Source of the DNA: an uncultured Gammaproteobacteria bacterium
GTDB lineage: Bacteria; Patescibacteriota; Microgenomatia; UBA12405; JAHJSD01
Direction of reading: 5' to 3'
Assembly (NCBI GenBank): GCA_964428655.1
Contig: CAYRYE010000002.1
Location: 2,251 to 66,250, forward strand
DNA: 64,000 bases
Shown here: one piece after another, positions 1-64,000 of the stretch
Numbering within the stretch: the first letter of the stretch is position 1
Layout of the letters: every line of letters begins with the position of its first letter
Program-made: the position numbers and the translations under genes
The notes under the pieces: model-generated
Database searches by the model: none
Told to the model about the DNA's origin: nothing
What the model saw: the letters and a program-made list of their open reading frames with translations, nothing else

Positions 1-459
1 ATCCTTAACGGAGGAGCAGTAACTGGAGGAGTGGGAGATGGTTTCGGGACCTGCGGTGCAGCCATCGTCGCGCCTCTTTCTTTTGCGCCAGAAGCACAAA
101 GAAGGCTTAAACTAAGTAAGCTTAAAGTAGTTCCTATTCCTCTTTTATTTGCCATTATTCCAACAACATCTTATAATAATCCCTATAGTTTGTCAACTAT
201 GGGTTGTTTTGTTATTAAATTCTGCTGGCTGCAATTTTGTAAACTTCTTAGAGTTAATAGGGGAGAAGGGAAGAGCTTTTTTGGGGGAACAATGAATTTT
301 AGGAAAAGAAAAGCTAGGGGACAGATACAATCATTACTAATATGAGATTGTTCAGATTGAAATCTCATTAGCCTTTAATTTCATACTACAATATCCTTTA
401 GATTTGTCAAGAAGGAAAAATGGGTGGAAAAAATAAAGGGGGTTTTTGGGCTAAGAAGT

Positions 460-744
460 CTAATTTCTAAGCATGTCTATTCCTGGATTCTCAATAGCAT
501 AGTCTACTTTTCCATTATCAAAGTGCCGCTCCTCAATCAGTCCTTTTTCTACCATGTAGAATAAATAAGTCCTTAATTTATCGAAGATTCCCTTTTTATC
601 TAAATTGAGGCTTAATTTTTCTGCAATGCCAAGATAACTCGTTTCCTTAAGCGGTCCACCTTCCCCGTATTCATCAAGAATCTCAAGGATTTTCCTGACT
701 AAGTCCTCGTCTAGAGGAATGCTTTTTATTTTTATTTTATCCAT
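460..744 (-). CDS. hypothetical small protein (94 aa)
   Basis: Intact ORF with K/E/L-rich composition typical of this genome. No recognisable motif. Weak RBS. Confidence 0.3.
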   Translation of the reverse strand: MDKIKIKSIPLDEDLVRKILEILDEYGEGGPLKETSYLGIAEKLSLNLDKKGIFDKLRTYLFYMVEKGLIEERHFDNGKVDYAIENPGIDMLRN

Positions 745-845
745 TGTTTTTATTTAATTAATAATACCAGTTTCGTGTTGCCAGAGAGAGAAGGAAGAAG
801 TAAGAAAAGGGTTTGTGTTGCTTGAGTTTTGGAACTCACCCTAAT

Positions 846-1140
846 CTAGACTTCTCGCCTTCCCTCTCCTTGCAGTGATGTTGCGATGTGCCTACTACCG
901 GCCTCCTGGAATGTGCACGCGCCTAACACGCGAAACCCTGCCGCCCGGTTCGTGCCGGTAGAGATCAGCGTCAGTGTGCCGCCCATGTCTTCGGCTTGTG
1001 TGTGGATGCTGAGGATCCCATACGGTAGCTTCTTCACGCGGCCTTGTATGGTTACGAACAAGGGTTCGCTGCTCACCAGCCTGTCCACCACTTGCTCTTC
1101 CTTGCTGGTCCACAGAAAGACTCCTTTCTCCCGCTAACGG
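846..1140. other. GC-rich island (about 58% GC against about 38% background) with overlapping spurious ORFs on both strands
   Basis: Sharp compositional break visible in the sequence. Overlaps the 5' end of the HuH transposase-like ORF. No RNase P, tmRNA or SRP consensus found by eye. Confidence 0.4.
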
Positions 1141-1631
1141 GAAATTGTTGGCTCTACCGCTATGTCAATTACATTGTGCTGGAGCAATCCAATACTATGT
1201 CACTAAAAGTATACCATAAAAAGGAGTTTCCACCTTTCAGGCGTTTTCATGTTTTCACCTTTCAGGTACTTTACCCACTACAAAATAGCTATACCAAATA
1301 TTTCAATTTCAAAAGAAAAAGAATTGGATCTCTGTTTCAGGGAATATTTAAAGCCATCAGAGTGGAAACAGATGAACAATTAATCCATCTCTCAAGATAT
1401 ATTCACCTTAATCCCTATTCATCATATATAGTAAAATCAATTAAAGACTTAAAAACCTATCCTTGGTCATCTTTACCTGATTACTTAGGAAAACAAAAGT
1501 ACCCTTTTCTTAAAAAGAAATTTATTCTTGATTTTTTCAAGAGCAAAAGGGATTACCAAGAGTTTGTTTTTAATCAGGCTGATTACCAGAAAGAGTTGGA
1601 AAAAATCAAGCATCTAACCTGGGAAGACTAA
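1044..1631 (+). CDS. IS200/IS605-like (COG1943 / REP-associated tyrosine transposase-like) HuH transposase homolog, probably degenerate
   Basis: C-terminal 'LFQGIFKAIRVE...RYIHLNPYSSYIV...YPWSS' matches the RAYT/IS200 family signature (YIHxNP...WxWSS). N-terminal 'PVHHLLF' region present. The HuH position reads 'FHVFTF', i.e. the second His is replaced by Phe. The 5' 150 nt are GC-rich, unlike the 3' part. Confidence 0.5.
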   Translation: MYGYEQGFAAHQPVHHLLFLAGPQKDSFLPLTGNCWLYRYVNYIVLEQSNTMSLKVYHKKEFPPFRRFHVFTFQVLYPLQNSYTKYFNFKRKRIGSLFQGIFKAIRVETDEQLIHLSRYIHLNPYSSYIVKSIKDLKTYPWSSLPDYLGKQKYPFLKKKFILDFFKSKRDYQEFVFNQADYQKELEKIKHLTWED

Positions 1632-1640
1632 TTGTCCCAG

Positions 1641-1660
1641 GGTGCAGCAGCTGTTGCACC
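1641..1660. repeat. near-perfect 20-nt palindrome (GGTGCAGCAGCTGTTGCACC) 10 nt after the transposase stop
   Basis: Reverse complement differs at 2 positions. Could be a terminator or an IS200/RAYT-type hairpin substrate. Confidence 0.5.
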
Positions 1661-1736
1661 TGAAAGGTGCTATAGACATAGACAAGAAAACGGGATGTGC
1701 CTGTAAAGCCGGCGATGATAATCCTTATTAAAAGTA

Positions 1737-2264
1737 GTGTATGAAAATATGAACAATAATATTCGACTCTACATGAGTCTAGAGGGTTTTGTGCTAAATT
1801 CAATTATTAAACAAAAGAAAATAGATCTTTTTAAGAAGGCCCTTAGTTTAGAAGTAATCCCCAAAAAAGGAAATTTCACCAAATATGTCCGTCATGTAAC
1901 CAGTAATAAAGACCTTCTCATTGCGGAATACAAATACGTTAAAAATATTCTTAAAAATGGTAATTCGTGGGGCGAAATCTTAGTTATCAAAAACAAAGAT
2001 AATCAAATTGTTGGCAGTTTCGGCCCAAACAGGATCGGGAAAGAAGATGGTAAAAAAAGAGCAATGCCAGGTTATTTTTTTGTTCTTCCGGAATGGAGAA
2101 ATCTTGGAATAGGGACTGTTCTTTGGAATATAGGAATTGAAAGAATGAAGAAAAAAGGAGCTGATTTTATTATCTGCGCGGTAGAATCAACTAATACTCT
2201 TGCTCTTAAGATATATACACAAATGGGTATGAAACAAATGACTAACGAAACTTATGAAAACTGA
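1737..2264 (+). CDS. GNAT-family N-acetyltransferase
   Basis: Acetyl-CoA binding motif 'RNLGIGTVLWNIGIERMKKKGADFI' (GNAT motif A). Confidence 0.6.
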   Translation: MYENMNNNIRLYMSLEGFVLNSIIKQKKIDLFKKALSLEVIPKKGNFTKYVRHVTSNKDLLIAEYKYVKNILKNGNSWGEILVIKNKDNQIVGSFGPNRIGKEDGKKRAMPGYFFVLPEWRNLGIGTVLWNIGIERMKKKGADFIICAVESTNTLALKIYTQMGMKQMTNETYEN

Positions 2265-2276
2265 GAGCGTGGAGTT

Positions 2277-2792
2277 TCAGTAATTTCTCGGAATAATGGT
2301 GGTTCTGAATTGGACTGAACTCGCTTGTTCTGCTTCTCCTTGACTCAGGCCGAAATTAATTGTTACTTTCGGAGTCTCTCCTGGATTAAAACTGCAAAGC
2401 GCAAATTCACTGCAATCAATGTCAACATTTTGAACCAGTATTGCCGGATTAGCGCTATCAGAGGCTATTTGGCTTGCACTACAAGTAAAGGTAGTCCACA
2501 AACCATCTCTACTTCTAATAGAAATGCTCCCCATGACAAGACCATCACAAATATCTCCAATGGTCTCTATCCCATTCGGATCTCCTATTTCCTCGGCGCC
2601 GCGAATCTTCCTCTCCACCACCCCTATGGCAAATGTGCCTTTTTGCTTTAATGTTTTGATTATTTTGGACTTAGTACTGCTCCTTACAACAACTAAGAAA
2701 ATACTGGCTGTTATCACTCCAATAATTCCCAAGATGGCAGTGGCTACCATTAATTCGATAATGGTAAAACCCTTATTATTAGCGGTCAACAT
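2277..2792 (-). CDS. type IV pilin-like / pseudopilin protein
   Basis: Prepilin N-terminus 'NNKGFTIIELMVATAILGIIG'. Start placed at the internal Met to avoid an 86-nt overlap. Cys-containing C-terminal domain. Confidence 0.55.
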   Translation of the reverse strand: MLTANNKGFTIIELMVATAILGIIGVITASIFLVVVRSSTKSKIIKTLKQKGTFAIGVVERKIRGAEEIGDPNGIETIGDICDGLVMGSISIRSRDGLWTTFTCSASQIASDSANPAILVQNVDIDCSEFALCSFNPGETPKVTINFGLSQGEAEQASSVQFRTTIIPRNY

Positions 2793-3216
2793 CCCAATCA
2801 GTGAAATAACTAGTAACCTCAAACTCTCTTTCCTGACTGCCATCATTCCAGGTAACTGTGACAAGTATCTCTACTTTTCTTGTTGAAGGAGTAGTGCTTC
2901 CATCCAACTCATAGTTTTGAAAGCTAAAAACGCGCTGGATTAAACCAAAATCGCTCATGTCCTCGGGGCTACTGATATATCCATCTTCTGCCCAAGTCCA
3001 GAAATCATCCAACTCATTCCTTTTCATGGCTTTTAAATCTTCCATTTTCTCCTGGGTTAGTTTGACTGCTACTGATCTTAATTTGGCCCCTCGAGCAATA
3101 CGATTGAAATAGATAACCGCAAAAACAAAACCGGATAAAATTAATCCGGTGATGCCAATAACAAAAACTACTTCAATCAAGGTTTGCCCCCTGCTAGCTA
3201 TATCCTTCATAATCAC
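2779..3216 (-). CDS. minor pseudopilin-like protein
   Basis: N-terminal 'RGQTLIEVVFVIGITGLIL' hydrophobic prepilin-like segment (GspJ/PilV-like). Confidence 0.5.
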   Translation of the reverse strand: MIMKDIASRGQTLIEVVFVIGITGLILSGFVFAVIYFNRIARGAKLRSVAVKLTQEKMEDLKAMKRNELDDFWTWAEDGYISSPEDMSDFGLIQRVFSFQNYELDGSTTPSTRKVEILVTVTWNDGSQEREFEVTSYFTDWDVDR

Positions 3217-3218
3217 AC

Positions 3219-3686
3219 TCAGGACAATTCTATCTCCCCTGATTCGGAAATATCAATCTGTTTTGTTTTATTATTATAAGTCACAGTGATTGATTCTACC
3301 TCATCCACCACTCCCGATAAGCTTTGAAACTTAAAGCTGGCAATCCCGCATTGAGCAAGGGAATCTAACTCTATTGTCTCGGGACTAATACTCACTTCAC
3401 TCCCTGTTCCATCACGACAATTGGCAGTGACAACAAGATCGCAGTCGGCGGCAACATCAATTTGGTAATTACTGAAAAACAAACACTCAGGGTTAACTGG
3501 TTTTTCTCCGTTGATCGCTTTAAACCTAATCAACCGAAACTGAGAAACCAATTCCAGGCCCACTGATTCTACAACTTTTTTTTCGCGATAATTAGTCCAG
3601 CTCGCCAAACTAAAACTGGTCATAATTCCCATAATAGTAACCACAACCATTAACTCAACTAAAGTGAAGCCGTTCTTCTTCATCAA
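3219..3686 (-). CDS. type IV pilin-like protein
   Basis: 'MMKKNGFTLVELMVVVTIMGIM' class III signal peptide (G|FTLxE). Confidence 0.7.
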   Translation of the reverse strand: MMKKNGFTLVELMVVVTIMGIMTSFSLASWTNYREKKVVESVGLELVSQFRLIRFKAINGEKPVNPECLFFSNYQIDVAADCDLVVTANCRDGTGSEVSISPETIELDSLAQCGIASFKFQSLSGVVDEVESITVTYNNKTKQIDISESGEIELS

Positions 3687-4084
3687 GGATTAGTCACTTG
3701 ATAATTACAATTCCCAGGAGCAGTTCCACAATTGCTTCCACAATCGTCGGTTCCACCCGCATCAAGATAAGCGCAGAGAACATAAGAATAACCAGTAGCA
3801 GAATTGTAATAATAAGAATAGCCTTTTGGATCTTGAAGCGTTGTTGTAAGATAATCACCGGCACTTAAAGTGGGAACTAAATTGTCCCAATTTACTGCCG
3901 GGTAAGTCGCGTTATCGGACCGATGCATCTCCAAAGCTGCCCGAACTTGTTCCAAATCAGATTTTCTTTTTGAGTCGCGTCCTTTTTCTCGAGCGGCTCG
4001 ATAGCTGGTTACTCCAATTGCAGAAAGAAGAATAACAATAGAAATAGCTACCAATAGTTCGATTAGTGTAAATCCTTTTTTCAT
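3683..4084 (-). CDS. type IV pilin-like protein with Cys-rich C-terminus
   Basis: 'MKKGFTLIELLVAISIV'. C-terminal 'DDCGSNCGTAPGNCNY'. ATGA overlap with the downstream gene. Confidence 0.7.
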   Translation of the reverse strand: MKKGFTLIELLVAISIVILLSAIGVTSYRAAREKGRDSKRKSDLEQVRAALEMHRSDNATYPAVNWDNLVPTLSAGDYLTTTLQDPKGYSYYYNSATGYSYVLCAYLDAGGTDDCGSNCGTAPGNCNYQVTNP

Positions 4085-4536
4085 TGTAAATGTTTAATAC
4101 AAAATTTATCTGTTCCCGCGCTAAAACTACAACTGTCACCTCCACAAGTACACCCGCCGCAATTACCACCAGTAGTATCATCTAAACCAGCAAAAAAACA
4201 ATAATAGTCAGCCGAGCAATTAGTCATATCGTAACTCCCTGAAGAAGTCGGATCGCTGGGCACTTTTTCTAAAAGCGTATAGCCTCCTGTAGCAAAGGTG
4301 CTTCCGCTTGACGGACAACTTGCTCCCGAAGGATAGCTTTCCGCGATTGTCAAGTACTGCTCCATTGCTTGCTGAATACTTAAAAGGTCATCTCGACGGC
4401 GAGCATCACGAGCTCGTCTCTTTCCCCCCTGATACGAAATAATTCCTATAATCATAAGAACGCCAATTATTGAGGCTGTTACCAGGAGTTCAATAAGTGT
4501 AAAACCTCCGAGTCGGAGGTCAAACTCTTTTTTCAT
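4081..4536 (-). CDS. type IV pilin-like protein with Cys-rich C-terminus
   Basis: 'GGFTLIELLVTASIIGVLM'. C-terminal 'GGNCGGCTCGGDSCSFSAG'. Confidence 0.7.
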   Translation of the reverse strand: MKKEFDLRLGGFTLIELLVTASIIGVLMIIGIISYQGGKRRARDARRRDDLLSIQQAMEQYLTIAESYPSGASCPSSGSTFATGGYTLLEKVPSDPTSSGSYDMTNCSADYYCFFAGLDDTTGGNCGGCTCGGDSCSFSAGTDKFCIKHLQ

Positions 4537-4551
4537 TATTTGTATTTATCC

Positions 4552-4989
4552 TTACTGTTGACTGGGCATACAATAATAAGTCCCATCATTAGCCCAGGGA
4601 TCACAATCACTATCACTCGCATTACCGCCACTACCTTGCTCTAAAAGTGCGCAAACACAATAACTGGCGGCGCTACAGTTGCCGTCATTCACATAATAGC
4701 TGTAATCGGCTTCACCTCTATTTCTCCCTCTCGGATCAGTGGGCGGCCAAGCTCCTTGCCAAACTGTCGCTGCCATTGTGTCACAACTGGCATAAGCATC
4801 ATTAACAGCATAATATTGCTCAAAAGAGTCACTAATTGCTTTAATATCTGATTTAGCTCGGCTATCACGGGCTTTTTTTTGAGCATTAGAATAAGAAACA
4901 ACACCAAGAGCTACTAAAATTCCAATAATTGAAATTACTACTAAAAGTTCAAAAAGCGTAAAGCCCAAATTTGATTTTTGATTTTTCAT
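4552..4989 (-). CDS. type IV pilin-like protein with Cys-rich C-terminus
   Basis: 'MKNQKSNLGFTLFELLVVISIIGIL'. Start at the internal Met gives a 1-nt TGATG overlap with the upstream gene. The 5' end carries 2 copies of the AAAAATC heptamer. Confidence 0.7.
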   Translation of the reverse strand: MKNQKSNLGFTLFELLVVISIIGILVALGVVSYSNAQKKARDSRAKSDIKAISDSFEQYYAVNDAYASCDTMAATVWQGAWPPTDPRGRNRGEADYSYYVNDGNCSAASYCVCALLEQGSGGNASDSDCDPWANDGTYYCMPSQQ

Positions 4990-5414
4990 CACTCTCCACA
5001 AGCATAATAACAATTAACAGTACAATCGCAAACACAAATGGTGCCGCAGCGACTTAGTGACGCGCTTATTTCCTGATCGCCAGCATTTTCCAGCGAGGCA
5101 CAAACAAGAAAGTTGTCACCATCAGCCCCAACACAATAATTATATTCTCGACCGTCAACTGAATCCTGAGGAACCTGCTGCATATAGGGAGACCAAGAGC
5201 TGCCAAAAGAAAAAGTCCCCGCCAAAGGATAGGATTGATTATCATTATAGTAAAGTCTTAGGGCGCTCCTTACTTCATTCAAATCACTTTTCCTTCGAGA
5301 ATCCCTAGCTCTTTCTCGAGAGCTGACAAAATTTGGCAAAATCACACCAGCCAAAATGCCAATGATAAAAATGACTACCAGTAATTCAATTAAGGTAAAG
5401 CCCTTATTGTTCAT
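4989..5414 (-). CDS. type IV pilin-like protein with Cys-rich C-terminus
   Basis: 'MNNKGFTLIELLVVIFIIGILAG'. C-terminal 'CGTICVCDCTVNCYYACGE'. Confidence 0.7.
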   Translation of the reverse strand: MNNKGFTLIELLVVIFIIGILAGVILPNFVSSRERARDSRRKSDLNEVRSALRLYYNDNQSYPLAGTFSFGSSWSPYMQQVPQDSVDGREYNYCVGADGDNFLVCASLENAGDQEISASLSRCGTICVCDCTVNCYYACGE

Positions 5415-5893
5415 GGATTGGGTGTTGGTCTAATATTAGAACTGCTCATTACGTAACAATAACTGCCGCCATAACAGGTATATAAATCTTGGCAGTCAGG
5501 ATCTTGGTCATTTTCCAGAGCAGCGAATAAATAAAAATAACTGCCGTCACCGTTATAACAATATTGACCATCAGATGATGGATCTTTAGGCAGCACTTTC
5601 ATGTAGATAGCATTATTAGTGGAAAACTCTGTCCCCCAATCAAGACCCACTCCATCTACTTCAATTATTCCTGTGTCGACGGAGGGAGGATAGGCCTCAT
5701 GATCGTTATAATACATCTCTACAGCCCGGGTCACATTACCTAAATCAGCTTTTCTTTGGGCGTCACGAGCTTTCACCTGGCTGGTCCGGTACTGACCAAA
5801 CCCAACTGTGGCCAAAATCCCCAAAATAGCCATCACTACCAATAATTCTAATAGGGTAAAACCCTCCCTGAGTTTTGACATCTTTATCCGCAT
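5411..5893 (-). CDS. type IV pilin-like protein
   Basis: 'LREGFTLLELLVVMAILGILA'. C-terminal Cys pairs. Confidence 0.7.
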   Translation of the reverse strand: MRIKMSKLREGFTLLELLVVMAILGILATVGFGQYRTSQVKARDAQRKADLGNVTRAVEMYYNDHEAYPPSVDTGIIEVDGVGLDWGTEFSTNNAIYMKVLPKDPSSDGQYCYNGDGSYFYLFAALENDQDPDCQDLYTCYGGSYCYVMSSSNIRPTPNP

Positions 5894-6516
5894 GTTTCAT
5901 CCGGACAACAATAATAATCGTTTGGGCCTTGAAATATCCTTTCACCCTGAAAACAACTACACACGCCGCAATCACCCACCATGTCATAAGGATTCGGACA
6001 ACTGGCTGTATGAGGCGCCGGTTCTCTGGTTGTTGGACAAATAAAAGTAGTGGCTGGAACATCGCCAACAGCCACATTGGGGCTGGAAACACCGTAATTC
6101 ACTTCTTCTCCATCAATCGTCTCCCCCTCTTCCAGACCTAATCTCGAAATAGCTGGATCATCCTCATTTTCCAAAAAAGTATAAGCCTTATACCAAACAT
6201 AACAAGAACCTTCAATGTAAGTACCCACAAGACCTTTATAGGATTGATTAGTTGCCGGATCACAAGGAACTTTCTTCAAGTAAGGATCCAAATCATCGCT
6301 GCCGCAATTTTCAAGGATGGCAATGTCTGGATAACAGCCGTTGTCATTATAATAATCTTCAAAAGCAACTCTAATTCTTTCTAAATCATCCTTTCTTTTG
6401 GCATCCCTGCCTTTATTTAGCTGCCCCCGCAGTCCAAAATAAATTAAAAGAAGGGCTAAAATAATCGTTATAACAATCAGAATCTCTATTAAACTCACAC
6501 CCTTATTTTTATTCAT
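5884..6516 (-). CDS. type IV pilin-like protein with Cys-rich C-terminus
   Basis: 'MNKNKGVSLIEILIVITIIL'. Start at 6516 gives an ATGA overlap with the pilD stop. C-terminal 'CPNPYDMVGDCGVCSCF...YYCCPDETCG'. Confidence 0.65.
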   Translation of the reverse strand: MNKNKGVSLIEILIVITIILALLLIYFGLRGQLNKGRDAKRKDDLERIRVAFEDYYNDNGCYPDIAILENCGSDDLDPYLKKVPCDPATNQSYKGLVGTYIEGSCYVWYKAYTFLENEDDPAISRLGLEEGETIDGEEVNYGVSSPNVAVGDVPATTFICPTTREPAPHTASCPNPYDMVGDCGVCSCFQGERIFQGPNDYYCCPDETCG

Positions 6517-7349
6517 TTGAAAATTGAGAATTGAAAATTGAAAATTTCCAGCATCTTTTCTCCCCAAAACCAACTAACAAAAGTCGCTAAAACTAAAAAC
6601 GGACCAAAGGCGATTTGCTGGCCAAATTTCTTTTTTTTCAACAAAATCAGTATGACACCCAAAACAGCCCCAGTCAAGAAAGCAAGATAAAAGCCCAAAA
6701 CAGCTTTGGGAAATCCTAAGAAAAACCCTATGAAAAAGGAAAACTTGACATCCCCTAATCCCATACCTCGACCCCTAGTAATTAAATGTAAAAAAAGAAA
6801 AAAAGCGGCCGATACCAAGCCGGTTAACAAATAATTTCCCCAAATTCCTCCGAGGTGAAGAAAAAAAGTCAAAACGATTAACCCTCCCACTGCCCAATCA
6901 GGAATAATTTGGTAATGGAGATCAAAAAGAAAAACAGCAATCAAGATAGTAGATAATAGATAGTAGATAATAGATAATAAAATATTGGTGGATGAAATGG
7001 CAAATTTCCACGTTAATAAATAAACAACTCCCGTTCCCAACTCCACCAGCAAATACTCCCAGGGGATAGGGGAATGACAAGTGCGGCAACGACCGCGAAG
7101 CAACAAGAAAGAAACAATCGGAATGTTTTCCCACCATTTCAATTGCTGACCGCAATGGTCACACAGTGATCTCCCCCTTAGCCAATCTAATTTTTTTTGA
7201 CTCTTTTTATCACCTTGCCCTGAACCGCGCTTCAGGGACCGCCAAACCACAACATTCAAAAAGCTGCCCACCGCAGTACCTAAACCAAAGACTAAAGCCC
7301 TAAATAAAAGTACCATCTCTAAAACAACTCGGGCACACAAATCATACAC
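6513..7349 (-). CDS. pilD: prepilin peptidase (A24 family, PilD-like)
   Basis: N-terminal Zn knuckle 'CDHCGQQL...CRTCHSPI'. Catalytic-Asp motif 'GMGLGDVKF'. Multi-TM protein. Contains an internal 14-nt tandem duplication at 6944-6971. Confidence 0.8.
   Translation of the reverse strand: MYDLCARVVLEMVLLFRALVFGLGTAVGSFLNVVVWRSLKRGSGQGDKKSQKKLDWLRGRSLCDHCGQQLKWWENIPIVSFLLLRGRCRTCHSPIPWEYLLVELGTGVVYLLTWKFAISSTNILLSIIYYLLSTILIAVFLFDLHYQIIPDWAVGGLIVLTFFLHLGGIWGNYLLTGLVSAAFFLFLHLITRGRGMGLGDVKFSFFIGFFLGFPKAVLGFYLAFLTGAVLGVILILLKKKKFGQQIAFGPFLVLATFVSWFWGEKMLEIFNFQFSIFK
6517..6544 (-). repeat. heptanucleotide tandem repeat (TTGAAAA/TTGAGAA)x4 in the last codons of pilD, abutting the start of the next pilin
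   Basis: Direct reading. Encodes '...FNFQFSIFK*' of PilD. Confidence 0.75.
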
Positions 7350-7900
7350 CGCCCCTCAGTAAACGGAGGAGGACAAGCTATCGGGGGGTTATTGTAACCA
7401 CCACCAGCATCTTTCGCTTCAGCACTTCCAGTGGCCACCTTATTAGTATTAGCTTTGGGTTCGTAACAAACATAAGTTGACTGCTCCGTACTATTATAAA
7501 TAACGTGTAGCCTATCAATATCGTCCGATCCACTGGCAAATTGTTCTTTTTTTCTAAAGGACGATTTTAATTCTCCGGTCGTTATTAATTCTCCACTGGT
7601 TGCACAAGTAGCATCACCGCAGACACCGGAAAGAACCGCCTCGCCCACATCATCATAATCTTCAGTTCCATCTCCCCAGGAATAGTCCTGGTTAGAAGCG
7701 TAATATCTTTCAACCGCCGCTAATAATTCAGCCGCGTCGTTTTTAAATCTGGAATCTCTAGCCTTATTAATTTGCTCAATTGGATTCAAAGTAGCTATTA
7801 AGGCTGCTGCCAAAATACCAATCAGGGCAATAACAATCAATAACTCAACTAATGTGAAACCTGATTTTTGATTTTTGATTTTTGATTTTTGATTTTTCAT
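7319..7900 (-). CDS. type IV pilin-like protein (possible major pilin)
   Basis: 'KSGFTLVELLIVIALIGILAAA'. Strong RBS AGGAGGTG 5 nt upstream of the ATG at 7900. Five AAATCAA heptamer repeats immediately after the ATG. Confidence 0.7.
   Translation of the reverse strand: MKNQKSKIKNQKSGFTLVELLIVIALIGILAAALIATLNPIEQINKARDSRFKNDAAELLAAVERYYASNQDYSWGDGTEDYDDVGEAVLSGVCGDATCATSGELITTGELKSSFRKKEQFASGSDDIDRLHVIYNSTEQSTYVCYEPKANTNKVATGSAEAKDAGGGYNNPPIACPPPFTEGRCMICVPELF
7861..7897 (-). repeat. perfect heptanucleotide tandem repeat (TTGATTT)x5 on the plus strand, (AAATCAA)n in the coding frame of the pilin
   Basis: Direct reading of the sequence. The repeats lie at codons 2-13 of the pilin gene. The unit length is not a multiple of 3. 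Confidence 0.85.
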
Positions 7901-7922
7901 ATTCACCTCCTTTCAAAGTTAA

Positions 7923-9140
7923 CTAAAACTGACTTGTTAAATTATAAATCGGCATAATGATCGCAATTACCAAAAAACCAACTCCCAGCCCTAATAAAAT
8001 CATGATAAGCGGCTCTATTGCGCTTGTCAAGGTTTTAACTCTCTGTTCTGCTTCCATTTCAAAATATCGCGAAATATTGTTTAAAATTTCATCCAACTTG
8101 CCGGTCTGCTCACCAGTAGCAACCAATTGGGAAACTATTGGCGGAAAAGCTGGATTCTCAGCAATTGAATCTGATAAAAGTAATCCTTTCTCCACCCTTT
8201 TTGCCGATCGGTTCAGACCTTGATGAAATACTTCGTTGCCCGAAGCTTCACCGACAATTTTTAAAGCATCCACTAGGGGAACTCCTGTTCCCAACAGGGT
8301 CCCCAATGTCCTGGATATCTCTGTTAGAATCATTGCCTTAGTCAGAGGACCCATAACAGGAACTTTTAATTTTAACTCGTCAAGTTTTTTTCTAGTTTCT
8401 TTGTTTTTCTGAGCGGCACGAAAAGCTATTACCAACCCAACAATTAACAAGGGAAACAACCAGACATTTCTAGAAACAAAATCAGCAATGCCGATTAAAA
8501 CTCTCGTTGCCAGCGGCATTTCGGTACCAAATTCAGAATAAAGTGAAGTCATCTTGGGAATTACAAAAATCATCATAATAAAACTAACCACAACCATACC
8601 GATAATAATGATTGCCGGATAGATCATGGCTCCTTTCACTTTGCCCACAAACTCCTTTTTTTTCTCTAAATTATTCGCTAGCCTAAGCAAAACTTTATCC
8701 AAAACCCCTCCTTCCTCACCAGCTTTAATTGAGGCGATATAAACATTTCCAAAAACTTTTTTCTCTTTCTCCAAGGCTTTTCCCAAAGGATCACCTCCCT
8801 GCACCTTGGCTAAAACCTCCTCAATTATCTGTTCCATCCTGCCGCTGACTTGTTCTTTAATCAGTCCAAGGGCTTCAGTTAGAGGCAAACCAACATTAAT
8901 CATTGTTGACAATTGTCTGGTAAAGCCTACTATTTGGTTCGAAGAAATCCGCATTAAAAAAATCGACCTGAAATAGCCCAAAATCGTTTTCCGCTGAGAC
9001 TCCAAAGACAAAACAACTAGATCTCTCTCCTTCAATAAAACAATGGCTCCCTTGCGCTCCTTTGCTTCAACAACACCCTTGATAGTTTTTCCCTGCCAAT
9101 TTTTAGCTTTGAAAACAAATTTCTTCATCTCATTTAGCAA
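7923..9140 (-). CDS. pilC: type IV pilus / type II secretion platform protein (GspF/PilC family)
   Basis: 405-aa polytopic protein with duplicated T2SS-F domains ('...LSTMINVGLPLTEAL...', '...LGTLLGTGVPLVDAL...'). Confidence 0.85.
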   Translation of the reverse strand: MLNEMKKFVFKAKNWQGKTIKGVVEAKERKGAIVLLKERDLVVLSLESQRKTILGYFRSIFLMRISSNQIVGFTRQLSTMINVGLPLTEALGLIKEQVSGRMEQIIEEVLAKVQGGDPLGKALEKEKKVFGNVYIASIKAGEEGGVLDKVLLRLANNLEKKKEFVGKVKGAMIYPAIIIIGMVVVSFIMMIFVIPKMTSLYSEFGTEMPLATRVLIGIADFVSRNVWLFPLLIVGLVIAFRAAQKNKETRKKLDELKLKVPVMGPLTKAMILTEISRTLGTLLGTGVPLVDALKIVGEASGNEVFHQGLNRSAKRVEKGLLLSDSIAENPAFPPIVSQLVATGEQTGKLDEILNNISRYFEMEAEQRVKTLTSAIEPLIMILLGLGVGFLVIAIIMPIYNLTSQF

Positions 9141-10206
9141 TCGTTATTTTTTGCTGTCTCAGATAACGATTAAGCTCGTCTGGCCTGATCGCATATGATT
9201 GAGCTGTTTCCAAATTGACTTTGCCTTGACGTATCCAACTTGCCAATGAGCGCTCCAAAAGGACCATGCCTGATTCTAAAGAGGTTTGAATTATATTATC
9301 GATCATGTGGGTTTTGTTCTCCCGGATAGCTGTTTTGACCGCGGGATTAGATAAGAGAATTTCTACTGCCGGCACTCGCGAATTGTCAACCGTCGGTATT
9401 AACCTCTGAGAAACAACCGCCCCTAAAACACTAGCTAATTGCAAACTAATCTGTCGCTTTGATCCTTCGGGAAAAACATCAATGATTCTATCGATTGTCT
9501 GAGGAGCTGAATTGGTGTGAAGGGTAGAAAGAACTAAATGACCGGTTTCAGCAATAGTCAGAGCTGAAGCAATCGTTTCTAAATCTCTCATTTCGCCGAC
9601 AAAAACAACATCAGGATCTTCTCTTAAACACGAACGCAAAGCCTTCTTCCAACTTAAAGTATCATGACCAACTTCCCTTTGAGAGATAATCGACTTTCGC
9701 GGTTCCAATATGTATTCAATCGGATCTTCAATGGAAACAATGTGAACTTTTTGATTCTCATTAATTTCTTTTAGGATCGAGGCCACTGTTGTTGATTTTC
9801 CATGACCGGTTGGCCCAGTCACCAGAATAAACCCTTGTCTTAAAGCGGCAAATTGATAAAGAATTTCAGGTAAATTCAATTCCTTGATAGTAGGAACCTC
9901 AGCCTGAATTGCCCTGAGGGCGATTGCCATACTGCCTTGGGCAAAATAGGCGTTGGCTCTAAAGCGGGAGCCATCCGGCAAGGCGTAAGAAAAATCTATC
10001 TCTTTATTGTCTAAAAACAATTGTTTTTGTTTTTCGTCTAAAGTGGCAAGAACCAGAGATTTTGCCTGTTCTGACTCAAGAACGCCGGCACCAGTAACGG
10101 CCTGTAGATCACCATTAATCCGCAATGTTGGTGGAATACCAACAATCAGGTGCAAATCAGAAGCTTTGTTTTTTATTGTTAATTCCAAAAGCTGTCTTAT
10201 ATTCAT
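9130..10206 (-). CDS. pilT: twitching-motility ATPase PilT
   Basis: Walker A 'GPTGHGKSTT'. 'VFVGEMRDLETI'. 'AETGHLVLSTLHTNSA'. 358 aa. Confidence 0.85.
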   Translation of the reverse strand: MNIRQLLELTIKNKASDLHLIVGIPPTLRINGDLQAVTGAGVLESEQAKSLVLATLDEKQKQLFLDNKEIDFSYALPDGSRFRANAYFAQGSMAIALRAIQAEVPTIKELNLPEILYQFAALRQGFILVTGPTGHGKSTTVASILKEINENQKVHIVSIEDPIEYILEPRKSIISQREVGHDTLSWKKALRSCLREDPDVVFVGEMRDLETIASALTIAETGHLVLSTLHTNSAPQTIDRIIDVFPEGSKRQISLQLASVLGAVVSQRLIPTVDNSRVPAVEILLSNPAVKTAIRENKTHMIDNIIQTSLESGMVLLERSLASWIRQGKVNLETAQSYAIRPDELNRYLRQQKITIAK

Positions 10207-10208
10207 GT

Positions 10209-11942
10209 TTAGAATTCTGCTACTCGCAAGACCTCCTCAATAGTGGTGATTCCTTCCAAAACTTTTAAATATCCATCCTGCTTGATGGTAATCATGCCTT
10301 TTTTTCTAGCCTCTCTCTCAATATCTAAAGCCGCTGATTTCTCAATAATTAACTTTGAAATTTGTTCATCAATCTCCATCACTTCAAAAATGCCAATCCT
10401 GCCATGATAACCAGTTTTCCCACACTCGTCACAACCCTTACCTCTCCAAAAGGTTAACTCATTTCTTACCGTCTGCTTCTGCTGACTTCCCAAGGCTGTT
10501 TGATAAAGGTTGCCCAAAACAGCTTTAAAGTTTTCAATTACTTTTGCATCTGGAAGATAACTTTCCTTACAATTAGAACAAATCTTGCGCAAAACCCTTT
10601 GGGCAACAACACAGGTTAAAGACGATACTAACAAGAAAGGCTCCGCTCCCATATCAATCAGTCGAGGCGGCGCCCCGGCGGCATCATTAGTGTGAAGGGT
10701 AGAAAAAACTAAATGGCCAGTTAGGGCGGCATGAACAGCCAACTGGGTGGTTTCTTCATCTCTGATCTCACCAACCATAATGATATCTGGATCCTGACGC
10801 AGAAATGAACGAAGAGCTGAAGAAAAAGTCAAGCCTGCCTGAGGATTTACTTGGACCTGATTAACTCCTTCCAATTGATACTCAACTGGATCTTCAATCG
10901 TCATCACATTAACTTTAATCGTACTTATTTTGCGCAGGGCTGAATACAAAGTAGTTGTTTTCCCTGAACCAGTTGGGCCGCAAACAATTAACATTCCCTG
11001 GGGTCGGCTTATAGCCTCCTGGACACTTCTCAATCCTCTTCCCCTAAGGCCCAGCTCCGTTAAGCTGGGAATTTTTGACTGTTTTTTCAAAAGCCGCATC
11101 ACTGTCTTTTCCCCATAAACTGTTGGGGCAGTCGAAACTCGCAGATCAACCTCATCGCCATCAGCAATAAAATTAAACCTCCCATCTTGGGGAATCCTTC
11201 TTTCGTCAATCTTCATATCAGATAAAATCTTTATTCTGGAAACTACGGCATCATGAACGCGTTTGGGTAAAATCAGTTTTTCTTGAAGGATTCCATCAAC
11301 GCGATACCGGACTCGTGTGTCTTTTTCTTGAGGCTCAATGTGAACATCTGAAGCCCGAGAACGAATGGCAAATTGTAAAATTGTCGAAACAACCTTAGCT
11401 ACCGGAGCCTCACGGATTACCTCATCTATATGCTCAAGATCAAGTAATTTACCCTTCTTTTCAGTTTCTTTCAATGCATGCTTTACTTGGGTCGTCAACT
11501 CTTGGTCATATCTGTCACTGATGGCTCTCTTTACCTGCTCAAGCAAAGCCATGTGGGGCACAATTCTCATTTCTGTTTTTTTCTCCAAAAACTCGATTGT
11601 CTCCAAATCCAAGGGATTAGCCATGGCCACCAAAAGCCTTTTTGTCTTTTCGTCAAAATCAAAGGGAATTAACCAATACTTCTCTGCTACACTCCGGGGA
11701 ACAAAGGAAACCGATACTGGAGAAAAGCCAACCTTGTCTAGATCAACAAATGGAACTCCATATAACTCTGCTTTTGCCTGGAAAATTTTTTCTCTACCAG
11801 CCAGCTTCTTCTTCTCAATGATTTCTTCTTCTGCCTCGCCAGTCTGTAAATGAAAAAGCTCTATTTTCTTAGCCTGCTCTTCGGTCAATATGCCTTTTTC
11901 TTTCAAAATAGAAGCGATTGTTCTTTTGGTTATAGCTGTCAT
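10209..11942 (-). CDS. pilB: type IV pilus assembly ATPase PilB (GspE family)
   Basis: Walker A 'CGPTGSGKTTTLY'. 'MVGEIRDEETTQLAVHAALTGHLVFSTLHTND'. Tetracysteine 'CSNC...CDEC'. N-terminal GSPII_E_N-like region. Confidence 0.85.
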   Translation of the reverse strand: MTAITKRTIASILKEKGILTEEQAKKIELFHLQTGEAEEEIIEKKKLAGREKIFQAKAELYGVPFVDLDKVGFSPVSVSFVPRSVAEKYWLIPFDFDEKTKRLLVAMANPLDLETIEFLEKKTEMRIVPHMALLEQVKRAISDRYDQELTTQVKHALKETEKKGKLLDLEHIDEVIREAPVAKVVSTILQFAIRSRASDVHIEPQEKDTRVRYRVDGILQEKLILPKRVHDAVVSRIKILSDMKIDERRIPQDGRFNFIADGDEVDLRVSTAPTVYGEKTVMRLLKKQSKIPSLTELGLRGRGLRSVQEAISRPQGMLIVCGPTGSGKTTTLYSALRKISTIKVNVMTIEDPVEYQLEGVNQVQVNPQAGLTFSSALRSFLRQDPDIIMVGEIRDEETTQLAVHAALTGHLVFSTLHTNDAAGAPPRLIDMGAEPFLLVSSLTCVVAQRVLRKICSNCKESYLPDAKVIENFKAVLGNLYQTALGSQQKQTVRNELTFWRGKGCDECGKTGYHGRIGIFEVMEIDEQISKLIIEKSAALDIEREARKKGMITIKQDGYLKVLEGITTIEEVLRVAEF

Positions 11943-12017
11943 CGCTACTATTCATATTGGCACAACAAAAAAACAAATTCAAGAGCGCCAAAAATGTTAG
12001 AATAGCAATAATAGATT

Positions 12018-12653
12018 ATGGCGCATATCATTATCGGTGGCACCAGTAGGCAACAACGAAAAAGGGTTCAAAAAATCGTTGAAAAACCGAGTGCCGATCT
12101 CAATAGAAATAATCCTGATTTTATAAAAATAGAATCAGAAAACAGTATTGGGATTGAGGTAATTCGCCAAATTAAAAGATTCCTTTCTAAGAAAAGCTGG
12201 CAGGGCGGGAGTAAAAAATTGGTAGTCGTGTATGATGCTCATAAAATGACTGTTGAGGCTCAAAATGCCTTTCTTAAAACTTTAGAAGAGCCTCCTCCTG
12301 ATTCCTTGATCATTTTAACTGTCAATAATAAAACATCGTTATTGCCAACAATTATTTCTCGCTGTCAGATAATTAAAATCAAAACTAAAACAAAGCAAAA
12401 ACTCAAAGGTTATTGGCAGAAATGGCAAGAAATAACAACCAGTCCTCTTAATAAAAGATTAGACCAAACACCCCAACAACTTGAAAAATGGATTAATAAC
12501 TATATTCTAGTGCTCCAAAAACAACTAACCAAGCCAAACGAAAATACAAAACAGATATCCAATTGGCTAAAAGAATTAATCATTGCTAAGCAAATGCTTG
12601 CAAATAATGTCAATCAACAAAGAGTCGCTGATTGGTTAATGATCAGAATATAG
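12018..12653 (+). CDS. holB: DNA polymerase III delta-prime-like clamp-loader subunit
   Basis: 'LKTLEEPP' motif and 'ISRCQIIKIK' sensor-2-like region. Short form without a canonical Walker A. Confidence 0.55.
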   Translation: MAHIIIGGTSRQQRKRVQKIVEKPSADLNRNNPDFIKIESENSIGIEVIRQIKRFLSKKSWQGGSKKLVVVYDAHKMTVEAQNAFLKTLEEPPPDSLIILTVNNKTSLLPTIISRCQIIKIKTKTKQKLKGYWQKWQEITTSPLNKRLDQTPQQLEKWINNYILVLQKQLTKPNENTKQISNWLKELIIAKQMLANNVNQQRVADWLMIRI

Positions 12654-12668
12654 TAAAATAAATAATAA

Positions 12669-13745
12669 ATGTTCCAGCCAAAATTTACTATCACCAGCAA
12701 AATCCTTCAAAATATTTCCCGAGTTGAGGGGTCTAGGGCGATTATTGACGCCTCACCCATTATCCCTGCCTATAAAAAACAATTTCAACAGGACGCCATT
12801 GTCCGCGCAGTCCATTATGGCACTAAACTGGAGGGCAATGATCTGAGTTTCAACCAAGTAGCCAAAGTAATTGAAGGCAAAAGAGTCCTAGCCGCTAAAA
12901 GAGACATTCAAGAAGTAATTAACTACCGTGAAGTAATGAATTTTTTAGAAAGAAAAGTCGCTAACCCTGAAAAAAAAGAAAATCTCTACTCTGAAGATAA
13001 TTTACTCAAAATCCACCGCCTGACGGTAGAGAAAATCGTTCCTCAAAAACAAACCGGACGCTTCCGTAAAATGCAAGTTACTATTCGCAACAGCGCCACT
13101 GATGAAATTTTCTTCCGACCGCCTTCTCCGGTTGAAGTTCCTTATCTTATCGGGGACTTTTTCTCTTGGCTGAACAGCCGGCCGGCCCAGCAAGTTCACT
13201 CAATCCTTCGCTCAGGCATTACTCACTATATTCTAGTCGCCATTCACCCCTTTACTGAGGGCAATGGTCGAACTTCCCGAGCCATGGCAACTTTGGTTCT
13301 AATGGCAGAAGGATATAATATCAAACGCCTCTTTGCCCTTGAGGAATATTTCGATCATCATGCCGAAGAATATTACAACTCCCTTCAGGCTGTTTCACTC
13401 CAACCAGGCGAACTCAGCCAAAAAGATCAAACTCCCTGGCTGGAATTACTCACCACCGCCCTTGTCACCGAATTCAAAAAGATCGAAGAAAAGGTACGCC
13501 AATTATCATCTGACATTCACTTAAAGAAAAAGCTGGGAGATAAACAAATTCCCATCAATGAAAGACAGATTAAATTGGTTGAACACATGCGCCAGTTCGG
13601 CGCTCTAACCATGTCTGATGCTCAAGAAATCGTCCCCATGGTTTCTGACGATACTATTTGGCGGGATTTAAGAAAGCTAATCGAGACCGGCATTGTTGAA
13701 AAAAAAGGAAGCACTAAAGGCGCTTATTACCGTTTGGTTAGCTAA
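12669..13745 (+). CDS. Fic-family protein (AMPylase-type) with C-terminal winged-helix domain
   Basis: Canonical Fic motif 'HPFTEGNGRTSRA' (HxFx[DE]GNGRxxR). Confidence 0.8.
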   Translation: MFQPKFTITSKILQNISRVEGSRAIIDASPIIPAYKKQFQQDAIVRAVHYGTKLEGNDLSFNQVAKVIEGKRVLAAKRDIQEVINYREVMNFLERKVANPEKKENLYSEDNLLKIHRLTVEKIVPQKQTGRFRKMQVTIRNSATDEIFFRPPSPVEVPYLIGDFFSWLNSRPAQQVHSILRSGITHYILVAIHPFTEGNGRTSRAMATLVLMAEGYNIKRLFALEEYFDHHAEEYYNSLQAVSLQPGELSQKDQTPWLELLTTALVTEFKKIEEKVRQLSSDIHLKKKLGDKQIPINERQIKLVEHMRQFGALTMSDAQEIVPMVSDDTIWRDLRKLIETGIVEKKGSTKGAYYRLVS

Positions 13746-13747
13746 TC

Positions 13748-15496
13748 ATGAAAATAAGGGAATTTACCAAATACCTGGTTAAACTGGAAGAAACTGCCGC
13801 TAGAAACGAAATCACTGTCATTTTGGCCAATCTGTTTAATCAAGCCTCAGTTAAAGAAATTGATAAGATATGCTATTTGGTTTTAGGTCAATTAGCTCCG
13901 CTCCATCGCTCAATCGAATTTAATTTAGCGGAAAAAATGATGATTCGGGTTTTAGCTCATACCTTTAAAAAACCAAAAAAAAAGGTACTTAGGTTATTTA
14001 AAAAAGTAGGCGATCTGGGTGACATCGCCCATCAATTATCAAATAAAAAGAAAGCCAAACCATTAAAGATCAGCGAGCTTTACACTGAACTCGCTACTAT
14101 TGCTAAACAAGGGGGGTTGGGATCGCAGGAAAGAAAAATAAAATTGTTTTCCCAGCTTATTGATAAACTCGATCCTTTAGCCGCTAAATATATAGTCAGA
14201 ATCCCAATGGCAAAGCTAAGGCTGGGCTTTTCCGATCTGACTATTCTTGATGCTCTTTCCTGGATGAAAAGCGGTGATAAAACTCTAAGGCCAAAATTAG
14301 AAAGGGCCTACAGTGTCAGTGCCGATATCGGTCTAGTGGCAAAAATCTTTAAGGAAAAAGGGGTAAAAGGGATTGAAAAAATAACTCCTCAAGTCGGCAT
14401 TCCCATCAGGCCCGCCTTGGCAGGAAGGTTAAACAACTCAGAAGAAATTATCGCCAAGCTAGAAAAACATGCCATCGAATGTAAATACGATGGTCTAAGA
14501 GTGCAAATACATATAGATAAAAACCGTTTTTTTAAAGAACAAGGTGATTCATTATTTAAAGATCAGAAATCATATGTTCGAATCTTTTCCAGAAGAATGG
14601 ATGATACTACTAATATGTTCCCTGATATTGCTAGTGCTGTCCAAGATTTAGCGGTAAAATCAGCCATTTTTGATGGTGAAGCAATTGGATTTGATCCAAA
14701 AACCGGAAAATTCCTACCATTTCAAGAAACAGCTCAGAGAAAAAGAAAATATGATATCAAGAAAACAGCTAAGAAAATACCCCTGAAGGCATTCCTCTTT
14801 GATTTGCTTTATCTTAACGGCAAATCTCTTCTAAAGAAACCCTTTAAAGAAAGAAGGCAGGCTTTGGAAAAAATCCTTAAAAAGCAAAAAAAAGGCCGGA
14901 CAATTAATCTCACTCCTCAGAGAATAGTTAAAAACCAAAAAGAAATCGATGAATACTTTCAGGAATGTGTTAAACAAGGGTTTGAGGGCACTTTATCGAA
15001 AAAGCTGGATAGTCCTTATCAGGCCGGAGCAAGAGATTTTACCTGGGTTAAATATAAACGGGCCATGAAATCTAAACTGGTTGATACAGTTGATTGTTTG
15101 GTTTTGGGCTACTACCGAGGCAAAGGAAAGCGATCTAAGTTCGGCATTGGCGCCTTCCTAACAGGCATTTGGGAGCCAAAGAAAAGAGCTTTCCTGACGA
15201 TTGCTAAAATTGGTACTGGTTTAACCGATAATCAGTGGAAAGAAATCCGTCAAAAAGCAGACAAAATCAAAGCTAAAGAAAAACCAAAGCAGTATCAAGT
15301 CCCCAAGGAGCTTGCCCCTGATGTTTGGGCCAATCCAGAAATAGTAGTAGAAATCAAGGCTGATGAAGTCACCAAATCGCCAATCCACTCAAGTAAATAT
15401 GCTCTTCGCTTCCCAAGAATGGAGCGGTTTAGGGCCAAAAAGATAGAAGACGTTACCAGTTTGAATGAGATTATAAAACTGTATAAAATGCAATAA
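13748..15496 (+). CDS. lig: ATP-dependent DNA ligase (archaeal/eukaryal type)
   Basis: Adenylation motif I 'KYDGLRVQIH' (KxDG). 582 aa with N-terminal DNA-binding, adenylation and OB domains. Confidence 0.8.
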   Translation: MKIREFTKYLVKLEETAARNEITVILANLFNQASVKEIDKICYLVLGQLAPLHRSIEFNLAEKMMIRVLAHTFKKPKKKVLRLFKKVGDLGDIAHQLSNKKKAKPLKISELYTELATIAKQGGLGSQERKIKLFSQLIDKLDPLAAKYIVRIPMAKLRLGFSDLTILDALSWMKSGDKTLRPKLERAYSVSADIGLVAKIFKEKGVKGIEKITPQVGIPIRPALAGRLNNSEEIIAKLEKHAIECKYDGLRVQIHIDKNRFFKEQGDSLFKDQKSYVRIFSRRMDDTTNMFPDIASAVQDLAVKSAIFDGEAIGFDPKTGKFLPFQETAQRKRKYDIKKTAKKIPLKAFLFDLLYLNGKSLLKKPFKERRQALEKILKKQKKGRTINLTPQRIVKNQKEIDEYFQECVKQGFEGTLSKKLDSPYQAGARDFTWVKYKRAMKSKLVDTVDCLVLGYYRGKGKRSKFGIGAFLTGIWEPKKRAFLTIAKIGTGLTDNQWKEIRQKADKIKAKEKPKQYQVPKELAPDVWANPEIVVEIKADEVTKSPIHSSKYALRFPRMERFRAKKIEDVTSLNEIIKLYKMQ

Positions 15497-15499
15497 GTT

Positions 15500-16459
15500 A
15501 TGTATCTTCATTTTGTATTATTAATCACTTTTTCTATTATCCTAGCTCTTTCTACTACTTTGGTCTTAAAATCAATAAAAGAACTCTCAAAAACAACAGG
15601 ACTAAATAACTATTATCTGTCAGGCTTAATTCTGGCAATGGGAACCTCCTTGCCAGAATTACTTATTGCCATTCAATCAGCCATGGCAAACCAAGCCTCC
15701 CTTTCACTGGGCAATGTTTTGGGCAGCAACATTGCCAATTTATCAATAGTTATTGGCGGAGCAACACTCCTGGGGGGAAGTCTGAAAATAGGGAAAAATG
15801 TTATTAGCAACGACATTTACTATGCCTTCTTAATAAGCGCCGCTCCATTGATGCTCTTGATCGACGGCAAACTTAGTCGCCTAGATGGTATTCTGCTTCT
15901 TGCCCTCTTTATTCTTTGGCAAGCGATTTCTTTGAAACTTAATCACAAGAAACAAGGCGGCAGGGTTTTCGCTTTCTTAAAACAAGGCGTAGATCAAAAA
16001 GAAGCACCCAATAACTTTGCCCCCACTTTTGCCAGATTAAGTGTTGGCTTAACAGGATTATTATTTGCTTCCCATCAATTAGTCAAAAGCGCCCGCTTCC
16101 TTGCCCTTGAATTCAACATCTCTCCCTTAATCGTCGGCGTTTTCATTATTGGCCTGGGAAGCTCAATGCCGGAATTAGCTTTAGAGGCAAAAGCAATCAA
16201 AAACAAGGAATCGGAAATAGCCTTAGGTGATCTTTTGGGGTCAATTGTTATCAACTCCTCTTTAATCGCCGGCATTACCACCATCTCAAATACAGTCATT
16301 TTATCCCAACCCCAGTTATACTTAACTACCACTTTGTTCTTTCTGCTGATATTCTTCATTTTTTACCTTTTCATTCGCACTAAAAATATACTAGAAAGAT
16401 GGGAAGGGGCAATATTATTAATGCTCTACTTTATTCTAGTGGCAGTAGAACTTTTATGA
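15500..16459 (+). CDS. Ca2+/cation antiporter (CaCA family, YrbG-like) membrane protein
   Basis: Two alpha-repeats: 'GTSLPELLIAI...GNVLGSNIANLSIVIG' and 'GSSMPELALE...GDLLGSIVINSSLIAG'. Confidence 0.7.
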   Translation: MYLHFVLLITFSIILALSTTLVLKSIKELSKTTGLNNYYLSGLILAMGTSLPELLIAIQSAMANQASLSLGNVLGSNIANLSIVIGGATLLGGSLKIGKNVISNDIYYAFLISAAPLMLLIDGKLSRLDGILLLALFILWQAISLKLNHKKQGGRVFAFLKQGVDQKEAPNNFAPTFARLSVGLTGLLFASHQLVKSARFLALEFNISPLIVGVFIIGLGSSMPELALEAKAIKNKESEIALGDLLGSIVINSSLIAGITTISNTVILSQPQLYLTTTLFFLLIFFIFYLFIRTKNILERWEGAILLMLYFILVAVELL

Positions 16460-17757
16460 AATTTATCGCCGATCTTCATTTTCACTCCAAATACTCACGA
16501 GCGGTTAGTCCCCAGATGGAATTGGTTAACTTGGCAGAGTGGGGGAGAAAAAAAGGAATTGACATTTTAACCACCACTGATTTTACCCATCCTCTTTGGT
16601 TCCGGGAAATAAAAGTAAAACTAAAAGAAATTCGTTCGGGAATCTATCAATTAAACAAAAACGGGCTTTGCTTTATCCTTACCACCGAAATTTCTTTAAT
16701 TTTTCCTCAACACCGGATCCACCTTATTATTTTAGCTCCAAATTTAAATGTAGTTGGGAAAATTAATCAAGTTTTAACTAGGCGAAACTTCAACTTGCTT
16801 TCTGATGGCCGGCCAATTTTTGGTATCTCCGCTCATGATTTTGTTGGTTTGATAAAAGATATTGACCCTTTAATAACTTTTATTCCCGCGCATATTTGGA
16901 CCCCATGGTTTTCCCTTTATGGATCGCGTTCGGGCTTTGATTCTATTAATCAATGTTTTGGCGAATATGCTTCGGAAATTCCGGCCATTGAAACAGGTCT
17001 CTCCAGCGATCCATTAATGAACTGGCAGATTAAAGAGCTTGACTCAAAAACCATCATCAGCGGTTCAGACTCACATAGTCTTAAAAATCTAGGCCGTAAT
17101 GCCACCATTTTTGAACTGCCAAAAAACTTCACCTATCAAGATATTGTCACTGCTTTGAAAACTCCTTATTCTGAAAATTTAAAATCAAAACCTCACGTTT
17201 CTCTTACTATTGAATTCTACCCGGAACAAGGAAAATATCATTACACCGGCCATCGCAAATGCGGTGTTTGCCACTCCCCGGAAGACTCAGAAAAACTAGG
17301 CACTACCTGTCCGGTTTGCGGTAAACCTCTCACGGTAGGTGTAATGCACCAAGTTAAAAAACTTTCTAGAAAAGAAAAAATTAATCCTAAAGTAAAAGAA
17401 GTCAATGGCTTAAGAATTTTTTATCACCCGGAAAATCTTCACCATCCCTTTATCTCTTTAATCCAATTAAGAGAAATTATTTCTGAAGTCGAAGGAGTCG
17501 GACCCCAATCTCAAAAAGTGAAAAACAAATATAATTTGGCTATTGGCCAGCTTGGAAATGAGTTAAACATTCTTACAAAAATTCCGATTTCAACGATATC
17601 TAAAATTTTAGGAGAAAGAATTGCTGAAGGGATAGAAAAAAACAGAAAAGGAGATATCTATATCGGCCCGGGTTATGACGGAATTTACGGCAAGGTTAAA
17701 GTGTGGAAAAAAGAAGAAAAGACGGGAAGCGAAAAAGAGCAAATAGCCCTATTTTAA
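16456..17757 (+). CDS. PHP-domain nuclease, endonuclease Q (TIGR00375)-like
   Basis: N-terminal PHP motif 'DLHFHSKYSRA'. Zn-ribbon 'CGVCHSP...CPVCGKP'. Start at 16456 overlaps the upstream stop (ATGA). Confidence 0.55.
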   Translation: MKFIADLHFHSKYSRAVSPQMELVNLAEWGRKKGIDILTTTDFTHPLWFREIKVKLKEIRSGIYQLNKNGLCFILTTEISLIFPQHRIHLIILAPNLNVVGKINQVLTRRNFNLLSDGRPIFGISAHDFVGLIKDIDPLITFIPAHIWTPWFSLYGSRSGFDSINQCFGEYASEIPAIETGLSSDPLMNWQIKELDSKTIISGSDSHSLKNLGRNATIFELPKNFTYQDIVTALKTPYSENLKSKPHVSLTIEFYPEQGKYHYTGHRKCGVCHSPEDSEKLGTTCPVCGKPLTVGVMHQVKKLSRKEKINPKVKEVNGLRIFYHPENLHHPFISLIQLREIISEVEGVGPQSQKVKNKYNLAIGQLGNELNILTKIPISTISKILGERIAEGIEKNRKGDIYIGPGYDGIYGKVKVWKKEEKTGSEKEQIALF

Positions 17758-17776
17758 TGGTAAAATATGAACAATC

Positions 17777-17847
17777 GGGCTTGTAGGTAAATGGCATACC
17801 ACTCCGGTCGCATCGGAGAATTCCGGGTTCAACTCCCGGCAAGTCCA
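17777..17847 (+). tRNA. tRNA-Ala (anticodon CGC)
   Basis: Hand-folded cloverleaf. Acceptor GGGCTTG/CAAGTCC with the G3:U70 Ala identity pair. D-stem GGTA/TACC. Anticodon loop GTCGCAT. T-arm CCGGG-TTCAACT-CCCGG. Discriminator A. CCA not encoded. Confidence 0.7.
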
Positions 17848-17851
17848 CACC

Positions 17852-18145
17852 GTGATCAAAACAATCGGACAATCAAAGACCCTTGCCAACCTCCTGGATA
17901 AACTAGACATGCGGCGGAAGTATATTAAAAAAGAGTTTCAGTCTTATGGATTGGAATTGGCTGAAGAATTAAATGACTGGAAAAATCGTTCGCTCTATAT
18001 CAAGCTGGCCAAACAGCTGCCAAGAGAGATTTTGGAACAAGCGCGGCTATTTATTAAAGATCACCCACCGGGAAAAATAAAAAGCAAGGCGCGCCTTTTT
18101 ATGTGGAAACTAAAAGAACTAAAAGAAAAATATGGGAAGAAATGA
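17852..18145 (+). CDS. hypothetical small helical protein (97 aa)
   Basis: Intact ORF directly after tRNA-Ala. No recognisable motif. Confidence 0.3.
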   Translation: MIKTIGQSKTLANLLDKLDMRRKYIKKEFQSYGLELAEELNDWKNRSLYIKLAKQLPREILEQARLFIKDHPPGKIKSKARLFMWKLKELKEKYGKK

Positions 18146-18176
18146 GCTGCCCCCCGTATATGCTAAAATTAACTTA

Positions 18177-18992
18177 ATGAAAAAGGTTTTTATTCTACTC
18201 ACAGCAACGGCAGTAATTTTACCATTAGGATTACTGCTTCCTGTAAACAACAGTAAGGTGTCAGCGCCGCAGGTTTCGTCTCAAGAAGAGGAAGAAGAGG
18301 AATTAATCATCTCTGGCGTCATAGAAGCAGAAAAGAAAGTTGATTTAAAATTTAAAACTTCAGGGGAACTAGTTTGGGTAGGAATTAAAAAAGGAGATAA
18401 GGTCAAGAAAGGCCAAGCAATTGCTTCTCTGGATAAAAGAGAACTGGAAAAGAAATTTAAAAAAGAGATGAATGATTATCTTAATGAACGCTGGGATTTT
18501 GAACAAACTCAAGACGATTATAAAGAAACCAAAGACAGACATTTAATCACTGACGCTATTCAGCGGATTTTGGACAAAGCACAGTTTGACTTAGACAATA
18601 GTGTTTTAGATCTTGAAATCCAAAAACTTGCCGTAGAATACTCCGTCATTGCCACTCCTATTAGCGGCATTGTCACCCACATTGATCAGCCAATCGCCGG
18701 AGTCAATATCACGCCGGCCACGGCTGTTTTTACTATTGCTGATCCGACCAGTGTCTATTTTAAAGCCGAAGCTGATGAAGAAGAAGTAGTTAGATTAAAA
18801 AACGGACTAAAGGGCAAGATCCTTCTGGATGCTTATCTTGATCAAGAATTTGACTCACAAATTGATTCAATAGACTTCGCGCCAATATTAGACAAAAGCG
18901 GCCCCAATTATGCTGTCAAATGCGCTCTGCCAGAAAACACTGATCTTCGATTCAGACTGGGAATGAGAGGAGAGATAGAAATAAAGGAATGA
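18177..18992 (+). CDS. efflux membrane-fusion / periplasmic adaptor protein (HlyD/MacA-like)
   Basis: Signal anchor 'MKKVFILLTATAVIL'. Coiled-coil and lipoyl-like segments. Lies upstream of ABC ATPase and FtsX permease genes. The alternative start at 18132 is also possible. Confidence 0.55.
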   Translation: MKKVFILLTATAVILPLGLLLPVNNSKVSAPQVSSQEEEEEELIISGVIEAEKKVDLKFKTSGELVWVGIKKGDKVKKGQAIASLDKRELEKKFKKEMNDYLNERWDFEQTQDDYKETKDRHLITDAIQRILDKAQFDLDNSVLDLEIQKLAVEYSVIATPISGIVTHIDQPIAGVNITPATAVFTIADPTSVYFKAEADEEEVVRLKNGLKGKILLDAYLDQEFDSQIDSIDFAPILDKSGPNYAVKCALPENTDLRFRLGMRGEIEIKE

Positions 18993-19021
18993 TTAAAAAG
19001 AATTCAGGAAATTAAAATCCT

Positions 19022-19732
19022 ATGCTGCAGCTTCATAATGTTTCTAAAATCTATCAAATGGGTGATTCCCTAATTAAAGCCTTAGACAATGTTTCTATGA
19101 AAATAACAAGAGGGGAATTTATAGCCATTAGGGGAGTCTCAGGTTCGGGAAAATCAACCTTGCTTCATGTCCTTGGCGGCCTTGATCGTCCTGACAAGGG
19201 AACAATCATCTGGGATAAAAAAGATCTTTCCAAATTGTCGGACAAAAAGCTGGCCGAGTTTAGAAACCAAAAAATAGGTTTTGTGTTTCAACAATTTCAC
19301 CTTCTCCCCAAAACCAGCGTATTAGAAAATGTCCTCTTGCCAACAATCTATTCCGGGTCACTCCGGGAGTGGCCGCAAGACTCTCCGGACCGCTCATCGG
19401 AAAAACCCTATCAACGGGCGTTGCAAATTTTAAAAAAACTAAACCTTAGTGACAGATCCAGCCACACTCCCGCTCAACTATCCGGAGGCCAGCAGCAAAG
19501 GGTAGCCATTGCCCGAGCCTTAATAAATAACCCACAAACTATTCTGGCTGATGAACCAACAGGCAATCTTGATTCAAAATCCGGAAGCCAAATTCTAAAA
19601 ATACTTGAGAAGCTCAACAAAGAGGATGGTTTAACCATAATTGTCGTTAGTCATGACCGAGAAATTGCCAAAAAGGCCAAAAGAATTATTAAAATGAAAG
19701 ACGGCAGGATCATTAAAGACAGCGAAAAATGA
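19022..19732 (+). CDS. ABC transporter ATP-binding protein (MacB/LolD-type)
   Basis: Walker A 'GVSGSGKST'. Q-loop. Signature '[15 protein letters not shown]'. Walker B '[11 protein letters not shown]'. H-loop 'VSHD'. Confidence 0.85.
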
Positions 19733-20943
19733 CAGCTAAAAGCATATCGTCAATTCAAAACTGGAAATATATTTTCAAAACCCTAGCTAAAAATAAGGCC
19801 AGGTCTGCGCTGACAGCACTAGGGATTATTATCGGCGTCTGGGCAGTCATTGTCTTAATTGCCATTGGCAATGGACTAAAAAACCATATTAACGAACAAT
19901 TTGAGAGTCTAGGCTCTAATGTTGTATTTGTTATGCCAATGAATCAATCACATATACAAGGAGGGGGAAGTTTTGGTCCCCCAGCCATGATTACCTTTGA
20001 AGAAAAAGATCTTAAAGAACTAAAAAGGATTAAACTCGCTAAAGATGTTGTCCCAACGGCCAACAAGTCCACCATTGTCAGCTATAAAAAAGATGAGACC
20101 TTTACCGAAATCCTTGGCACTACAAAAGAAATGGAAAATTCCAGCGGTCTAACTGCGGAATTTGGGAGATTTTTTACCTCTGCAGAAGAAGAGAGGGGGA
20201 GGCGAATCGTTGTCATTGGTTGGAAAGTTAAAGACGAACTCTTTGGCAATCAGGATCCGGTAGGAAAAAAAATAAAAATCGAGGATAAAATATTTACCGT
20301 CATCGGTAGTATTATCAAAAAGGGAGGCGGCGGCGCGCTGGGCGCCGATTACGACAACAAAGTTTATATTCCCTATAAAGCAATGTGGCGGCTAACAAAT
20401 GAGAAAAAATTTAATTTCATTCTTGTCAGCGCAAAAAGCCAAGAAGACATAGATTCATTAAAAAAAGAGATCCAGACTGTGCTTGAAAAAAACTATGATA
20501 AGGATGATTTTTCCGTTGTTGATCAATCGGAATTGCTCAGTACCATTGACAACATTCTTAATATCTTTACCGCCGCATTGTCGGGTATAGCGGCAATATC
20601 TTTAATAGTCGGCGGGGTTGGCATTATGAATGTAATGCTGGTTTCAGTAAAAGAACGCACAAGGGAAATTGGTTTGAGAAAAGCTGTTGGCGCCAATAAT
20701 GCTAACATTTTAACCCAATTTTTATCTGAATCGGTAATATTAAGTGTTATCGGCGGAACAGTTGGATTTCTTCTGGCCCTCCTAACCGCCAAAATTATCA
20801 GCCGCTTTTTCCCATCAAGTGTTACTCCGTGGTCAATAGTCTTGGCTTTGTTGGTTTCAAGCGCAGTAGGCATTATTTTCGGCATTGCTCCTGCCAGAAA
20901 AGCTAGCAAACTCTCGCCGGTTGAAGCGCTGAGATACGAATAA
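19729..20943 (+). CDS. ABC transporter permease, FtsX/MacB-like
   Basis: N-terminal TM, periplasmic MacB-like domain, then a C-terminal 3-TM FtsX domain. Translationally coupled to the ATPase. Confidence 0.8.
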   Translation: MTAKSISSIQNWKYIFKTLAKNKARSALTALGIIIGVWAVIVLIAIGNGLKNHINEQFESLGSNVVFVMPMNQSHIQGGGSFGPPAMITFEEKDLKELKRIKLAKDVVPTANKSTIVSYKKDETFTEILGTTKEMENSSGLTAEFGRFFTSAEEERGRRIVVIGWKVKDELFGNQDPVGKKIKIEDKIFTVIGSIIKKGGGGALGADYDNKVYIPYKAMWRLTNEKKFNFILVSAKSQEDIDSLKKEIQTVLEKNYDKDDFSVVDQSELLSTIDNILNIFTAALSGIAAISLIVGGVGIMNVMLVSVKERTREIGLRKAVGANNANILTQFLSESVILSVIGGTVGFLLALLTAKIISRFFPSSVTPWSIVLALLVSSAVGIIFGIAPARKASKLSPVEALRYE

Positions 20944-21031
20944 AAGCACGTCTTGTATTTCTTGTTATTTTTTGTTTATATTGTATCTATTACTTTATTT
21001 TTCCAAAAGGATTGAGAGGGGGTGAAACTGA

Positions 21032-21286
21032 ATGGATCAACCAATTAACAATGATGATGACCAGCAACCAGTTCAGCCAGCTGCGCCAACAGCAGGAATA
21101 ACAGAACCAACAACCCCAGCAATGAGCGGAGCAAAACCAACGGCTCCGGAAACAACCCCATTAGAAGAGCCAGCTCAATCGACAGTTGAACAACCAGAGT
21201 CAACCTTTGCTGGCTCTACCGCTGAACCAAAGAAAATGGTAACTTGCCCTCACTGCGGTCAGCAACATGAAGTCAGCGCAGAATAG
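21032..21286 (+). CDS. hypothetical Pro/Thr/Ala-rich small protein with C-terminal CxxC
   Basis: Good RBS (GAGGGGGTGA). 'CPHCGQQHEV' at the C-terminus. Confidence 0.4.
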   Translation: MDQPINNDDDQQPVQPAAPTAGITEPTTPAMSGAKPTAPETTPLEEPAQSTVEQPESTFAGSTAEPKKMVTCPHCGQQHEVSAE

Positions 21287-21474
21287 TTCTTATGCTTGAA
21301 CAACCAAAATTCGATGGCGCGCCTTTGGTACACCTGGAAAATGTATTGCTTTTGATATCCAAGTGAAGTTTATGTGAAAAGAAATAAATTATGATTCGGG
21401 CATTCCACTTTAAAACAATTTCTTGCTAAATTAAGCTTAAATACTATATACTACATATCAAATCCCAAGAAGAA

Positions 21475-21560
21475 CCAGGGGTGGCGGAGTGGTCAAACGC
21501 ACGAGTCTGTAAAACTCGCGGGTTATCCCTACGTAGGTTCGAATCCTACCCCCTGGACCA
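21475..21560 (+). tRNA. tRNA-Tyr (anticodon GTA), class II with long variable arm, C1:G72 acceptor pair, CCA encoded
   Basis: Hand-fold. Acceptor CCAGGGG/CCCCTGG. Anticodon stem CGAGT/ACTCG with loop CTGTAAA. Variable arm of about 14 nt. T-arm GTAGG-TTCGAAT-CCTAC. 3' end ACCA. Confidence 0.7.
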
Positions 21561-21585
21561 GTTGAGACTTTTTAAAGTAACCCCT

Positions 21586-22503
21586 CTATTGGATTGTACC
21601 GCCTTTTAGAATTCTAAACTTCTTTTCGGTTTCCCATATTTCCCTTAAATCGGCGTGATTTCTATCTGACTCCTGCATTAATCTCGCAAGGTTATCTAAT
21701 TCTTCTAATTGTTGCTTGGTCAATTGATCGAATTGGCCATACCCGTATTTAGGATAGTGCTGATAAATTATTTCATTACCCATAAGAGAATGAAAATCGT
21801 AAAAAAAGGCTTCGGAAATTGCCGGTAATCCACCCCACCCTGCCTGATTCCAAAATCGGCTTGCATCGATTTCTCCTTGACGAGCTGCCAGCCAAACATT
21901 AGCCGGAAAGTCAAAAGCCTCTTTTGGAATATCGTAGGGATCAAATTTTAAGTAAGGTTCGAGGCTGGCATCAACATCGATTAAAACCCACTTTTTTCCA
22001 ACTTTGTCCCAATATTCATTTACCCAATGATCAACACTTTTATCTTGACCATAAATTTCAAAATAAGGGGCAAATCCGGAGCGAACCCGAGCAGGAATTC
22101 CTTTTGATTTTAAGATTGAGGCCATTAGAATTGAAGTAAACCGGCAGGTAACTACCAGCCGGTCTTTTTCTGATCGGCCAGCAACAAGACCTCTGTTGTC
22201 TCGTCTATATAGTTCGGCCAACATCGCCGCAACCGTAGGGAAATTATCATCTTCTCGCTGTCGATACCAAGGAAGCTTGCTCATATCGCCATATCTTAGA
22301 TCCGAATTAGAACTTGTGTTTCCCATTTGGACAATGGCAACAGGTATTAGTTGGGCCCTGACCAGTCGCCCTATTTCTCTAACATCATCTGGTAGCCTTT
22401 TCAAATCTTCCTGAAATGGCCCAGGATGAGTGAAAGCGCTAAACTCGCGATGGTGGCTTAAGACCTCTTCACTTATTGGTTTTTCTTTACTTCTTTCATT
22501 CAT
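21586..22503 (-). CDS. transglutaminase-like superfamily protein
   Basis: Core 'TCRFTSILMASILKSKGIPARVRSGF' followed by 'DHWVNEYWDKVGKKWVLIDVDA', matching the Cys-His-Asp transglutaminase-like protease core. Confidence 0.55.
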   Translation of the reverse strand: MNERSKEKPISEEVLSHHREFSAFTHPGPFQEDLKRLPDDVREIGRLVRAQLIPVAIVQMGNTSSNSDLRYGDMSKLPWYRQREDDNFPTVAAMLAELYRRDNRGLVAGRSEKDRLVVTCRFTSILMASILKSKGIPARVRSGFAPYFEIYGQDKSVDHWVNEYWDKVGKKWVLIDVDASLEPYLKFDPYDIPKEAFDFPANVWLAARQGEIDASRFWNQAGWGGLPAISEAFFYDFHSLMGNEIIYQHYPKYGYGQFDQLTKQQLEELDNLARLMQESDRNHADLREIWETEKKFRILKGGTIQ

Positions 22504-22557
22504 ACTGTCTATATTGTACTAAATAAAAAAAATTCGCGCTGGGCACTGGAGAAAGGA

Positions 22558-23175
22558 GTGTGGGCAACAACAAATGACTGGGTTTTATTCATGGATTCAG
22601 ATTGCTTATTTGAAAATGGGGCCATCGCTAATTTTTATCAATCTATGATTAAGGGAAGTCCAGAAAAAGAAGTCTTTAAAGGAAAAGTTATTTTTGATGA
22701 CTCAGGGAATTTAATTAGCAAAATAATTGCCAAGTCACGTCAACACAATACTGCTGAAATGCTTACTGCTTACAAGCCTCCCCTTGCTTTATCTAAAAAA
22801 ATCGTGGATAAAACCGGAGGCTACTTCTTTAATAAAAAGCTTATATGGAGAGAGGATGCCGATTTAGATAACAGGCTAAGGATTGCCGGCATCAAAATCC
22901 GTCCTGTTCCTGGCGGTGTAATACACCATGGAGCATTGGATCTAAAAACAGATTTAAGAAGTACTTTTAGGTATGGAATTGGAGGAGCAATCGCTAAATC
23001 GCTAAACATCAGGCTCACCGACGTACCAAGATCTTTTTGGAGCACTTTCAAAAGTCAAGGATATTTGCCGGCGCTGTATATGCTTTTTATAAATAGATTT
23101 TATACCGCAGGATACTATTATCAAATGGCAAAAGATTTGTTTTGTAAAAAACAGCTAGTGTGGTCTAATAGATAA
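22558..23175 (+). pseudogene. glycosyltransferase family 2 C-terminal fragment (N-terminal ~90 aa missing, GTG start)
   Basis: ORF begins exactly at the GT2 DxD region 'DWVLFMDSDC' and continues through the 'WREDADLDNRLRIAG' (ED) motif. Only 54 nt separate it from the divergent upstream gene. Confidence 0.45.
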
Positions 23176-23189
23176 ATTTTGCGCGAGTA

Positions 23190-24152
23190 ATGTCATCAAA
23201 ACACAAAACAATTCTCACTGATCAAATAAGAAAAATGGCTCAGGAGACTATTGAAATGTCTAAAGACTTACTTACGATTGACGTTAACCTAATAGAGAAA
23301 GTTCTTGTTGATGAACTACTGACTTTTCAAAAAAAAGCAGGAGATAATTCGGACGCATTTGCTAAAAATGACCTAAATCTAAAAACAGAGTTGGGACTTC
23401 AAGTTTTTTTTAACATCGTTAACTTTTGTTTCAAGGACCCACTTACTGGTAAAGAATATCGGTACATTTCACAAAATGGCAACATTATTAAAAGATCCAC
23501 GGGCCTATTTTCCGCTTTGGCAGAATCAGATATTGATTGGAATAATTTGGATGAAGTCTCAAATATCTCTCAGGAGAATTGGAAAAAGCTGGCTCAGTTA
23601 AATAAGGGAAACAATCTTTATTTAAGTGAAGAAAGAGGTGAAAGATTAAGGAATTTTGCCCGCTATTTAATAAGCAAAGGTTACAGAACAATACAGATGT
23701 TTTTAGAGTCTACTGCCTATGACACTGTTTTAATCCTCCAGAACTTGATAGATAGTGGGTATTTTAAAGACGAGTTTTTAAAAAGAGCCCAGGTCACAGT
23801 TCGCAGAATAGATAACATTTTGAAACGCAGAGGTGAAGGTAAAATAGAAAGCGTTGAGACCCTCACTTGTATGGCGGATTACAGGATCCCGCAGGTTTTT
23901 TATAATCTTGGAGTGGTTAAGTTGAATTCTGATTTAAGTCGTAAACTTGAAGCTGAAAAACAAATAGGGTCAAATAGTAGGGAAGAGCTGGCTCTTAGAG
24001 CCGCAGTGGTAACCATTGGCAAACGACTCGCTGAAACTTTAAACATATTTGAATTCGAGGTTGATGGATTGTTGTGGAACATGTCTCAAAAAATGATGAA
24101 AGAAGGGAAATTAACAACTCCGCACATGATTGTAGCTACGGACAAGTATTAA
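23190..24152 (+). CDS. hypothetical protein, tentatively DUF2419 / queuosine-salvage (Qng1)-like
   Basis: Intact 320-aa ORF. Motifs 'FFNIVNFCFKDP' and 'MADYRIPQVF' recalled as resembling Qng1/DUF2419. The naming is unverified. Confidence 0.45.
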   Translation: MSSKHKTILTDQIRKMAQETIEMSKDLLTIDVNLIEKVLVDELLTFQKKAGDNSDAFAKNDLNLKTELGLQVFFNIVNFCFKDPLTGKEYRYISQNGNIIKRSTGLFSALAESDIDWNNLDEVSNISQENWKKLAQLNKGNNLYLSEERGERLRNFARYLISKGYRTIQMFLESTAYDTVLILQNLIDSGYFKDEFLKRAQVTVRRIDNILKRRGEGKIESVETLTCMADYRIPQVFYNLGVVKLNSDLSRKLEAEKQIGSNSREELALRAAVVTIGKRLAETLNIFEFEVDGLLWNMSQKMMKEGKLTTPHMIVATDKY

Positions 24153-24219
24153 AGTATTTAACTGCGGAAGGCTTCGGCTGAAGCCGAGCCGGAGCAAGAA
24201 GCGAACCCCGCGAAACGGT

Positions 24220-24426
24220 GTGAGCACAACATCAGCCATTGATGCCAAGGCTGAATATGAAATTTTCCAACAAATTCACAAGTTTGAAAAAAACAAAAAC
24301 GTAATCATGATTTCTCACGGCCTCACTGACTTATTAAGTTTGACCGTACGGACAAATAAAGTTGCAATACCAGATTTGTTTATGAAAAAAAATGTAAGAG
24401 GTGGAAGAGTGTCTGGCCCAAATTAA
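24220..24426 (+). pseudogene. C-terminal remnant of an ABC-transporter ATP-binding protein
   Basis: 'SAIDAKAEYEIFQQI...NKNVIMISHGL' matches the ABC D-loop (SALD) and H-loop (IxISHRL) only. No Walker A/B upstream. Preceded by the GC hairpin 24170-24185. Confidence 0.45.
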
Positions 24427-24557
24427 ACATCGTTTCATGGGAATACGAAAACGATTAAATTTCCTTTCCTGAAAATCAGGCGCGCATAAAAATAATTAGT
24501 CCCGAGTCACATAAGATACAGAGTAAACTTCGGGGCAGGGTTAGAATAAGTTTTCGT

Positions 24558-26246
24558 TCAAATATTAATTTTTGCCCTCTCCTTCTCGATAATTTCAGGG
24601 TCAATTTTTTTAAATAATGGCTTGGGAGAAACAATTTTAACTTCAGGCAAAAAGTTTGTTAAATACTTAATTATTTTCTCGGCGGGCCAAGTTTTAATTT
24701 TAATATTAAGCATTTTGGCTAACTTATAATTTGTTTCCGGCATTAAAGGCTCGGAAACTAAGTTAATAGCGAGAATAATTAACAAAGCATTTGTCATTAC
24801 TTTTTTAAACTCTTTTGAATTCTTTTCCAAGCTCCAGGGAGATTTTTGATTTAAATATTTATTGCCAAATGAGGCAATATCAATAAGTGTCTGAGAAAAA
24901 GATTTAAATTCACAATTCAAAGCATGGTCCCTTGCCTTTTGAATCAACTTTTCTATTTTAGCGCTCACGCTTTTTTCTATGTCCTTATTTGAAAAACCGC
25001 CCAATTCGCTTGATAGTTTCAGGACCCTGTTTATAAAGTTGCCAAGATCGGCTATTAAAACATTATTGTTTATCTCGACAAAATGCGCCCAGGAAAAAGA
25101 AGCATCTGAAGTCTCGGGAAAGATCAAGCTAATATAAAACCTAACCGGATCAACACCATATTTTTTCCCAATATAATTCGAGTCAACAATAACATTGCGG
25201 CTTTTAGAAAACTTGCATCCCTCTAAGTTAAGAAAATGATTAATTACCGGAAAATCAGGCAAATGGATATTCTTGTAAGCTCCGTAAAGCTGGGCTGGCC
25301 AAAAAAGAGTATGGAAAGCCAAATTATCCTTGCCCATAAAATAATAATGAGTGGCTGATTGTTTCGAATACCAAAAATCTCTCCATTTATCAGTGCCTTT
25401 GGCCCACTCGATTGAGGCAGAAAGATAGCCAATTACCGCCTCAAACCAAACATAAATCCTCTTATTTTCCGCTCCTTCTATCCGTAAATTCTTTGACAGC
25501 TTTTCAACAGGGATTTTTATCCCCCAATCCAAATCTCTGGTAACGCACCTTGCCCTAAGGCCTTTTTTAAGCCACCCCAATGTTTCTTTTAAAACCCAAT
25601 TCCGCCAATGAGGTCCTTTATCGCTAACATATCTTTTAAGAAAAGATTCTAATTTTGGAAGGTCAAAGTAATAATGTTCTGTTTCTTTCAGTATCAATCG
25701 TTGATCAGTAAGTTTACTTTTCGGGTCAATTAACTCACCCTGCTCCAACACTTTGCCGCAACCGTCGCACTGGTCGCCCCGCGCCTCGCCAGATTTGCAA
25801 AAAGGGCAAACTCCTTCCACATATCTGTCGGGAAGAAACCGATTTTCATCCGGAGAAAAATATTGGCGGGATCTCTTTTTAAAAAGATAGCCGTTTTTAG
25901 CCAACCTGGCAAATACCTCATGGACTACTTTTTGGTGGTTTTTGGTAGTGGTTTTGGTGTAAATATCAAAAGAAAGTTTATAAAGTTCGAAAAGAGCCTT
26001 ATGTTTAGGATGATATAAATCAACAACTTTTTTCGGGGAAATACTTTTCTCCTCAGCCTCAACCGTAATCGGCGTGCCATAGCAATCAGATCCGGAAACC
26101 ATCAAAACATTGTTGCCAATATACCTATGAAAACGAGCGCAAATATCAGCCGGAATTAAATATCCCGCTAAATGACCCACATGAAGTTCGCCATTTACAT
26201 AAGGCCAGGCTACTCCAATAAAAATATTTTTTTTATTCATCATCAC
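24558..26246 (-). CDS. metG: methionyl-tRNA synthetase
   Basis: HIGH-type motif 'HVGHLAGY'. Zn knuckles 'CPFCKSGEARGDQCDGCGK'. KMSKS-type 'KFSKSR'. Confidence 0.9.
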   Translation of the reverse strand: MMMNKKNIFIGVAWPYVNGELHVGHLAGYLIPADICARFHRYIGNNVLMVSGSDCYGTPITVEAEEKSISPKKVVDLYHPKHKALFELYKLSFDIYTKTTTKNHQKVVHEVFARLAKNGYLFKKRSRQYFSPDENRFLPDRYVEGVCPFCKSGEARGDQCDGCGKVLEQGELIDPKSKLTDQRLILKETEHYYFDLPKLESFLKRYVSDKGPHWRNWVLKETLGWLKKGLRARCVTRDLDWGIKIPVEKLSKNLRIEGAENKRIYVWFEAVIGYLSASIEWAKGTDKWRDFWYSKQSATHYYFMGKDNLAFHTLFWPAQLYGAYKNIHLPDFPVINHFLNLEGCKFSKSRNVIVDSNYIGKKYGVDPVRFYISLIFPETSDASFSWAHFVEINNNVLIADLGNFINRVLKLSSELGGFSNKDIEKSVSAKIEKLIQKARDHALNCEFKSFSQTLIDIASFGNKYLNQKSPWSLEKNSKEFKKVMTNALLIILAINLVSEPLMPETNYKLAKMLNIKIKTWPAEKIIKYLTNFLPEVKIVSPKPLFKKIDPEIIEKERAKINI

Positions 26247-26326
26247 TAAAATTATACCAGAACAAAATCACCAACTCTGCCCATACGAGGTGGTTTTTCT
26301 TTTCAAAAAAGATTACTATCCTCACA

Positions 26327-28504
26327 GTGACAATAAAAATTTTGCCCTCAAGAAAAAAAATACTTCAGAAAGCCTCTCTAATTTTGCTTTTCACCACCTT
26401 TGTCTCTTTATTACTTTCCTTTATCTTCATCATAAAATACAAAAAATTAAGTCAGTACATGCCTTACACCTCAATACCTTTTTCCCAATCCAAGCCCAAT
26501 GTTACTACCTGTCAGCAAAGAATTGATCCCTCTGGCTGGAAAATCGAAGATGGACAATTAATTACTTTTCCCCACTGTCTCACAGTAGTCAATTCCAGAT
26601 TTGGATCCCGGTTCAGCTTTAATTGGTACTTTTCCCAACAAGAAGTTACCTCTAGCGTCCTAGGCACTTTAGAAGACAGAAATACTCATTTAGTCATAAG
26701 AATCAAACGGGGTAATCAAGAAGAGCAGATTTTTCCTCTCCTACCCAACGGAAATTTTACGACCCAGTCTGTTAACCTAGGTTTGACCAGCCAGAAAACT
26801 GTCTTTAAAAATAATCATCTTGATTTTCTCTTAGATATTATTTCTCCTTTTTCACCAAGTGATTCAGCTGAAAGTAGAACTAACCAAATAAATAGCGCTC
26901 CATTTTTTTATCTTGATCTTTCCCTAGTCAACAGGAGCGATTCCGAGGAAGAAGTAGTAATTGACTTTCTTTTAACTAATTATCAGGAAGTTAAGCAGCG
27001 AAAACATTATGAGACCATTTACCTAAACGATCAAGTGAGAAGTGACGGAATAAGAGCTTTAAGCTGGGCTAAAGATCCAGGAGTGAAGGCAATTACTGGT
27101 AACAAATTGACTGGTGCCAGTTGGAAAGTAAAATTAGCTCCACTAAGTTCCCAAACAAAAACTTTAGTCTACGCTGGATTCTTAGATAAAGAAATACTGA
27201 TTGACGCTAGCTCAGAGAAAGAAAGAAAATTAATATTTGCCTACAATCGTTGGTTTGATGATATTGATGAGGTAATTGACTTTGCTTTTTTAAATGAAAA
27301 AGAAATCAGGAAAAAAAGTGAAGATTTTGAAAAAATGGTTTTAACTTCGTCTCTTTCTCCTCAACAAAAATGGCTTTTGGCCCAAACTTTTCATTCTTAT
27401 TTAAGCAACACTTGGTTAGTCTATGAGCCAAAGAAAAAGAATGAATTAGAATATTACGTTTGGGAAGGGGAGTTTAAGTATCTTAATACTGTTGATGTTG
27501 CTTACGATTATGCCCTTTTTGAAGGGAAATATTTTCCCTGGGTAATTAAACTAGAGCTTGAATCCTGGAAAAAACACGCCAAAAAGGATGAGAAGGGGAT
27601 AGTAATCCCTCATGACTTGGGTAGGCGCTTTCGGATTGCTGGCTCCCAAGCTTATACTTTCACTAAAAAGGGGGATGAGGAAAGAAATAAAACTTCCATC
27701 ATGCCTGTTGAAGAAAATGCTAATTTCATTCTTTTAACTTACTGGTATTGGAAAAAAAGCAACGATAATCAGTTTCTCGATAATTTGCTGCCTCTAATAA
27801 ATAATCTTGTTGATTCTTTAATTGCCCGAGATAGCAACAACAATGGAATCGCCGACAAAGATATCGGCATTACCACCTATGATAATGATGGCAATTTGGC
27901 TTTAAAAGAAGGTCCTGACAACAGCTATCTAGCCTTAAAACAATTGGCCGCTTACTTAACAGTCGAGGAAATGTCTCAATTTCTCAATAATCACGATCTC
28001 AAGGAGAAAAGTGGCAAGCAAGCTCAATTAATAACTCAAAGTCTTAAAGAAGCGTACCAAAACCATGGTTTAATTCCTTTGTCTTTGGACCCTCAGTTTG
28101 TGAAAGAAGAAAGTCATACTATTATTACCGGCCTTCTTTATCCGGCCATTACCAATCTTAAATCAAAATACCTAGAAGAACTAATTCCTATTTTAAAGGA
28201 AAATTATCGCAGGACTTATGAAAAAAGTTTAGTAAAAGATTCAAAAGGAAAAATAATTGGTCTCAAACTGGCTGAAAATCAATCCTTAGACTTAGGCTGG
28301 TTCTCCCATAGTGTTGTTGCTGATATTGTTGCCCAAAAGCTCTTTAATCAAAATTATCAATCAGAGATAGTTTTCTTCCCCTATCTTTATGATAATCCTT
28401 ATAGTTTTGCTGACGGTCAATATTTTAAAAAACCTTTTGACTCAATCAAAACTTCTCTTATTTTTTACCCTCGAGGGGTTGTTATTTTCGGAAAGGAATG
28501 GTGA
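26327..28504 (+). CDS. large membrane-anchored hypothetical protein (725 aa), possibly (alpha/alpha)6-barrel glycoside-hydrolase-like
   Basis: N-terminal TM anchor. Central and C-terminal region rich in W/Y/D ('TYWYWKKSNDNQF', 'NNNGIADKDIGITTYDNDGN'). The fold assignment is a guess. Confidence 0.45.
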   Translation: MTIKILPSRKKILQKASLILLFTTFVSLLLSFIFIIKYKKLSQYMPYTSIPFSQSKPNVTTCQQRIDPSGWKIEDGQLITFPHCLTVVNSRFGSRFSFNWYFSQQEVTSSVLGTLEDRNTHLVIRIKRGNQEEQIFPLLPNGNFTTQSVNLGLTSQKTVFKNNHLDFLLDIISPFSPSDSAESRTNQINSAPFFYLDLSLVNRSDSEEEVVIDFLLTNYQEVKQRKHYETIYLNDQVRSDGIRALSWAKDPGVKAITGNKLTGASWKVKLAPLSSQTKTLVYAGFLDKEILIDASSEKERKLIFAYNRWFDDIDEVIDFAFLNEKEIRKKSEDFEKMVLTSSLSPQQKWLLAQTFHSYLSNTWLVYEPKKKNELEYYVWEGEFKYLNTVDVAYDYALFEGKYFPWVIKLELESWKKHAKKDEKGIVIPHDLGRRFRIAGSQAYTFTKKGDEERNKTSIMPVEENANFILLTYWYWKKSNDNQFLDNLLPLINNLVDSLIARDSNNNGIADKDIGITTYDNDGNLALKEGPDNSYLALKQLAAYLTVEEMSQFLNNHDLKEKSGKQAQLITQSLKEAYQNHGLIPLSLDPQFVKEESHTIITGLLYPAITNLKSKYLEELIPILKENYRRTYEKSLVKDSKGKIIGLKLAENQSLDLGWFSHSVVADIVAQKLFNQNYQSEIVFFPYLYDNPYSFADGQYFKKPFDSIKTSLIFYPRGVVIFGKEW

Positions 28505-28580
28505 GCCAGCAGTTAAGCCACTTGACAATTGGCTTGACAAAAAACTTTACAATTATTCCCTTTTAGTTTACAATTAATTT

Positions 28581-29603
28581 ATGTTCAAACCAAAGTACAA
28601 ATTAACCCCCGAACTGCTTAAAATAATTTTGGAGACAGAGCGTTTTTATGGTCAACTGATGGCTCTCAGAATCCCCAAAGAATTGGAAATCAACTTAAAA
28701 AGGGACAACCTTCTCCAATCCACTTATATTTCCAACAGCATTGAGGGCAATCCTTTAACCCTGCCAGAGGTGACTAACCTACTGTTGGACAACCGCGTTC
28801 CGGTTAATCGAGATGAAAAAGAAATAGTAAATTATTTTTCTGCTCTTGAGAATCTAGAAAATCATCTTGACAAGTCTCCATCAATTTCTTTAATGAAAGC
28901 AATCCACAAACAGGTGTTAGAGGGAGTCAACAACCAAATTGCCGGTAAGGTCAGAAGTGAAAGAGTAGCCGTCGGCAGATATGCTAAGGAAAAAAACACT
29001 TCTACTTTTAGAATCAAACATCGGCCTCCTTACCACAAAAAAGAAGAAATTGAAAACTATCTTAAAAAACTTTTTGACTGGACCAAAGCCTCGGATAATC
29101 TATCTGTGGTTTTAAAAGCAGGAATTTTCCATCACCATTTTGTTTATCTTCATCCCTTTGTTGACGGCAACGGACGAACTTGCCGTCTGCTAACCACTTT
29201 GATTTTTTTAAAAAATAACTACTTAATTAATAAATATTTTGTTTTAGACGATTATTACGACATTGACCGCTATCTTTATTTTGATAAGCTCCACTCTGCT
29301 GATAAAGGAGATAAAACAGAGTGGCTGGAATATTTTAGCGAAGGCGTTAAATATTCAATGCAGAGCGCTTTAAGTAAAGTCAAAACAGCTCTTGAAAAAC
29401 TCAGTTTTCAAAAACAACTCACTAACCAGGAGAAAAAAGTCTTAACTATTGTTAGGGAAATGGAAAGGGTCACTTCTAATTATCTTGGCCAAAAATTAAA
29501 AGTCTCCCGCCAACAGGCTCACAGCCTACTCAGTTCTTTGGTTGAAAAAGGATTTTTAGACAAAAAGGGTTCGACAAAATCAAGCTATTATTTTTTGAAA
29601 TAG
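28581..29603 (+). CDS. Fic-family protein (second paralog) with C-terminal winged-helix domain
   Basis: Fic motif 'HPFVDGNGRTCRL'. C-terminal wHTH-like segment. Confidence 0.8.
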   Translation: MFKPKYKLTPELLKIILETERFYGQLMALRIPKELEINLKRDNLLQSTYISNSIEGNPLTLPEVTNLLLDNRVPVNRDEKEIVNYFSALENLENHLDKSPSISLMKAIHKQVLEGVNNQIAGKVRSERVAVGRYAKEKNTSTFRIKHRPPYHKKEEIENYLKKLFDWTKASDNLSVVLKAGIFHHHFVYLHPFVDGNGRTCRLLTTLIFLKNNYLINKYFVLDDYYDIDRYLYFDKLHSADKGDKTEWLEYFSEGVKYSMQSALSKVKTALEKLSFQKQLTNQEKKVLTIVREMERVTSNYLGQKLKVSRQQAHSLLSSLVEKGFLDKKGSTKSSYYFLK

Positions 29604-29653
29604 CTGCATGGACAGATCAATAGTGTTAATAAATCGAAAGATATTACTTTTGT

Positions 29654-30028
29654 TTATCTCTCGGGATAGCCTGCAGCATTTACCCTAAAAATACGCCTCG
29701 CCCTTTTACCTAAATACAACTCTCTTTTCCCTCTTAAGGCAGCTATTGCTCCCGCACCTCTCGCTGGAAAAAAAGCTAATTGCTCGACCTCACGACCAGC
29801 TCTTCTAGCAAGCATAGAAGAAAGGCTTTCTCCTTTGTGAGCATCGGGTAAGGAAAATGGCGGTTCATCTGCCAGTTTTCCATAAACTATTCTTTCCACA
29901 AGTACTTTCTTATCCTCTCTAGAATGCCCTCCGCCCAACAATCTTTGGGTAGCACGATGTCCTGTTCTTGCTTGCTGCAAAATCTCTAATCCTAATTGCT
30001 GACGACAACTTAAGTTTTCATTAACCAT
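29654..30028 (-). CDS. hypothetical Arg-rich ORF in a GC-elevated segment; coding status uncertain
   Basis: 124-codon open frame within 730 bp of otherwise non-coding DNA. GC noticeably above its neighbours. No recognisable motif. Confidence 0.25.
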   Translation of the reverse strand: MVNENLSCRQQLGLEILQQARTGHRATQRLLGGGHSREDKKVLVERIVYGKLADEPPFSLPDAHKGESLSSMLARRAGREVEQLAFFPARGAGAIAALRGKRELYLGKRARRIFRVNAAGYPER

Positions 30029-30258
30029 AAAATTAAAATTGTTTTACAACCTATAAGTTAACATTATTATAGCAACAAAAATAAACATGTCAACAAAGTT
30101 TTATTGGAAGCTAAATCTCTTAAATCAAACAAAACAAACTTTCAGTAATTACAGGTGAATAAAGCGGTGGAAAAGGAAAATGGATAAATGTATCACGTAT
30201 CATTTTTCCCGGTGTTACTACAGGTGTCAACTCCAGCGTTGACAAGATTTACAAAAAA

Positions 30259-30318
30259 CTTGACAATTAACTTGACAATTGTCTACTTTTTAGAAAAAAT
30301 TTGGAAATCTGTTATTAT
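30259..30318 (+). promoter_or_regulatory. promoter-like region upstream of tyrS: duplicated 'AACTTGACAATT' boxes and an extended -10 'TGTTATTAT'
   Basis: Two direct TTGACA-containing repeats at 30260-30265 and 30272-30277. TGnTATTAT at 30310-30318. ATG at 30333. Confidence 0.3.
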
Positions 30319-30332
30319 TTAAAGAGAAATCG

Positions 30333-31997
30333 ATGAAAAAAGTAAAAACATTTGAAAAAATCTCTGAAAAAATCAAAAAGTTGTCAATCCCTTTTGAGGA
30401 AATAAGTTTTACTGATAAGACTGTTTCAACGAGACAGAAAGATACTTCTATTAAGGGAAATTATATTCCTGAAGAAGCAGTTAAAACTATTGTTGTTAAG
30501 ACTAAAAAGGGAATTAAAGCGGTCATTCTTAAAGGAACAAACCAAATTGACCAACTGGCCCTGAAAGCAATTGTTGATAAATGGAGTATTGTTAGCCCTG
30601 AGGTTTTAGAAAAAGAAACCGGTTTTTTACCCGGCTGTGTCTGCCCCCTTGATCTTGACGTGCCAATTTTAATTGACAAATCGGTTTTGGAAATGGAAAA
30701 TTGGAATATGGGCGCAGGTAATATTTACAAAGGAATCGCTATAAAGAAGAACGACGCCCTTAAAATAATTGGTTCTTTCCAAACAGTCGATGTGACCAAA
30801 AAAAGCAAAGTAGAAAAAACTAAAAGCATAAACAATATAGAAGAAAAACTATCTTTAATTACCAGAAACACTGAAGAGGTTTTAACTAAAGAGGATTTAA
30901 AAAACCTAATTACTTCTGGGACAAAACTGAAACACTATATTGGTTTTGAGATCTCGGGCAAAGTGCATTTGGGGACGGGATTGATGTCCATGGGCAAAGT
31001 AGCTGATTTTCTCCGAGCTGGAGTTAAATGCACTCTCTTTTTAGCTGATTTTCACTCTTATTTAAACAATAAATTGGGAAGGAGCTGGGATAATATCAGA
31101 AGGGCAAGCGAGGGTTATTTTAAAGAAGGACTAATTGCCTCCCTGAAGTGCTTTAAGATTGATGTTGAAAAAGAAATTAGGGAAAGTAATTTGCGGTTTG
31201 TGATGGGGGCCGATTTATACAAGAATAATTTAGTCCATTGGGAAACCTTTATGGAAGTAGGAAAACACCTCACCTTGTCCCGAAACTTAAGGTCAATCTC
31301 AATTATGGGTAAGAAAATGGACCGGGACGTAGATATGGCCACTTTGTTTTATCCGCCGCTCCAAGTGGCGGATATTTTCACTCTTGGCGTGAACATCGCT
31401 CATGCGGGCATTGATCAAAGAAAAGCTCATGTGATTGCTAGAGAAGTAGCTAAAAAACTAACCATCAATCCTTTAAAAAATAAAAAAGGAGAGGTAATTG
31501 CTCCGGTAGCAATTCACCATAAGACTATTGCTGGCTTAGAGGGACCAAAAAAAACTGATAAGCAAAAAGGGGATGAATTGGCCACTGATTTAAAAATGAG
31601 TAAGTCAAAACCAGACTCGGCTATATTTGTTCATGATTCACCTAATGAAATCCGCCGAAAAATCACTAAAGCCTTTTGCCCACCCAGAGAAACGGAATTT
31701 AACCCAATTATTAATTGGTCTGAATGTTTAATTTTTTGGGGACAGGCCCGCCTTGACTCGGCGAGACAGGCGGGGTTAGAAATCAAACGGCCAGCGAAAT
31801 TTGGCGGGAATAAAAAATATCAAACAATTAAAGAAATAAAAGAAGATTATAAAAAAGGTAATTTACATCCAGCTGATCTTAAAAATGCAGTTGCCGAGTG
31901 GTTAATCACCAAGCTTGAGCCAGCCAGAAAACACTTTAACAGCGGAAAAGCAAAAAATGGCTTAGATTTTCTAGAAAAAATAACAACTAAAACTTAA
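30333..31997 (+). CDS. tyrS: archaeal/eukaryal-type tyrosyl-tRNA synthetase with N-terminal YbaK/ProX-like deacylase domain (fusion)
   Basis: C-terminal 380 aa collinear with M. jannaschii-type TyrRS ('YIGFEISGKVHLGTGL', 'LFLADFHSYLNNK', 'KMSKSKP', 'IKRPAKFGG...LHPADLKNAVAEWLITKLEP'). N-terminal 170 aa match the YbaK fold ('ETGFLPGCVCPLDLDVPILIDKSVLE...NMGAGNIYKGIAI'). Confidence 0.8.
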   Translation: MKKVKTFEKISEKIKKLSIPFEEISFTDKTVSTRQKDTSIKGNYIPEEAVKTIVVKTKKGIKAVILKGTNQIDQLALKAIVDKWSIVSPEVLEKETGFLPGCVCPLDLDVPILIDKSVLEMENWNMGAGNIYKGIAIKKNDALKIIGSFQTVDVTKKSKVEKTKSINNIEEKLSLITRNTEEVLTKEDLKNLITSGTKLKHYIGFEISGKVHLGTGLMSMGKVADFLRAGVKCTLFLADFHSYLNNKLGRSWDNIRRASEGYFKEGLIASLKCFKIDVEKEIRESNLRFVMGADLYKNNLVHWETFMEVGKHLTLSRNLRSISIMGKKMDRDVDMATLFYPPLQVADIFTLGVNIAHAGIDQRKAHVIAREVAKKLTINPLKNKKGEVIAPVAIHHKTIAGLEGPKKTDKQKGDELATDLKMSKSKPDSAIFVHDSPNEIRRKITKAFCPPRETEFNPIINWSECLIFWGQARLDSARQAGLEIKRPAKFGGNKKYQTIKEIKEDYKKGNLHPADLKNAVAEWLITKLEPARKHFNSGKAKNGLDFLEKITTKT

Positions 31998-31998
31998 G

Positions 31999-32322
31999 AT
32001 GAAATTTTTACCTAAAAAACTAAGCTCTGAATGGATTGCTTATTTAGTAGTGGCTGCAATCTGGGAACTTTTCCTCTTTCTTGCTCAATCTAATTGGTTA
32101 AATTTTATCCTTATGCCGGCTGGAGCAATTATTGGGCTTTTCATCCTGGAAATTAATTGGCTATTCCCTAAAAAAGAAGTTTTAAAAATACTGCCAATTA
32201 TCCTTCTTCCGTTAGCTCTTTTCATCCTTACTTCCACTAGCGGCGCTTTTGGAAAATCAATAATTGTCTTTCTTAACCTCCGTCTCTTCCTTGACAAAAA
32301 CAGATTAATCAAAGATAATTGA
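31999..32322 (+). CDS. small hypothetical membrane protein (3 predicted TM)
   Basis: Hydrophobic segments. No recognisable motif. Confidence 0.4.
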   Translation: MKFLPKKLSSEWIAYLVVAAIWELFLFLAQSNWLNFILMPAGAIIGLFILEINWLFPKKEVLKILPIILLPLALFILTSTSGAFGKSIIVFLNLRLFLDKNRLIKDN

Positions 32323-32325
32323 GCG

Positions 32326-32547
32326 TTGACAATGAGGGTAGTTATAGATCCTGATCTTTGCCTCAAATGCGGAGCCTGCACAGTCATGGCTCCCGGCGCG
32401 TTTGTTCTTGATCAAAAATCAGGAGAGGTGAAAGTTGTCTCTCAATCATCATTGGTTAGCGAAGAGGTTAAAATAGCTAAGGAAAACTGTCCTGTTGATG
32501 CCATTAAAATAATCGATGAACAAAAAGGTGAAAGGAAAAACAAATAG
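32326..32547 (+). CDS. small [4Fe-4S] single-cluster ferredoxin
   Basis: 'CLKCGACTVMAP' plus a distal 'CPVDAI', i.e. the single-cluster ferredoxin pattern. Confidence 0.65.
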   Translation: MTMRVVIDPDLCLKCGACTVMAPGAFVLDQKSGEVKVVSQSSLVSEEVKIAKENCPVDAIKIIDEQKGERKNK

Positions 32548-33508
32548 CAATTTTCTAATTTTGGTTTTGATAATTATTGCCGTTTTTTTTGCCGGCAGTA
32601 TCTGGGGTAAAAAATCAGCTTTAAAGGACAAGGTGGCTGGTGTTAAAACCGAAGTTAAAGATGAAAATACGGTTGAATTCACTCCGGAAAGTCGGAAAAA
32701 ACCTAACTTAAAGTTCTTTGTCATGAGTCATTGTCCTTTTGGCAACCAGGCAGAAGCGGGACTAAAACCAGTAGCAGAACTGTTAGGAAACAAGGTAGAA
32801 TGGGAACCGCACTATATCTTTGACAAACGCACTGATAAGCAGCTCCAACAAATGTGCCAATCAGAAGTTTACAGCGAAGAACTTTGCCAGCAGTATGTCA
32901 GTCAAGGATATTTTCCTGACTCAAAAGCTTGCCAAGAAAGACTATACTCTTCAGAAGATGAATGCTTTGAAAAAAAATCAAGTGATTGCTTGGCCAGCGC
33001 TGAAGGGAGTTACTATTGTTCGCTTCACGGTAAAAAAGAATTAAACCAGGGAATCCGAGAAATCTGCGCTTGGAACTTAACCGATGACAAAAATAAATGG
33101 TGGCAATTTATTTCTCTAGTTAACAGCAACTGTCCGCTGGAAGAAATTGATTCTTGTTGGCAAGCTCAAGCCAAGGAGGCAAATATTGATGAAAATAAAG
33201 TTCAAGAATGCTTTAACAAAAAAGCCATTGAAATTTTAGATAAAGAAATTGCCATAACCGAGCAATTTAACGTTTCCGGTTCGCCAAGTATTTTTGTCAA
33301 TGATAAGCCTTACCCGCCAGAAAGCGCTTATGACCGGGAAGGAAAAGCAACCATGAAAATAGGCGGAGAAATCTTTCAGCAAGAAAAATACCGCTCACCC
33401 GAGGCATTTAAACAAGCTGTTTGCGCCGCTTTCGAGAAAGCGCCAAAAGAATGCAAAACTGAATTATCCAGAGAAAGCGATCTGGGCAGCGCAGGCTCAT
33501 GCGATTAA
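32516..33508 (+). CDS. DsbA-like thioredoxin-fold protein with atypical CPFG site and Cys-rich insertion, signal-anchored
   Basis: N-terminal TM. 'SHCPFGNQ' where CxxC is expected. DsbA-type C-terminal 'GSPSIFVNDKPY'. 17 Cys in total. Confidence 0.45.
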   Translation: MNKKVKGKTNSNFLILVLIIIAVFFAGSIWGKKSALKDKVAGVKTEVKDENTVEFTPESRKKPNLKFFVMSHCPFGNQAEAGLKPVAELLGNKVEWEPHYIFDKRTDKQLQQMCQSEVYSEELCQQYVSQGYFPDSKACQERLYSSEDECFEKKSSDCLASAEGSYYCSLHGKKELNQGIREICAWNLTDDKNKWWQFISLVNSNCPLEEIDSCWQAQAKEANIDENKVQECFNKKAIEILDKEIAITEQFNVSGSPSIFVNDKPYPPESAYDREGKATMKIGGEIFQQEKYRSPEAFKQAVCAAFEKAPKECKTELSRESDLGSAGSCD

Positions 33509-34035
33509 ACGCTAAACAACTTCGAGTCAGTCAGCCAACCCAAGAGGATCTTAAAAAGGTAAAACACCAACCTATATCAATCATCCTTGATAATGTTTTG
33601 GATACCTTTAATATTGGCTCTTTTTTCCGCCTGGCCGATGCTATTGCCGCTGAAAAAATCTATCTTTGTGGAAAAACAGTTACTCCTCCAAACGTTAAAA
33701 TCCACCGGGCTTCGATAGGCACTTGGCGCTGGGTGTCATGGCAGCACCATAAGTCTGCTGTCAAGCTAGTAAGGAATCTTAAAAAAGAAGGCTGTTTTGT
33801 TGCTGCTGCCGAGCAAACAAAAAAGAGTATCAATTACGCAAAATTAAAATTAAAGACGCCAATAGCCTTGGTGGTGGGCCATGAAACCAATGGTGTTTCC
33901 CAAGAGGTTCTTAAAGAAGCAAACAAAGTCATAGAAGTGCCCCTACTAGGCGTCAATAGGTCTCTCAATGTGCTCGTTGCCGCTTCAGCAATTCTCTACA
34001 ATTGGTTGGAAAGATTGGAAAAATACTGCTCTTGA
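33499..34035 (+). CDS. SpoU/TrmH-family RNA 2'-O-methyltransferase
   Basis: SPOUT motifs 'IALVVGHETNGVS' and 'IEVPLLGVNRSLNVLVAASAILYN'. Confidence 0.75.
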   Translation: MRLNAKQLRVSQPTQEDLKKVKHQPISIILDNVLDTFNIGSFFRLADAIAAEKIYLCGKTVTPPNVKIHRASIGTWRWVSWQHHKSAVKLVRNLKKEGCFVAAAEQTKKSINYAKLKLKTPIALVVGHETNGVSQEVLKEANKVIEVPLLGVNRSLNVLVAASAILYNWLERLEKYCS

Positions 34036-34069
34036 ACCTAGGTGTGTATTCCTCTATAATTATATTTAG

Positions 34070-36103
<2,034 letters not shown>

Positions 36104-36116
36104 TCAAAATTTAAAC

Positions 36117-38720
36117 ATGAAAAAAAGCAGGGTAGAAAAGGCAGAAATTACTCAGGTTATGCGCAAGGCATATCTGGATTATGCCATGAGCGTTATCATT
36201 GCCCGAGCTTTGCCTGATGTCCGTGACGGTTTGAAGCCTGCTCATCGACGAATCCTCTATGCTATGCACCAGATGGGTTTAACTTCAAGCGGCAGGCATA
36301 GTAAATCAGCCAAAATAGTCGGTGAGGTTTTAGGTAAATACCATCCCCATGGTGATGCTGCTGTTTATGACACTCTAGTGAGAATGGCCCAAGATTTCTC
36401 GATGCGCTACCTCTTGGTTAATGGCCAGGGAAATTTTGGCTCAATTGATAATGATCCTCCGGCGGCCATGAGGTACACAGAGGCAAGAATGGGAAAAATA
36501 AGCCAAGAGATGCTCAGGGACATTAATAAAGAAACAACTGACTTTGTTGATAATTTTGACAGCACCTTGCAGGAACCAACAGTTCTACCGGCAAAAATCC
36601 CAAACTTACTGTTAAACGGCGCTGACGGGATTGCTGTCGGTATGGCAACTAAGATTCCACCTCATAATCTAACTGAGATTATCGACGCCCTGATCTACAT
36701 GCTAGAAGAGGGGAGACTTAAAAAGATTAAAGAGCCCAAGGAGATAGAGTTTAAAAAATTACTTTTAGACAAAAAGAAATCAGCGGAAAAACTAATCGCG
36801 GCTGAAGTTGAGCGGTTAGCCGCTTGGAAATTTGAATTTGAGAGCGAAACCTCATCGATTGAACTGACGAAATTTGTTAAAGGCCCGGATTTCCCTACCG
36901 GCGGTCAGATCTTTGATCAAGAGGCCATTGCTGAAATTTACACCACCGGAAAGGGGAAAATTCCCCTCAGGGGAGTAGTAAAAATCGGGGAGAGTAAAAG
37001 GGGTAAATTTAGAATCATTGCCACGGAAATACCTTACCAAGTTAATAAAGCTAACCTGGTAGCCAAAATCGCCAGCCTTGTCAAAGATAAGAAAATTATT
37101 GGCATCTCCGACCTTCGTGATGAATCTGATCGAGCCGGGATAAGGATCGTGATCGAATTAAAAAGAACTGCCAGACCAAAATCCGTCCTGAACAAATTAT
37201 ACAAATATACCCAACTGCAAATTAATTACCCGGCCAACATGCTAGCTATTGTTGACGGTGTTCCTCAAACTCTGAATCTACGCCAATTTTTATTGCTCTA
37301 CCTTAGACACCGTCACGAAGTTATTCAACGAAAAACGGTTTTTGAATTCCGAGAAGCAAAATTCCGGGCCCACATTCTAGAAGGTTTGAAAATCGCTCTT
37401 GATAATTTAGACGCAGTGATTGAAACCATTAAAAAATCCAAAGATGCCGAAACAGCCAAAACTAACTTAATGAATAAATTCGACTTAACTGACCTTCAAG
37501 CAAGAGCAATTCTAGATATGCAACTAAGACGACTGGCGGCTCTAGAGAGGCAAAAAATAGAAGCGGAATATGAGGAAATTAAAAAGAAATTAGATGAATT
37601 GAGAATTTTGCTGACTAAGCCTGAAACAATGATTAAGGTTATCCAAGACGAACTAAGAGAAGTTAAAGAGAAATACGGCGATAAAAGAAGAACTAAAGTT
37701 TTCAGACAAAGACTAGGTGAGTTCAGTGAGGAAGATCTAGTCCCAGACGAAGAAACAATCGTCACTACCACTAAAACAGGTTACGTGAAAAGAGTCCCTC
37801 GTGGTACTTATCGAACCCAGCGGCGGGGAGGCAAGGGCGTTATTGGCATGACTACTAAAAAAGAGGACGAAATCGAACATTTAATTGCTTGCTCAACCCA
37901 CGATTATCTTCTTTTCTTCACCAATAAAGGAAGGGTATTCCAATTAAGAGTTTGGGAAATCCCGGAAGGAAGCAGAAAATCCAAAGGCCAAGCAGTGATT
38001 AATTTAATCAATATTGAGCAAGCTGAAAAAGTTCAGGCAATTCTTAAAAGATCGGCCAAGAGGACCAACGAAGAAAAATATATTTTTATTGCCACTAAAA
38101 AAGGGACAGTTAAAAGAACCAAGATAGAGAGCTTTAAAAATATAAGATCTTCCGGATTAATTGCCATAAAATTAAAAGATGAAGATGAACTGATTGAAGC
38201 CAGAATTACTAATGGCAAAAATCAAGTGTTTCTGGTTACTAAAGAAGGAAAATGTATTAGATTTTCAGAAAACAATGTCCGGGCAATGGGACGAGGAGCT
38301 CAAGGAGTAAGGGGAATTAATCTTAAAGAAAACAATGAAGTAGTCAGCACCAATATCATCCCTGAAAAACTCCCTCAGCCAGAAGATAAAAGAAGAAAGG
38401 TATTTCGCCATCTAATGGTAATTATGGAAAATGGAATTGGTAAAAGGAGCGATGTTTATAAGTATCCTCTCCAAAAACGAGGCGGGGTAGGGGTAAAGGT
38501 AGCAAACATTACTCAAAAAACAGGAAAAGTTGCTTGCGCCAGCGTTATCAGTGAAAAGGAAGAACAGATAGTATTCACTTCAAGAAGGGCTCAGATAATA
38601 AAACTGCCAACTAAAAATATACCGATTCTAAGCCGAGCTACCCAGGGAGTAATTCTTATGAGGTTTAAAAACAAGGCTGACGCTGTTTCCGCTATGACTT
38701 GTCTCCGAAGAAAGTTCTAA
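36117..38720 (+). CDS. gyrA: DNA gyrase subunit A
   Basis: '[17 protein letters not shown]'. Active-site region '[10 protein letters not shown]'. C-terminal beta-pinwheel repeats. Confidence 0.95.
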
Positions 38721-38722
38721 AA

Positions 38723-39697
38723 CTACTGGTTTCCGCCATGAAACTTTTCATGGATTTCCCTAAGGCGTTGGTCGGTTACATGAGTATAGACTTGAGTGGT
38801 AGCAATATTTTTATGACCCAAAAGCTCTTGGACTGAACGGAGATCGGCGCCATGAAAAAGCAAGTCGGTAGCAAACGAATGGCGTAAAACATGGGGAGTC
38901 GCCTTGATGGGAATTCTGGCTTTCTTCCGGTATTTTTCAACCATTCTTTGAATCGACCTAGCTGTCAATCTCATCTGCTCATCTTTCATAGCCAAATCTC
39001 TTTTCCCAGAATAGCGGATAAATAACGGCCTGTAATGATCATCTCGAGATACTAAATACCTTCCTAGCCAAGAAACGGCTCGCTTGGAGAGAAAAACTAC
39101 TCTAGCTCTACCGCCCTTGCCAATTATTCCCAACTCCCGAGTTTTCAAATTGATCTGGTCTTTATTTAAAGCTGTTAATTCACTTACCCGCAAGCCGGTT
39201 GAGAAAAATGTCTCCATTATTGCCTTATCTCGTAAACCAATAATTTTAGAAATCTGGGGTTGATTAATTAATCTTTTCAATTGGTCTGGAGACAGGAATT
39301 TGACCGATCTCTCCTGAATTTTTGGCAATTCAATTTTCTCTGGCGCCAAAACTCTATAATCATTTCTTACCAACCAGCGAAGAAAGGCCCGGATAGCGAT
39401 TATGTGATATCCCTGAGTAACCTTCTTTAAATAACTCCCTTTAACTGTTTTTATTCTTGCTAAAAAAATCCTAAATTTCCGAATATTTTCCTGATTAAAA
39501 TCGGCTAGAGTAGGGGAGTGGTTAGACTTTTTCTCCAAAAAGCGGCGAAAACGCATTAAATAATGCCGATAGTTGCGGATAGTAAGCGGTGAACAATTAC
39601 GTTCGATTTCAAGATAATCAAGAAATCTGTTAATAAGTTTATAAAGACTCATTATTTGCTTTATTACATTGTTACATTGTTGTACTTCACTTGTCAA
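38723..39697 (-). CDS. xerC: tyrosine site-specific recombinase (XerC/XerD-like)
   Basis: N-terminal SAM-like core-binding domain. Catalytic 'HVLRHSFATDLLFHGADLRSVQELLGHKNIATTQVYTHV' (R..HxxR..Y). Confidence 0.8.
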   Translation of the reverse strand: MTSEVQQCNNVIKQIMSLYKLINRFLDYLEIERNCSPLTIRNYRHYLMRFRRFLEKKSNHSPTLADFNQENIRKFRIFLARIKTVKGSYLKKVTQGYHIIAIRAFLRWLVRNDYRVLAPEKIELPKIQERSVKFLSPDQLKRLINQPQISKIIGLRDKAIMETFFSTGLRVSELTALNKDQINLKTRELGIIGKGGRARVVFLSKRAVSWLGRYLVSRDDHYRPLFIRYSGKRDLAMKDEQMRLTARSIQRMVEKYRKKARIPIKATPHVLRHSFATDLLFHGADLRSVQELLGHKNIATTQVYTHVTDQRLREIHEKFHGGNQ

Positions 39698-39818
39698 GAT
39701 TGTGCGACGCCAAGGGAATACTTAGAGCTAAGAGTTGTGGTGAAAAAAGACCTTGGAGGGTGTTTATAGTCCCAGTAACGCATGACTTGTCAAAAGAGAC
39801 CCAGCTCTAGGATCCCTT

Positions 39819-39856
39819 CCACCCTCCAGGTGAAAGAAAAAGACACCTGGAGGGTG
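39819..39856. promoter_or_regulatory. perfect 13-bp inverted repeat CACCCTCCAGGTG-N11-CACCTGGAGGGTG, with a third half-site at about 39750-39762, upstream of the Xer-like gene
   Basis: Direct reading. Located 120-160 nt upstream of the minus-strand xer start, within a 745-bp non-coding stretch. Confidence 0.5.
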
Positions 39857-40445
39857 TCCGCGAAAGGTGTTCCGCTGGCAAATGAGAAATAATAGATCCG
39901 AGCATGAAAAATTCAAAGATTTAACAATTAAAAACCGGGCAAAGTAAGAGCAGTTTTTGTCTATGTTTATTAAAAACCACTTACACAAGGTGAATTATGA
40001 ATGAAATATTAAAAATCAGTAATTTTGGGCTCCCCTCTAGCCTGTTTTTCACCGCGTCGTAAAAGAAACATTGTACGACACTAACGATTTCTAAGAGATA
40101 GGCCCACTAGAGAAGAAAGTCTAATCACTAATCAATTAAAGGCATTACAGCTCCTAGAGAATCCATAACGGTAATCTTGCTGGAAAAATACCCATTCGGA
40201 ACCAGTAATACCAAGACTCCACTTTCAAGAAAGCGAGGCTGTCAAATTGGTTTTTCCACAAATGATAAAAGTTTTACCCATTTGTGGGGAATATATATTA
40301 ATCCAGGTATTAATAGCAACCTTATTTTACAACTGCCAAATGTGAAAATAGTCCTATAGTTTTCACAATTCGGATCCAGTATTATAGGATAATTGTTATG
40401 GGAAGAATTGTTGTGCCTATCCCCTCTTCCCCACTTGGCTCTGCC

Positions 40446-41228
40446 TCAAAAATCGCCACCCCAGTTGGTTACCAAAAACAAGGCTAAAAAAGTTCCCAAG
40501 CCTATCCAAATAAACTCCCAAATGGTCTTTTTGAATAATCTTTGACGGACCTGGGCTTGGGCCAATCCCCCAAATACATAGAAAAGGCTAACTATATACA
40601 AAGACCCTTTATTAACTCCAACAGGCCAAAATGATAAGGCAATAGATATTTCCGAAATTACAAAAGACAATACCAAAACCAGACTAAGATTATCTTTTTC
40701 AAATGGTAAAGATAAGGTCAAACTCCAAAAAAAATGGTTCAAAAGCAAGGCTGTCACCCCAAAAACTGCCAACCCATTGGCCCAGCTTGGTAATCGGAAA
40801 GACAGAATAACATTAAAGAGCAAAAAGGCGCTAGTCAACATTAACAATAATCCAACCGTGGAGGCGGCTCTGTAAAGAGGAACTGTTTTAAACTCCGAAG
40901 AAACCAGAAAAACATTCTCCACTAAAAGCAATGTATAGACTCCTAAAAAAAAGACAGATAAGAGAAGCGCTTGCCAAAGCCACCCTTGAGAAAAAAGAAA
41001 GTGGAACAAGCTAATCCCTGTTACAAAACTAACTGGTAAAAATGTAGCCACAATTATTTTTTGCCTGTTTTTAGTCAATTGGCTGAATAAGAGATAAAGG
41101 TAGAAAAAAACAAAAAGAGCCAGGCCAAAAATCGCTTGGTACCTCCAAAAAAAGGGCACTAGATTGACTAAGAAGTAGGAAATGGTAATTACCAAAGTGG
41201 CAATAACAAACTGCCGTCGTTTACTCAT
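40446..41228 (-). CDS. hypothetical polytopic membrane protein
   Basis: About 8 hydrophobic helices. No catalytic motif recognised. Confidence 0.5.
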   Translation of the reverse strand: MSKRRQFVIATLVITISYFLVNLVPFFWRYQAIFGLALFVFFYLYLLFSQLTKNRQKIIVATFLPVSFVTGISLFHFLFSQGWLWQALLLSVFFLGVYTLLLVENVFLVSSEFKTVPLYRAASTVGLLLMLTSAFLLFNVILSFRLPSWANGLAVFGVTALLLNHFFWSLTLSLPFEKDNLSLVLVLSFVISEISIALSFWPVGVNKGSLYIVSLFYVFGGLAQAQVRQRLFKKTIWEFIWIGLGTFLALFLVTNWGGDF

Positions 41229-41967
41229 CGGCTAGCCTTTGGAGAATTGACTCAGGAATATCTAAATTAGCAAAAACCCTTTGAATATCATCGTGTTCCT
41301 CAATAGTCTCCAGAAACTCAAGTAACTTCTTAGCCTCATTAATGTCATTGATTCTAACTTCTATTTTAGGTTTCATAACCAAATCCATCCCCTTAACTTT
41401 AAAACCCAGCTTTTCCGCCTGATTGATGAAATTATCTAAATTAATAGGTTTTAGCCAAACTATCAATAATTTACCTTCTTCCTCAATGTCCTCTGCGCCA
41501 ACGTCAATCAATTTCAATATTTGTTCCTCATTACCAGAGCCAGAAACCCTCACCTGACCTTTTTTCTCAAACTGAAATGCTACTGCGCCCGGCTCAGTTA
41601 AAGAACCGCCATTACTCCGGAAAATATTTTTTATTTCCTGTATGGTTCGCTGGCGATTATCAGTAAGCACTTCTAGTAAAATAGCAATGCCGCTCGGTCC
41701 ATAACCTTCAAGAACAAACTCCTGTATTGACTCTTTTTTCTTATCCGCGTTCTCAATAGCCCGCTGGATATTCTTCTTGGGCATATTTTCAACCTTAGCT
41801 CTATCAACAGCTAACTTAAGACCAGGGTTCAAGCCTGGATCAGATGAACCTCCCTGTTTTACAGCTACTGTAATCAAACGAGAAAGCTTACCAAAAACCT
41901 TGCCCCTTTTTTGATCCTGAGCTTCTTTTCTTCTCTTAATATTGGACCATTTTGAATGCCCTGACAC
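41221..41967 (-). CDS. yebC: YebC/PmpR-family transcriptional regulator
   Basis: Hallmark N-terminus 'MSGHSKWSNIKRRK'. Length 248 aa. Confidence 0.85.
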   Translation of the reverse strand: MSGHSKWSNIKRRKEAQDQKRGKVFGKLSRLITVAVKQGGSSDPGLNPGLKLAVDRAKVENMPKKNIQRAIENADKKKESIQEFVLEGYGPSGIAILLEVLTDNRQRTIQEIKNIFRSNGGSLTEPGAVAFQFEKKGQVRVSGSGNEEQILKLIDVGAEDIEEEGKLLIVWLKPINLDNFINQAEKLGFKVKGMDLVMKPKIEVRINDINEAKKLLEFLETIEEHDDIQRVFANLDIPESILQRLADE

Positions 41968-41969
41968 AG

Positions 41970-42842
41970 TTATCTTATTTTAACATCCCCGACAAATAGT
42001 TGAATGTCTCCCCTTACTTGATCGGCCAGTTTTATCTCACATCCAAAATTCTTTTCAAGACGCCGGACGGTAACCGTCTTCATTAGTTCCGATCTCCTGA
42101 TAAACAACAGGCAGTAATGACTGCCCTCAAAATCCTTATCGCCAACCTCAACTACCCTTCCTCCCATATTATTAATAATTTCGCCCATTCTTTGGGCTAA
42201 ACCAGTAATATCACCTGTGTTAAAAATGCTAACGGCCAAATCTTCATTTTTAACCAATGGATCTGTGAAAAAACCCCCAATTTCCTCCTCGACTCTTCCT
42301 GGGTCAATTACCAAGAGCTGAGAACCATCAGGAAGGGTTTTCTTTTCTGCAAAAATAGACAAATCAGTCATCTGCCAAACCAATTCCCGGTTCTTCAAAA
42401 ATCGCCAAAGTCTCCAGTAGTCAATTGACAAGGGTGGAAAGAAAAACTTCTGTAATTGAGTTTTTATTGACCCTCTCCACTCCGAATTTACTACTAAATC
42501 GTTATTAGCTACTATTCCCCTATCAATTGGCAATTTCAGAAAATAAGACAAGCTGTGGATAAAAATATTAATGCTCTCTTCTTGCTCTGCCAAAAGAGAG
42601 AGTTTTCCGGCCTGATACTTGCCAAACCAAGGCGTTTCAATTTCTAAATCTGATGGTACCAACACCAAAGCAACAACACTTTTCGCTGGCGTAACTGCCA
42701 GAATCAAGATGTCTTTCTCTCTAGTCTCAATCGCTAAAGTAATCTGGCTTTTTCCATCCCATTGATTATGAAACCAAGGCAAAAGCCCTCTTCCCAGTCC
42801 AAGAATTAATAAAACAACAAAAACAAATAAAACAATCCTCAT
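41970..42842 (-). CDS. membrane-anchored hypothetical protein, tentatively LytR-CpsA-Psr (LCP)-like
   Basis: N-terminal TM followed by an extracytoplasmic domain. Weak resemblance to the LCP core. Assignment uncertain. Confidence 0.3.
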   Translation of the reverse strand: MRIVLFVFVVLLILGLGRGLLPWFHNQWDGKSQITLAIETREKDILILAVTPAKSVVALVLVPSDLEIETPWFGKYQAGKLSLLAEQEESINIFIHSLSYFLKLPIDRGIVANNDLVVNSEWRGSIKTQLQKFFFPPLSIDYWRLWRFLKNRELVWQMTDLSIFAEKKTLPDGSQLLVIDPGRVEEEIGGFFTDPLVKNEDLAVSIFNTGDITGLAQRMGEIINNMGGRVVEVGDKDFEGSHYCLLFIRRSELMKTVTVRRLEKNFGCEIKLADQVRGDIQLFVGDVKIR

Positions 42843-43537
42843 GATGTCTTAATTATGGAGGCTAATGAGCTAGGCAGCTCTACTGAAAATTTCATTCTTT
42901 TTTCAGTTTGTGGGTGAGTGAACTCTATCTCTTTAGCTACTAAAAACATTAGCTTACCTCGCTCCTTTCTCCCCCCATAAAGGTTATCGCCAAATATCGG
43001 GTGACCTAAATATTTAAGATGCACTCTTAATTGATGAGTTCTGCCTGTTTTAGGTTTTACTTTAATTAGAGTAAAATTATCTCCGTCAATTATAATATTT
43101 TTAATTACTTGATACCATGTTTCCGCTGACCTTCCTCCCGGTATCACTCCAAATCTGAATCGTTTCCAGGGCACTCGTCCTAAAGGAGCAACTATCTTGC
43201 CCGATCCCGATAAAAACCCTTTCACCAATGCCCAATATGTTTTCTCAACTTCCCTCTTTTTGAATTGATACTGCAGATCTACGAAAGCTGATTTCTTTTT
43301 CGCCACTAAAATTATTCCCCATGTTTCCTTGTCTAGCCGATGAACAATACCTGCTCTTCCTTCAATACGTATTCCAAATTCTTCTTCCACCCAATTTTGA
43401 AGCGTTTTCCCTTTGTAACTTGCTGTTCTCAAAGTTACTAAGCCACCCGGTTTATTGAGGATCAAAAGAAATTTATCCTGGTGTATTACTTCCACCGCCC
43501 TATTTCTTTTTGCTCTTTTTCTGCATACATTTAACAC
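42839..43537 (-). CDS. RluA-family pseudouridine synthase
   Basis: 'HRLDKETWGIILVAKK' catalytic Asp motif. 'GRTHQLRVHLKYLGHPIFGD'. The true start may lie downstream of 43537 given the overlap with the dksA-like gene. Confidence 0.75.
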   Translation of the reverse strand: MLNVCRKRAKRNRAVEVIHQDKFLLILNKPGGLVTLRTASYKGKTLQNWVEEEFGIRIEGRAGIVHRLDKETWGIILVAKKKSAFVDLQYQFKKREVEKTYWALVKGFLSGSGKIVAPLGRVPWKRFRFGVIPGGRSAETWYQVIKNIIIDGDNFTLIKVKPKTGRTHQLRVHLKYLGHPIFGDNLYGGRKERGKLMFLVAKEIEFTHPQTEKRMKFSVELPSSLASIIKTS

Positions 43538-43889
43538 AAATCGTTGTCTCGGGATAAATCATTAACCTCTTGGTAATAATAAACTCGCCACACTTTTCAC
43601 AAATACCATATCGGCCGACTTTAACTCTTGATAAAGCTTTCTTTATCTGAATCATTCTCTTAGTTATCTGCTTACCTACTGCCTCAAGCCGGGCGTGGCC
43701 AAACTGTTCATCCGCTTCAAAATCAGGCGCAGCGTTATCATTTACTCTATCTTCATTAGCAAAGGGATCATCTTTTTTTACCTGCTTTCTATGCCTTTTG
43801 AGCTTCCTCAATTCGTCCATCAAGAACGATTTAACCGGTTCCAGAACTACCGCTGGAAACTTAAATTTAGAATTTTTTTTCTTTGCCAT
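43500..43889 (-). CDS. DksA/TraR-family C4 zinc-finger protein
   Basis: C-terminal 'CEKCGEFI...CVKC'. Coiled-coil N-terminus. Confidence 0.6.
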   Translation of the reverse strand: MAKKKNSKFKFPAVVLEPVKSFLMDELRKLKRHRKQVKKDDPFANEDRVNDNAAPDFEADEQFGHARLEAVGKQITKRMIQIKKALSRVKVGRYGICEKCGEFIITKRLMIYPETTICVKCMQKKSKKK

Positions 43890-43903
43890 TTAATTCTCTT
43901 TTC

Positions 43904-44479
43904 CTAATCACTAATCCTACCATTTTTCGTCTCTTTTTTTCTTCCCGAAAGTAAAAGTGCTACCCCTAAACAAATCAAAAAGACAACTAACCAAACTACT
44001 GATTTTAACAGTCTCTGCTGCCAAAAATCAAGAAGAATATTGAACAGTGACAATATTGCCAAATTTACTAGGAATAAAAATCCCATCTTACCGCTGGGAT
44101 ACCAAGAAAAGCGGCGATAATTTCTCCAAACAAGATTAGATAAGATTACCAGTAAATAAACAGCCGATTCCCATTGGATAAACTTGGCTATAAATAAACT
44201 CACCAAACCAGGCAAGGCGGCTGATTCCAAAACTTCCCAAAACCGCCAAGAATAATAGTGGGAAAATATAAAAACCACAATAACTAAACCCATTAAAATA
44301 GCAAAAAGGCCTAATTCATATCTTTTTCCCAGCCACCAAAGTGAAAAACAAACCACTACTCCCAACAAGCTGGCTTTTACTACCTCTTCATCATCGTAGT
44401 CTTCTTTAAGTTTACGGAAAATTTGAAATAGAAAAAACAAAACGGCAAGACCAACCAAGCCTAATCTTAAATGTTCCAT
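43904..44479 (-). CDS. hypothetical membrane protein (start moved to the internal Met; the longer ORF is antisense to tRNA-Leu)
   Basis: The track ORF N-terminus 'MPWEGVEPS...' is the antisense translation of a tRNA. 'MEHLRLGLVGLAVLFF...' is the first Met after the tRNA. Confidence 0.5.
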   Translation of the reverse strand: MEHLRLGLVGLAVLFFLFQIFRKLKEDYDDEEVVKASLLGVVVCFSLWWLGKRYELGLFAILMGLVIVVFIFSHYYSWRFWEVLESAALPGLVSLFIAKFIQWESAVYLLVILSNLVWRNYRRFSWYPSGKMGFLFLVNLAILSLFNILLDFWQQRLLKSVVWLVVFLICLGVALLLSGRKKETKNGRISD

Positions 44480-44555
44480 TTGCTCCAAATAATACCACTC
44501 CTCTACTCGGTTGTCACCTCTATTGATAATCTGGTAAACTAGAGTAATTTTTGCC

Positions 44556-44640
44556 GCCGTGGTGCTGGAATTGGCAGACAGGCTGGTCTCAAAAACCAGT
44601 GTCCCTTTGGGACATGAGGGTTCGACTCCCTCCCACGGCA
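44556..44640 (+). tRNA. tRNA-Leu (anticodon CAA), class II
   Basis: Hand-fold. Acceptor GCCGTGG/CCACGGC. D-stem CTG/CAG with a GG loop. Anticodon stem CTGGT/ACCAG with loop CTCAAAA. Variable hairpin GTCCC-TTT-GGGAC. T-arm GAGGG-TTCGACT-CCCTC. Discriminator A. Confidence 0.75.
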
Positions 44641-44660
44641 CAGTTGCGGATTTTTCAATC

Positions 44661-44696
44661 GCGCGCGAGCCGCGCCAAGCTTCGCGGCGAGCGCGC
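44661..44696. repeat. GC-rich imperfect palindrome centred on AAGCTT (GCGCGCGAGCCGCGCC-AAGCTT-CGCGGCGAGCGCGC)
   Basis: Near 90% GC in a 38% GC genome. Lies 20 nt after tRNA-Leu and 45 nt before the vapC stop. Confidence 0.45.
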
Positions 44697-44742
44697 TAAA
44701 GGCTAAATCGTAAGAAAATTCAAGGCGGCCGGTTTTTAAGAT

Positions 44743-45114
44743 TTACCAATATTTTTTAATCCCCTTTATTGAAAGCAGTTTTTTGTCAAAAGAGGCCAGC
44801 TCCCTTCCAAAAGAATAAGCGGCTATTAAACAATCAGCCATATCTAATTTACTAGATTCAAAGATCTCTACGGCCTTCTTCACTGTTTTGCTAAGCTTAA
44901 TGTTTTTTTGGGAAATTAAAAACTTAAATATAGAAATTATTTTATTTCGCCCGGTTTTATAGCTTCCGGTTAACACATATTCCAGTTCCGGAAAAACAAC
45001 TTCGGGAATAAAAATATCCTTTTTGCCTTCCAGAAGAGTTTTAACCTTTAACGCTTTTTCAGGCTCATCATTAGTAAAAAAGCGAATCAAAGAATTAGTA
45101 TCCAAACAAATCAT
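44743..45114 (-). CDS. vapC: PIN-domain toxin (VapC-like)
   Basis: 'ICLDTNSLI' first acidic residue. 'DMADCLIAAYS'. Co-operonic with an AbrB-type antitoxin. Confidence 0.7.
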   Translation of the reverse strand: MICLDTNSLIRFFTNDEPEKALKVKTLLEGKKDIFIPEVVFPELEYVLTGSYKTGRNKIISIFKFLISQKNIKLSKTVKKAVEIFESSKLDMADCLIAAYSFGRELASFDKKLLSIKGIKKYW

Positions 45115-45395
45115 TGCTTTTTAAATTTTTTAATCACTCTTTTAGTAATGACCTTTTTATATTCCTCTTTAGAAATAACTCTTTTAGACTTGATCGTCCC
45201 AAACATCTCATCTACAGAAATAATTGGCCTAGCTACTATTTTATCGTCCTCTATCCCAAAAAAAAGCCTATCTGAAGGTTTAAGATTGAAAAATTGCCTA
45301 ATTGGTTGAGGAATAACTACTTGCCCTCTTTGAGTAATTGTTGCAATGCCATTCATAATAGTAATTACCTTATACGATCTTACTCTATTTGTCAA
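45111..45395 (-). CDS. vapB: SpoVT/AbrB-type antitoxin (VapB/MazE-like)
   Basis: 'ITQRGQVVIPQPIRQFFNLKPSDRL' swapped-hairpin domain. 4-nt overlap with vapC. Start may be the internal Met at 45356. Confidence 0.6.
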   Translation of the reverse strand: MTNRVRSYKVITIMNGIATITQRGQVVIPQPIRQFFNLKPSDRLFFGIEDDKIVARPIISVDEMFGTIKSKRVISKEEYKKVITKRVIKKFKKQ

Positions 45396-45428
45396 GTATT
45401 ACTTTCTGATTAAAGTCTTATTTACAGT

Positions 45429-46745
45429 TTACTTACTCGCGTTGAAGAAGCTGATTCTGTTAGGATTAAAGTAGAGACCAAAGGAACCAACCCGGCCATT
45501 GCGGTGTTTGGCAATCTCAGAGGTAACCGCCTCCTTATTTTCTTCATCCTCTTTATAAATAAAAATAACCACATCAGCATCTTGCTCAATTGACCCACTT
45601 TCTCTCAAATCAGCTAAACGAGGCCTCGCGCTTCCTCGGGTTTCAACTGCTCTGGAAAGCTGAGAAAGAGCCAAGACCGGCACCTTAAGCTCTCGGGCTA
45701 AATTTTTCAAACCCTGAGAAATTTCAGAGACCTCTTGAACCCTGCTGTCCCAACGGCGCTTAGTTCTCATTAATTGGAGATAATCGACTACAATCATCTT
45801 TAAATCAACATCTATTTGTAATCTTCTAGCTTTTGTCCTTATTTCCAAGATAGATGAAGCTGGAGTATCATCAACATATAAAGGCGCCTCTGCTAAAATA
45901 CCCATTGCATCGGATAATTTAGACAGATCGCCATCATCCAATCGACCAGTTTTCATTTTCCAAGCATCAATATCAGCTTGTCCCACTAACAATCGATCAA
46001 CTAACTCTTCTTTGCTCATCTCCAGGGAAAAGAAACAGACCGGCAACTTTTCCTCAACAGCTATATAGCGAGCCATATTTAGTGCCCAAGCTGTTTTTCC
46101 TATGCCTGGCCGAGCCGCCAAAATGATTAGGTTGCTGGCTTGAAAACCAGCCAGAAGATTATCTAAATCTTTAAATCCGCTAGAAACCCCTCTTAGGCCC
46201 GAAGTTCTCTTCTGCAGTTCATCTAAACGATCAAAGCTTTCTGCCAGAGCATCTCTTAAAGAGGTAGGCGTCTGTTTCAGATGCCGCTGACTCAAGGAAA
46301 ATATCTCTTGCTCTGCCCGATCAAGAACTTCCTGAGTATCCAATCTTTCATCAAAAGCAGCTTCATTTATCAACGCTGAAGCAGCAATCAGTTCTCTTTT
46401 GATATATAAATCCCTAATGATCTGGGCATAAGAAACAACATGGGCTGAAGTGGGCACCGCATTGGTTAACCTTGCCAGATAAGTCCTCCCCCCCACCCTA
46501 CTTAGACTTTTTTTCTTTTTCAAATTTTCTGCAATAGTAATCAAATCAATGGGCGTTCTCTTTTCATAAAGTTCTAAAGTAGTCTCAAAAATCAGACCAT
46601 GGCTGGGATTGTAAAAACACTCGGGGTGAAGAATATCGGCAATTTCTACAATTGCATTCTTATCAATTAGAACAGAGCCTAAAAGCGAAATCTCCGCTTC
46701 TTCTGAGTGGGGCGGAATTTTCAGTTTTTGAGGTTTGTCAGCCAT
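45429..46745 (-). CDS. dnaB: replicative DNA helicase DnaB
   Basis: Walker A 'GIGKTAWALN'. 'VVDYLQLM'. 'SQLSRAVE'. N-terminal DnaB_N 'PHSEEAEISLLGSVLID'. Confidence 0.9.
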   Translation of the reverse strand: MADKPQKLKIPPHSEEAEISLLGSVLIDKNAIVEIADILHPECFYNPSHGLIFETTLELYEKRTPIDLITIAENLKKKKSLSRVGGRTYLARLTNAVPTSAHVVSYAQIIRDLYIKRELIAASALINEAAFDERLDTQEVLDRAEQEIFSLSQRHLKQTPTSLRDALAESFDRLDELQKRTSGLRGVSSGFKDLDNLLAGFQASNLIILAARPGIGKTAWALNMARYIAVEEKLPVCFFSLEMSKEELVDRLLVGQADIDAWKMKTGRLDDGDLSKLSDAMGILAEAPLYVDDTPASSILEIRTKARRLQIDVDLKMIVVDYLQLMRTKRRWDSRVQEVSEISQGLKNLARELKVPVLALSQLSRAVETRGSARPRLADLRESGSIEQDADVVIFIYKEDEENKEAVTSEIAKHRNGRVGSFGLYFNPNRISFFNASK

Positions 46746-47316
46746 GTTTCGATTTTAGCAGGACAAGCCTTGTTTCGTCCGGCAATTCATTATGTTTCAA
46801 CACTAACTTTTCTTTGGGTTCTAAATCTTCTTGATCCATCTCGTCCAAAAATGAATTTAAACATCCTAAAGTCCAATCACCCTCTCCCGCTGTACCAGGA
46901 ATAACAATCAATGGAGAAAGTCTCTTAATTGCCTCCTTTGCCTTCCCGACCTTCCTTTTTTTATTGGGCAAAATCAAAAACAGGATATCAATCTGCCCCA
47001 ATGACTCCACTTTCTTATCGTCAGGAATTTTCCAGCTATTATTCATGAAGCAAAAATGCCAGTAGCCAATCTTAATCTGCCAGTAGCCATCTCTCCCTCC
47101 CCAAACTTCTATTCCACCAATTTCATATTCGCCTGGGCCGATGATAAAAAAAGGTTTATCTCTACTCTTTGCCGAAATTCTATTCCTGAACTTTTCCACA
47201 TCAGCGCTAGTTACAACCAAATCAGCTTCTACTTTCCCACTGGGTTGCCCCAAAAGCAAATAACTGCCTTTTTCACGAATACGAAAGCAATCCCCACCAA
47301 GATATTTAATCTCCAT
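46738..47316 (-). CDS. degenerate MBL-fold (UPF0173-like) protein lacking the His metal-binding motif
   Basis: 'MEIKYLGGDCFRIREKG' resembles the UPF0173 start 'MKITYLGHSCF'. The HxHxDH position reads 'VTSADVE'. Confidence 0.4.
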   Translation of the reverse strand: MEIKYLGGDCFRIREKGSYLLLGQPSGKVEADLVVTSADVEKFRNRISAKSRDKPFFIIGPGEYEIGGIEVWGGRDGYWQIKIGYWHFCFMNNSWKIPDDKKVESLGQIDILFLILPNKKRKVGKAKEAIKRLSPLIVIPGTAGEGDWTLGCLNSFLDEMDQEDLEPKEKLVLKHNELPDETRLVLLKSKHG

Positions 47317-47453
47317 AATTGATCTTTTTAATTTTATCAGTTATTGAATGACAGAACAAGATACGCCTAGATAATATCTAAATATCACAAACTATAACAT
47401 ATTTCCCATCTTGACAGAAATAAATAATTCCCATATATTGAAGTTGTAGGAAA

Positions 47454-47903
47454 ATGAAAAAAGAGTTGGGTTTAGCAATTCTGTTCGGCAGTATCTTAGG
47501 ATTTACAATTACCGGTCTTTTTTGGGCTAAAAAAGAAGGTAAACTAAATTTTAGAAAACAAACTTCCCCCGGTGAAGAAGAACAATCGGAAACAACGCCA
47601 ACTTCCCCCCCGGCTGAAAAGTCAGAAAAGGCATCTGTTTTTTTGGAAATCAAAGAACCTGAAAACGAGATCATTAGTCGAGAAGAAAGTCTAGTTATTA
47701 AGGGCGAAACTGTTGCCGAGGCTACTGTAGTTGTTATCTGGGAAGAAGGCGAGGATATTTTGGTTGCTGATGAAAACGGTCAATTTGAAACTGAAATTAC
47801 CCTTATTGGCGGCGAAAACGTAATTGAAATTTCTTCATACGATGACGAAGGAAACGACGCTTCCGAAAATCTAATAGTTACCTATTCCACGGCAAAAATA
47901 TAA
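47454..47903 (+). CDS. hypothetical membrane-anchored acidic protein with Ig-like beta domain
   Basis: TM anchor, E-rich linker, beta-rich C-terminus. Confidence 0.45.
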   Translation: MKKELGLAILFGSILGFTITGLFWAKKEGKLNFRKQTSPGEEEQSETTPTSPPAEKSEKASVFLEIKEPENEIISREESLVIKGETVAEATVVVIWEEGEDILVADENGQFETEITLIGGENVIEISSYDDEGNDASENLIVTYSTAKI

Positions 47904-47917
47904 AAATCTCTTTAATA

Positions 47918-48652
47918 ATGAGTAAAAAAAGAATCCTTTTAATCACCATTATTCTTCTAATTCTAGTTTTTGGTCCAATAACTATTCTGGCTACGGAAAC
48001 GAACAATGAAGAGGGCACCATTGCTGGGGAACTTAGCAATGAAATGGACGAAAACCAAGAAAAAATAGACGAGCTGAGAAAAAGTATCCAGGAAAAAGTC
48101 GAAGAAAAACTCAACAGCATCATTAACGATCAAGAAAGACGCAGTTGGATCGGAATCATTAAAGAAAAAATGGAAACCGGCTTCAAGTTAGAAAGCGGGG
48201 ATAAAACCAGAACAGTTACTATCAATGACGAGGTTGTAATTATTAACGAAAAAAGAAAAAGTATTGAATTTGATGATCTAGAAGTCAATCAGAGGCTGGT
48301 TGCTATGGGCTACGCCCAAATTGACAATACTTTAGAGGCCAAAAGAATTGTCCTTCTTCCAAAGGCAGTAGAGAGGAAAATTAAAGTGATTTTTGGAACC
48401 ATTAAAGACAAATCAGAAGAGAACGAAATCCTATTAGTTACCACTCATGATGAACAAGAGTATGAATTAATATTGGGAAAGGAAACAAAATTAAAACAAC
48501 GGGTCGAAAATAAAATGGAGGAAATAAAATATCAGGAAATTAAAACTGGTCAGAAAATAATTGCCGTCATAACCCCGACTAAAAGCAATAGCTCTACTTA
48601 TGACGTCAAGTCTGTTTTAGTTATATCACCCTCCCCCGCCCCAACAGAATAA
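47918..48652 (+). CDS. hypothetical signal-anchored protein
   Basis: TM anchor followed by a charged helical segment. No recognisable motif. Confidence 0.45.
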   Translation: MSKKRILLITIILLILVFGPITILATETNNEEGTIAGELSNEMDENQEKIDELRKSIQEKVEEKLNSIINDQERRSWIGIIKEKMETGFKLESGDKTRTVTINDEVVIINEKRKSIEFDDLEVNQRLVAMGYAQIDNTLEAKRIVLLPKAVERKIKVIFGTIKDKSEENEILLVTTHDEQEYELILGKETKLKQRVENKMEEIKYQEIKTGQKIIAVITPTKSNSSTYDVKSVLVISPSPAPTE

Positions 48653-48813
48653 TTTGCAATATTTGACAGGACAGAATTCTATGTTATGATAATTATCAAG
48701 ATGATAGAAAATATTGTTGTTAAAAGGAGTTGTGAAAACCATCATCACCAATTAATTAAAGAGTTGGCGGTGGTGCTATGCCGTTAGTAAGTAAATAAAG
48801 AAATAATAATTCA

Positions 48814-48837
48814 CCCCGTCAACCGACGGGGTTTTTT
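48814..48837 (+). terminator. rho-independent terminator (CCCCGTC-AACC-GACGGGG followed by TTTTTT)
   Basis: Perfect 7-bp GC stem followed by T6, directly upstream of tRNA-His. Confidence 0.6.
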
Positions 48838-48911
48838 GGTGGCTGTAGCTCAGTGGTTAGAGCATCTCGCTGTGAACGAGAAGGTCAGGGGTTCAAATCC
48901 CCCCAGCCACC
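48838..48911 (+). tRNA. tRNA-His (anticodon GTG) with genomically encoded G-1
   Basis: Hand-fold. G-1 pairs with C73. Acceptor GTGGCTG/CAGCCAC. D-arm GCTC-AGTGGTTA-GAGC. Anticodon stem TCTCG/CGAGA with loop CTGTGAA. T-loop TTCAAAT. Confidence 0.8.
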
Positions 48912-49029
48912 CTAGAATTGGAGCCAAGCGGCGGAATTAAGTTTAAAAAGTCAGAAAAAATATTTAAAAAAATTATTACTCAATTGCTCAACTAGCCTAT
49001 CCCAATCTGTGATATTATAAAAAGTAAGC

Positions 49030-50352
49030 ATGATTAAAAAATCAAAAAAAATCATCAGTCCGCAAACCCTTAAGGGTTTCAGGGATTTTTATGGCTCTGA
49101 TGCTAGAACTAGAGAATATATAATTAGTGTCTTTAAATCAGTATTCGAAAAATACGGCTACGAACCTTTGGAAACACCGGCTCTGGAATACGCTGAAGTT
49201 CTCTTGGGAAAAAGCGGTGAAGAAATAGATAAATTATCTTATATCTTTAAAGATCCTGGCGGAAGGATAATTGGCCTCAAATACGATATGACTGTTCCTG
49301 CTTGTAGATTTGTGGCCCAAAATTATCAAAAACTAATTTTTCCTTTTAAAAGATATCAAATTCAATTTGCCTGGCGGGCGGAGAAACCTCAAAAGGGTCG
49401 TTTCAGAGAATTTATGCAGTGCGATGCCGATGTCTGGGGAACAGAATCTGTTTTGGTCGACGCTGAATTTATTCAAATGGGGATCGAAGTTACCCAAAAG
49501 CTTGGTTTTAAGAATTTTGTTACCCGAATTAACAATCGAAAAATTATTAACGGCATTCTTCAATATTGCGGCGCTGAAAAAAAACAGTTTTATAATATTT
49601 CCATCTCCGTTGATAAGCTAGAAAAAATTGGTTTGGATGGAGTGGAAAACGAGCTTAAAAAAAGAGATATTAAGGAAAAAATCTCCCAAAAAATTTTAGA
49701 ATTAATCTCTATCGATGGTAATTCCAAAGAAAAACTTAAAATACTTAAAAAGAAATTGAAAGAATACCCTAAAGCAATTGAAGGCATTGAAGAAATAGAA
49801 AAAATATTTTCCTATCTTAAAACTGTTGGGGTTGAAACAAAATATTACAAATATGACCCTTCAATCATTCGAGGTATGGCTTACTACACTGGCCCAATCT
49901 GGGAATTCACTGTTATTGAAGGAGGCGTTGGCTCCATTGGCGGCTGCGGCCGTTATGATAAATTAACTGGCGCCTACACTAATAAAGACATCCCTGCCTC
50001 AGGCGGCTCTTTTGGCATTGAAAGAATCATTGAAGTCATGAAAGATAGAGAAATGATTAGTTTTGACAAAAGCGCTACTAAAGTTCTGGTTACTATTTTT
50101 TCTCCGGAATTGCAGGAACAATCAATCAAGTTGGCTAATAAATTAAGAGGCTCCGGTATTGTCACTGAATTATATTTAGATCCCAAAGTAAAACTGGACA
50201 AGCAGTTGAAATACGCCGATCGGAAGGGAATTCCTTATATCATTATTATCGGCCCGGAGGAAGCAGCTAAAAAGATGGTGGTCATCAAAAATCTTAGCAA
50301 ACGGACACAAAAAACTATTCCTCTTTCTAAAGTTATCCCGGTGTTACAATAG
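49030..50352 (+). CDS. hisS: histidyl-tRNA synthetase
   Basis: Class II motifs: 'RYQIQFAWRAEKPQKGRFREFMQCDADVWG' (motif 2) and 'GGGRYDKL' (motif 3). Confidence 0.9.
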   Translation: MIKKSKKIISPQTLKGFRDFYGSDARTREYIISVFKSVFEKYGYEPLETPALEYAEVLLGKSGEEIDKLSYIFKDPGGRIIGLKYDMTVPACRFVAQNYQKLIFPFKRYQIQFAWRAEKPQKGRFREFMQCDADVWGTESVLVDAEFIQMGIEVTQKLGFKNFVTRINNRKIINGILQYCGAEKKQFYNISISVDKLEKIGLDGVENELKKRDIKEKISQKILELISIDGNSKEKLKILKKKLKEYPKAIEGIEEIEKIFSYLKTVGVETKYYKYDPSIIRGMAYYTGPIWEFTVIEGGVGSIGGCGRYDKLTGAYTNKDIPASGGSFGIERIIEVMKDREMISFDKSATKVLVTIFSPELQEQSIKLANKLRGSGIVTELYLDPKVKLDKQLKYADRKGIPYIIIIGPEEAAKKMVVIKNLSKRTQKTIPLSKVIPVLQ

Positions 50353-50372
50353 TAACTTCGCTAATAAAGTTT

Positions 50373-50624
50373 TTAGCGGTAAAACCTCGTGTCTGGACAT
50401 TGCCAAATTCCATGTCGCTTAGTAAATTGACCTTCTCTGATCTGTCCCAATCGAGGACGAACACTTGGAGGAACATATCTTTCACACCCTAATCTCACGC
50501 ATCTCCATCTTGGACTGCCCCGAGACGAATCGTCTCCCTCTAGTAATATAATTTCCTTCCCAACAAATCGACAAGGAACATTTTTGGTTTTCCTGCGGCG
50601 AATTTTTCTCTCAGTTGCTCTCAT
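50373..50624 (-). CDS. hypothetical basic Cys-containing small ORF in a GC-elevated segment; coding status uncertain
   Basis: 83-codon ORF. Contains the hairpin GAGACG-AAT-CGTCTC. No family recognised. Confidence 0.25.
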   Translation of the reverse strand: MRATERKIRRRKTKNVPCRFVGKEIILLEGDDSSRGSPRWRCVRLGCERYVPPSVRPRLGQIREGQFTKRHGIWQCPDTRFYR

Positions 50625-50633
50625 GTAAAAAAA

Positions 50634-51317
50634 CTAGCTAAGAATAAGATTAAGACTGCCGTCTAGAATTTCTTCCAAGCGGCGAATTTTTTTGTTGGTG
50701 CGGTGGTCGGTAACACGGTTTTGGGGAAAATTGTAAGTGCGAATTTTTTCCGAACGGCGTCCGGTACCGGCAGATTGACGAATATCGTCAATAAAGCCTG
50801 TTTGTTTTTCCTGCTCTTTTTGCCATAACTTGCTTGCTAAAACCCCTAAGGCTATTTCCCTATTCTTTTGCTGGCTTCTTTCTCTCCGGCTTTCAACAAT
50901 AATGCCTGTTGGTTTATGTTTCAAGCGAACCGCTGTAGAAACTTTATTTACATTCTGCCCGCCATGACCTCCGGCCCGAAAAAAATCCCACTCTAAATTC
51001 TCTTCTTTTATCTCATCTTTGTCAGTAATAACTCTGGGCATGACTATTGTCACTGCCGTTGAAGTATGAATCCTGCCCCTTTTTTCAGTAGCCGGAATTC
51101 TTTGAACACGATGAGTTCCCATTTCTCCCTTTAAAGTTTTATAGCTGTTATCTCCTGTTATAGCAAGAGTCGTCTCATCTACCTGAACTACTTTCCAATT
51201 CTTCTTTTGGGCAAAACGAAAATACATCCGCAACAAATCTTGAGCCCAAAGTTTGGCCTCCAAACCTCCAGGGCCAGAGTAAATTTCAACAATAGTAGTG
51301 TTGGGATCAATACGCAT
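50634..51317 (-). CDS. prfA: peptide chain release factor 1 lacking N-terminal domain 1
   Basis: '[14 protein letters not shown]' (PxT codon-recognition motif). '[17 protein letters not shown]' (GGQ). Starts at the equivalent of E. coli RF1 residue ~104. Only 16 nt separate it from the upstream rpmE stop. Confidence 0.7.
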
Positions 51318-51333
51318 ATGCCGGCTACGAGTC

Positions 51334-51630
51334 CTATTTACTCTTAATTTCTAACTTTTTCCCATTCTTCTTTTTCTTTTTTGTTTTTTGGGAGTCTTTT
51401 TTCTTTTGCAGCTTTGTCCGAGAAACAGCGGCTACTTTTCGTTTTCTCTCAAATCGTTCAATTCTTCCCTCAGTATCGATATATTTGGCTTGTCCAGTGT
51501 AAAAAGGATGACAAGCGGCGCAAATCTCCACCTTAATTTCTGACACTGTCGAACCGGTAACAAATTTATTACCGCAAGCGCAAGTTACCTGACAATCATC
51601 ATAGTATTTCGGGTGAATGCCCTTTTTCAT
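51334..51630 (-). CDS. rpmE: 50S ribosomal protein L31 (Zn-binding form) with Lys-rich C-terminal extension
   Basis: '[23 protein letters not shown]...[10 protein letters not shown]'. Confidence 0.85.
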
Positions 51631-51652
51631 AGCAAAACATTATACCATACGC

Positions 51653-52798
51653 CTATTTTCTCTCTTCCAACTTTGCCTTCACTGTTTCTTCTTTTCCATC
51701 ACGCCAATACCTGATTTCAATTTCATCACCGACTTTTTTTTGGTTAATGATCTTGGCCAAGCCCGATTCATCTTCTCCTAAATTTTTACCATCAAGACTA
51801 AGAATAATATCACCCTCTTTTAAGCCGGCCTTATCAGAAGAAGAACCCTCAACTACCCGACGGATATACGCTCCCTGAGGCACTTCATTTAAAATAGCCG
51901 CTTTTTTAGAAATCATTTGATACTCAACTCCTAAAAATGGCCTTTTAAACTCGCCAGTCTCCTTAAAAAGCTTTAAACTATCCTTAACAACATTCACGGG
52001 AATAGCAAAGCCAATATTCTCCGCTCCTCCGACTACGGCAACATTAATTCCAATCACTTGCCCCATAGAGTTCAAGAGCGGCCCGCCGGAATTGCCAGGA
52101 TTAATAGCGGCATCAGTTTGAATAACATTATCCAAACGCTCAACGTACCCTTCAAAAACCGAACCCGCAGTAATACCCCGACCCAGTCCAGAAATCACTC
52201 CTGAAGTTACAGTATGACGAAACTCACCCAAAGCAGTTCCAATAGCCACCACTAACTGCCCTACCTTTAAACCATCAGAACTACTAAGTTCCAATGGAAC
52301 TATTTCAGCATCTATCTTTAAAATCGCCAGATCATTGGCTGGATCACGATAAATTGCCTTAACCTCATGAATATTATCATCTTTATCAATCACTCTGTAT
52401 TTAGCCGAAGCATCAGAAACGACATGTTTATTAGTAACAATCAGACCTCCCTCAATGACAAAACCACTCCCAATATCCTGCTCTATCTTTCTCTCTCTGT
52501 CACTAAGGTTAAAAAGGCCAAAAGGGTCAAAATCAAAGAAGGGTATTTTTTCTGTTTTACTAATGGAAACCGTAACTGCCGAAGGAGCTGCTTTTTCGGC
52601 CACATCTATAATCACTGAATCTTCTCTTAATAGCTTTTGTTCAACATAACCGGGAGCGGGCTGGCTGACTCTAAGCGGGAGAAGCCGATCTAAAACACCC
52701 AACCAACCTAATCGCTCCATAATGCCGCCAGCAATAACAGAGCCCAAAAGAAAAACACCAAAGGCAAAACCGGTGAGAAAAAACTTCGCTTTTTTCAT
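51653..52798 (-). CDS. htrA: HtrA/DegP-family serine protease with PDZ domain
   Basis: Catalytic triad contexts 'TNKHVV', 'DLAILKI', 'GNSGGPLLN'. C-terminal PDZ. Confidence 0.85.
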   Translation of the reverse strand: MKKAKFFLTGFAFGVFLLGSVIAGGIMERLGWLGVLDRLLPLRVSQPAPGYVEQKLLREDSVIIDVAEKAAPSAVTVSISKTEKIPFFDFDPFGLFNLSDRERKIEQDIGSGFVIEGGLIVTNKHVVSDASAKYRVIDKDDNIHEVKAIYRDPANDLAILKIDAEIVPLELSSSDGLKVGQLVVAIGTALGEFRHTVTSGVISGLGRGITAGSVFEGYVERLDNVIQTDAAINPGNSGGPLLNSMGQVIGINVAVVGGAENIGFAIPVNVVKDSLKLFKETGEFKRPFLGVEYQMISKKAAILNEVPQGAYIRRVVEGSSSDKAGLKEGDIILSLDGKNLGEDESGLAKIINQKKVGDEIEIRYWRDGKEETVKAKLEERK

Positions 52799-52828
52799 AA
52801 ATTTCTAATTTCTATTAGAATTTAGGAT

Positions 52829-54043
52829 TTATTTTAAAAGTGTATCTATTCCTCTTTCTAAAATCAAATCGTTTTCTTGATTGGAGTCAACAGTATTAAG
52901 ATCAACTTTGATGGTTGGTTCTATGCCGTCTTTATGGATCGATCTCCCATTAGGCAACAGCCACTTGGCAATAGTAATATGCAGCCCTGCCCCGCCAGGC
53001 AGCTCTTCTGGTTCCTGGATTGTCCCTTTTCCAAAAGTCTTTGTTCCCACCACCTCCGCTTTTTGATAATCGTCCAAAGCGCCAGCAAGAATCTCCGCCG
53101 CTGAAGCCGAACCATTATTAACCAAAACCACTAAAGGAACATCAAGCAGCCTGCCCTGCCGATCAACAACAAATTTGGTTCTCTTCTTCTCTCGATCTTC
53201 CTGCCAAACAATTACTTTTCCCCTTGGTAAAAATTCACCGGCGACAAAAACAGCCCCCTGTAGGTAACCACCAGGATTATTACGAAGATCTAAAATTACT
53301 CCCCCGAAATCAGACTGATTCTTGACCTGTTCTATGCTGACTGCCCACTTGAGCCAATCTTGGTTCATCTGTTCTGTGAATTGAAGCAAATGCACATAAG
53401 CAAAGCGTTCCCCATTTTTCTCTTCCCAATGAGACTCCAGCGCAGGAACAGAAATCCTCCCCCTGGCAATATTCGAATCAAATGGTTTATCTACCTCTTT
53501 ACGCATTAAAGTTAAAGTAACTATTGTTCCTTCTTTGCCTCGGATTATCTTAACCGCTTCCGGTAAAGAGATATCGCTGGTAGAGCGGTCTATTTTCTTC
53601 CCATCGTCTTTAATTTTTAGAATCAAATCACCGGCTTTAATGCCCGCTTTTTCTGCCGGTGTTCCCTTCAACGGCGATATTACAGCCAACACCTCGTCCT
53701 TGTATCCCAACTGAATTCCCACCCCTCCAAATTTACCAGCAAGATCCTCTTTATTCATTTTATTATCGTCTGGCCGCAAGAAAACAGTATAAGGGTCGTC
53801 TAAAGAAGCCACCATGCCTGAAATAGCTCCCTCAATCATTTTCTGAGAATCAATATTTTCCCTATCCAGATATTTTGTTTCCAACCGATGCCAAACTAAC
53901 CAAAATAAAGAGAGGTCGGTACCTTCAACCGGGGAACCGATTCTGGTAACGCCAATCCTGTAACCAACAAAACCTACTCCTAGAAGCAAGATCAGAAAAA
54001 GAATAAACCGGCGAATTTTTTTAAGAGTCAATTTAACAATCAT
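52829..54043 (-). CDS. ctpA: C-terminal processing peptidase (S41, CtpA-like)
   Basis: 'LVNNGSASAAEILAGAL' (catalytic Ser). 'KTFGKGT' (catalytic Lys). PDZ domain. Confidence 0.85.
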   Translation of the reverse strand: MIVKLTLKKIRRFILFLILLLGVGFVGYRIGVTRIGSPVEGTDLSLFWLVWHRLETKYLDRENIDSQKMIEGAISGMVASLDDPYTVFLRPDDNKMNKEDLAGKFGGVGIQLGYKDEVLAVISPLKGTPAEKAGIKAGDLILKIKDDGKKIDRSTSDISLPEAVKIIRGKEGTIVTLTLMRKEVDKPFDSNIARGRISVPALESHWEEKNGERFAYVHLLQFTEQMNQDWLKWAVSIEQVKNQSDFGGVILDLRNNPGGYLQGAVFVAGEFLPRGKVIVWQEDREKKRTKFVVDRQGRLLDVPLVVLVNNGSASAAEILAGALDDYQKAEVVGTKTFGKGTIQEPEELPGGAGLHITIAKWLLPNGRSIHKDGIEPTIKVDLNTVDSNQENDLILERGIDTLLK

Positions 54044-54051
54044 CTATTGGG

Positions 54052-54564
54052 TTATTTAGGCACTAAAAGATAACCATTAGCCACATCAAGCAAACACTTT
54101 ACTCCCTGACCTTTCTCGATAACAAGCTTGATCCCCCCATCATCACTAACAATTAAAATTGGCAAAGTATCATCTTTGCTTAATTCCTTTTCGTAAATAC
54201 AACAAATAATCCCTCCAATTTCAAGAGTGGCTGCTTTACTAACAAAAAGAGGACTTGCTTTGTTAACAAAGACAATTCTATCTTTATAAGAGACGTCTAA
54301 ATCAAGAAAGCTTATTTCAGGCACGAAACTCAATTCTCCCCATTTATGTCTGTTTCCCAAACCAGTGCCTTTCACTCTCCACGCCTTAAAGCATAGCTCT
54401 ATTTTATTTTTACTGATCCCAGTTATTTTACCCTTAGTGGGAGATTGAAAAACCTCTCCCTTCCTACCCCTGGCTAACTCATCACCACAAGAAACCCTAT
54501 CACCTTCGCTAACTAGAACTTTAGTTTTTTTGGGCAAATGAAGCACCCACAGGGCTTTTAACAT
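54052..54564 (-). CDS. hypothetical protein (170 aa)
   Basis: Intact ORF packed between ctp and rpsR. No confident family. Confidence 0.4.
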   Translation of the reverse strand: MLKALWVLHLPKKTKVLVSEGDRVSCGDELARGRKGEVFQSPTKGKITGISKNKIELCFKAWRVKGTGLGNRHKWGELSFVPEISFLDLDVSYKDRIVFVNKASPLFVSKAATLEIGGIICCIYEKELSKDDTLPILIVSDDGGIKLVIEKGQGVKCLLDVANGYLLVPK

Positions 54565-54568
54565 AAAA

Positions 54569-54823
54569 CTAACGATTTATTCGGGTAACAAAAGGAAGCA
54601 ATCCCAAATGTCGAGCCTGCTTAATCACCTCGCTTAAACAACGTTGATGCTTGGCGCAAACTCCAGTCCTCGCTCTCGGCAAAATTCTTGATCTTGGTGA
54701 GAGGTGTTTTGACAATAATTCACAATCGCGCCAATAAGGATTCACTTTGGATTTACAAAAATAACAATCCTTCCTAACTGGCCTTGGTTTGATCCTTTTA
54801 CTCTTCCTCTTAATTCTCACCAT
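54569..54823 (-). CDS. rpsR: 30S ribosomal protein S18
   Basis: 'CYFCKSKVNPYWRDCELLSKHLSPRSRILPRARTGVCAKHQRCLSEVIKQARHLGLLPF'. Confidence 0.85.
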   Translation of the reverse strand: MVRIKRKSKRIKPRPVRKDCYFCKSKVNPYWRDCELLSKHLSPRSRILPRARTGVCAKHQRCLSEVIKQARHLGLLPFVTRINR

Positions 54824-54839
54824 ATTAGTCCTTTAACCT

Positions 54840-55397
54840 TTAAAAAGGAATATCACTGGATTCTTTCTTCCCTGCTCCATCTTTTTTAACCTCATTATCA
54901 TCAACACCTGTTTCAACCTCGGCATTCTCCGCTCCCCCTTCGTCCACTTTTTCCTCGGCTGTTCCCTCAATTTGATCACCAACTCCTTCATCATCCATTT
55001 GATCACTAACGCCGTCATCGCCTGCGGCGGCGATTGGTTGACCAGTAGTAGATGATGATCGATTGATTTCTAAAAGGACCATATCGCTAATTACTATTTC
55101 TGTAGTCTGGCGCTTGAGATTATCTGTCCCTGTCCATTCACGATACTGCAATCTGCCCTCAACATAAACTTTGGCACCTTTAGTCAATAGTTGGGAGCAA
55201 ATCTCGGCCAACTGACTCCAGGCTACAACGCGGTGGAACTGAGCTTCGTCCTTTTTCTCTCCATCTTGAGTAGTCCAACGACGATTGGTGGCAACACCAA
55301 AGCTGCAAACAGCCACTCCGCTGGGAGTATAACGCAACTCAGGATCACGAGTTAAATTACCAATTAACATCGCCTTATTAAGACAGCGGGCTGACAT
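54840..55397 (-). CDS. ssb: single-stranded DNA-binding protein
   Basis: OB-fold 'MLIGNLTRDPELRYTPSGVAVCSFGVATNRRW'. Acidic tail ending 'DIPF'. Confidence 0.9.
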   Translation of the reverse strand: MSARCLNKAMLIGNLTRDPELRYTPSGVAVCSFGVATNRRWTTQDGEKKDEAQFHRVVAWSQLAEICSQLLTKGAKVYVEGRLQYREWTGTDNLKRQTTEIVISDMVLLEINRSSSTTGQPIAAAGDDGVSDQMDDEGVGDQIEGTAEEKVDEGGAENAEVETGVDDNEVKKDGAGKKESSDIPF

Positions 55398-55398
55398 T

Positions 55399-55698
55399 CT
55401 ACCTCCTTCTCTTTCTCTCTCTCAAAAACAAATAACGAATAATTTCTGGCTCTCTGTTTAAAAAAATATTAATAGAAGAAAAACTAACTTTATCTTTTAA
55501 AATAAGCCGCCAAACCCAAAAAGAAGCCTGGGTCTCTTTATTAATAGGAAAAGCCAAATCTTTCTTTCCCAAATTCTCTTCCTTTTCTATTTTTCCCTTA
55601 GCTTTTTTTATTTCTTCCCGCAAAGCTAAGAAAATTTTCTCCAATTTACTTTTCTTTAATCCAGAGCGAGTCAAAAAAACAAACTCATACTTCTTCAT
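55399..55698 (-). CDS. rpsF: 30S ribosomal protein S6
   Basis: 'MKKYEFVFLTR...AFPINKETQASFWVWRL'. Sits in the rpsF-ssb-rpsR arrangement. Confidence 0.8.
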   Translation of the reverse strand: MKKYEFVFLTRSGLKKSKLEKIFLALREEIKKAKGKIEKEENLGKKDLAFPINKETQASFWVWRLILKDKVSFSSINIFLNREPEIIRYLFLRERKRRR

Positions 55699-55762
55699 CC
55701 AAAATACCCATCTGTAAACTCTGTAAACATCAGATAATTATACTGATTAAACTATGTCTTCG

Positions 55763-57163
55763 TCAAGAGAGAAGGTCACGAGGAACAACCATTGTTCCTC
55801 CACTGGGGTTAGACCTAAGATCAAAGCCCATTTTTCCAGCCTTTTCCCTTAATTTATCAGACTCACTATATTTCCCTTTTTTTCTTAACTCTTCGTGTTC
55901 TTTTCTTAAATTTTCTATCTCTTCTGGAATGGCTATTTTTTGGGGAACATTTTCAGCGATATTGAATCCGAGAATCTGATCTAAGTCAACCAGAAGTACC
56001 TTTTTCTCTTTTTCTATAAGGCCAGGAGATTTTACAATATCCCAAACTACCGCCATCGCCTTTGGCCAATTAAGATCATCTGACAAAACACTAATAAACT
56101 TGCTCTTCCAGCTTTCGACCTTCTCACTATCTTTTTTTCCCTCCTCAGACCAATAAGCAAAAGCCGTATAGAGATTATTCAAGGCTTTCTCTGCCCCATC
56201 TAAAGCTTCCCAGCTGAAATCTAAACCTTTACGATAATGGGAGGTTAAAACCAGATACCTAAAAACCAAGGGGCTATAACCTTTTTCTTTTAAATCGCTT
56301 ATTGTTATAAACTTGCCCTCACTCTTACTCATCTTCTTTTCTTTAACCACCAACCAGGCATTATGAATCCAAAAATTAGCTATCTGGCCTCCAAAAGCGC
56401 CAAATCCCTGTGCAATCTCGTTGGTATGATGAACCGGAATATGTTCTAAACCACCAGTATGGATGTCGAACTTTTTTCCCAAATAATGAGTCGACATAGC
56501 AGTACACTCAATATGCCAACCGGGAAAGCCCTTTCCCCAAGAACTATCCCATTGCATTACATGATCGGGTTGATTAGTAACCCAAAGTAAAAAATCCCAA
56601 GGTTTCTTTTTTTCCGGATCAATTTCCACCCTGATTCCGGCAGCTTGTTTCTTTAAATTCAAACGAGCAAATTCAGCATAACCAGAAAATTTAGAAGTAT
56701 CAAAAACAATCCCTGTCTTAGTTTTATAAGTGAAACCTCTCTTCTCCATCTTTTTAATTAAAGCTATTTGTTGATCAATGTGTTCTGTCGCCCGACAAAG
56801 AACGTCTGGCCGAGTAATGTTAAGAAGTTTCAAACTTTGCAAAAATTGCTGGAGATACCTCTCGGCAACTTCCCAAACTGTTAACCCCTCTCTCTTGGCT
56901 CCTTTTTCCATTTTATCTTCGCCAGCGTCCTCATCTGAAGTCATATGGCCAACATCAGTAATATTCATTACCCATTTAACTTTATAGCCCAAATATTTTA
57001 AAAATCTAGTTAGGGAGTCCCATTGAGTATAGGCATACATATGGCCAATATGCTGATTCCAATAAACTGTTGGTCCGCAAGAATAAATACCCACAAGTCC
57101 TGGCTTAATAGGCTTAAATTCTTCAATCCGCCTGGTTAAAGTATTGTAAAGCTTTAGTCTCAT
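55763..57163 (-). CDS. cysS: cysteinyl-tRNA synthetase
   Basis: 'CGPTVYWNQHIGHM' (HIGH). 'KMSKSEG' (KMSKS). Zn-binding Cys/His. Confidence 0.9.
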   Translation of the reverse strand: MRLKLYNTLTRRIEEFKPIKPGLVGIYSCGPTVYWNQHIGHMYAYTQWDSLTRFLKYLGYKVKWVMNITDVGHMTSDEDAGEDKMEKGAKREGLTVWEVAERYLQQFLQSLKLLNITRPDVLCRATEHIDQQIALIKKMEKRGFTYKTKTGIVFDTSKFSGYAEFARLNLKKQAAGIRVEIDPEKKKPWDFLLWVTNQPDHVMQWDSSWGKGFPGWHIECTAMSTHYLGKKFDIHTGGLEHIPVHHTNEIAQGFGAFGGQIANFWIHNAWLVVKEKKMSKSEGKFITISDLKEKGYSPLVFRYLVLTSHYRKGLDFSWEALDGAEKALNNLYTAFAYWSEEGKKDSEKVESWKSKFISVLSDDLNWPKAMAVVWDIVKSPGLIEKEKKVLLVDLDQILGFNIAENVPQKIAIPEEIENLRKEHEELRKKGKYSESDKLREKAGKMGFDLRSNPSGGTMVVPRDLLS

Positions 57164-57175
57164 ATGGATAAATAA

Positions 57176-57712
57176 TTAATGTTTTGCGCCTCTACCTGTT
57201 TCCGCCTTTGTCTGTTTTTGCCGAATAGCAAAAGCAGATCCTTTTTTAGACTTCCTTCCAGTTGCTTGTAAAACGGCAGCGTCTTCTTGGACTGCCTTCT
57301 CCTCCTCTTCTCTTTGTTTAGCTATCTTTGCCAAAAGCTCTTCCTCATCCTTCTTTTTTTCCTTTTCCTGTTTTTCTTCTCTCACCTCTTTAATTTCTTT
57401 TTCTACATCCCGTTTGGGACCACTGGGTTTGGCCGCCTGGGGAGGTTCATCACCCTTGTTCATTTGTTCTCTCAACTGAGTTACTTCTTCTCTGGTTCTT
57501 AACTCCTCCGTCCTGACTAGTCGGTCAAAATCACTCACCCCTGTCTGGTCTTGCTGTTTAGACTGTCCACTACCGGAACTGCCACCGGCAACTATCTCTC
57601 CAACGGTATCCCCGGCCACCTTGGTTGTCTGCTTCACTGCCTCAAAAACTGTTCCCTTGGCAACATCAGCCAAGCCCTTAGCAGCCTGAGGAATAATTCT
57701 TTTAGAGTTCAT
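57176..57712 (-). CDS. hypothetical Glu/Lys-rich coiled-coil protein
   Basis: Low-complexity E/K-rich centre. No motif recognised. Confidence 0.4.
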   Translation of the reverse strand: MNSKRIIPQAAKGLADVAKGTVFEAVKQTTKVAGDTVGEIVAGGSSGSGQSKQQDQTGVSDFDRLVRTEELRTREEVTQLREQMNKGDEPPQAAKPSGPKRDVEKEIKEVREEKQEKEKKKDEEELLAKIAKQREEEEKAVQEDAAVLQATGRKSKKGSAFAIRQKQTKAETGRGAKH

Positions 57713-57987
57713 TACATCCCTGGTAAACCAAAATCGCCACCCATGCCACGCAGCTTTTGGGCTGCTAATTTTTGTGACTTTTTAATTGCCTTATTTAAAG
57801 CATTAAGCAAGGCTTTATTTGTTTCGCCGGCGATAATTACTTCTTTGAACTTCTGATCTCCGCCAATCACAACTTTTATATTCCCCTCTTCAACAGTTAT
57901 TTCCTCAACCGCCAGAACTTTTTTTAAAGCCACTGCCTGATCACGCAGCTTCTTTAATTTTCCCAACTGTTTAAATTTATCAAGCAT
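57712..57987 (-). CDS. ybaB: YbaB/EbfC-family nucleoid-associated protein
   Basis: Follows dnaX as in most bacteria. C-terminal 'GMGGDFGLPGM'. Confidence 0.8.
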   Translation of the reverse strand: MLDKFKQLGKLKKLRDQAVALKKVLAVEEITVEEGNIKVVIGGDQKFKEVIIAGETNKALLNALNKAIKKSQKLAAQKLRGMGGDFGLPGM

Positions 57988-58001
57988 GAAACCTCCTTAT
58001 T

Positions 58002-59585
58002 TTAACTTCCAAATATTTCCTTGGCAATCTCATACAAATCACCATTCTTGTTCTGCTGGCTGTTTTCACTCTCTGTTTGGTTATCAATTTTAATCTCTTC
58101 CGGCTTATTTTCACTTCTCACAACCTTGTTTTCTCCCAAAACACACCTCATTTTAAGCCCTGGACAATAGATCTCCCCTAAACATTTCTCAACTATTTCT
58201 CTGTTTCTATTCTCTTCCAGTTTATCTTTGTGAAATTGATAAAAGACTTCCAGGGTGACCGTTTCTCCATCAAAAGCTTTTGGCCGAGTAGCTCTTAAAA
58301 AAGCAGCGACAGAGTGATTCATCGGTTTGATTGCCTCCAAAACTTCTCTCCACCGCTTTTCAATTTCCCCCAGTTCCTTCAGTTTTTTTTCTGTTCCAGT
58401 GCCAAGGGACTCTTCCGAGTCGGAAGAGGACGTTCCTGGATTGTCTAAAGATTCGTCAGGACTTTTCCGATCCCGGGCCTGCCCGCCATCGCTGTGCTCA
58501 GGCACTTGCAAGCGGGTCGTCTGCGTCCTTGTGCCGGATTTGACAAAATCTATCATTGCCAACTGGAATGGCAATTGAGGTAAAACTGTTGTTTTTTGCT
58601 CTACTAAAGCTCGGGAAAACAATCTAGAAAGTTTTACCAGCTCCCCTATCTCGAAAAGTTTAATCAGTTCAGTCAACTCAACGCTCCCTTTATCAACTTT
58701 CACCTTCAGCAAAATCAACTTCTGAATCAAATTGAGAAGAGCATTGAAATAATTACTGAAATCAGTTCCATCTTTAGCTAATGTCTCAGAAATTTCCAAA
58801 GCATCTTTCAATTTTTTTTCTCCCAACAGTCTCAAAATCTTTTCTGGTTTTTGACTCTGCCAATAACCAAGAGATATTTTGGCATCCTTCCATTTTATCT
58901 TTTTACCAAAAGATAAAACCAAACTTTCCAGTATTTTCTGGGCATCACGAAAACTACCATCAGCTAGCTGGACAATGGAATCAATTATTTTTTTATCAAT
59001 AGTCAACTTTTCTCCCTTAATTACCTTGTTTAAACAACAATTAACTTCACTCGGATTTCCTTTGTGGAAATTAATTCTTAATAACCTTGAGAGAACTGTG
59101 GGAATAATTTTTTCTGGATTGGTAGTACAGAGAACAAAAACAACATGGAGCGGCGGTTCTTCCAAGGTTTTCAATAAGGCATTAAACGCCTCTCTTGTCA
59201 ACATATGAACTTCATCAATGATGTATACTTTGTATTTTGTTTTAATTGGAGCCAAACCAACTCTTTCTTTAAGTTGACGGATGTCGTCAATACCTCTGTT
59301 GGAAGCGGCATCAATTTCCAAAATATCCAAACTGATTCCCTTGATAATCTCCTGGCAAATATCGCATCGGTTGCAAGACTCAACTCTAATACGTGAAACA
59401 CTATCGGGACAATTAATTACTTTAGCTAAAATCCGAGCCGCTGAAGTTTTCCCAACTCCTTTCGGACCTGCAAAAAGAAAAGCGTGAGGAATCTTTTTTT
59501 GTTTTAATATTTTTTTTAGCTGATTCCTAACACCCTGCAAATCCAATTCTTCAATGGTTTGAGGACGATACTTTAAAAAATACAT
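58002..59585 (-). CDS. dnaX: DNA polymerase III subunit gamma/tau
   Basis: 'KYRPQTIEEL'. Walker A 'GPKGVGKTSAARILAK'. Zn module 'CNRCDICQEI'. 'IIDEVHML'. 'LKTLEEPP'. Start taken at the internal Met aligning to the canonical N-terminus (the track ORF starts at 59615). Confidence 0.9.
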   Translation of the reverse strand: MYFLKYRPQTIEELDLQGVRNQLKKILKQKKIPHAFLFAGPKGVGKTSAARILAKVINCPDSVSRIRVESCNRCDICQEIIKGISLDILEIDAASNRGIDDIRQLKERVGLAPIKTKYKVYIIDEVHMLTREAFNALLKTLEEPPLHVVFVLCTTNPEKIIPTVLSRLLRINFHKGNPSEVNCCLNKVIKGEKLTIDKKIIDSIVQLADGSFRDAQKILESLVLSFGKKIKWKDAKISLGYWQSQKPEKILRLLGEKKLKDALEISETLAKDGTDFSNYFNALLNLIQKLILLKVKVDKGSVELTELIKLFEIGELVKLSRLFSRALVEQKTTVLPQLPFQLAMIDFVKSGTRTQTTRLQVPEHSDGGQARDRKSPDESLDNPGTSSSDSEESLGTGTEKKLKELGEIEKRWREVLEAIKPMNHSVAAFLRATRPKAFDGETVTLEVFYQFHKDKLEENRNREIVEKCLGEIYCPGLKMRCVLGENKVVRSENKPEEIKIDNQTESENSQQNKNGDLYEIAKEIFGS

Positions 59586-59660
59586 TAGAATAAAATTCAA
59601 AACATAAACGACCAAAATACAAAAAAAGTTTAAATATTTGAATTTTGGATTTAGATATTG

Positions 59661-59693
59661 TTTAGGATTTAGAAATTAGGATTTAGGATTTAA
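59661..59693. repeat. degenerate heptamer tandem repeat (AGGATTT/AGAAATT)x4 between the ybeY-like stop and the dnaX start
   Basis: Direct reading. Third heptameric microsatellite family in this window. Confidence 0.6.
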
Positions 59694-60057
59694 CTATATT
59701 TCTAATTCCGTGTTCCAATAACTCCTCAATTATTTCGTTTACCATCCTTTTTCTCTTCATGGCTTGGTTACGAGCAAGCGGGAAACAAACTACCACATCA
59801 CCAAGATGTAAAAAACCATCTGGCTCCTTGTCATGCATGGGAAAAGCAAGAACTTCAGGAACATAGTTCACTTTTCGATAATCTATATTTAATTGCTCAG
59901 CCTTTCTTTTACCAACAAAGTTAAGGCTAAGTTTTACCTTATCTTTCAAACTAAATTTCCGAAGAATCTTTTGGGTCATTCGACGAATTTCACCAATATC
60001 CAATGGGTAACGCGGATCCTTCTTGATCAAAATCTTTACCTTGCTATTTCCTTTCAT
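59683..60057 (-). CDS. ybeY: YbeY-like protein lacking the conserved HxxxHxxxxxH metal triad
   Basis: 'LNIDYRKVNYVPEVLAFP' and 'LGDVVVCFPLA' align to YbeY. The C-terminus 'ELLEHGIRNIVKS*' retains 1 of 3 His. Sits in the typical ybeY / rpsU neighbourhood. Confidence 0.55.
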   Translation of the reverse strand: MKGNSKVKILIKKDPRYPLDIGEIRRMTQKILRKFSLKDKVKLSLNFVGKRKAEQLNIDYRKVNYVPEVLAFPMHDKEPDGFLHLGDVVVCFPLARNQAMKRKRMVNEIIEELLEHGIRNIVKS

Positions 60058-60064
60058 TTCTCAT

Positions 60065-60253
60065 TTAGCCACTGCTTTTCTTTCTTAATTTTTCCTTTGC
60101 CTTTTTCTCCTCGTATCTCTTTCTGGCCCCTTTAACATACTCTATTCGGCTTTTAATTTCGTCAATAATTTCCTCCTCAATAAAAAGCCGGCGAAACCGA
60201 CCAATCAAATCATCTTTAGTCTCCCCTTTTTGTTTTTTAACAACAATCGGCAT
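60065..60253 (-). CDS. rpsU: 30S ribosomal protein S21
   Basis: 'MPIVVKKQKGETKDDLIGRFRRL...RKRYEEKKAKEKLRKK'. Confidence 0.8.
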   Translation of the reverse strand: MPIVVKKQKGETKDDLIGRFRRLFIEEEIIDEIKSRIEYVKGARKRYEEKKAKEKLRKKSSG

Positions 60254-60339
60254 TTAAAAAAACACCTCCCTCCCATTAAAAACAGTTTAACAAAGAAATA
60301 ATAGAGAGACAATAATCAATTATTGAAGATTTGCCCTAG

Positions 60340-60954
60340 TCACTCATTGTCATTCAGACACTTGATCCAGTCTTTAGTATTGACAAGTCCATTACTATCA
60401 AGGTCATACTTGGCGTCTTTAGTTCCAAACTTCTCTTTGAATTCTGATATTGTACATTGAGTCACTTTTCCCCCCGCTGACGCCGTCGGCGCGGCAGCAA
60501 CCGAAGTTGGTGTGGCTACAACCACCGTCGGCGCAGCAACAACTGAAGTCGGAGTCACCACACCCGCTTCCCCAGTAGCACTCTTAGTTTTGAAAGAATA
60601 GGGAATACCATTGTTGTCATAAATTGTCTCCCCTACTCTAACCCGAAAATAATAAGTTGTACTTTCTTTCAAAGGAGAAAGAACAACTCGATGAACCGTG
60701 CTTGGCTGAGTTTCCAACGCCCGAAGCAAAAGACTAGCCGGAGTTGTTCCATATTCAACTACTCCTTGGGACTCTTTCTCCGTCTGCCAAGAAATACTTG
60801 CTGACTTAACATCAGGTTGAGCGCGCACACTTTTAGGCTCGGTACCGGCGGCCGCTCCGCTCAGATAAGTTTTAGCGGCCCGCAAACCAACTACTGCCAA
60901 AACGCCGCTTAAGAGTAAAATCACAATAATGATAACTGTTTTTATGTTTTTCAT
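60340..60954 (-). CDS. signal-anchored FN3-like protein with PT-linker and C-terminal single dockerin/EF-hand-like repeat
   Basis: FN3-like 'SASISWQTEKESQGVVEYGTT...TYYFRVRV'. Linker 'TPTSVVAAPTVVVATPTSVAAAPT'. 'DLDSNGLVNTKD'. Confidence 0.45.
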   Translation of the reverse strand: MKNIKTVIIIVILLLSGVLAVVGLRAAKTYLSGAAAGTEPKSVRAQPDVKSASISWQTEKESQGVVEYGTTPASLLLRALETQPSTVHRVVLSPLKESTTYYFRVRVGETIYDNNGIPYSFKTKSATGEAGVVTPTSVVAAPTVVVATPTSVAAAPTASAGGKVTQCTISEFKEKFGTKDAKYDLDSNGLVNTKDWIKCLNDNE

Positions 60955-60956
60955 TT

Positions 60957-61643
60957 TTACAAAGCCATCAAGGTGCCTAATAAAACCATTATCCCCCCAC
61001 CAAGCAATGAAATCAATAATGGAGTCTCAATTCCTGTTTCCGGTAGCTGACTGGGGGTTGCAGTGGGCTCTCCCGGAACACTCGTGGGAGCAGTTGTGGG
61101 AGCAGTTGTAGGAACAGTTGTAGGCTCACCAGCGCCGCTACCAATAGTATAAGTTCCAGAGCCATTAGCAGCACAATCAATCAAGTCATTGCCCTGAGCA
61201 TCCCAAATCGCCGAGTCACTATCATTACCAGACTGGCAAAGAAAAGAAACGGAAGCAGGTCCTTCGGCGATTGCCTTAAAAGTAATCGTAGCTAAAGTAC
61301 CAACTTCGCTTTTAGTTTGAAGCGCTTGAGTTGAAAAGGAGTAAATAGTCATTCGGCCGTTATCATTCTCAATATTATAATCAAAACCACTAAAGTATCC
61401 TCCATCAGCAACTTGTTTTACCTCCAGCCTGCTATTATCAAAATTAATCAATGCATCAGCAGCCATCGCTTCTTTGTTGCCAGGATCAATCTCTACCAGC
61501 ACATCAAACTCACTACTATTAGCGGGACTACTTGATGATGGATCAAGATAAAGTCTTGGGCCGGCCCCAGCTCGAATTGGACCGACAAATAAGGCCAAGA
61601 ACAAAAAAAGACCGCCTAAACAAACAATTCTTTTTTTAATCAT
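60957..61643 (-). CDS. cohesin-domain surface protein with C-terminal LPETG sortase-sorting signal
   Basis: Signal peptide. Cohesin-like 'FDVLVEIDPGNKEAMAADALINFDNSRLEV...GTLATITFKAIAEGPASVSF'. PT linker. 'LPETG' followed by a hydrophobic tail. Confidence 0.6.
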   Translation of the reverse strand: MIKKRIVCLGGLFLFLALFVGPIRAGAGPRLYLDPSSSSPANSSEFDVLVEIDPGNKEAMAADALINFDNSRLEVKQVADGGYFSGFDYNIENDNGRMTIYSFSTQALQTKSEVGTLATITFKAIAEGPASVSFLCQSGNDSDSAIWDAQGNDLIDCAANGSGTYTIGSGAGEPTTVPTTAPTTAPTSVPGEPTATPSQLPETGIETPLLISLLGGGIMVLLGTLMAL

Positions 61644-61649
61644 TATTAT

Positions 61650-62234
61650 TTACTCAACAGTGATAGTAAAATCCTCAGTCAAAAAGAGTACTTTTTCTGC
61701 TGTTGTATTTTCAGCTAAAACTGTTCCCGCTTCGCCCTCTCCGCCAATAATTTTCAAGCCAGTCCTGCCTGGCTGTTTGGCTGAGTATTGAATAGTAACT
61801 AAATTCACTTCATCCCCCGCCTCAAAACTAATTCCCTCGGGTAATTCAGTCTCGAGCAAAGAAACTAAAACCCGCTTTTTCTCTGGCTCAATCCAGTTTC
61901 TAGCCACATAAGAAAACCTATCAGAGGGGATAATTCCAAGAACTTCCAAATAGTCAGGGTCATACTCAATTAAAATATCAACCCCGTCTAGAGAAACATT
62001 CTTAAAAGGAGTCATAATTACACTTACCTCAGACTCTTCATTGATTTTTACGGCCTCTTCTCCCGAAAAGGTAATCAATGCCTCCTTTTCTTCCTCGAGG
62101 ATTGCCGGAACTGTTGTTTCAGTAGATAAATCTTCCGAAGTTCTCTTAGTTATTTTCTGAACAATTAAAACACTCTCCAAAATAACCAAAATTGCCAAAA
62201 CAGGAATTAACCACTTTACTTTTTTAAAATTCAT
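61650..62234 (-). CDS. cohesin-like domain protein, signal-anchored
   Basis: 'VSLDGVDILIEYDPDYLEVLGIIP...VNLVTIQYSAKQPG' cohesin-like beta sandwich. Confidence 0.5.
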   Translation of the reverse strand: MNFKKVKWLIPVLAILVILESVLIVQKITKRTSEDLSTETTVPAILEEEKEALITFSGEEAVKINEESEVSVIMTPFKNVSLDGVDILIEYDPDYLEVLGIIPSDRFSYVARNWIEPEKKRVLVSLLETELPEGISFEAGDEVNLVTIQYSAKQPGRTGLKIIGGEGEAGTVLAENTTAEKVLFLTEDFTITVE

Positions 62235-62303
62235 TTTACCTCCCTAATAACTTTCTATAATTGTAGAACTATTTAAACATATAATTATCAAGATATGCAA
62301 GCA

Positions 62304-63461
62304 TTAAATTTCCTCTTCATATTTGGTGCTGAGTGTAGCCAAGAGAAAGACAATATCTTGCGGATTAACTACACCGTTGAAATTAAGATCCTCTTTTAAC
62401 CCCTCACCCCTGGTTCCCAAAGCTTGTTTTAATTGAGAAAAGTCGGTGCTGTCTACTACCCCATCTTGGTTTATATCCCCTGGCTCTAGTTCTAAACCTG
62501 TCCAATCATAGTTATTTTCTCCCGGACCAAACTCTACACCCTCTTCACTTAACCAGCAACGTTCTTTTTGCTCATCATAGCAAAATTTCCTGGCCAGGTG
62601 CACTGGACCTTTAATTAAAACGGCATAATTCTTTCCAATAGGAACACCAATTAACTCAAGATTGCCAGTACCAACTGCATTTTCATCAAAGGTTACCAGC
62701 ACATCTTTGAACTCCTCCCTGAAATCTCCCTTCTTAACAACAATCACAACTTTTTGATCAGGAATATCGCTAACTGTTACCTGTTCCTCACCAACCCTAT
62801 AACTAGTTCCCACCAGTTTAATTTTGAAAGTTAACTCTGGCCAATCCCCTAGTCCTTCGGTTGGAGTAATTTCTCCAGTCGGAGTCACCTGTGTTGGTTC
62901 CTCTTCTACCACCTCCACAGAGGCTGGAGTAAAACTATCCAAACTCAAAGTTCTATCAATGTTACCTTCTTGACCCCTGGAACCAACAATTCTATACTCG
63001 CCCACTCGATCAACACTACTCGAGCCAATTTGGGCTGCTCCAAAAGTAATCACGGCAAAATCAAACACATCTTGATATAATTGCTCCCTGCTAATTGTAG
63101 AAACTGCAGAAATCCTTAACTCTCCAGTTTGGTTGGCCTGTTCAATTCTAGCCATTCCTTGAAAAAGAGCATCTAACTGAACATCAACCACAGTTAAAAT
63201 TGATTTGTCAAAAGACAAAACTAAATCAACCCCATTAACAAGATAAGCATTATCCCCCTGGCCTGGATTAATATTCACCCTTAAGTTGAAAGTATCACCA
63301 AGGCCTACTTCCCTCTCACTTGGTAAAACTCTGGCTGTGACTCCGCCATAAAAAGCTTTTCTTCTTGTTTCTTGGGATTGTCTAAGCAAAATTAATCCGG
63401 CAACCAAAGCTATTCCTAAAATGATCAAGAAAACAAATTGATTCTTTTTTACCTTTTTCAT
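62304..63461 (-). CDS. scaffoldin-like protein: N-terminal cohesin-like domain plus C-terminal type-I dockerin (two repeats)
   Basis: Cohesin-like 'NGVDLVLSFDKSILTVVDVQLD...GELRISAVS'. Dockerin repeats 'DINQDGVVDSTDFSQL' and 'DLNFNGVVNPQDIVFL'. Confidence 0.6.
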   Translation of the reverse strand: MKKVKKNQFVFLIILGIALVAGLILLRQSQETRRKAFYGGVTARVLPSEREVGLGDTFNLRVNINPGQGDNAYLVNGVDLVLSFDKSILTVVDVQLDALFQGMARIEQANQTGELRISAVSTISREQLYQDVFDFAVITFGAAQIGSSSVDRVGEYRIVGSRGQEGNIDRTLSLDSFTPASVEVVEEEPTQVTPTGEITPTEGLGDWPELTFKIKLVGTSYRVGEEQVTVSDIPDQKVVIVVKKGDFREEFKDVLVTFDENAVGTGNLELIGVPIGKNYAVLIKGPVHLARKFCYDEQKERCWLSEEGVEFGPGENNYDWTGLELEPGDINQDGVVDSTDFSQLKQALGTRGEGLKEDLNFNGVVNPQDIVFLLATLSTKYEEEI

Positions 63462-63497
63462 TCTTTATTTATATTAAGCAAAAAAATTAATTAAAAA

Positions 63498-64000
63498 TCA
63501 ACTTCCAATCCATTCATCATACCAGAAACCGAAATCTTCCAAGCCAACTGTCCCGTCACAACTAAAATCAGCATAAAGATTATCACTTTCCAATATAAAA
63601 TCATCATACCAACCGGCAAAATCTTCTATACCAATTACCCCATCACAATTATAATCAGGAGAAGCTTCAATTCTTCTTCCATCCGGACAAAGTTTGCAAC
63701 CCTCGGGCCCAGTTGGAACACTTGTCGCCGTTGGTTGGCCCGGCGCTGTTGTTGCTGTGGGGCCGCTGGGCGGCTGAGTCGGCTGGCTATCCGAAACACA
63801 AGCACTATAACCATCAGTCCAGTGAGTCCCGCTTGGCGGATAGAGCTGACAATTCAAAGCGCCGGCTGAACCCTCTCTTTTTCCACAACCGGAATTTCCT
63901 GGACAATAAGCAGTAACACATTGAACCGCACAGCCCGGCTTTGTCGCACTCCCGCAGTCGGCATCGCTCCCGCAAACTTGACCAGGCTGAGGTGTTACCG
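63498..64000 (-). CDS. dockerin-containing Cys-rich secreted protein (5'-partial; N-terminus lies beyond the window end)
   Basis: Dockerin repeats 'DYNCDGVIGIEDFAGW' and 'DFSCDGTVGLEDFGFW'. The frame stays open with no stop from 63857 to 64000 (Cys/Gly-rich). The track start is a TTG. Confidence 0.55.
   Translation of the reverse strand, partial: VTPQPGQVCGSDADCGSATKPGCAVQCVTAYCPGNSGCGKREGSAGALNCQLYPPSGTHWTDGYSACVSDSQPTQPPSGPTATTAPGQPTATSVPTGPEGCKLCPDGRRIEASPDYNCDGVIGIEDFAGWYDDFILESDNLYADFSCDGTVGLEDFGFWYDEWIGS

Follow-up and report, generated by a model that had tools for sequence, protein, structure and literature searches.

A type IV prepilin gene in the 64-kb stretch of DNA analysed here (the window) carries, from its second codon onwards, a perfect microsatellite of five heptanucleotide units that lies wholly within the prepilin leader. 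The origin of this tract by slippage and its tolerance in the leader are well supported, with a leader predicted to be cleaved off and an extension of exactly three units. The reading adopted below, tentatively and with rather less than even confidence, is that of a slippage-born, in-frame leader extension that would also form a latent frameshift switch of low rate. The tract could switch at a low rate; a high-frequency contingency locus is the less favoured reading.

The repeat-bearing gene belongs to a pilus locus encoded on the minus strand in the order pilB, pilT, pilC, repeat-bearing prepilin, pilD and nine prepilin-like genes.

10209-11942, minus strand: pilB (Pfam hits on an identical JGI contig)
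9130-10206, minus strand: pilT (Pfam hits on an identical JGI contig)
7923-9128, minus strand: pilC, T2SSF family, directly upstream of the prepilin with a 22-nt spacer
7319-7900, minus strand: type IV prepilin gene, 193 aa (831 homologues, PF07963; syntenic in L007)
6513-7316, minus strand: pilD, prepilin peptidase of the A24 family (Pfam A24_N_bact and Peptidase_A24 on the identical locus L001)
2277-6516, minus strand: nine further prepilin-like genes (Pfam hits on an identical JGI contig)

On the identical locus L001, two T2SSE genes, a T2SSF gene and a Peptidase_A24 gene are adjacent, and the cognate machinery of the prepilin is thus present; the pilus gene order of L001 is repeated in L007. 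The pilD product is predicted, from sequence, to remove the leader that the repeat encodes. PF07963 is recorded both for the prepilin at 7319-7900 and for its homologues. This prepilin is probably the major pilin: it comes first after pilC, its ribosome-binding site is the strongest, and its family is widely conserved (831 hits). The named members of the 831-hit family are from Candidatus Shapirobacteria or Patescibacteria, and the organism is probably a CPR bacterium of the Microgenomates type.

The features at the start of the prepilin gene are as follows.

7904-7911, minus strand: Shine-Dalgarno sequence AGGAGGTG, read from the sequence, 3 nt 5' of the prepilin ATG
7898-7900, minus strand: prepilin ATG start codon (sequence and translation; the JGI gene calls share this start and give 193 aa)
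7862-7897, minus strand: heptanucleotide microsatellite (AAAAATC)5.1, or A(AAAATCA)5, encoding the prepilin-leader KNQKSKIKNQKS (Tandem Repeats Finder and sequence)
7859-7900, minus strand: 14-residue leader (class III signal peptide) MKNQKSKIKNQKSG (G/FTLVELL motif, Pfam N_methyl PF07963)
on either side of the main tract: unique flanks GGTGAATATG and GGTTTCACATT

Read on the minus strand, the region is GAAAGGAGGTGAAT ATG A(AAAATCA)5 GGT TTC ACA TTA GTT GAG, with the repeat setting in at codon 2. Tandem Repeats Finder reported a perfect 36-nt tract of period 7 (5.1 copies, 100% matches, score 72). The preliminary description had noted five perfect heptamer copies from codon 2 of a pilin with its ATG at 7900, preceded by a strong ribosome-binding site, and both observations were confirmed. 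In a census of perfect repeats with at least three copies and a 5-12-nt unit, the main tract stood alone in the 64 kb; widening the census to 4-12-nt units added one 13-nt AGAA run. In 200 order-3 Markov simulations, the longest period-7 tract averaged 15.6 nt and reached at most 19 nt, against the 36 nt observed.

The prepilin N-terminus, MKNQKSKIKNQKSG/FTLVELLIVIALIGILAA, has the G/F-T-L-x-E motif followed by a hydrophobic helix that marks prepilins, and the product as a whole begins MKNQKSKIKNQKSG/FTLVELLIVIALIG. From this motif and established prepilin biology, cleavage by PilD is predicted between G14 and F15. Since the entire tract lies within the leader (MKNQKSKIKNQKS-G/FTLVELL), the peptide that it encodes would be removed by the prepilin peptidase at this predicted site.

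A unit of 7 nt had been expected to shift the frame with the gain or loss of any single copy, and alleles rebuilt with different unit numbers bore this out. When the gene was rebuilt with 0-11 units, the pilin was obtained only with 2, 5, 8 or 11 units, giving leaders of 7, 14, 21 and 28 residues respectively. The simulated alleles of 0, 1, 3, 4, 6 and 7 units stop after 6-21 residues, and all out-of-frame alleles within the range of 0-11 units terminate after 6-28 residues; with one unit more or fewer than five, termination comes after 14-20 residues. The two-unit allele encodes the canonical short leader MKNQKSG, and the present five-unit leader is this two-unit leader plus exactly three units (21 nt, KIKNQKS). 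The gene thus has the structure of a contingency locus, that is, a perfect in-frame repeat, a unit that is not a multiple of three and a predicted change of expression with each one-unit change.

Three further heptamer arrays are found in the pilus locus.

6944-6979, minus strand: heptamer array in pilD, AGATAAT x5.1 at 89%, or a perfect 14-mer x2.4
6517-6546, minus strand: AATTTTC (equivalent to TTTTCAA) x4.3, 91% identity, with one mismatched unit
4970-4986, minus strand: 2.4 copies of the main-tract unit, opening the paralogous prepilin at 4552-4989 (leader MKNQKSNLG)

Two copies of the main unit had been described at the opening of the pilin at 4552-4989, which agrees with the 2.4 copies at 4970-4986; this paralogue is the short state of the main-tract repeat. 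The account of four TTTTCAA copies forming the last pilD codons and abutting the ATG at 6516 also holds, at 4.3 copies. The C-terminal residues of PilD, ..FNFQFSIFK*, are encoded by that array, which borders directly on the ATG of the next prepilin (6514-6516); the pilD stop codon overlaps this ATG as ATGA, and the next pilin's own frame is also open across the tract. A leader of the FNFQFSI type was also seen in L148. Pairing between (AAAAAUC)n of the main tract and (AAUUUUC)n of the pilD end was considered by inspection and rejected, as it gives merely 5/7 A-U pairs per unit. The array at 6944-6979, an addition to those named in the preliminary description, encodes LLSIIYYLLSTIL just ahead of the first catalytic-Asp motif of PilD. 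Altogether, four arrays occur in the pilus locus of about 10 kb, while the remaining 54 kb contain a single, imperfect one.

The exact prepilin protein was found on one NCBI contig and four JGI contigs, with five units in all of them. Wherever the contigs could be read, they matched the window at 100% identity for up to 17.6 kb, and these assemblies therefore represent one clone rather than independent strains. The 90%-identity protein cluster of the prepilin contained neither length variants of 186 or 200 aa nor truncated members. A PilC homologue search yielded no sister strain, the next PilC being 70% identical, and an exact scan of a metagenome contig subset with the upstream flank plus one unit gave no match; the JGI contigs carry the locus. 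In the Logan contigs (k=31), four contigs from the pilC side stop inside the tract and one from the opposite side starts inside it. In simulations, a clonal five-unit genome gave no break at k=31, and mixtures of alleles differing by plus or minus one unit predicted contig ends at 7868/7891 or 7869/7890. Adding a second gene, whose 34-nt tract ends in AAAAATGG, gave exactly the observed ends at 7868/7893, and another gene sharing ATATG plus the tract gave the observed end at 7873. The breaks were therefore rejected as evidence of copy-number heterogeneity; being better explained by other repeat-bearing genes in the samples, they show that such tracts are common in those communities rather than that this locus is heterogeneous. 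The ON/OFF switch proposed in the preliminary description is supported in part, by its frame mechanics and by the concentration of arrays in pilus genes; as to variability, the five-copy assemblies all stem from one clone and are not independent.

Outside this population, a syntenic orthologue in another species (pilin 52% and PilC 66% identical) reads ATG(AAAATCA)4.4 AAAGTTTT GGT, with a perfect tract that differs from that of the window in length and register. In species whose PilC is closer (67-70%), the leaders are short and the repeat is missing, and the distribution of the tract is thus patchy. Several homologues have long leaders (such as KIENWKLKI, SKFKIENS and KLKIKNS), all of which look like translated remains of decayed A-rich heptamers; in L009 and L038 the DNA itself shows this.

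Metagenomes were scanned for two AAAATCA units followed by GGNTTYACNYTNNTNGAR within 30 nt, a pattern that targets one unit and leaves the gap free, so that out-of-frame alleles could have been detected. The scan found 67 contigs in 55 sequence clusters, with a locus GC content of 31-71% and a taxonomy inferred from GC content and protein type only. The tracts before GFTLxE were perfect over 14-37 nt (2-5.3 copies). An in-frame canonical start lies upstream in the same open frame in 64/67 contigs, an in-frame ATG lies at most 30 nt from the tract in 49/67, and all three registers relative to the ATG are represented. Only L108 and L148 are without a canonical start; in each of them a TAA is followed two codons later by an in-frame ATC. 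The start region of L131 is lost at the contig end. OFF alleles are therefore essentially absent among the 55 lineages, with at most 2/55 lacking a normal in-frame start. Among the proteins found are pilins, both major and minor, as well as pseudopilins of type II secretion; Pfam searches of the high-GC hits gave N_methyl, GspH and a weak T2SSJ match only. Repeat-bearing pilins elsewhere are orthologues of different paralogues of the window, which indicates that the repeat has been gained and lost. The contig L100, ATG A(AAAATCA)2 GGT TTT, has the architecture of the window with two units. In some high-GC loci (L094, L118) the tract is closely followed by an in-frame ATG and may there belong to the 5' UTR, directly before the start codon.

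Two comparisons among these contigs bear on how the tract changes. In one clade of eight contigs, representing at least three to four lineages with 85-100% identity over about 900 nt, the tract length is identical at 30 nt. Variable columns in this clade amount to 1/30 in the tract, 21% in the rest of the gene and 32% in the 300 nt upstream, and many third codon positions vary outside the tract. In L150 and L153 (88% identical) the same interrupted coding tract is kept while the upstream non-coding arm differs by one 7-nt unit, which indicates that unit-sized changes occur where the reading frame is irrelevant.

Period 7 prevails well beyond this unit. With at least three copies of 4-12-nt units required, 7/12 perfect tracts in 242 kb of CPR pilus-locus DNA are of period 7, compared with none in 140 kb from other phyla. 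At 316 prepilin starts selected without regard to pattern, the set that informs on how frequent other units are, perfect tracts of at least 17 nt comprise 16 of period 7, one of period 6 and none of any other period; in 49 PilD homologues (36.5 kb, at least 17 nt), 13/13 perfect tracts are of period 7. In leader regions without perfect tracts, the lag-7 autocorrelation is 0.320 against 0.309 +/- 0.004 in shuffles, which, like the E-values, ignore phylogenetic kinship. The 13 pilD tracts consist of at least nine different units and cluster at residues ~83-148, a stretch that separates the N-terminal domain from the first catalytic Asp. This hot spot also includes the window's array at 6944-6979, and other PilD genes have different heptamers at the equivalent position. 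In this hot spot the related pilD genes of L156 and L116 are set apart by three in-frame TTTCGGA units (exactly 21 nt), which is a step of the same kind as that between the five-unit leader of the window and a two-unit leader. An apparent frameshift near the heptamer array in the pilD gene of L009 was discarded, being a scaffold gap (run of N) with duplicated flanks.

In the preferred reading, replication slippage would have made the tract as a genuine microsatellite, and a seven-residue leader, MKNQKS-G, would have gone from two units to five. The extension would be translated and then cut off by PilD, leaving the mature pilin unchanged, and for this reason the repeat would be tolerated in the leader. 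The tract of the window would be one case of widespread, recurrently arising period-7 arrays in type IV filament genes. As any one-unit change would abolish the pilin, which is ON only at 2, 5 or 8 units, the tract would mechanically be a frameshift switch, operating as a low-rate process on an evolutionary timescale by net in-frame steps of three units, probably with passage through OFF intermediates. The two units of L100, the 2.4 units of the paralogue, the 4.4 units of the orthologue and the +21-nt pilD steps all support this reading. Growth from two to five by single units needs two out-of-frame intermediates, so that OFF states would have to be tolerated, and at this point the reading shades into that of a contingency locus. 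Neutral tolerance alone would leave unexplained the unit length of nearly always 7, the persistence of an AT-rich unit at up to 71% GC and the conservation of synonymous sites (1/30 versus 21% of columns).

A true contingency locus, in which slipped-strand mispairing reversibly switches the major pilin ON (2, 5, 8) or OFF at a useful rate, is possible but doubtful. Such a locus would serve bet-hedging against pilus-specific phages or changing host contact, and its extension to the pilD arrays, as switches of the whole pilus system, is to be regarded with the same reserve. The frame logic holds, and the concentration of non-triplet arrays in genes for surface structures, four in about 10 kb against one in 54 kb, is as this explanation would have it. 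The dominance of period 7 in pilD (13/13) and at the unselected prepilin starts (16/17) also favours it, and where different units arise independently at one orthologous site, as the at least nine in pilD do, selection for mutability is the classic interpretation. In-frame differences of three units further imply passage through OFF states. Against it, copy number does not vary among the assemblies of this population and is identical in the eight-contig clade across its lineages, and the ends of the Logan contigs can be accounted for without different alleles. Sequenced genomes often have established phase-variable genes in the OFF state, whereas here at most 2/55 clusters are without a canonical in-frame start, both with an in-frame ATC. 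The cut-off of PhasomeIt for candidate phase-variable repeats is at least three copies for 6-9-nt units (PMC5953494), which the main tract clears. Known heptanucleotide phase-variable loci have 5-38 copies that differ between strains (PMC2651432, PMC5953494); the tracts found here have at most 5.3 copies, and the five of the window are at the lowest end of the proven ranges of 5-34, 13-38 and 1-13. Since the structural features of a contingency locus are present but OFF alleles are not, with in-frame canonical starts in 64/67 contigs, the tract is not classed as a demonstrated contingency locus.

A broader possibility, considered unlikely on balance though worth stating, is that genes for type IV filaments have period-7 arrays conserved across phyla which, rather than being leftovers of slippage, are maintained by selection either as pilus frameshift switches or as a translational or regulatory element. 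To an equally doubtful degree, this could embrace the (AAAAATC)n leaders and 5' regions, some with an upstream (GATTTTC)n arm, together with the pilD hot-spot heptamers.

Rather improbable is that the tract is a cis-acting element in the mRNA or DNA, specific in sequence or composition: an A-rich, unstructured stretch at about +4 to +39 that prevents closure of the translation-initiation region or serves as the binding site of a factor, the leader peptide being a by-product. The variant in which, in some lineages, the tract and a complementary (GATTTTC)n arm upstream of it make up a regulatory hairpin is improbable to the same extent. The keeping of one AT-rich unit at up to 71% GC, by means of codons expected to be rare there, points in this direction, as does the conservation of the tract at synonymous sites in a clade with about 14% divergence. 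Tracts do not exceed some 37 nt, roughly the span in which initiation is sensitive to mRNA structure, and the possible 5' UTR position of the tract in L094 and L118 would also suit such an element. Inverted heptamer arms and long hairpins occur around the start region in L135, L147, L097, L117 and L136, but a complementary arm like that of these high-GC loci was sought in the window and is absent. In the window's mRNA the tract is predicted to be unpaired, as a ramp would be, and the 191-nt start region folds no more stably than shuffled sequence (z = 0.12), which speaks against a structured RNA; an Rfam search gave no match at the tract. An unstructured A-rich ramp needs no perfect 7-nt periodicity, the many unrelated, mostly T-rich units at one site in pilD argue against a specific binding sequence, and paralogues and species have repeatedly differed in gaining or losing the repeat.

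An origin of the main tract as low-complexity sequence arising by chance, or as an artefact of assembly, is effectively refuted and has a negligible probability: short-read assemblers can miscount repeats and the Logan contigs break within the tract, but 36 nt fit well inside one read, the five copies are identical in independent JGI and NCBI assemblies, 19 nt was never exceeded in the Markov simulations, and the tract has an intact reading frame and recurs on 67 other contigs.

Among known systems, the coding repeat of Neisseria opa is the closest in mechanism to the tract of the window, and pglE, HI1369 and hmw are the closest in unit length. The opa coding repeat (CTCTT/CTTCT) is located in the signal-peptide region. 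As in the window, it is a non-triplet repeat just after the start codon of a surface protein, in a part removed on export, and its copy number sets the frame and with it ON or OFF. The opa repeat has 7-21 copies (PMC5953494), which vary among strains in a 5-nt unit, whereas the window has five fixed copies of a 7-nt unit, and the opa repeat is in a Sec signal peptide rather than a class III prepilin leader. High-frequency switching is experimentally proven for opa, while the tract of the window is a candidate. Repeats of 7 nt are found as (CAAACAC)5-34 in Neisseria pglE and, in H. influenzae, as (AACAACC)1-13 in HI1369, (AATTTTG)14 in hmw1A and (TGAAAGA)13-38 in the hmw promoters (PMC2651432, PMC5953494). 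The genic ones among these cause frameshifts, and pglE acts on pilin through glycosylation. However, their tracts are longer and strain-polymorphic, including frameshifted alleles, and none is in a prepilin leader; each is confined to one genus, in contrast to the AAAAATC tract, which spans organisms of 31-71% GC. Neisseria pilC1/pilC2 also undergo slipped-strand ON/OFF switching of a type IV pilus component, with the repeat inside the reading frame (PMC5953494). In that case the repeat is a mononucleotide of 9-20 copies, in an adhesin/retraction-modulator gene rather than a pilin.

Leaders of type IVb and Tad prepilins are longer than the 5-7 residues of type IVa, basic and cleaved after Gly. 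The prepilin of the window shares a long leader with them, but their leaders are not known to be encoded by microsatellites, and the mature N-terminus in the window is of the type IVa kind (FTLVELL).

Patescibacteria (CPR) are tiny, host-dependent bacteria whose type IV pili are believed to mediate host attachment and DNA uptake, and pili are common phage receptors. Should the tract function as a switch, Patescibacteria/CPR, a large uncultured group, would have their first candidate for phase variation. Independently of this, the heptamer kept across GC contents of 31-71%, the dominance of period 7 and the exact 21-nt (seven-residue) steps point to an unrecognized rule of gene evolution or expression. 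For annotation, such tracts affect the leader lengths and start codons assigned to prepilins in metagenomes. Literature searches yielded no publication on heptamer repeats in prepilin leaders or pilD, and searches on the repeat unit and on CPR with phase variation gave nothing relevant; PMC6851277 was set aside as a precedent, since its subject is another gene, with a 9-mer repeat that stays in frame.

The one imperfect array outside the pilus locus corresponds to the third heptamer family that had been placed upstream of dnaX, and its presence there was verified.

59661-59692: TTTAGGA x4.6, 84% identity, within the array at 59629-59692, just upstream of dnaX
58002-59615, minus strand: dnaX

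The gene at 12018-12653, also considered as dnaX, is only holB-like; the real dnaX is that at 58002-59615.

In the prepilin peptidase gene pilD, the heptamer arrays of related bacteria share one site, directly ahead of the first catalytic-Asp motif, and are built from differing units (ATTATCT, AGTTACG, CTTCTTA, CTATCAT, AATTTCC, TTTTGGA, TTTCGGA and others). A period of 7 was found in all 13 perfect tracts from 49 pilD genes. In addition, the pilD genes of two of the compared contigs, L156 and L116, differ in length by exactly three heptamer units, in frame. The pilD arrays are as follows.

Window 6944-6979, minus strand: pilD heptamer array
L007 (related species with a syntenic pilus locus) 7091-7158: pilD heptamer array
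L040 3849-3880: pilD heptamer array
L009 3905-4041 and 4297-4336: pilD heptamer arrays
L116, L139 and L156: heptamer arrays in pilD

Many genome-contig records titled 'uncultured Gammaproteobacteria bacterium' (MAG TPA_asm), including L009, L011-L013, L019, L022, L024 and others, carry pilus loci that are clearly of the Patescibacteria type. The source records are therefore probably mislabelled in their taxonomy.

Period-7 arrays are far more numerous in L007 (5878-5917, 5951-5981, 9336-9437 and 11441-11473), where they are also found between pilin genes. The L007 pilC-pilin spacer holds 5.7 copies of AAGTAGG, the leader of another pilin holds 4.7 copies of TTCTAAA, and other spacers of the pilus locus hold period-8 arrays.

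Several prepilin or pseudopilin genes of high GC have, upstream of their (GAAAATC/AAAAATC)n leader tract, a (GATTTTC)n arm with the reverse-complement sequence. The predicted fold of arm and tract together is a long hairpin, located around the start region or just after it. In L147, for example, a 153-nt segment has a predicted energy of -52 kcal/mol. A single open frame covers both arms (…FQFSIFDFRL…KSKIKNQKS…G|FTL), and the hairpins of these loci matched no Rfam family.

L135 ~4700-4800, plus strand: inverted-arm locus, plus a second pilin near 5252
L147 ~3950-4050, plus strand: inverted-arm locus
L097, L117, L136, L150, L153, L152 and L158: further inverted-arm loci

The prepilin at 5884-6516 (minus strand) may have a start besides its annotated ATG at 6516. 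Its frame is open upstream across an (AATTTTC)4 tract, as far as a TTG at 6573 (window 6517-6573), and initiation there could possibly give a long leader, MVLGRKDAGNFQFSILNFQMNKNKG. A similar repeat-encoded leader, MIKIFNFQFSISYLRSSQKG, is found in a pilin of L148. The repeat-bearing prepilins of L108 (193-224) and L148 (4593-4630) lack an ATG, GTG or TTG in frame; each shows a TAA stop, then AAA ATC in the same frame, and then the tract. In L148 this TAA is the stop codon of pilC, with GGGGGGGAG directly upstream. Such a prepilin could be an OFF allele, could start at ATC, or could be translated by termination-reinitiation.

Beyond the pilus locus, the only heptamer array in the window with at least four copies is an imperfect one, TTTAGGA x4.6 with an 18-21-nt super-period (59629-59692), which occupies the 67-nt spacer separating a ybeY-like gene from dnaX. 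Two adjacent proteins, apparently secreted or anchored in the membrane, have linkers rich in Pro, Thr, Ala and Val (…TPTSVVAAPTVVVATPTSVAAAPT…, …TTVPTTAPTTAPTSVP…), which in-frame repeats of 21-nt and 12-nt units encode at 60485-60552 and 61075-61124. Beside the holB-like gene are a Fic-domain protein (12669-13745) and an ATP-dependent DNA ligase with the N, M and C domains of DNA_ligase_A (13748-15496), and both neighbours are also conserved beside the L007 pilus locus.

Follow-up and report, generated by a model that had tools for sequence, protein, structure and literature searches.

We conclude that the tRNA-Tyr gene in the window (the whole stretch of 64,000 nucleotides analyzed here) is the functional gene of a CPR bacterium, probably of Microgenomates and resembling Shapirobacteria; it joins a bacterial class II body to an archaeal identity top and would be charged by an archaeal-type TyrRS that the window also encodes. 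We put the probability of this reading at roughly 85%. The finding is a correct rediscovery; tRNAs of this kind were published for CPR in 2017 and are ordinary there.

The tRNA-Tyr gene and its predicted synthetase

ARAGORN found four tRNA genes in the window, including one tRNA-Tyr, which is a class II tRNA-Tyr(GUA) of 86 nt with an encoded CCA and lies at exactly 21475..21560 on the + strand. The Rfam model RF00005 matched 21475..21557 with 61.3 bits (E = 7.6e-11), well above its gathering score of 29 bits; the match ran end to end over model positions 1-71, with a 7-bp acceptor and no non-canonical pair flagged. The preliminary description had folded the acceptor by hand as CCAGGGG/CCCCTGG with a C1:G72 pair, and ARAGORN, Rfam, and the sequence itself all bore this out. 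The 5′ strand CCAGGGG occupies 21475..21481 (+), with C21475 as position 1, and the 3′ strand CCCCTGG together with A73 occupies 21550..21557 (+), with G21556 as G72 and A73 at 21557. The acceptor pairs are C1:G72, C2:G71, A3:U70, and four G:C pairs. In place of the canonical bacterial G1:C72, C21475 pairs with G21556. We also looked for a shifted 5′ end or another isotype, and neither program gave either; a 5′ end one base later, which would generate G1:C72, is ruled out by the agreement of ARAGORN and Rfam on C21475.

The anticodon GTA is at 21509..21511 (+; at position 35 in ARAGORN) within the loop CTGTAAA (21507-21513), and thus C1:G72, A73, and G34-U35-A36, the archaeal/eukaryal tyrosine identity set, are all present according to the sequence and the covariance model. 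The variable region, CGGGTTATCCCTAC (21519..21532, +), is a 14-nt insertion in the Rfam alignment, in keeping with the arm of about 14 nt described previously, and exceeds the 4-5 nt of an archaeal class I tRNA. It has its own stem of 3 bp, GGG (21520-21522) with CCC (21527-21529) on the + strand, closed by the loop TTAT and supported by covariation in the family. The D-arm, GCGG-AGTGGTCAA-ACGC, has a 3-bp stem plus G13-A22 in the class II style, and the CCA, also anticipated in the preliminary description, is encoded at 21558-21560 (+). Our main structural evidence comes from the covariance model, together with the family alignment described below, rather than from a minimum free energy fold; folding the single sequence, which is a weak test, gave z = -2.08 with a mispaired D-arm. 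A promoter-like TTGCTA-18-TATACT (21423..21452, +) ends 22 nt before the tRNA start, a suitable position, but with one such site found against 2.0 +/- 1.5 expected from shuffled sequences it is not significant.

The tRNA shares with E. coli tyrT its class II form, the 3-bp D-stem with G13-A22, the loop CUGUAAA, A73, and the encoded CCA, and the two are 70% identical and collinear. It differs from canonical bacterial tRNATyr in that both 1:72 and 2:71 are inverted, with C:G replacing G:C. With the archaeal pair of M. jannaschii (1j1u), C1:G72, C2:G71, A73, and G34-U35-A36 are shared, whereas archaeal tRNATyr belongs to class I and has a variable region of 5 nt in place of the 14-nt arm, and identity to the M. 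jannaschii tRNATyr is 62% with many gaps. The window's own tRNA-Leu is 59% identical to the tRNA-Tyr.

The window TyrRS is encoded on the same strand 8.8 kb downstream, in an ORF of 554 aa (30333-31997, +) with the class Ic synthetase core PF00579 (Pfam). The preliminary description had called it archaeal-type, and the searches confirmed this. Its body (aa 168-554; 30834..31997, +), consisting of the catalytic and anticodon-binding domains, is recognized by PF00579, NF006330, and PDB 2cyc. The NCBIfam model for archaeal-type TyrRS, NF006330, gave 374 bits against a cut-off of 220, while the bacterial tyrS model gave 97 bits, under its cut-off of 113.8. The best PDB match was P. horikoshii 2cyc (1e-108), next came 7fg6, 2cya, and 2cyb, and the bacterial T. 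thermophilus TyrRS reached only 9e-5. The closest relatives bearing a name are from Candidatus Shapirobacteria and the 'Patescibacteria group'. Bacterial TyrRS contacts the long arm through an S4-like C-terminal domain; a Pfam domain search detected none in the window enzyme, which is not of the bacterial type and lacks this arm-binding domain. Relative to M. jannaschii TyrRS, the window enzyme carries an extra N-terminal domain of 165 aa.

We compared the residues that contact the tRNA with those of M. jannaschii TyrRS, using a reference sequence identical to 1j1u_A and matching residues by BLASTP alignment (33% identity). We take Asp286 of the M. jannaschii enzyme to read G34, with Phe261 and His283 stacking on it; these are conserved as D515, F490, and H512 in the window enzyme. 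For the acceptor end, Tsunoda et al. (2007, PMC1934993) have C1 read by Arg174 and, through water, by Arg132, and G72 read by Lys175. All three are conserved (R132 as R320, R174 as R363, and K175 as K364), as are the tyrosine-pocket residues Y32 (Y202) and D158 (D347). The earlier suggestion that the C1:G72 pair suits this TyrRS is thus supported by alignment, R320, R363, and K364 being the predicted C1/G72 contacts. A companion statement, that bacterial TyrRS recognizes G1:C72 together with the long arm, stood in part: a 2023 identity review does mention G1-C72 in its text, its table lists A73, G34, and U35 as the bacterial tyrosine determinants, and the statement was worded somewhat more strongly than the literature.

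Related tRNAs and published precedent

We scanned the GTDB collection, one genome per species, with a pattern that left position 1 open to any base and required a GUA anticodon loop, a T-loop, a variable region of the long kind, and G72-A73-CCA. At least 119 loci matched, and ARAGORN called tRNA-Tyr in 113 of the 119 listed. Among these matches listed, 111 of the 113 tRNA-Tyr have C at position 1, and therefore G72 is accompanied by C1 almost always. At least 28 of the matches listed are CPR-like, with acceptors reading CCAGGGG, CCAGAGG, or CCGGAG, which answers in the affirmative the question, raised at the outset, of whether other CPR tRNA-Tyr genes share C1:G72. They come from MAGs labeled Microgenomates, Roizmanbacteria, Paceibacterota, Peregrinibacteria, Saccharibacteria, and Patescibacteria, and the closest relative among the matches listed is 91% identical to the window tRNA-Tyr. 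When 25 CPR-like sequences were aligned with two from Clostridia and E. coli tyrT, RNAalifold returned a clean class II cloverleaf. Compensatory changes affect 20 of its 23 pairs and extend to the variable-arm stem, where one pair reads GC:17 / CG:11.

The tRNA and synthetase genes lie close together in several of these genomes. Four CPR loci (L039, L007, L027, and L090) have an archaeal-type TyrRS 36-260 nt downstream of the tRNA-Tyr on the same strand, and in a fifth (L080) the distance is 2.5 kb. Most CPR archaeal-type TyrRSs are about 370-390 aa long and have no appended domain, and their tRNAs retain the arm. At a further locus (L122), a TyrRS with the same N-terminal fusion as ours (P0002; 56% identical to the window enzyme) follows 2.6 kb after a tRNA-Tyr of 73 nt that has C1:G72 and A73, lacks an encoded CCA, and has a variable region of 5 nt; because this tRNA has no long arm, the arm can evidently be lost.

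The same scan yielded an observation outside CPR. Among the matches listed, 72 of the 113 tRNA-Tyr combine C1:G72 and a long arm with the acceptor CGAGGG(A/G/T) and come from Anaerovoracaceae (Clostridiales Family XIII), and hence the combination is not confined to CPR. The sources include cultured isolates, namely, Emergencia timonensis, [Eubacterium] infirmum, Mogibacterium kristiansenii, Lentihominibacter faecis, Eubacterium pyruvativorans, Alterileibacterium massiliense, and Brotomerdimonas butyrica. In Anaerovoracaceae, the gene is a member of ordinary tRNA clusters, and no TyrRS was found beside it, either by tblastn of the 8-kb loci with the window enzyme as query or by searching every ORF of 250 aa or more in the 119 listed loci for HIGH/KMSKS motifs. 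The literature we searched held no account of C1-G72 tRNATyr in Clostridia, and although such a search is not proof of absence, the Anaerovoracaceae tRNAs look undescribed so far.

For CPR, the precedent is Mukai, Reynolds, Crnkovic, and Soll (Life 2017;7:8, PMC5370408), a purely bioinformatic study that reported archaeal-type TyrRS with C1-G72 tRNATyr in which the V-arm is often kept, and one genome with both arm-containing and arm-lacking tRNATyr forms. The window agrees with that system in lineage (Microgenomates/OP11 is among the phyla listed), in enzyme type, in C1-G72, in the kept V-arm, and in the interpretation of the tRNA as a bacterial tRNATyr with a switched identity pair. All of its defining features, i.e., CPR context, an archaeal-type TyrRS without S4, and a C1-G72 tRNATyr, are found here. 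In light of Mukai et al., the window tRNA-Tyr is a further example and not a new idea. There are two differences: the only N-terminal fusion in that paper is a PheRS-beta B2 (OB-fold) domain, unlike the YbaK/INS-type domain described below, and tRNA-TyrRS cassettes for Tyr are absent from it. In the literature searched, we found no biochemical test of a CPR archaeal-type TyrRS/tRNATyr pair.

The N-terminal domain of the TyrRS

The most novel thing near the tRNA-Tyr is the editing-type domain at the TyrRS N terminus. Residues 1-155 (30333..30797, +) match the YbaK/INS superfamily (tRNA_edit, PF04073, 8e-14), and a Lys-rich linker (aa ~156-170), which is of low confidence or disordered in the AlphaFold model, joins them to the synthetase body. 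An AF2 model of the domain built with 12 fusion homologs had a mean pLDDT of 88.5. All 37 of its Foldseek matches in the PDB at E <= 1e-3 were YbaK, ProX/ProXp, or ProRS insertion (INS) domains, and the match to YbaK 1dbx had E = 1e-11 and a TM of about 0.7-0.8. Aligned with H. influenzae YbaK (1dbu), K51 coincides with K46, which we take to be the conserved catalytic-site Lys, and PGCVCP with the G-x-x-x-P loop; all 12 fusion homologs share K51, G101, C104, and P105 without exception. The domain therefore resembles YbaK, ProXp, and ProRS-INS in its fold, in the Lys at K46, and in the G-x-x-x-P loop, and it differs from them in being fused or operon-linked to TyrRS and not serving ProRS. It scored below the trusted cut-off of all the named NCBIfam INS subfamilies, with 34.6 bits for YbaK_EbsC (TIGR00011, cut-off 153) and 33 bits for the ProRS model (cut-off 558).

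Relatives of the domain are few. Searching 1.84 billion representative proteins with phmmer, we recovered 131 at E <= 1e-3, most of them free-standing and about 155 aa long. The domain is fused to an archaeal-type TyrRS in at least 12 clusters, and other partners were seen as well. In one protein (P0124), the domain (43% identity) shares the chain with a bacterial-type TyrRS as well as a PheRS-beta B3/4 editing domain, and a fragment (P0128) has it joined to a bacterial-type TyrRS; more distant versions occur on bacterial-type TrpRS (P0203, P0212, and P0225) and on GatB (P0217). In a WWE3 locus (L132), a tRNA-Tyr that has C1:G72 plus a long arm is followed by a HisC-like aminotransferase gene, an INS-like gene, and an archaeal-type TyrRS gene whose start overlaps the INS-like stop. 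A TyrRS fragment directly follows an INS-like gene at another locus (L135), and on an archaeal contig (L133), the INS-like gene belongs to a synthetase gene cluster and is found 2.5 kb upstream of TyrRS. In three loci (L127-L129), it is an amino-acid racemase gene (TIGR00035, 161 bits) whose stop the INS-like gene overlaps. On these sequence comparisons, the domain represents a rare subfamily with recurrent links to TyrRS genes.

TyrRS has a classic weakness for D-tyrosine, and this weakness and the translational coupling of one free-standing copy to a racemase gene together suggest a deacylase acting in cis on D-Tyr-tRNATyr or on some other misacylated tRNATyr. We offer this tentatively: that the domain is a deacylase module of the tyrosine system, perhaps one that strips D-Tyr or some other wrong residue from tRNATyr, is a proposal we would give clearly less than even odds, and the allied notion that the window TyrRS would be the first TyrRS described with a built-in editing module, with activity and substrate both putative, is about equally doubtful. 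By analogy with bacterial ProXp-ala, which reads G72 and A73 (PMC11295145), the domain might read on tRNATyr the same G72/A73 end that ProXp-ala reads on tRNAPro. In the literature we searched, we found no description of a YbaK/INS-TyrRS fusion and nothing relevant on a D-aminoacyl-tRNA deacylase in CPR. Neither search is proof of absence, and a YbaK/INS-type domain on TyrRS looks undescribed so far.

Origin of the pair and alternative explanations

We propose that the body of the tRNA descended from a bacterial class II tRNA-Tyr and that its acceptor top would have switched to the archaeal/eukaryal set (C1:G72, C2:G71, and A73) after, or along with, replacement of the bacterial TyrRS. The window TyrRS would then charge the tRNA via C1:G72, A73, and the anticodon; judging from the alignment, the conserved Arg/Arg/Lys would read C1:G72 and A73 and the conserved Asp would read G34. 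The long arm would presumably no longer be read and would be dispensable. Since the window TyrRS has no S4-like domain, the arm is most likely an unrecognized evolutionary leftover, yet it is well conserved, with a stem that covaries across many lineages of CPR, and so the arm may stay selected, for folding, for modification enzymes, or for discrimination, and need not be a pure relic. The kingdom rule for tyrosine, linking 1:72 and the arm, is also broken in the human mitochondrial TyrRS/tRNATyr system, by a different path: there, a bacterial-type enzyme is indifferent to 1:72 and the arm was lost, whereas here the arm stayed and it is the enzyme that would have been replaced.

The strongest competing explanation is that the arm is still read, for example, by the N-terminal YbaK-like domain or by a modification or editing factor, which would make the tRNA a true functional hybrid. 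The compensatory changes that keep the arm stem in about 25 CPR sequences could reflect such reading, and the domain is conserved and sits on a flexible linker. Yet the tRNAs of most CPR archaeal-type TyrRSs are armed even though those enzymes have no appended domain, the fusion homolog P0002 lies 2.6 kb from an armless tRNA-Tyr, and YbaK-family domains touch the acceptor end and not the variable arm (PMC11295145). We consider continued reading of the arm unlikely, and we prefer charging through the acceptor end and anticodon with an arm that is no longer recognized by the synthetase.

A less probable alternative is that the pair is an extra, orthogonal one, with the genome also encoding, at another place, a canonical bacterial TyrRS and a G1:C72 tRNA-Tyr. 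Two coexisting Trp systems are documented in CPR, in a Beckwithbacteria genome in which a TrpRS-A/tRNATrp(A73) pair stands beside a second Trp system (PMC5370408); the four CPR cassettes with adjacent tRNA-Tyr and TyrRS look like transferable units, and our view covers 64 kb of the genome. What makes us doubt a second system is that duplicate aaRS genes are rarely retained in the small genomes of CPR, that Mukai et al. (PMC5370408) did not report coexisting Tyr systems, and that the one tRNA-Tyr and one TyrRS of the window are set among housekeeping genes. These include genes for a type IV pilus, DNA polymerase III subunits (DnaX), DnaB, SSB, GyrB, GyrA, and a release factor. HisRS directly follows tRNA-His, CysRS and MetRS are also present, and an ABC/MacB exporter gene lies just upstream of the tRNA-Tyr.

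The same context speaks to the possibility of an artifact, i.e., a mis-binned or mis-assembled archaeal fragment, a pseudogene, or a shifted 5′ end. Mukai et al. warned that CPR and DPANN bins cross-contaminate (PMC5370408). The bacterial genes run contiguously through the 64 kb (G+C 39%) around the tRNA-Tyr, and the tRNA body is class II and closer to E. coli tyrT (70%) than to M. jannaschii tRNATyr (62%, gapped). Because of this bacterial gene context and the class II body, an archaeal contaminant is excluded. With a score of 61 bits, no non-canonical pair, and the same 5′ end from both programs, the artifact reading is effectively refuted by gene context, tRNA body, Rfam score, and agreed 5′ end together, and we regard it as hardly credible. 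Weakest of all, to the point of being negligible, is the idea that a class II tRNA with A73, a form common to bacterial tRNA-Leu, is charged by LeuRS or SerRS with UAY codons reassigned, given that a cognate TyrRS with an intact G34-reading Asp515 is present, that identity is 70% to E. coli tyrT against 59% to the window's tRNA-Leu, and that D-loop and arm geometry are tRNA-Tyr-like across the family.

For tRNA identity, the tyrosine system offers the textbook example of a barrier between kingdoms, and it underlies the orthogonal pair from M. jannaschii that serves genetic-code expansion. A bacterium living by the archaeal tyrosine rule would mean that this barrier can be crossed by an enzyme swap plus one or two flipped base pairs, with the kept long arm as a record of the evolutionary route, a point already made in 2017. 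The two side observations could carry more weight. With cultured gut and oral Clostridia that have a C1:G72 long-arm tRNA-Tyr, the identity switch could be tested in organisms that grow in culture. Finally, an editing-type domain on TyrRS, if true, would overturn the view of TyrRS as a synthetase without a proofreading module.

TyrRS genes beside C1:G72 tRNA-Tyr in CPR genomes

In at least four CPR genomes, we found an unfused archaeal-type TyrRS gene 36 to 260 nt downstream of a C1:G72 tRNA-Tyr gene and on the same strand. These pairs, at 1103-2567 of L039, 376-1671 of L007, 2333-3534 of L027, and 7197-7996 of L090 (L-numbers denote genomic loci of relatives), look like a compact tRNA–synthetase cassette. 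In L122, a close relative of the window system whose tRNA-Tyr lies at 7304-7376, that tRNA has either lost its long arm or been replaced. CPR-type tRNA-Tyr genes are also present in metagenome-assembled genomes labelled "uncultured Gammaproteobacteria" (L007, L089, L107, L109, and L112); L109 comes from a ∼0.94-Mb chromosome and L112 from a ∼0.80-Mb contig. In L007, an archaeal-type TyrRS adjoins the CPR-type tRNA-Tyr. These taxonomic assignments look wrong.

Within the window, tRNA-Tyr (21475-21560) is the only one of four tRNA genes to encode its 3' CCA; the genes for tRNA-Ala (17777-17848), tRNA-Leu (44556-44641), and tRNA-His (48839-48912) are followed by CAC, CAG, and CTA, respectively. 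A gene for a queuosine-salvage protein (23190-24152; PF10343, 6e-25) lies 1.6 kb downstream of tRNA-Tyr; four tRNAs have queuosine as their residue 34, tRNA-Tyr(GUA) among them. The window tRNA-His encodes G-1 opposite C73, which is the normal bacterial form, and the HisRS gene begins 118 nt on (48839-50352 for the two genes), a further tRNA–synthetase adjacency within the window.

Long-arm C1:G72 tRNA-Tyr outside CPR

Members of the Anaerovoracaceae (Clostridiales Family XIII) encode a tRNA-Tyr that combines C1:G72 and A73 with a long variable arm. The set comprises L001, L009, L012, L036, L045, L059, L084, and L110, plus at least about 60 more loci among the matches listed, and cultured isolates with this tRNA include Emergencia timonensis, [Eubacterium] infirmum, and Mogibacterium kristiansenii, among others. 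The genes sit inside ordinary tRNA clusters, and we found no paper in the literature on the C1:G72 long-arm tRNA-Tyr of this family. Mycobacterium and Mycolicibacterium loci (L005, L023, and L049) also encode a C1:G72 long-arm tRNA-Tyr, with an unusual D-arm; the L005 gene belongs to an array in which 18 tRNA genes are densely packed within 8 kb and which looks prophage-like.

INS-like domains fused to synthetases

The N-terminal part of the window TyrRS ORF (30333-31997, + strand) is a YbaK/INS-type aminoacyl-tRNA editing domain (30333-30797, + strand), in which the conserved lysine K51 and the G-x-x-x-P loop are both present. Fusions of an INS-like domain to archaeal-type TyrRS occur in at least 12 homologous clusters, and we found no description of a YbaK/INS–TyrRS fusion in the literature. 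The only appended TyrRS domain in Mukai 2017 (PMC5370408) is a PheRS-beta B2 fusion, whereas the window TyrRS carries a YbaK/INS-type domain.

The same INS-like domain is found in P0124 (L126, 10001-12478), a three-part fusion in which a bacterial-type TyrRS also carries the PheRS-beta B3/4 editing domain; the P0128 fragment likewise links the INS-like domain to a bacterial-type TyrRS. Fusion partners of more distantly related INS-like domains are bacterial-type TrpRS (P0203, P0212, and P0225, which has the domain twice) and GatB (P0217). Separately, the archaeal-type TyrRS P0038 has a tRNA_bind (PF01588) OB-fold domain at its N terminus, and Lys/Asp-type class II synthetases adjoining fusion genes (L122, 2249-4105; L124, 5299-7191) carry tRNA_bind at the C terminus, both of which fit the appended-domain theme of Mukai 2017 (PMC5370408).

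Neighborhoods of free-standing INS-like genes

Separate INS-like homologues adjoin TyrRS genes (L132 and L135) or share a cluster with one (L133). In L132 (2817-5601; WWE3 bacterium, GCA_014729135.1), a tRNA-Tyr bearing C1:G72 plus a long arm is followed by a HisC-like aminotransferase gene, an INS-like gene, and an archaeal-type TyrRS gene whose start overlaps the INS-like stop. L135 has an INS-like gene and TyrRS as an adjacent pair (176-917), and in L133, an archaeal contig, the INS-like gene lies within a synthetase cluster (4001-8118) with TyrRS 2.5 kb downstream. The free-standing INS-like protein P0123 is encoded with an amino-acid racemase (TIGR00035, 161 bits) in L127 (5315-6468), L128 (4744-5897), and L129 (298-1451); the two genes are translationally coupled, and the element carrying them looks conjugative. 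This coupling hints at a D-amino-acid connection.

What the first reader, a model, noticed from the sequence alone, without database searches (positions are those of the whole stretch)
30333..31997. Archaeal-type TyrRS fused to an N-terminal YbaK/ProX-type trans-editing deacylase domain
The C-terminal ~380 aa are collinear with archaeal/eukaryal TyrRS. They contain 'GFEISGKVHLGTGL', 'KMSKS', and a tail 'IKRPAKFGG...LHPADLKNAVAEWLITKLEP' that is nearly identical in pattern to Methanocaldococcus TyrRS. The first ~170 aa have the YbaK/ProX deacylase signature ('ETGFLPGCVCPLDLDVPILIDKSVL...NMGAGNIYKGIAI'). YbaK-family domains normally occur free-standing or inside ProRS. A cis fusion to TyrRS would give an editing/proofreading-capable TyrRS by a route other than the unrelated DTD fold. 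I do not know of this architecture being characterised.
Basis: partly seen in the sequence, partly recalled or inferred. Interest (0 to 1): 0.72.

Follow-up and report, generated by a model that had tools for sequence, protein, structure and literature searches.

The report
TyrRS fused to YbaK-type deacylase
A candidate-phyla-radiation bacterium makes its tyrosine-charging enzyme (TyrRS, textbook example of a synthetase with no proofreading module) as one protein with a YbaK-fold tRNA-deacylase domain, and the same small domain family turns out to be fused or operon-coupled to TyrRS again and again, which points to an uncharacterised proofreading step for tRNA-Tyr.

Summary
Window 30333..31997 (+) is one uninterrupted 554-aa ORF. 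It has a YbaK/INS-fold domain (res 1-156; PF04073, 52 bits vs cutoff 25.5), an ~11-residue disordered linker, and a complete archaeal-type TyrRS (NF006330, 374 bits vs 220). The identical protein was assembled in independent sequencing runs.

The N-domain keeps the two catalytic hallmarks of the INS superfamily, Lys (K51) and the G-XXX-P loop (G101-P105). It belongs to a small, tight Patescibacteria family that is roughly equidistant from YbaK, ProXp-x, APE2540 and INS.

Of the 56 family members I retrieved, 38 are free-standing and 18 are long. All 18 long ones are TyrRS fusions, to archaeal-type and to bacterial-type TyrRS, with two different domain orders. In WWE3 and Roizmanbacteria the free gene overlaps tyrS. 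In another clade it overlaps an Asp-type amino-acid racemase gene.

Best reading: a TyrRS-dedicated post-transfer editing (aminoacyl-tRNA-Tyr deacylase) module. D-Tyr-tRNA-Tyr is the leading but unproven substrate. I found no description in the held literature, and databases call these proteins just "tyrosine--tRNA ligase". I class it as a new variant of a known kind, of high interest to the aaRS field.

The parts
30333..31997 (+). Whole gene: 554-aa YbaK-like deacylase domain, linker and archaeal-type TyrRS in one reading frame (stop codon 31995-31997)
   Evidence: the identical protein lies on 6 independent contigs
30333..30800 (+). N-terminal YbaK/INS-fold domain (res 1-156)
   Evidence: PF04073 at 52-55 bits; AlphaFold model with pLDDT 93 that matches YbaK, APE2540, ProXp-x and the ProRS INS domain; family HMM 214 bits
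30432..30470 (+). Family-specific motif R34-x2-D-T-S39-x3-N43-Y44-x-P46, just upstream of the catalytic strand
   Evidence: R34, S39, N43, Y44 and P46 are invariant in 33 fused and free sequences and in the 12 fusions
30483..30485 (+). Codon of K51, the presumed catalytic lysine (A-V-K-T-I)
   Evidence: Aligns to the K-T-L lysine of H. influenzae and E. coli YbaK, APE2540 and ProRS INS. K-T-[ILV] is present in 56 of 56 family members. A conserved Lys is a hallmark of the INS superfamily (PMC11286415).
30633..30647 (+). G101-C-V-C-P105, the G-XXX-P substrate-binding loop
   Evidence: G101 and P105 are invariant. The loop aligns to the GGISP / GSLGP / GGVPP loops of YbaK, INS and APE2540. The residue before the Pro is Cys in 42 of 52 members.
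30705..30734 (+). N-M-G-A-G-x4-G glycine-rich strand/loop (G127, G129, G134 invariant)
30801..30833 (+). Lys-rich interdomain linker (res 157-167)
   Evidence: pLDDT is below 50 at res 159-162 in the full-length model. This is the least conserved, gap-rich part of the alignment. There is no usable internal start codon.
30834..31994 (+). Archaeal-type TyrRS (res 168-554): Rossmann-fold catalytic core plus C-terminal anticodon-binding region
   Evidence: NF006330 at 374 bits; 2cyc at E=1e-108
30966..30980 (+). HIGH-equivalent motif H-L-G-T-G (res 212-216)
   Evidence: Invariant in the fusions and identical to the aligned 2cyc TyrRS sequence
31593..31607 (+). KMSKS motif (res 421-425)
30239..30318 (+). 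AT-rich upstream region with three TTGACA boxes and a TATTAT box: candidate promoter(s) of the fusion gene
   Evidence: consensus matches only
21475..21560 (+). tRNA-Tyr(GUA), the presumed substrate tRNA: C1-G72, A73, encoded CCA, long variable arm

Best explanation
The gene encodes the organism's tyrosyl-tRNA synthetase with a built-in post-transfer editing module. The C-terminal part is a normal archaeal-type TyrRS that charges tRNA-Tyr. The N-terminal YbaK/INS-fold domain, tethered by a flexible ~11-residue linker, is a hydrolase. Like its relatives, it would use the conserved Lys (K51) and the G-XXX-P loop (G101-P105) to bind the 3' aminoacyl-adenosine and cleave the ester bond of a wrongly charged tRNA-Tyr before it leaves for EF-Tu. 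The domain family is dedicated to TyrRS. It works in trans as a ~155-aa protein, in some genomes translationally coupled to tyrS, and in cis in the fusions. The leading candidate substrate is D-Tyr-tRNA-Tyr, the one error TyrRS is known to make, which would make the family a DTD-like chiral proofreader on a different fold. Shown: the architecture, its conservation, the catalytic motifs, the fold, and the exclusive linkage to TyrRS. Inferred: hydrolytic activity, tRNA-Tyr as the target, and above all the identity of the aminoacyl group removed. I give about 0.65 to a TyrRS-dedicated deacylase and about 0.3 to D-Tyr specifically.
For: (1) The domain is intact and under constraint. The 12 fusions have a mean column identity of 64% in the N-domain against 67% overall. 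K-T-[ILV] is present in 56 of 56 family members and GxxxP in 52 of 56. The model is confident (pLDDT 93) with a YbaK fold. Lys plus GXXXP is the catalytic signature of all characterised INS-superfamily deacylases (PMC11286415).
(2) The linkage to TyrRS is exclusive. All 18 long proteins with a family-level N-domain (at least 180 bits) are TyrRS fusions.
(3) The linkage is independent of TyrRS ancestry. The family is fused to archaeal-type TyrRS (the window, P0002-P0061, P0333). It is also fused to bacterial-type TyrRS (TIGR00234 at 334 bits): P0156, P0313, P0331, P0158. P0156 (YbaK-B3/4-TyrRS) and P0313 (B3/4-YbaK-TyrRS) have different domain orders, which means separate fusion events.
(4) Fused forms are scattered in the Patescibacteria TyrRS tree. 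The closest relatives of the window's TyrRS (P0003 at 74% identity, and P0010) are truly unfused in the same synteny.
(5) Split forms exist. In WWE3 (L005) and Roizmanbacteria (L018) the free-standing gene sits directly upstream of tyrS with overlapping stop and start codons, each preceded by a HisC-like aminotransferase gene.
(6) For the D-amino-acid reading: in a separate clade the free-standing gene overlaps by 4 nt an Asp-racemase-family 'amino acid racemase' gene (TIGR00035, 162-170 bits) in four genomes. Chiral errors are made by AspRS, PheRS, TyrRS and TrpRS and are cleared by DTD (PMC10123102). DTD substrates are D-Tyr-, D-Asp- and D-Trp-tRNA (PMC1807948).
(7) The window's tRNA-Tyr has A73 and C1-G72, which matches an archaeal-type TyrRS as the working enzyme.
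Against: There are no biochemical data. TyrRS is classically accurate enough against L-amino acids to need no editing. Close relatives at 74% identity do without the domain in cis, so it is dispensable or supplied in trans. Whether those genomes carry a free copy was not testable. No INS-fold enzyme is known to be D-specific, and the literature states that D-aminoacyl-tRNAs are not handled by classical editing domains. The racemase linkage is confined to one clade, with racemases 83-89% identical. Other free-standing copies have unrelated neighbours (M20 peptidase, HD, unknown genes). Presence or absence of DTD in these genomes could not be tested. The trees are neighbour-joining without support values. 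The relative placement of the two active sites in the model could not be inspected.
Confidence: 0.62

Rival explanations
1. The domain is an editing deacylase for tRNA-Tyr, but its substrate is an L-configured near-cognate or non-protein amino acid (Phe, L-DOPA, meta-Tyr, ring-substituted tyrosines) rather than D-Tyr.
For: All characterised INS-superfamily enzymes remove L- or achiral residues: Ala, Cys, Ser/Thr, aminobutyrate, fluorothreonine. In Dojkabacteria, TyrRS also carries a B3/4 domain, the fold that removes Tyr and m-Tyr from tRNA-Phe in PheRS and canavanine from tRNA-Arg in CtdA. This shows that CPR TyrRSs face more than one error class. The operon partner in WWE3 and Roizmanbacteria is a HisC-like, possibly aromatic, aminotransferase.
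Against: TyrRS discrimination against Phe is classically very high (my knowledge). There is no evidence that these anaerobic groundwater organisms meet oxidised Tyr analogues. This reading does not explain the racemase coupling.
Confidence: 0.22
2. The domain is a general trans-editing factor for ProRS errors (Ala- or Cys-tRNA-Pro, like ProXp-ala or YbaK). It is fused to TyrRS only for co-expression or by accident.
For: The nearest HMMs by name are YbaK and the ProRS INS domain. Bacterial ProXp-ala reads the C1:G72/A73 acceptor end (abstract), and the window's tRNA-Tyr has the same acceptor end, so an ancestral tRNA-Pro specificity is conceivable.
Against: All 18 long family members are fused to TyrRS and none to ProRS or anything else. 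Fusion occurred independently to two unrelated TyrRS types and in two domain orders, and there is conserved translational coupling to tyrS in two phyla. Scores against YbaK and INS models are far below their cutoffs (35-39 vs 153; 33-36 vs 558).
Confidence: 0.07
3. The domain is a non-catalytic appendage, for example an extra tRNA acceptor-stem binding or dimer-stabilising module, as with some inactive INS-like N-domains of eukaryotic ProRS.
For: A related YbaK-like subfamily fused to TrpRS has lost the catalytic Lys. Other CPR TyrRSs carry a plain tRNA-binding domain at the N-terminus (P0038, PF01588).
Against: In this family the Lys and the GXXXP loop are essentially invariant, and several further pocket-region residues are invariant too (R34, S39, N43, Y44, G127, G129, G134). 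Free-standing 155-aa forms exist with the same conservation.
Confidence: 0.07
4. The fusion is an artefact: a mis-assembly, a sequencing frameshift or a gene-calling error that joins two adjacent genes.
For: Split, overlapping gene pairs do exist in WWE3 and Roizmanbacteria, so a single indel could in principle fuse them.
Against: The identical ORF is found in 6 contigs from independent runs and pipelines. At least 18 fused sequences at 49-59% identity have a continuous alignment through a real linker. Three more fused ORFs were read directly from genome DNA (L008, L009, L011).
Confidence: 0.01

Closest known systems
YbaK (Cys-tRNA-Pro/Cys deacylase; H. influenzae 1dbu/1dbx, E. coli 2dxa)
   Same: The fold is the same (Foldseek E=2e-11, TM 0.75). 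The size is the same (~155 aa). The catalytic Lys sits in a K-T-L strand and there is a G-XXX-P loop.
   Different: Only ~21% identity. TIGR00011 scores 35-39 bits against a cutoff of 153. The family has its own motifs (R-x2-DTS-x3-NY-x-P, G-x-x-C-P). It is linked to TyrRS, not ProRS.
ProXp-ala fused to the N-terminus of ProRS in Plasmodium and Trypanosoma (and the INS domain inserted in bacterial ProRS)
   Same: An INS-superfamily editing domain sits in cis with a synthetase, separated by a disordered linker. This is the only previously described synthetase fusion of this superfamily.
   Different: The partner there is class II ProRS and the error is Ala-tRNA-Pro. Here the partner is class I TyrRS, which is not known to have any editing domain.
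APE2540 (1wdv), T. thermophilus ProX/ProXp-x (2cx5, 2z0k), Atu3699 (1vki)
   Same: APE2540 is the best profile hit among solved structures (E=2e-6). TM scores are 0.78-0.80.
   Different: Identity is 16-19%. There is no closer relationship than to YbaK, so the family is roughly equidistant from all solved members.
D-aminoacyl-tRNA deacylases DTD1, DTD2 and DTD3
   Same: The proposed job is the same: clearing D-Tyr-tRNA-Tyr, the canonical DTD substrate. The family is linked to TyrRS and to an amino-acid racemase.
   Different: The fold is unrelated, and there is no Gly-cisPro motif. A functional analogy is inferred only. No DTD homolog was seen in the window or fetched loci, but that sample is too small to mean anything.
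B3/4 editing domain of PheRS beta and CtdA
   Same: It is another trans/cis editing fold that CPR bacteria append to TyrRS (Dojkabacteria, ~655 aa). In P0156 and P0313 it occurs together with this YbaK-like domain.
   Different: The fold is different, and it is absent from the window's protein.

Membership tests
INS / YbaK superfamily (Pfam PF04073 tRNA_edit) | Sequence match above the curated Pfam threshold | tested here: met
   52.2-55.2 bits vs cutoff 25.5. All 12 fusion N-domains hit, best E=1e-17.
INS / YbaK superfamily (Pfam PF04073 tRNA_edit) | YbaK-type alpha/beta fold | tested here: met
   The AlphaFold model has pLDDT 93. The 37 PDB matches at E<=1e-3 are almost all YbaK, ProX or ProRS-INS structures or proteins with that fold, with TM 0.64-0.80.
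INS / YbaK superfamily (Pfam PF04073 tRNA_edit) | Conserved catalytic lysine | tested here: met
   K51 aligns with the K-T-L lysine of YbaK, INS and APE2540. It is present in 56 of 56 family members. The feature is defined in PMC11286415.
INS / YbaK superfamily (Pfam PF04073 tRNA_edit) | G-XXX-P substrate-binding loop | tested here: met
   G101-C-V-C-P105, with G and P invariant. Present in 52 of 56 members by pattern.
INS / YbaK superfamily (Pfam PF04073 tRNA_edit) | Aminoacyl-tRNA deacylase activity | not testable with these tools
   Needs a deacylation assay.
YbaK proper (Cys-tRNA-Pro deacylase, TIGR00011 / NF007951) | Equivalog-level HMM score | tested here: not met
   34.6-38.8 bits vs cutoff 153.25, and 19.5 vs 243. 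Free-standing relatives P0144 and P0154 also fail.
ProXp-ala / ProXp-x / ProXp-ST / ProXp-7,-8,-9 clusters | Membership in a named cluster of the published sequence-similarity network | not testable with these tools
   The defining network (Kuzmishin Nagy et al. 2020) is not in the held library. Structural matches to ProXp-x (2cx5, E=2e-9) and ProXp-ala (9bu5, E=3e-4; 1vjf, 6e-7) are no better than the match to YbaK. ProXp-8 and ProXp-9 cannot be excluded.
Archaeal/eukaryal-type tyrosyl-tRNA synthetase (NF006330) | Equivalog-level HMM score over the full length | tested here: met
   374.4 bits vs cutoff 220, model positions 2-333 of 342. The bacterial tyrS model TIGR00234 scores only 97 vs 113.8.
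Archaeal/eukaryal-type tyrosyl-tRNA synthetase (NF006330) | Class I signature motifs (HIGH-like, KMSKS) and Tyr-pocket residues | tested here: met
   H-L-G-T-G at 212-216 and KMSKS at 421-425. Y202 and Q344/D347 (LQVADI) are conserved and align with the 2cyc TyrRS sequence.
Archaeal/eukaryal-type tyrosyl-tRNA synthetase (NF006330) | Cognate tRNA-Tyr with C1-G72 identity pair | tested here: met
   The window's tRNA-Tyr at 21475-21560 is C1-G72, A73. Relatives vary: L008 is G1-C72.
D-aminoacyl-tRNA deacylase (DTD1/2/3), functional analogy only | Homology to the DTD fold / Gly-cisPro motif | tested here: not met
   The domain has a YbaK fold. It is not a DTD family member. Only a functional analogy is proposed.
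D-aminoacyl-tRNA deacylase (DTD1/2/3), functional analogy only | D-selective hydrolysis; phyletic complementarity with DTD | not testable with these tools
   Whole-genome DTD presence or absence could not be queried. tblastn on the window and loci found nothing, but the sample is too small.

The most novel reading that the evidence does not exclude
This Patescibacteria YbaK-fold family is a fourth, convergent type of D-aminoacyl-tRNA deacylase (a chiral proofreader). It works in trans next to an amino-acid racemase in some lineages. In others it has been captured repeatedly by TyrRS, the synthetase most prone to charging the D-enantiomer, creating the first TyrRS with a cis chiral-editing domain. 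More broadly, CPR bacteria would be systematically hard-wiring trans-editing factors onto synthetases that elsewhere have none: YbaK-like and B3/4 domains on TyrRS, B3/4 on ArgRS, and a YbaK-like domain on TrpRS.
Probability: 0.3. Interest if true: 0.88.

Novelty: new variant of a known kind. Interest (0 to 1): 0.74.

Why it matters
TyrRS is a textbook synthetase without an editing domain. Its one known weakness, charging D-tyrosine, is covered in other organisms by free-standing DTD enzymes of unrelated folds. A conserved YbaK-fold domain with intact catalytic residues has been joined independently to two evolutionary types of TyrRS, and it also exists as a tyrS-coupled or racemase-coupled stand-alone gene. 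That defines a new, experimentally tractable editing system.

- It would add a new substrate class and the first class-I partner to the INS superfamily.
- It could explain how genome-reduced CPR bacteria, which scavenge amino acids from hosts and cell-wall debris, keep tRNA-Tyr clean.
- It offers a compact orthogonal proofreading module for the archaeal-type TyrRS/tRNA pairs used in genetic-code expansion.
- It shows that database annotation ("tyrosine--tRNA ligase", sometimes with the N-domain trimmed off) hides the architecture.

Tried and rejected
1. Rfam on the 730-bp upstream region (29550-30400) at E<=1 gave only a chance miRNA hit. No leader or T-box-like element was found.
2. tblastn with E. 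coli DTD (sequence from memory) against the window and all loci gave nothing. This is uninformative for whole genomes, so the DTD-complementarity test remains open.
3. The genome-contig scan with the N-domain profile returned only 5 loci, too few for statistics.
4. The profile search of the 5.8-billion-protein database listed only free-standing forms and none of the known fusions. It is therefore not a census. I used the representative search and an offline HMM tally instead.
5. A Foldseek search of AFDB50 with the full-length model was not available.
6. Literature searches for a TyrRS-YbaK fusion, DTD in CPR/Patescibacteria, ProXp-7/8/9 definitions, and D-substrate tests of ProXp-ala found no description of this architecture and no data on DTD distribution in CPR.
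7. I considered that 'unfused' close relatives were truncated gene calls. That is true for P0034 (L008) but false for P0003 and P0010, where a minus-strand gene ends ~50 nt upstream.
8. I considered an internal start that would yield a separate TyrRS. There is no Met or SD-preceded start in the linker.
9. The idea that the invariant Cys before the loop Pro is essential was weakened. It is Asn, Asp or another residue in 10 of 52 members, including the tyrS-adjacent WWE3 copy.
Full report
**1. The observation**

Window 30333..31997 (+) is a single 554-aa ORF with an ATG start and no internal stop. Pfam finds two domains above threshold: PF04073 tRNA_edit (res 45-142, 52.2 bits, cutoff 25.5) and PF00579 class-I W/Y synthetase (res 197-527, E=3e-40). 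NCBIfam places res 168-540 in the archaeal-type TyrRS equivalog NF006330 (374 bits, cutoff 220), while the bacterial tyrS model stays below its cutoff. The best solved relative is TyrRS 2cyc (E=1e-108), and M. jannaschii TyrRS 1j1u gives 1e-41.

The identical protein is recorded on six contigs from NCBI, JGI and Logan, including two different sequencing runs. The linker has no Met or SD-preceded start. The fusion is real and obligate.

**2. Organism and context**

The nearest TyrRS homologs are named Candidatus Shapirobacteria or Patescibacteria. The neighbourhood is ordinary chromosome:
- MetRS
- a GH52-like protein
- a Fic+MarR protein
- an orphan minus-strand ORF
- the fusion gene
- a 107-aa membrane protein
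- a ferredoxin
- a DsbA-like protein
- a SpoU methylase
- GyrB and GyrA

The closest relatives of the TyrRS part, P0003 (74% identity) and P0010, share the downstream synteny. They are genuinely unfused, because a minus-strand gene ends ~50 nt upstream of their tyrS. The window also holds tRNA-Tyr(GUA) at 21475-21560 with C1-G72, A73 and a long variable arm. That is the archaeal/eukaryal acceptor identity pair on a bacterial-style class-II tRNA body, which fits an archaeal-type TyrRS as the working enzyme.

**3. The N-domain**

Twelve fusion clusters among the top 120 TyrRS hits align end to end. Their N-domains are about as conserved as the whole protein (mean column identity 64% vs 67%). The invariant positions include:
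- K51, in A-x-K-T-L
- G101 and P105, the ends of a G-XXX-P loop
- a family-specific R34-x2-D-T-S-x3-N-Y-x-P46 motif
- G127, G129 and G134

A profile of the N-domains aligns K51 to the catalytic-strand lysine, and the loop to the GGISP / GSLGP / GGVPP loops, of YbaK, ProRS INS and APE2540. The literature gives exactly these two features, the conserved Lys and GXXXP, as the shared catalytic apparatus of the INS superfamily (PMC11286415).

An AlphaFold model of res 1-160 is confident (pLDDT 93). It matches YbaK (1dbx, E=2e-11), E. coli YbaK (2dxa), APE2540, Atu3699, ProXp-x (2cx5/2z0k) and the ProRS INS domains at TM 0.64-0.80 and 14-21% identity, with none clearly closest. Scores against the YbaK equivalog models are far below their cutoffs. 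The domain is therefore a member of the superfamily but not of YbaK proper. Whether it equals one of the uncharacterised clusters ProXp-8 or ProXp-9 could not be tested.

The full-length model (pLDDT 91, pTM 0.79) shows two folded domains joined by a disordered linker around res 159-162.

**4. The family beyond the window**

A profile search of the 5.8-billion-protein set found 35 free-standing ~152-160-aa homologs at 41-52% identity, from Roizmanbacteria, WWE3 and unnamed Patescibacteria. An exhaustive profile search of 1.84 billion representatives shows a small, sharply bounded family: 9 representatives at E<=1e-30, then a steep drop.

That search also exposed P0156 (825 aa) and P0158. Follow-up showed that the same N-domain family (180-234 bits on the family HMM) is fused to bacterial-type TyrRS as well (TIGR00234, 334 bits):
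- P0331: YbaK-like, then bTyrRS
- P0156: YbaK-like, then B3/4, then bTyrRS
- P0313: B3/4, then YbaK-like, then bTyrRS

Across everything fetched there are 56 family-level members. Of these, 38 are free-standing and 18 are long, and all 18 long ones are TyrRS fusions. K-T-[ILV] is present in 56 of 56.

Neighbour-joining trees scatter the fused forms among unfused TyrRSs. They also group the window's N-domain with the L008 fusion and with free Roizmanbacteria forms, rather than with the main fused clade. The two TyrRS types and the two domain orders add to this. Together these results require several independent fusion events, or fissions. The NJ topology itself is unsupported and should be treated as indicative only.

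**5. Gene neighbourhoods of free-standing copies**

- **tyrS coupling.** In WWE3 (L005) and Roizmanbacteria (L018) the order is HisC-like aminotransferase, then the domain gene, then tyrS. The domain's stop overlaps the tyrS start (ATGA in L005, a 1-nt overlap in L018). This is the split counterpart of the window's fusion, in two different candidate phyla.
- **Racemase coupling.** In four genomes of another clade (L006/L007, L010, L012, L017) the domain gene overlaps by 4 nt an upstream Asp-racemase-family 'amino acid racemase' gene (PF01177; TIGR00035 at 162-170 bits, cutoff 93). The racemases are 83-89% identical while the deacylases are 66-69% identical.
- **M20 peptidase.** An M20 (DapE/ArgE-like) peptidase gene precedes one free copy (L001/L002) and one fused copy (L009).
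- **Other neighbours.** The remaining neighbours are unrelated.

**6. Mechanistic reading**

The shown facts are these:
- an intact, constrained INS-fold domain with the catalytic Lys and GXXXP loop
- exclusive and repeated physical or operonic linkage to TyrRS of either ancestry
- free-standing forms with the same conserved residues

These facts support a deacylase that acts on the products of TyrRS, in cis in the window's protein. What it removes is inference. D-Tyr is the best-motivated candidate, for three reasons. TyrRS is one of the few synthetases documented to make chiral errors, with AspRS, PheRS and TrpRS, and these errors are otherwise cleared by DTD (PMC10123102). The classic DTD substrates are D-Tyr-, D-Asp- and D-Trp-tRNA (PMC1807948). 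And the only non-tyrS gene that is translationally coupled to this family is an Asp-type amino-acid racemase.

There are points against. No INS-fold enzyme is known to be D-selective. The racemase link is confined to one clade. I could not test whether these genomes lack DTD.

The rival readings, with my probabilities, are:
- L-configured analogues (Phe, DOPA, m-Tyr): 0.22
- a ProRS-error editor fused by chance: 0.07, contradicted by the exclusive TyrRS partnership
- a non-catalytic appendage: 0.07, contradicted by motif invariance
- an artefact: 0.01

**7. Comparison with the known, and novelty**

The closest known architecture is ProXp-ala fused to the N-terminus of ProRS in Plasmodium and Trypanosoma, along with the INS insertion of bacterial ProRS. 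The differences here are the partner, a class-I TyrRS that has no known editing domain anywhere, and the domain family, which has its own motifs and fails the YbaK equivalog test.

A 2024 review describes INS-superfamily members other than the ProRS-linked forms as single-domain proteins. Six targeted full-text searches found no mention of a TyrRS fusion. The held library lacks most subscription papers, so prior description cannot be fully excluded. The sequences themselves are public and annotated simply as 'tyrosine--tRNA ligase'. In one case the gene call trims off the N-domain (P0034 vs the L008 ORF).

I rate the finding a new variant of a known kind: a known catalytic fold in a new family, with a new partner and probably a new substrate.

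**8. Verdict**

The significance has grown through the evidence of repeated, TyrRS-exclusive association. Interest is 0.74. The most novel reading not excluded is a YbaK-fold chiral proofreader that replaces DTD in CPR bacteria, at about 0.3 probability, which would be a notable result for the translation-fidelity field.

Noticed in passing
window 21475-21560 (+); L005 3817-3902; L014 2148-2231; L008 1836-1920; L011 4565-4637: tRNA-Tyr(GUA) of this bacterium combines the archaeal/eukaryal C1-G72 identity pair and A73 with a bacterial-style long variable arm (86 nt). L005 (WWE3) and L014 also have C1-G72. L008 has G1-C72. L011 has an odd 73-nt A1-U72 tRNA-Tyr with a short variable arm. tRNA-Tyr genes often lie within ~1-2 kb of tyrS in these lineages.
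   Followed up: partly
proteins P0214, P0243, P0276 (Candidatus Dojkabacteria), P0249/P0303 (not in the window): A more distant YbaK-like domain is fused to the N-terminus of TrpRS (TIGR00233, 244-310 bits). P0303 (791 aa) has two tandem copies plus a C-terminal extension. These domains lack the catalytic Lys (G/A/S/T-T-L instead of K-T-L) and share an 'RRDD' motif, so they form a separate subfamily that may be non-catalytic or mechanistically different.
   Followed up: partly
proteins P0309-P0330 (Dojkabacteria), P0334/P0335 (Shapirobacteria), P0336: The B3/4 domain (the PheRS-beta editing / CtdA fold) is fused to the N-terminus of bacterial-type TyrRS as the common form in Dojkabacteria (~655 aa). 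It is also fused to ArgRS in Shapirobacteria (854 aa) and to a MetRS-like class-I synthetase (739 aa). CPR bacteria seem to hard-wire trans-editing folds onto several synthetases that normally lack them.
   Followed up: no
L006 4315-5468, L010 5312-6471, L012 3186-4336, L017 3315-4465: A conserved two-gene unit pairs an Asp-racemase-family amino-acid racemase with the free-standing YbaK-like deacylase, joined by an ATGA stop/start overlap. The racemase is more conserved (83-89%) than the deacylase (66-69%). L010 carries a second racemase paralog on the other strand at 2652-3347.
   Followed up: partly
L008 2984-4615 vs protein P0034: The public annotation of this Patescibacteria contig calls only the 382-aa TyrRS part, although the ORF continues upstream through a complete YbaK-like domain (543 aa from the first start codon). 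Fusions are therefore probably under-counted in databases.
   Followed up: partly
window 29604-30332, including the ORF 29654-30028 (-): There is an unusually long (~730 bp) gap upstream of the fusion gene. It contains a 124-aa minus-strand ORF with 45% GC against 25-35% in the flanks and an Arg/Gly/Ala-rich product, with no Pfam or Rfam match. This is followed by a very AT-rich stretch with three closely spaced TTGACA boxes (30239-30283). In close relatives this position holds an unrelated minus-strand gene.
   Followed up: partly
protein P0038 (505 aa; not in the window): Another Patescibacteria archaeal-type TyrRS carries an N-terminal PF01588 tRNA-binding (EMAP/Trbp111-like) domain instead of the YbaK-like domain. 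The N-terminus of TyrRS appears to be a hotspot for appended modules in this group.
   Followed up: no
proteins P0207, P0189, P0273 (not in the window): Distant YbaK-like domains (48-69 bits on the family HMM) are fused to a dual-specificity phosphatase domain (DSPc), a SIR2 fragment and a GatB/YqeY domain respectively.
   Followed up: no
L005 3913-4995 and L018 2913-3995: A HisC-like class I/II aminotransferase (TIGR01141, 179 bits, below its cutoff) sits immediately upstream of the deacylase-tyrS pair in both WWE3 and Roizmanbacteria. It may be an aromatic aminotransferase that makes this a tyrosine-themed operon.
   Followed up: no
window 28581-29603 (+): A Fic/DOC-domain protein with a C-terminal MarR/winged-helix domain lies just upstream of the region.
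   Followed up: no

Follow-up and report, generated by a model that had tools for sequence, protein, structure and literature searches.

The window, the whole stretch of 64,000 nucleotides of DNA that was analysed, holds between 60340 and 64000 a cohesin/dockerin gene cluster of a Patescibacteria (CPR) bacterium that is encoded as one operon, and we consider it probable (about 0.65) that this operon specifies a lineage-specific, non-enzymatic cohesin-dockerin display system. The cluster apparently hangs a long Cys-rich protein (A) on the cell surface and holds no cellulose-degrading enzymes; since the operon is without enzymes or CBMs, it is not a cellulosome. An enzyme-free anchor-adaptor-cargo cohesin-dockerin operon conserved in a CPR lineage was not found described in the searchable literature.

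Organization and conservation of the gene cluster

Genes A to E are five tightly packed, consecutive minus-strand ORFs separated by gaps of 36, 69, 6 and 2 nt, with cohesins in B, C and D and dockerin-type modules in A, B and E, and all five proteins carry N-terminal export or anchor helices. HMMs of the operon modules matched these five genes only in the 64-kb window. The features are as follows.

63498..64000, minus strand: gene A, 3' part only (frame open to 63998)
63501..63704, minus strand: A-type dockerin-like module, last 68 aa of A (Dockerin_1 family-level evidence, hhalign)
62304..63461, minus strand: gene B, 385 aa; membrane anchor, cohesin, linker, X module, dockerin (Pfam, alignment)
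63354..63461, minus strand: B N-terminal membrane helix, then conserved 'QETRR-A' motif (residues 1-36; alignment)
62907..63341, minus strand: B cohesin, about residues 41-185 (Pfam Cohesin, hhalign)
62487..62846, minus strand: B X module, about residues 206-325, modelled as a beta-sandwich (AF2 model, Foldseek)
62307..62486, minus strand: B dockerin, about residues 326-385, two canonical Ca-loop plus helix repeats (Pfam Dockerin_1)
61650..62234, minus strand: gene C, 194 aa; N-terminal membrane helix, disordered linker, predicted divergent cohesin (AF2, fold search)
61653-62084, minus strand: C predicted cohesin, residues 51-194
60957..61643, minus strand: gene D, 228 aa, putative anchoring cohesin (Pfam Cohesin)
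61563-61643, minus strand: D signal peptide
61140-61562, minus strand: D cohesin
61050-61139, minus strand: D Pro/Thr linker
61032-61046, minus strand: D LPETG
60960-61031, minus strand: D hydrophobic tail
60340..60954, minus strand: gene E, 204 aa; membrane helix, FN3-like domain, linker, C-terminal single Ca-loop module (Pfam, alignment)
60586-60837, minus strand: E FN3-like domain (Pfam Pur_ac_phosph_N, 4e-10)
60343-60468, minus strand: E Cys-bracketed single Ca-loop module 'C..SEFKEKFGT..YDLDSNGLVNTKDWIKC' (hhalign, PDB search)

The first-pass annotation had described a run of consecutive minus-strand cohesin/dockerin genes, and all of the peptides that it quoted were found: GTLATITFKAIAEGPASVSF in D (ORF 60957-61643), ILIEYDPDYLEVLG in C (61650-62234), DINQDGVVDSTD and DLNFNGVVNPQD in B (ORF 62304-63461), and DYNCDGVIGIED and DFSCDGTVGLED in A (ORF ending 63498). 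B and D were also recognized by Pfam, with matches that are not due to chance, but the fifth gene, E, contains no cohesin. As annotated, the last gene is Cys-rich and runs off the window, since the frame of A is open to base 63998; in the source contig (L001), which is identical to the window across 11,697 nt, the full ORF (7538-9964) encodes 808 aa.

The order of the operon and its flanks are common to at least eight related MAG contigs. In eight contigs, Bac_transf/Wzy_C lies on one side of the operon and YbeY/DnaX on the other, with protein identities of 40-60%; Bac_transf is directly upstream and co-directional, and it adjoins divergent Wzy_C and glycosyltransferase genes (L001, L005 and L008). 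L005 carries two copies of the A-B-C trio and one copy each of D and E.

Adaptor B and the LPETG-tailed cohesin D

Gene B encodes a monovalent adaptor scaffoldin. Its cohesin (24.8 bits; cut-off 24.1) and its dockerin (Dockerin_1, 35.3 bits; cut-off 22.9) both pass the Pfam thresholds, bearing out the earlier description of one scaffoldin-like protein with cohesin and dockerin together. The B cohesin aligned with the D cohesin by hhalign with a probability of 98.2% (E 3e-14), and the profile of the B dockerin matched solved dockerins (1ohz_B, E 1.3e-5). The X module contains two invariant Cys. When residues 200-385 were modelled with AF2 (pLDDT 91, pTM 0.86) and compared with the PDB using Foldseek, the best eight matches were all type II X-dockerin dyads (CipA, ScaA; E 6e-7 to 3e-5), with an unrelated ninth match at E 1.5e-3; by fold, the C-terminal half of B models as an X-dockerin dyad. 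The 'QETRR-A' motif near the N-terminus is common to A-type proteins and to neighbouring genes in relatives. Homologues of B fell into 33 clusters, two of which carry the NCBI name Patescibacteria.

The D cohesin scored 38.6 bits against the same cut-off of 24.1, and D proved to be the protein for which a C-terminal LPETG plus hydrophobic tail had been reported. All eight orthologues keep the motif as LPETG, LPEAG or LPDAG, while the linker drifts, and none of the eight tails has the basic residues that are typical of cell-wall sorting signals. The generic models for LPXTG and Gram_pos_anchor did not recognize D, which weakly matches NF053819, a sortase-dependent surface protein (E 0.0037). 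The suggested search for a sortase gene came back empty in the window and in ~270 kb of related loci; a sortase is encoded by a Microgenomates genome (PMC7143001).

Divergent modules of A, C and E

The full-length A protein has a membrane anchor at its N-terminus and a dockerin-like module at its C-terminus; between them lie 13 mini-modules rich in Cys, each 33-63 aa long with 6 or 8 Cys (84 in total) and set apart by Pro/Thr linkers. The body of A had no sequence match in Pfam, NCBIfam or the PDB. The C-terminal module has 'GCKLCPDG' followed by two Ca-loop plus helix repeats, DYNCDGVIGIEDFAGWYDDF and DFSCDGTVGLEDFGFWYDEW. The earlier call of duplicated dockerin repeats stood for B, but the window copy of the A module lies below every Pfam cohesin/dockerin threshold, Dockerin_1 included. 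At the family level, PF00404 was matched by five of eight A-module orthologues at E <= 10 (best 2.9e-4), and phmmer returned 75 relatives, nearly all placed at extreme C-termini. Alignment with the B dockerin by hhalign spanned both repeats (probability 64%, E 6.6e-5, 49 columns). The first-pass annotation had allowed that the repeats might be generic EF-hand sites, and for A this was borne out in part: the window copy shows only an EF-hand_7 match, below the cut-off (17.7 bits against 30). Among 64 scanned neighbours (E <= 1e-3), however, Dockerin_1 was found in 30 and EF-hand_7 in 8. Based on this family-level evidence, the A module is probably a divergent two-repeat dockerin.

Cohesin modules had been expected to pass HMM thresholds, which held for D and B but not for the window copy of C, which had no Pfam match; PF00963 was matched by 15 of 21 members of the C family at E <= 1 (best 3.7e-6). 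The AF2 model of C has pLDDT > 90 over residues 50-194, and the best 50 PDB matches in the fold search were all cohesins (E 3e-9, TM up to 0.80). Comparison of the C and B cohesin profiles by hhalign gave a probability of 96.5%, and C is predicted to be a cohesin from its modelled fold and from this profile comparison. A Glu-Ser pair is invariant inside its membrane helix.

E was considered as a cohesin gene and rejected; it encodes an FN3-like protein with a single dockerin-like loop (half dockerin) and a membrane helix that is highly conserved in the alignment. Its C-terminal module aligned with dockerin over one repeat only (hhalign, probability 62%, 15 columns), and its best PDB match was a dockerin at a statistically weak E of 0.041.

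Mean pairwise identities of the modules, taken over the same six genomes, separated slow modules (E C-terminal module, 71%; D cohesin, 69%; B dockerin, 68%; B X module, 61%) from fast ones (B cohesin, 35%; C cohesin, 49%). In the two B paralogues of L005, the dockerins are 78% identical and the cohesins only 35%. The dockerin modules of A are variable (45% mean column identity).

Proposed assembly and alternative explanations

We propose that D would be fixed at the cell envelope via LPETG and its hydrophobic tail, either by sortase-type attachment to peptidoglycan or as a simple tail anchor, and that the X-dockerin dyad of B would plug into the D cohesin, as XDoc scaffoldins do with anchoring scaffoldins in cellulosomes. 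The dockerin of the variable, Cys-rich A may be captured by the fast-evolving cohesin of B and/or by membrane-bound C, which would hold A away from the cell on Pro/Thr linkers, and the single loop of E may occupy D or C, like truncated dockerins on Ruminococcus flavefaciens ScaE. These putative partner assignments come from analogy and from matched evolutionary rates, and phylogeny alone could yield such rates. Since the displayed cargo is without a catalytic domain, the system would likely shape the cell surface or provide adhesion to a host cell or a substrate, and not degrade polymers, and we infer that the operon may serve host-cell attachment and that D may depend on a sortase. For the products of the syntenic Wzy_C, glycosyltransferase and Bac_transf genes, a role in glycosylation of the linkers or in synthesis of an associated glycan is possible.

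The anchor, adaptor and XDoc architecture is that of cellulosomes, and a genuine cellulosome-like scaffold could be imagined in which dockerin-bearing hydrolases (glycosidases, proteases, lipases) from elsewhere in the genome dock on the cohesins of B, C and D and digest polymers or the host envelope. Distant relatives of the A-type dockerin in other organisms sit on Peptidase_S8, GDSL lipase, Peptidase_M64, VWA and Laminin_G_3 proteins, and the window contains a GH52-like gene 34 kb off (26327-28501), which qualifies the earlier remark that no glycoside hydrolase lies nearby. The GH52-like protein, however, has no dockerin. In the 64 kb, 10 kb upstream and eight related loci, dockerins were confined to B, E and the A-type proteins (Cys-rich or CARDB), all of which are without a catalytic domain, and none of the components has a CBM. 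Patescibacteria have small genomes with few enzymes of these types, which also argues against such a scaffold, and we regard it as unlikely. The first-pass preference for a surface assembly over a cellulosome is upheld because no dockerin-bearing glycoside hydrolase lies in the DNA covered.

Alternatively, the five products could be surface proteins that are each tethered to the membrane on their own, with cohesin-like Ig folds and EF-hand-type Ca loops that work independently, for instance to bind glycans or to give Ca2+-dependent stability, with no specific pairing and with LPETG merely part of a tail anchor. This would agree with the better fit of the window copy of A to EF-hand models than to Dockerin_1, the single loop in E, the lack of a basic tail in D, the negative search for a sortase, and the membrane helices that four of the five proteins have of their own. 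We hold this to be distinctly unlikely: the dockerin of B is canonical, exceeds its threshold and lies within a confidently modelled X-dockerin dyad, a dyad known only in cohesin-binding contexts; one operon retains all three cohesins and all three dockerin-type modules across lineages; and LPE(T/A)G is conserved beside the drifting linker. The adjoining Bac_transf, Wzy_C and glycosyltransferase genes and the long Pro/Thr linkers in A, B, D and E would also suit a glycan or S-layer-related envelope module, in which that pathway has the products as structural partners or acceptors (they might, for instance, be O-glycosylated wall proteins that organise a capsule) and cohesin-dockerin contacts serve envelope assembly and not adhesin display. 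Wzy_C is also a domain of O-oligosaccharyltransferases, which favours this reading; adjacency is its sole direct link, however, and it is very improbable in our view, while being compatible with, and not exclusive of, the display system that we prefer.

Comparison with known systems

Cohesin-dockerin pairs likewise occur outside cellulose degradation in the Clostridium perfringens NagJ/NagH toxin complexes and in archaeal and other bacterial modules. The predicted cohesin of C resembles that of NagJ in weak sequence matches (2ozn and 2jh2, E about 0.05) and in fold (2jh2 and 2vo8). Whereas those cases couple enzymes or toxins, a complete anchor-adaptor-cargo operon without enzymes is conserved here in a CPR lineage. 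In Southlakia epibionticum (Saccharibacteria), the dockerin-domain envelope protein SEML1_0315 is essential during epibiotic growth on the host, and the study that reported this proposed that it adheres to or degrades host glycans (PMC10633639). As in the operon here, an envelope protein of a Patescibacterium bears a dockerin; S. epibionticum belongs to another Patescibacteria class, and no cohesin partner or such operon was reported for SEML1_0315.

By analogy, the operon would work most like the R. flavefaciens sca cluster, in which an LPXTG-anchored cohesin holds an XDoc scaffoldin. ScaE, a single cohesin anchored by sortase through an LPXTG, has the XDoc of ScaB and that of CttA as ligands (PMC5301203) and accepts single-loop dockerins as well (PMC12270676). 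Both systems form a single gene cluster with a one-cohesin LPXTG anchor (ScaE, D), a C-terminal X-module-dockerin dyad (ScaB and CttA, B), a monovalent adaptor of one cohesin and one dockerin (ScaC, B) and, as a possible analogue, truncated single-loop dockerins on the anchor cohesin (E). In contrast to the sca cluster, the operon is found in a Patescibacterium and not a Firmicute, has neither dockerin-bearing glycoside hydrolases nor CBMs, carries a Cys-rich modular protein as cargo and has a D sorting signal without a basic tail; the modelled XDoc of B is closest in fold to the type II dyads of C. thermocellum and A. cellulolyticus, not to a type III dyad. Residues 200-385 of B superpose on the X-dockerin dyad of C. 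thermocellum CipA (2b59_B, E 5.7e-7; also 5g5d_B, 3kcp_A and 4fl4) with only 13-16% sequence identity. The CipA XDoc pairs with the type II cohesins of SdbA, OlpB and Orf2p and joins the scaffoldin to a surface anchor, but that anchor has SLH domains where D has an LPXTG-type tail, and CipA has nine cohesins where B has one and no CBM3. The components studied here also differ from those of the sca cluster in keeping N-terminal membrane helices. A, B, C and E appear to retain these helices, and if they are uncleaved, the geometry would be unlike that of secreted cellulosome parts.

Organization and conservation of the operon

Open reading frame (ORF) analysis of the window placed five genes consecutively on the minus strand, lettered A to E in transcription order and separated by gaps of 36, 69, 6 and 2 nt:

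Gene A: ends at 63498, frame open to base 63998, minus strand
Gene A, full ORF: 7538-9964 of L001, uninterrupted frame, 808 aa
Gene B: 62304-63461, minus strand, 385 aa
Gene C: 61650-62234, minus strand, 194 aa
Gene D: 60957-61643, minus strand, 228 aa
Gene E: 60340-60954, minus strand, 204 aa

Each peptide quoted in the first-pass annotation was found in the gene to which it had been assigned. The description of the locus as a five-gene cohesin/dockerin cluster held for A to D, and E has no cohesin and a single dockerin-like loop. The last gene, reported to be Cys-rich and to run off the window, is indeed A, and its whole ORF could be read in L001, the overlapping source contig, which shares 11,697 nt with the window at full identity and reaches 10 kb past the window end. 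The public gene call of L001 cuts A into three short genes (148, 73 and 207 aa), and a 704-aa version of the Cys-rich A protein is present in the protein library (P0063).

The exact B protein was matched on four contigs, the longest of them a JGI metagenome contig of 238 kb (locus L001), and B homologues formed 33 clusters, two of which carry NCBI names, both 'Patescibacteria group bacterium'; some of the homologous proteins are already labelled by NCBI as cohesin or dockerin domain-containing. Eight related contigs kept the gene order Wzy_C (divergent), Bac_transf, at least one A-type gene, B, C, D, E, YqeY, YbeY and DnaX. Since the operon lies in conserved synteny with YbeY, DnaX, CysRS, S6 and SSB, an origin from a mobile element or prophage was ruled out. 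Module-specific HMMs run against the 64-kb window matched nothing outside the five genes, the next-best matches being cross-hits among A to E. Scanned for promoters and terminators, the operon gave no more sites than shuffled sequence.

Enlarged operons were seen in two relatives (L005, 7933-19554; L018, 3806-13062). The A-B-C trio is duplicated in L005, with D and E in single copy, and both loci encode an extra protein of 434-441 aa that combines two weak cohesin-like repeats (Cohesin E 1.4e-4, under the cut-off) with an A-type dockerin, which suggests further adaptor layers. A conserved glycan cluster lies upstream of the window end (L001, 1-7500) and occupies the same place in L005 and in another relative, L008; it comprises two Wzy_C-domain proteins, glycosyltransferases, a WecG-type transferase and a Bac_transf initiating transferase, the last directly upstream of A and co-directional with it. 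A link between this cluster and glycosylation of the Pro/Thr linkers is possible.

Genes D and B: a putative anchor and a proposed X-module-dockerin adaptor

The cohesin of D scored 38.6 bits against Pfam PF00963 (cut-off 24.1); a search of PDB with its profile gave insignificant matches only. The N-terminus of D is signal-peptide-like, and its C-terminal end consists of a Pro/Thr linker, LPETG at residues 200-204 and 24 mostly hydrophobic residues; the LPETG and the hydrophobic tail had been noticed from the sequence alone. The motif (LPETG, LPEAG or LPDAG, followed by 'ETP') was kept in 8/8 orthologues, and its retention while the preceding linker varies in length and sequence argues for a putative functional sorting signal. 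This signal is non-canonical: a Lys or Arg following the hydrophobic stretch was present in 0/8 orthologues, and D matched neither Gram_pos_anchor nor the generic LPXTG models at E <= 1, the sole sorting-signal match being NF053819 (E 0.0037; 17.7 bits vs a cut-off of 47). A sortase was not found in the window and 20 fetched loci using the TLxTC motif and phmmer with an approximate S. aureus SrtA query; one has been reported from a complete Microgenomates genome (PMC7143001).

The first-pass annotation had also placed a cohesin and a dockerin together on one protein, and this is B, in which both modules exceed the Pfam gathering score. The cohesin does so marginally (PF00963, 24.8 bits vs 24.1), a call supported by profile comparison with the D cohesin (hhalign probability 98.2%, E 3e-14), while the dockerin scored 35.3 bits against Dockerin_1 (PF00404; cut-off 22.9) and its profile matches solved dockerins. 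An AlphaFold (AF2) model of residues 200-385 (pLDDT 91, pTM 0.86) predicts an Ig-like X module packed on the dockerin as a rigid unit, as in a type II X-module-dockerin (XDoc) dyad. Foldseek against PDB gave eight significant matches to this model, every one a type II dyad (C. thermocellum CipA 2b59_B, 5g5d_B, 3kcp_A and 4fl4; A. cellulolyticus ScaA 4wi0_B and 4u3s_B), and each alignment spanned both X module and dockerin (174-205 columns); the first match after these eight was unrelated (E 1.5e-3).

Gene C is a predicted divergent cohesin and gene E carries a single Ca-type loop

The PF00963 cut-off bears out the cohesins of D and B, and the window copy of C, which has no Pfam match, was assigned through its family and fold. 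Within the family, 15 of 21 members matched PF00963 at E <= 1 (best 3.7e-6). Profile alignment reached a probability of 96.5% with B and only 33% with D, and because of the latter value the link between C and the cohesins was made via B and the fold. For likeness to the nine-stranded beta jelly-roll of solved cohesins, C was the one cohesin modelled (AF2, pLDDT >90 over residues 50-194), and the 50 top-ranked PDB matches of the model were cohesins without exception (lowest E 2.9e-9, highest TM 0.80). By family matches, alignment to B and predicted fold, C is a cohesin. The three cohesins span residues 41-185 of B, 51-194 of C and 28-168 of D.

Gene E is no cohesin gene; it encodes an FN3-like domain (Pfam Pur_ac_phosph_N, 4e-10) followed, past a linker, by a C-terminal 42-residue Cys-bracketed module (residues 163-204) with one Ca-type loop and helix in place of a duplicated Ca-binding repeat. 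hhalign matched this module to one dockerin repeat over 15 columns (probability 62%), and its best PDB match was a dockerin (E 0.041), so that it appears weakly akin to a single dockerin repeat. In layout, though not by established homology, it is comparable to the group-2 dockerins of R. flavefaciens, which have a single loop (PMC12270676).

Gene A: a Cys-rich protein ending in a predicted divergent dockerin

An N-terminal membrane helix of A is followed by a body of 13 short modules (33-63 residues, 6 or 8 Cys apiece) joined by Pro/Thr-rich linkers of 6-28 residues; Cys makes up 10.4% of the protein (84 residues). Two of the modules, 326-360 and 425-459, hardly differ from each other, suggesting that one was copied from the other recently. 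The body has no sequence match in Pfam, NCBIfam or PDB. Among relatives, A-type bodies differ greatly (Cys-rich modules, CARDB, or two weak cohesin-like repeats), and whatever the body, all of the proteins end in the same C-terminal module, which in A is 68 residues long (741-808) with two Ca-type loops.

Whether this module is a dockerin or a generic pair of EF-hands, a concern attached to the first-pass annotation, was weighed on several lines of evidence. Unlike the B dockerin, the window copy of A gives no match to Dockerin_1 (PF00404), and its best Pfam match is EF-hand_7, itself under the cut-off (17.7 bits vs 30). A word-indexed homologue search with the 80-aa C-terminal module returned zero candidates. 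Of the orthologous modules, 5/8 match Dockerin_1 at E <= 10 (best 2.9e-4, still under the cut-off). Exhaustive searching with phmmer brought up 75 relatives, matched almost always at their very C-terminal end, and among the 64 of these neighbours scanned, Dockerin_1 was found in 30 (best 8e-28) and EF-hand_7 in 8. The module profile aligned with the B dockerin across both repeats (hhalign E 6.6e-5), and its top PDB match was an R. flavefaciens dockerin (5lxv_B, 7.5e-4). Its two D-x-[DN]-x-[DN]-G loops are spaced by 29 residues, equal to B, in a loop-helix, short linker, loop-helix layout whose first loop has no entering helix; these are tandem F-hand (loop-helix) repeats that close the protein and are related to true dockerins. 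A generic EF-hand pair was set aside on the Dockerin_1 neighbours, the B alignment, the dockerin PDB match and this layout. Judged by these comparisons, the C-terminal module of A is a dockerin of divergent sequence that has Cys at position 4 of the loop and lies outside Pfam-threshold membership.

Proposed assembly and function

By analogy with the R. flavefaciens sca cluster, D would anchor the system, B would dock onto D via its XDoc dyad, and the A-type dockerin would be held by the B cohesin and/or the membrane-bound C. We infer that the XDoc of B binds the cohesin of the anchoring scaffoldin D both from this analogy and from the matched conservation of the B dockerin and D cohesin. Mean identity in the same six genomes was 69% for the D cohesin, 68% for the B dockerin, 61% for the B X module and 71% for the E module, compared to 35% for the B cohesin and 49% for the C cohesin; the A modules are variable (45% mean column identity). 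This division into a slow group (D cohesin, B dockerin, X module, E module) and fast B and C cohesins fits, short of proof, the proposed pairing. The two B paralogues of L005 have dockerins 78% identical and cohesins only 35% identical, and the duplication of A-B-C around a single D and E is likewise compatible with the proposed arrangement, without proving it.

Cohesin-dockerin modules outside cellulosomes are already known. The defining combination of a cellulosome, dockerin-bearing carbohydrate-active enzymes with a CBM-bearing scaffoldin, was not found in the operon, its orthologues or the window, and neither the cohesin and dockerin proteins encoded here nor their orthologues carry a catalytic domain or CBM. 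The first-pass annotation had seen no obvious glycoside hydrolase nearby; a dockerin-bearing one is absent from the window, where the lineage HMMs matched only A to E and the GH52-like gene has no dockerin. With the cargo of these loci devoid of a catalytic domain or CBM, the system is not a cellulosome by the defining test, and structural or adhesive display is most plausible. The one glycoside-hydrolase-like gene noticed in the window, which the lineage dockerin HMMs did not match, is the following:

26327-28501, plus strand: Glyco_hydro_52 / six-hairpin glycosidase-like protein, 725 aa, E 3.7e-24

The first-pass annotation had gone on to propose a surface complex, possibly for attachment to a host cell. 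In a Patescibacterium such a role may be reasonable; Southlakia has an essential protein with a dockerin domain (PMC10633639). That the operon encodes an organelle for host attachment in a CPR lineage outside the Saccharibacteria, in which a cohesin-dockerin system has been repurposed for inter-bacterial episymbiosis, we regard as unlikely, with a probability of roughly one in five. If it were so, D and B would form the conserved base; the A-B-C cassette, which diversifies fast and can be duplicated, would display its disulfide-knotted mini-domains in arrays that serve as adhesins for a particular host or as effectors resembling toxins; a lineage-specific N-terminal 'membrane helix + QETRR-A' signal would direct export of the components; and the adjoining Wzy_C and glycosyltransferase products would glycosylate the Pro/Thr linkers.

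Relation to known systems

The nearest described system is the sca cluster of R. flavefaciens, in which the one-cohesin protein ScaE, attached to the wall via LPXTG and sortase, binds ScaB and CttA by their XDoc dyads (PMC5301203) and also naturally truncated single-loop dockerins (PMC12270676). In the terms of a recent genome survey (PMC11557425), D would count as a scaffoldin of the 'nonSLH-anchoring' kind and B as a 'monovalent adaptor'. The searchable literature yielded no account of the operon, and none for Patescibacteria of any cohesin-dockerin system with anchor, adaptor and cargo. The operon would extend the anchor and XDoc-adaptor logic of cellulosomes to an enzyme-free setting in a very distant phylum. 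To our knowledge, attachment to hosts or surfaces among Patescibacteria/CPR is for the most part understood only in a few cultured Saccharibacteria. The parts that the operon offers are few and conserved, namely an anchor, an adaptor and two more modules besides the variable cargo. They could be checked in recombinant form with no need to cultivate the organism, and the three compact predicted cohesin-dockerin pairs might act as orthogonal connectors in protein engineering.

N-terminal membrane helices and a recurrent motif

N-terminal membrane helices are present in A, B, C and E, and those of A and B are followed by a 'Q-E-T-R-R-x-A' motif:

Window 63354-63461, minus strand: B N-terminus, motif after membrane helix
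L001 7538-7680: A N-terminus, motif after membrane helix
Window 62139-62219, minus strand: C membrane helix, invariant Glu-Ser within
Window 60880-60954, minus strand: E membrane helix, invariant Arg just past the helix

The helix and motif are common to A-type, B-type and several neighbouring genes in relatives (L005, L008, L012, L015 and L018), and the motif is absent from C, D and E. We know of no earlier description of this N-terminus, which could serve as a signal for export or processing that is specific to the lineage. The N-terminal 38 residues of E are 76% identical across genomes, and the unusual conservation of the C and E membrane helices hints at helix-helix contacts in the membrane.

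Other features of the window

A type IV pilus gene cluster with at least four pilin-like genes bearing an N-terminal methylation motif was seen elsewhere in the window, and an Rfam scan at the gathering threshold returned four tRNA genes and nothing further in the window:

2280-11942, minus strand: type IV pilus gene cluster
6516-7349, minus strand: prepilin peptidase of this cluster
7926-9140, minus strand: PilC-like platform protein of this cluster
9133-10206 and 10212-11942, minus strand: two T2SSE ATPases of this cluster
17777-17847, 21475-21557, 44556-44640 and 48839-48911: four tRNA genes

GC skew was strongly negative (-0.15 to -0.30) in regions of minus-strand genes (40001-64000 and 1-12000), and stretches of plus-strand genes gave values around or above zero; skew that follows gene strand in this manner indicates a marked G excess on the coding strand. 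Strand disparity is among the features reported for a Microgenomates genome (PMC7143001).
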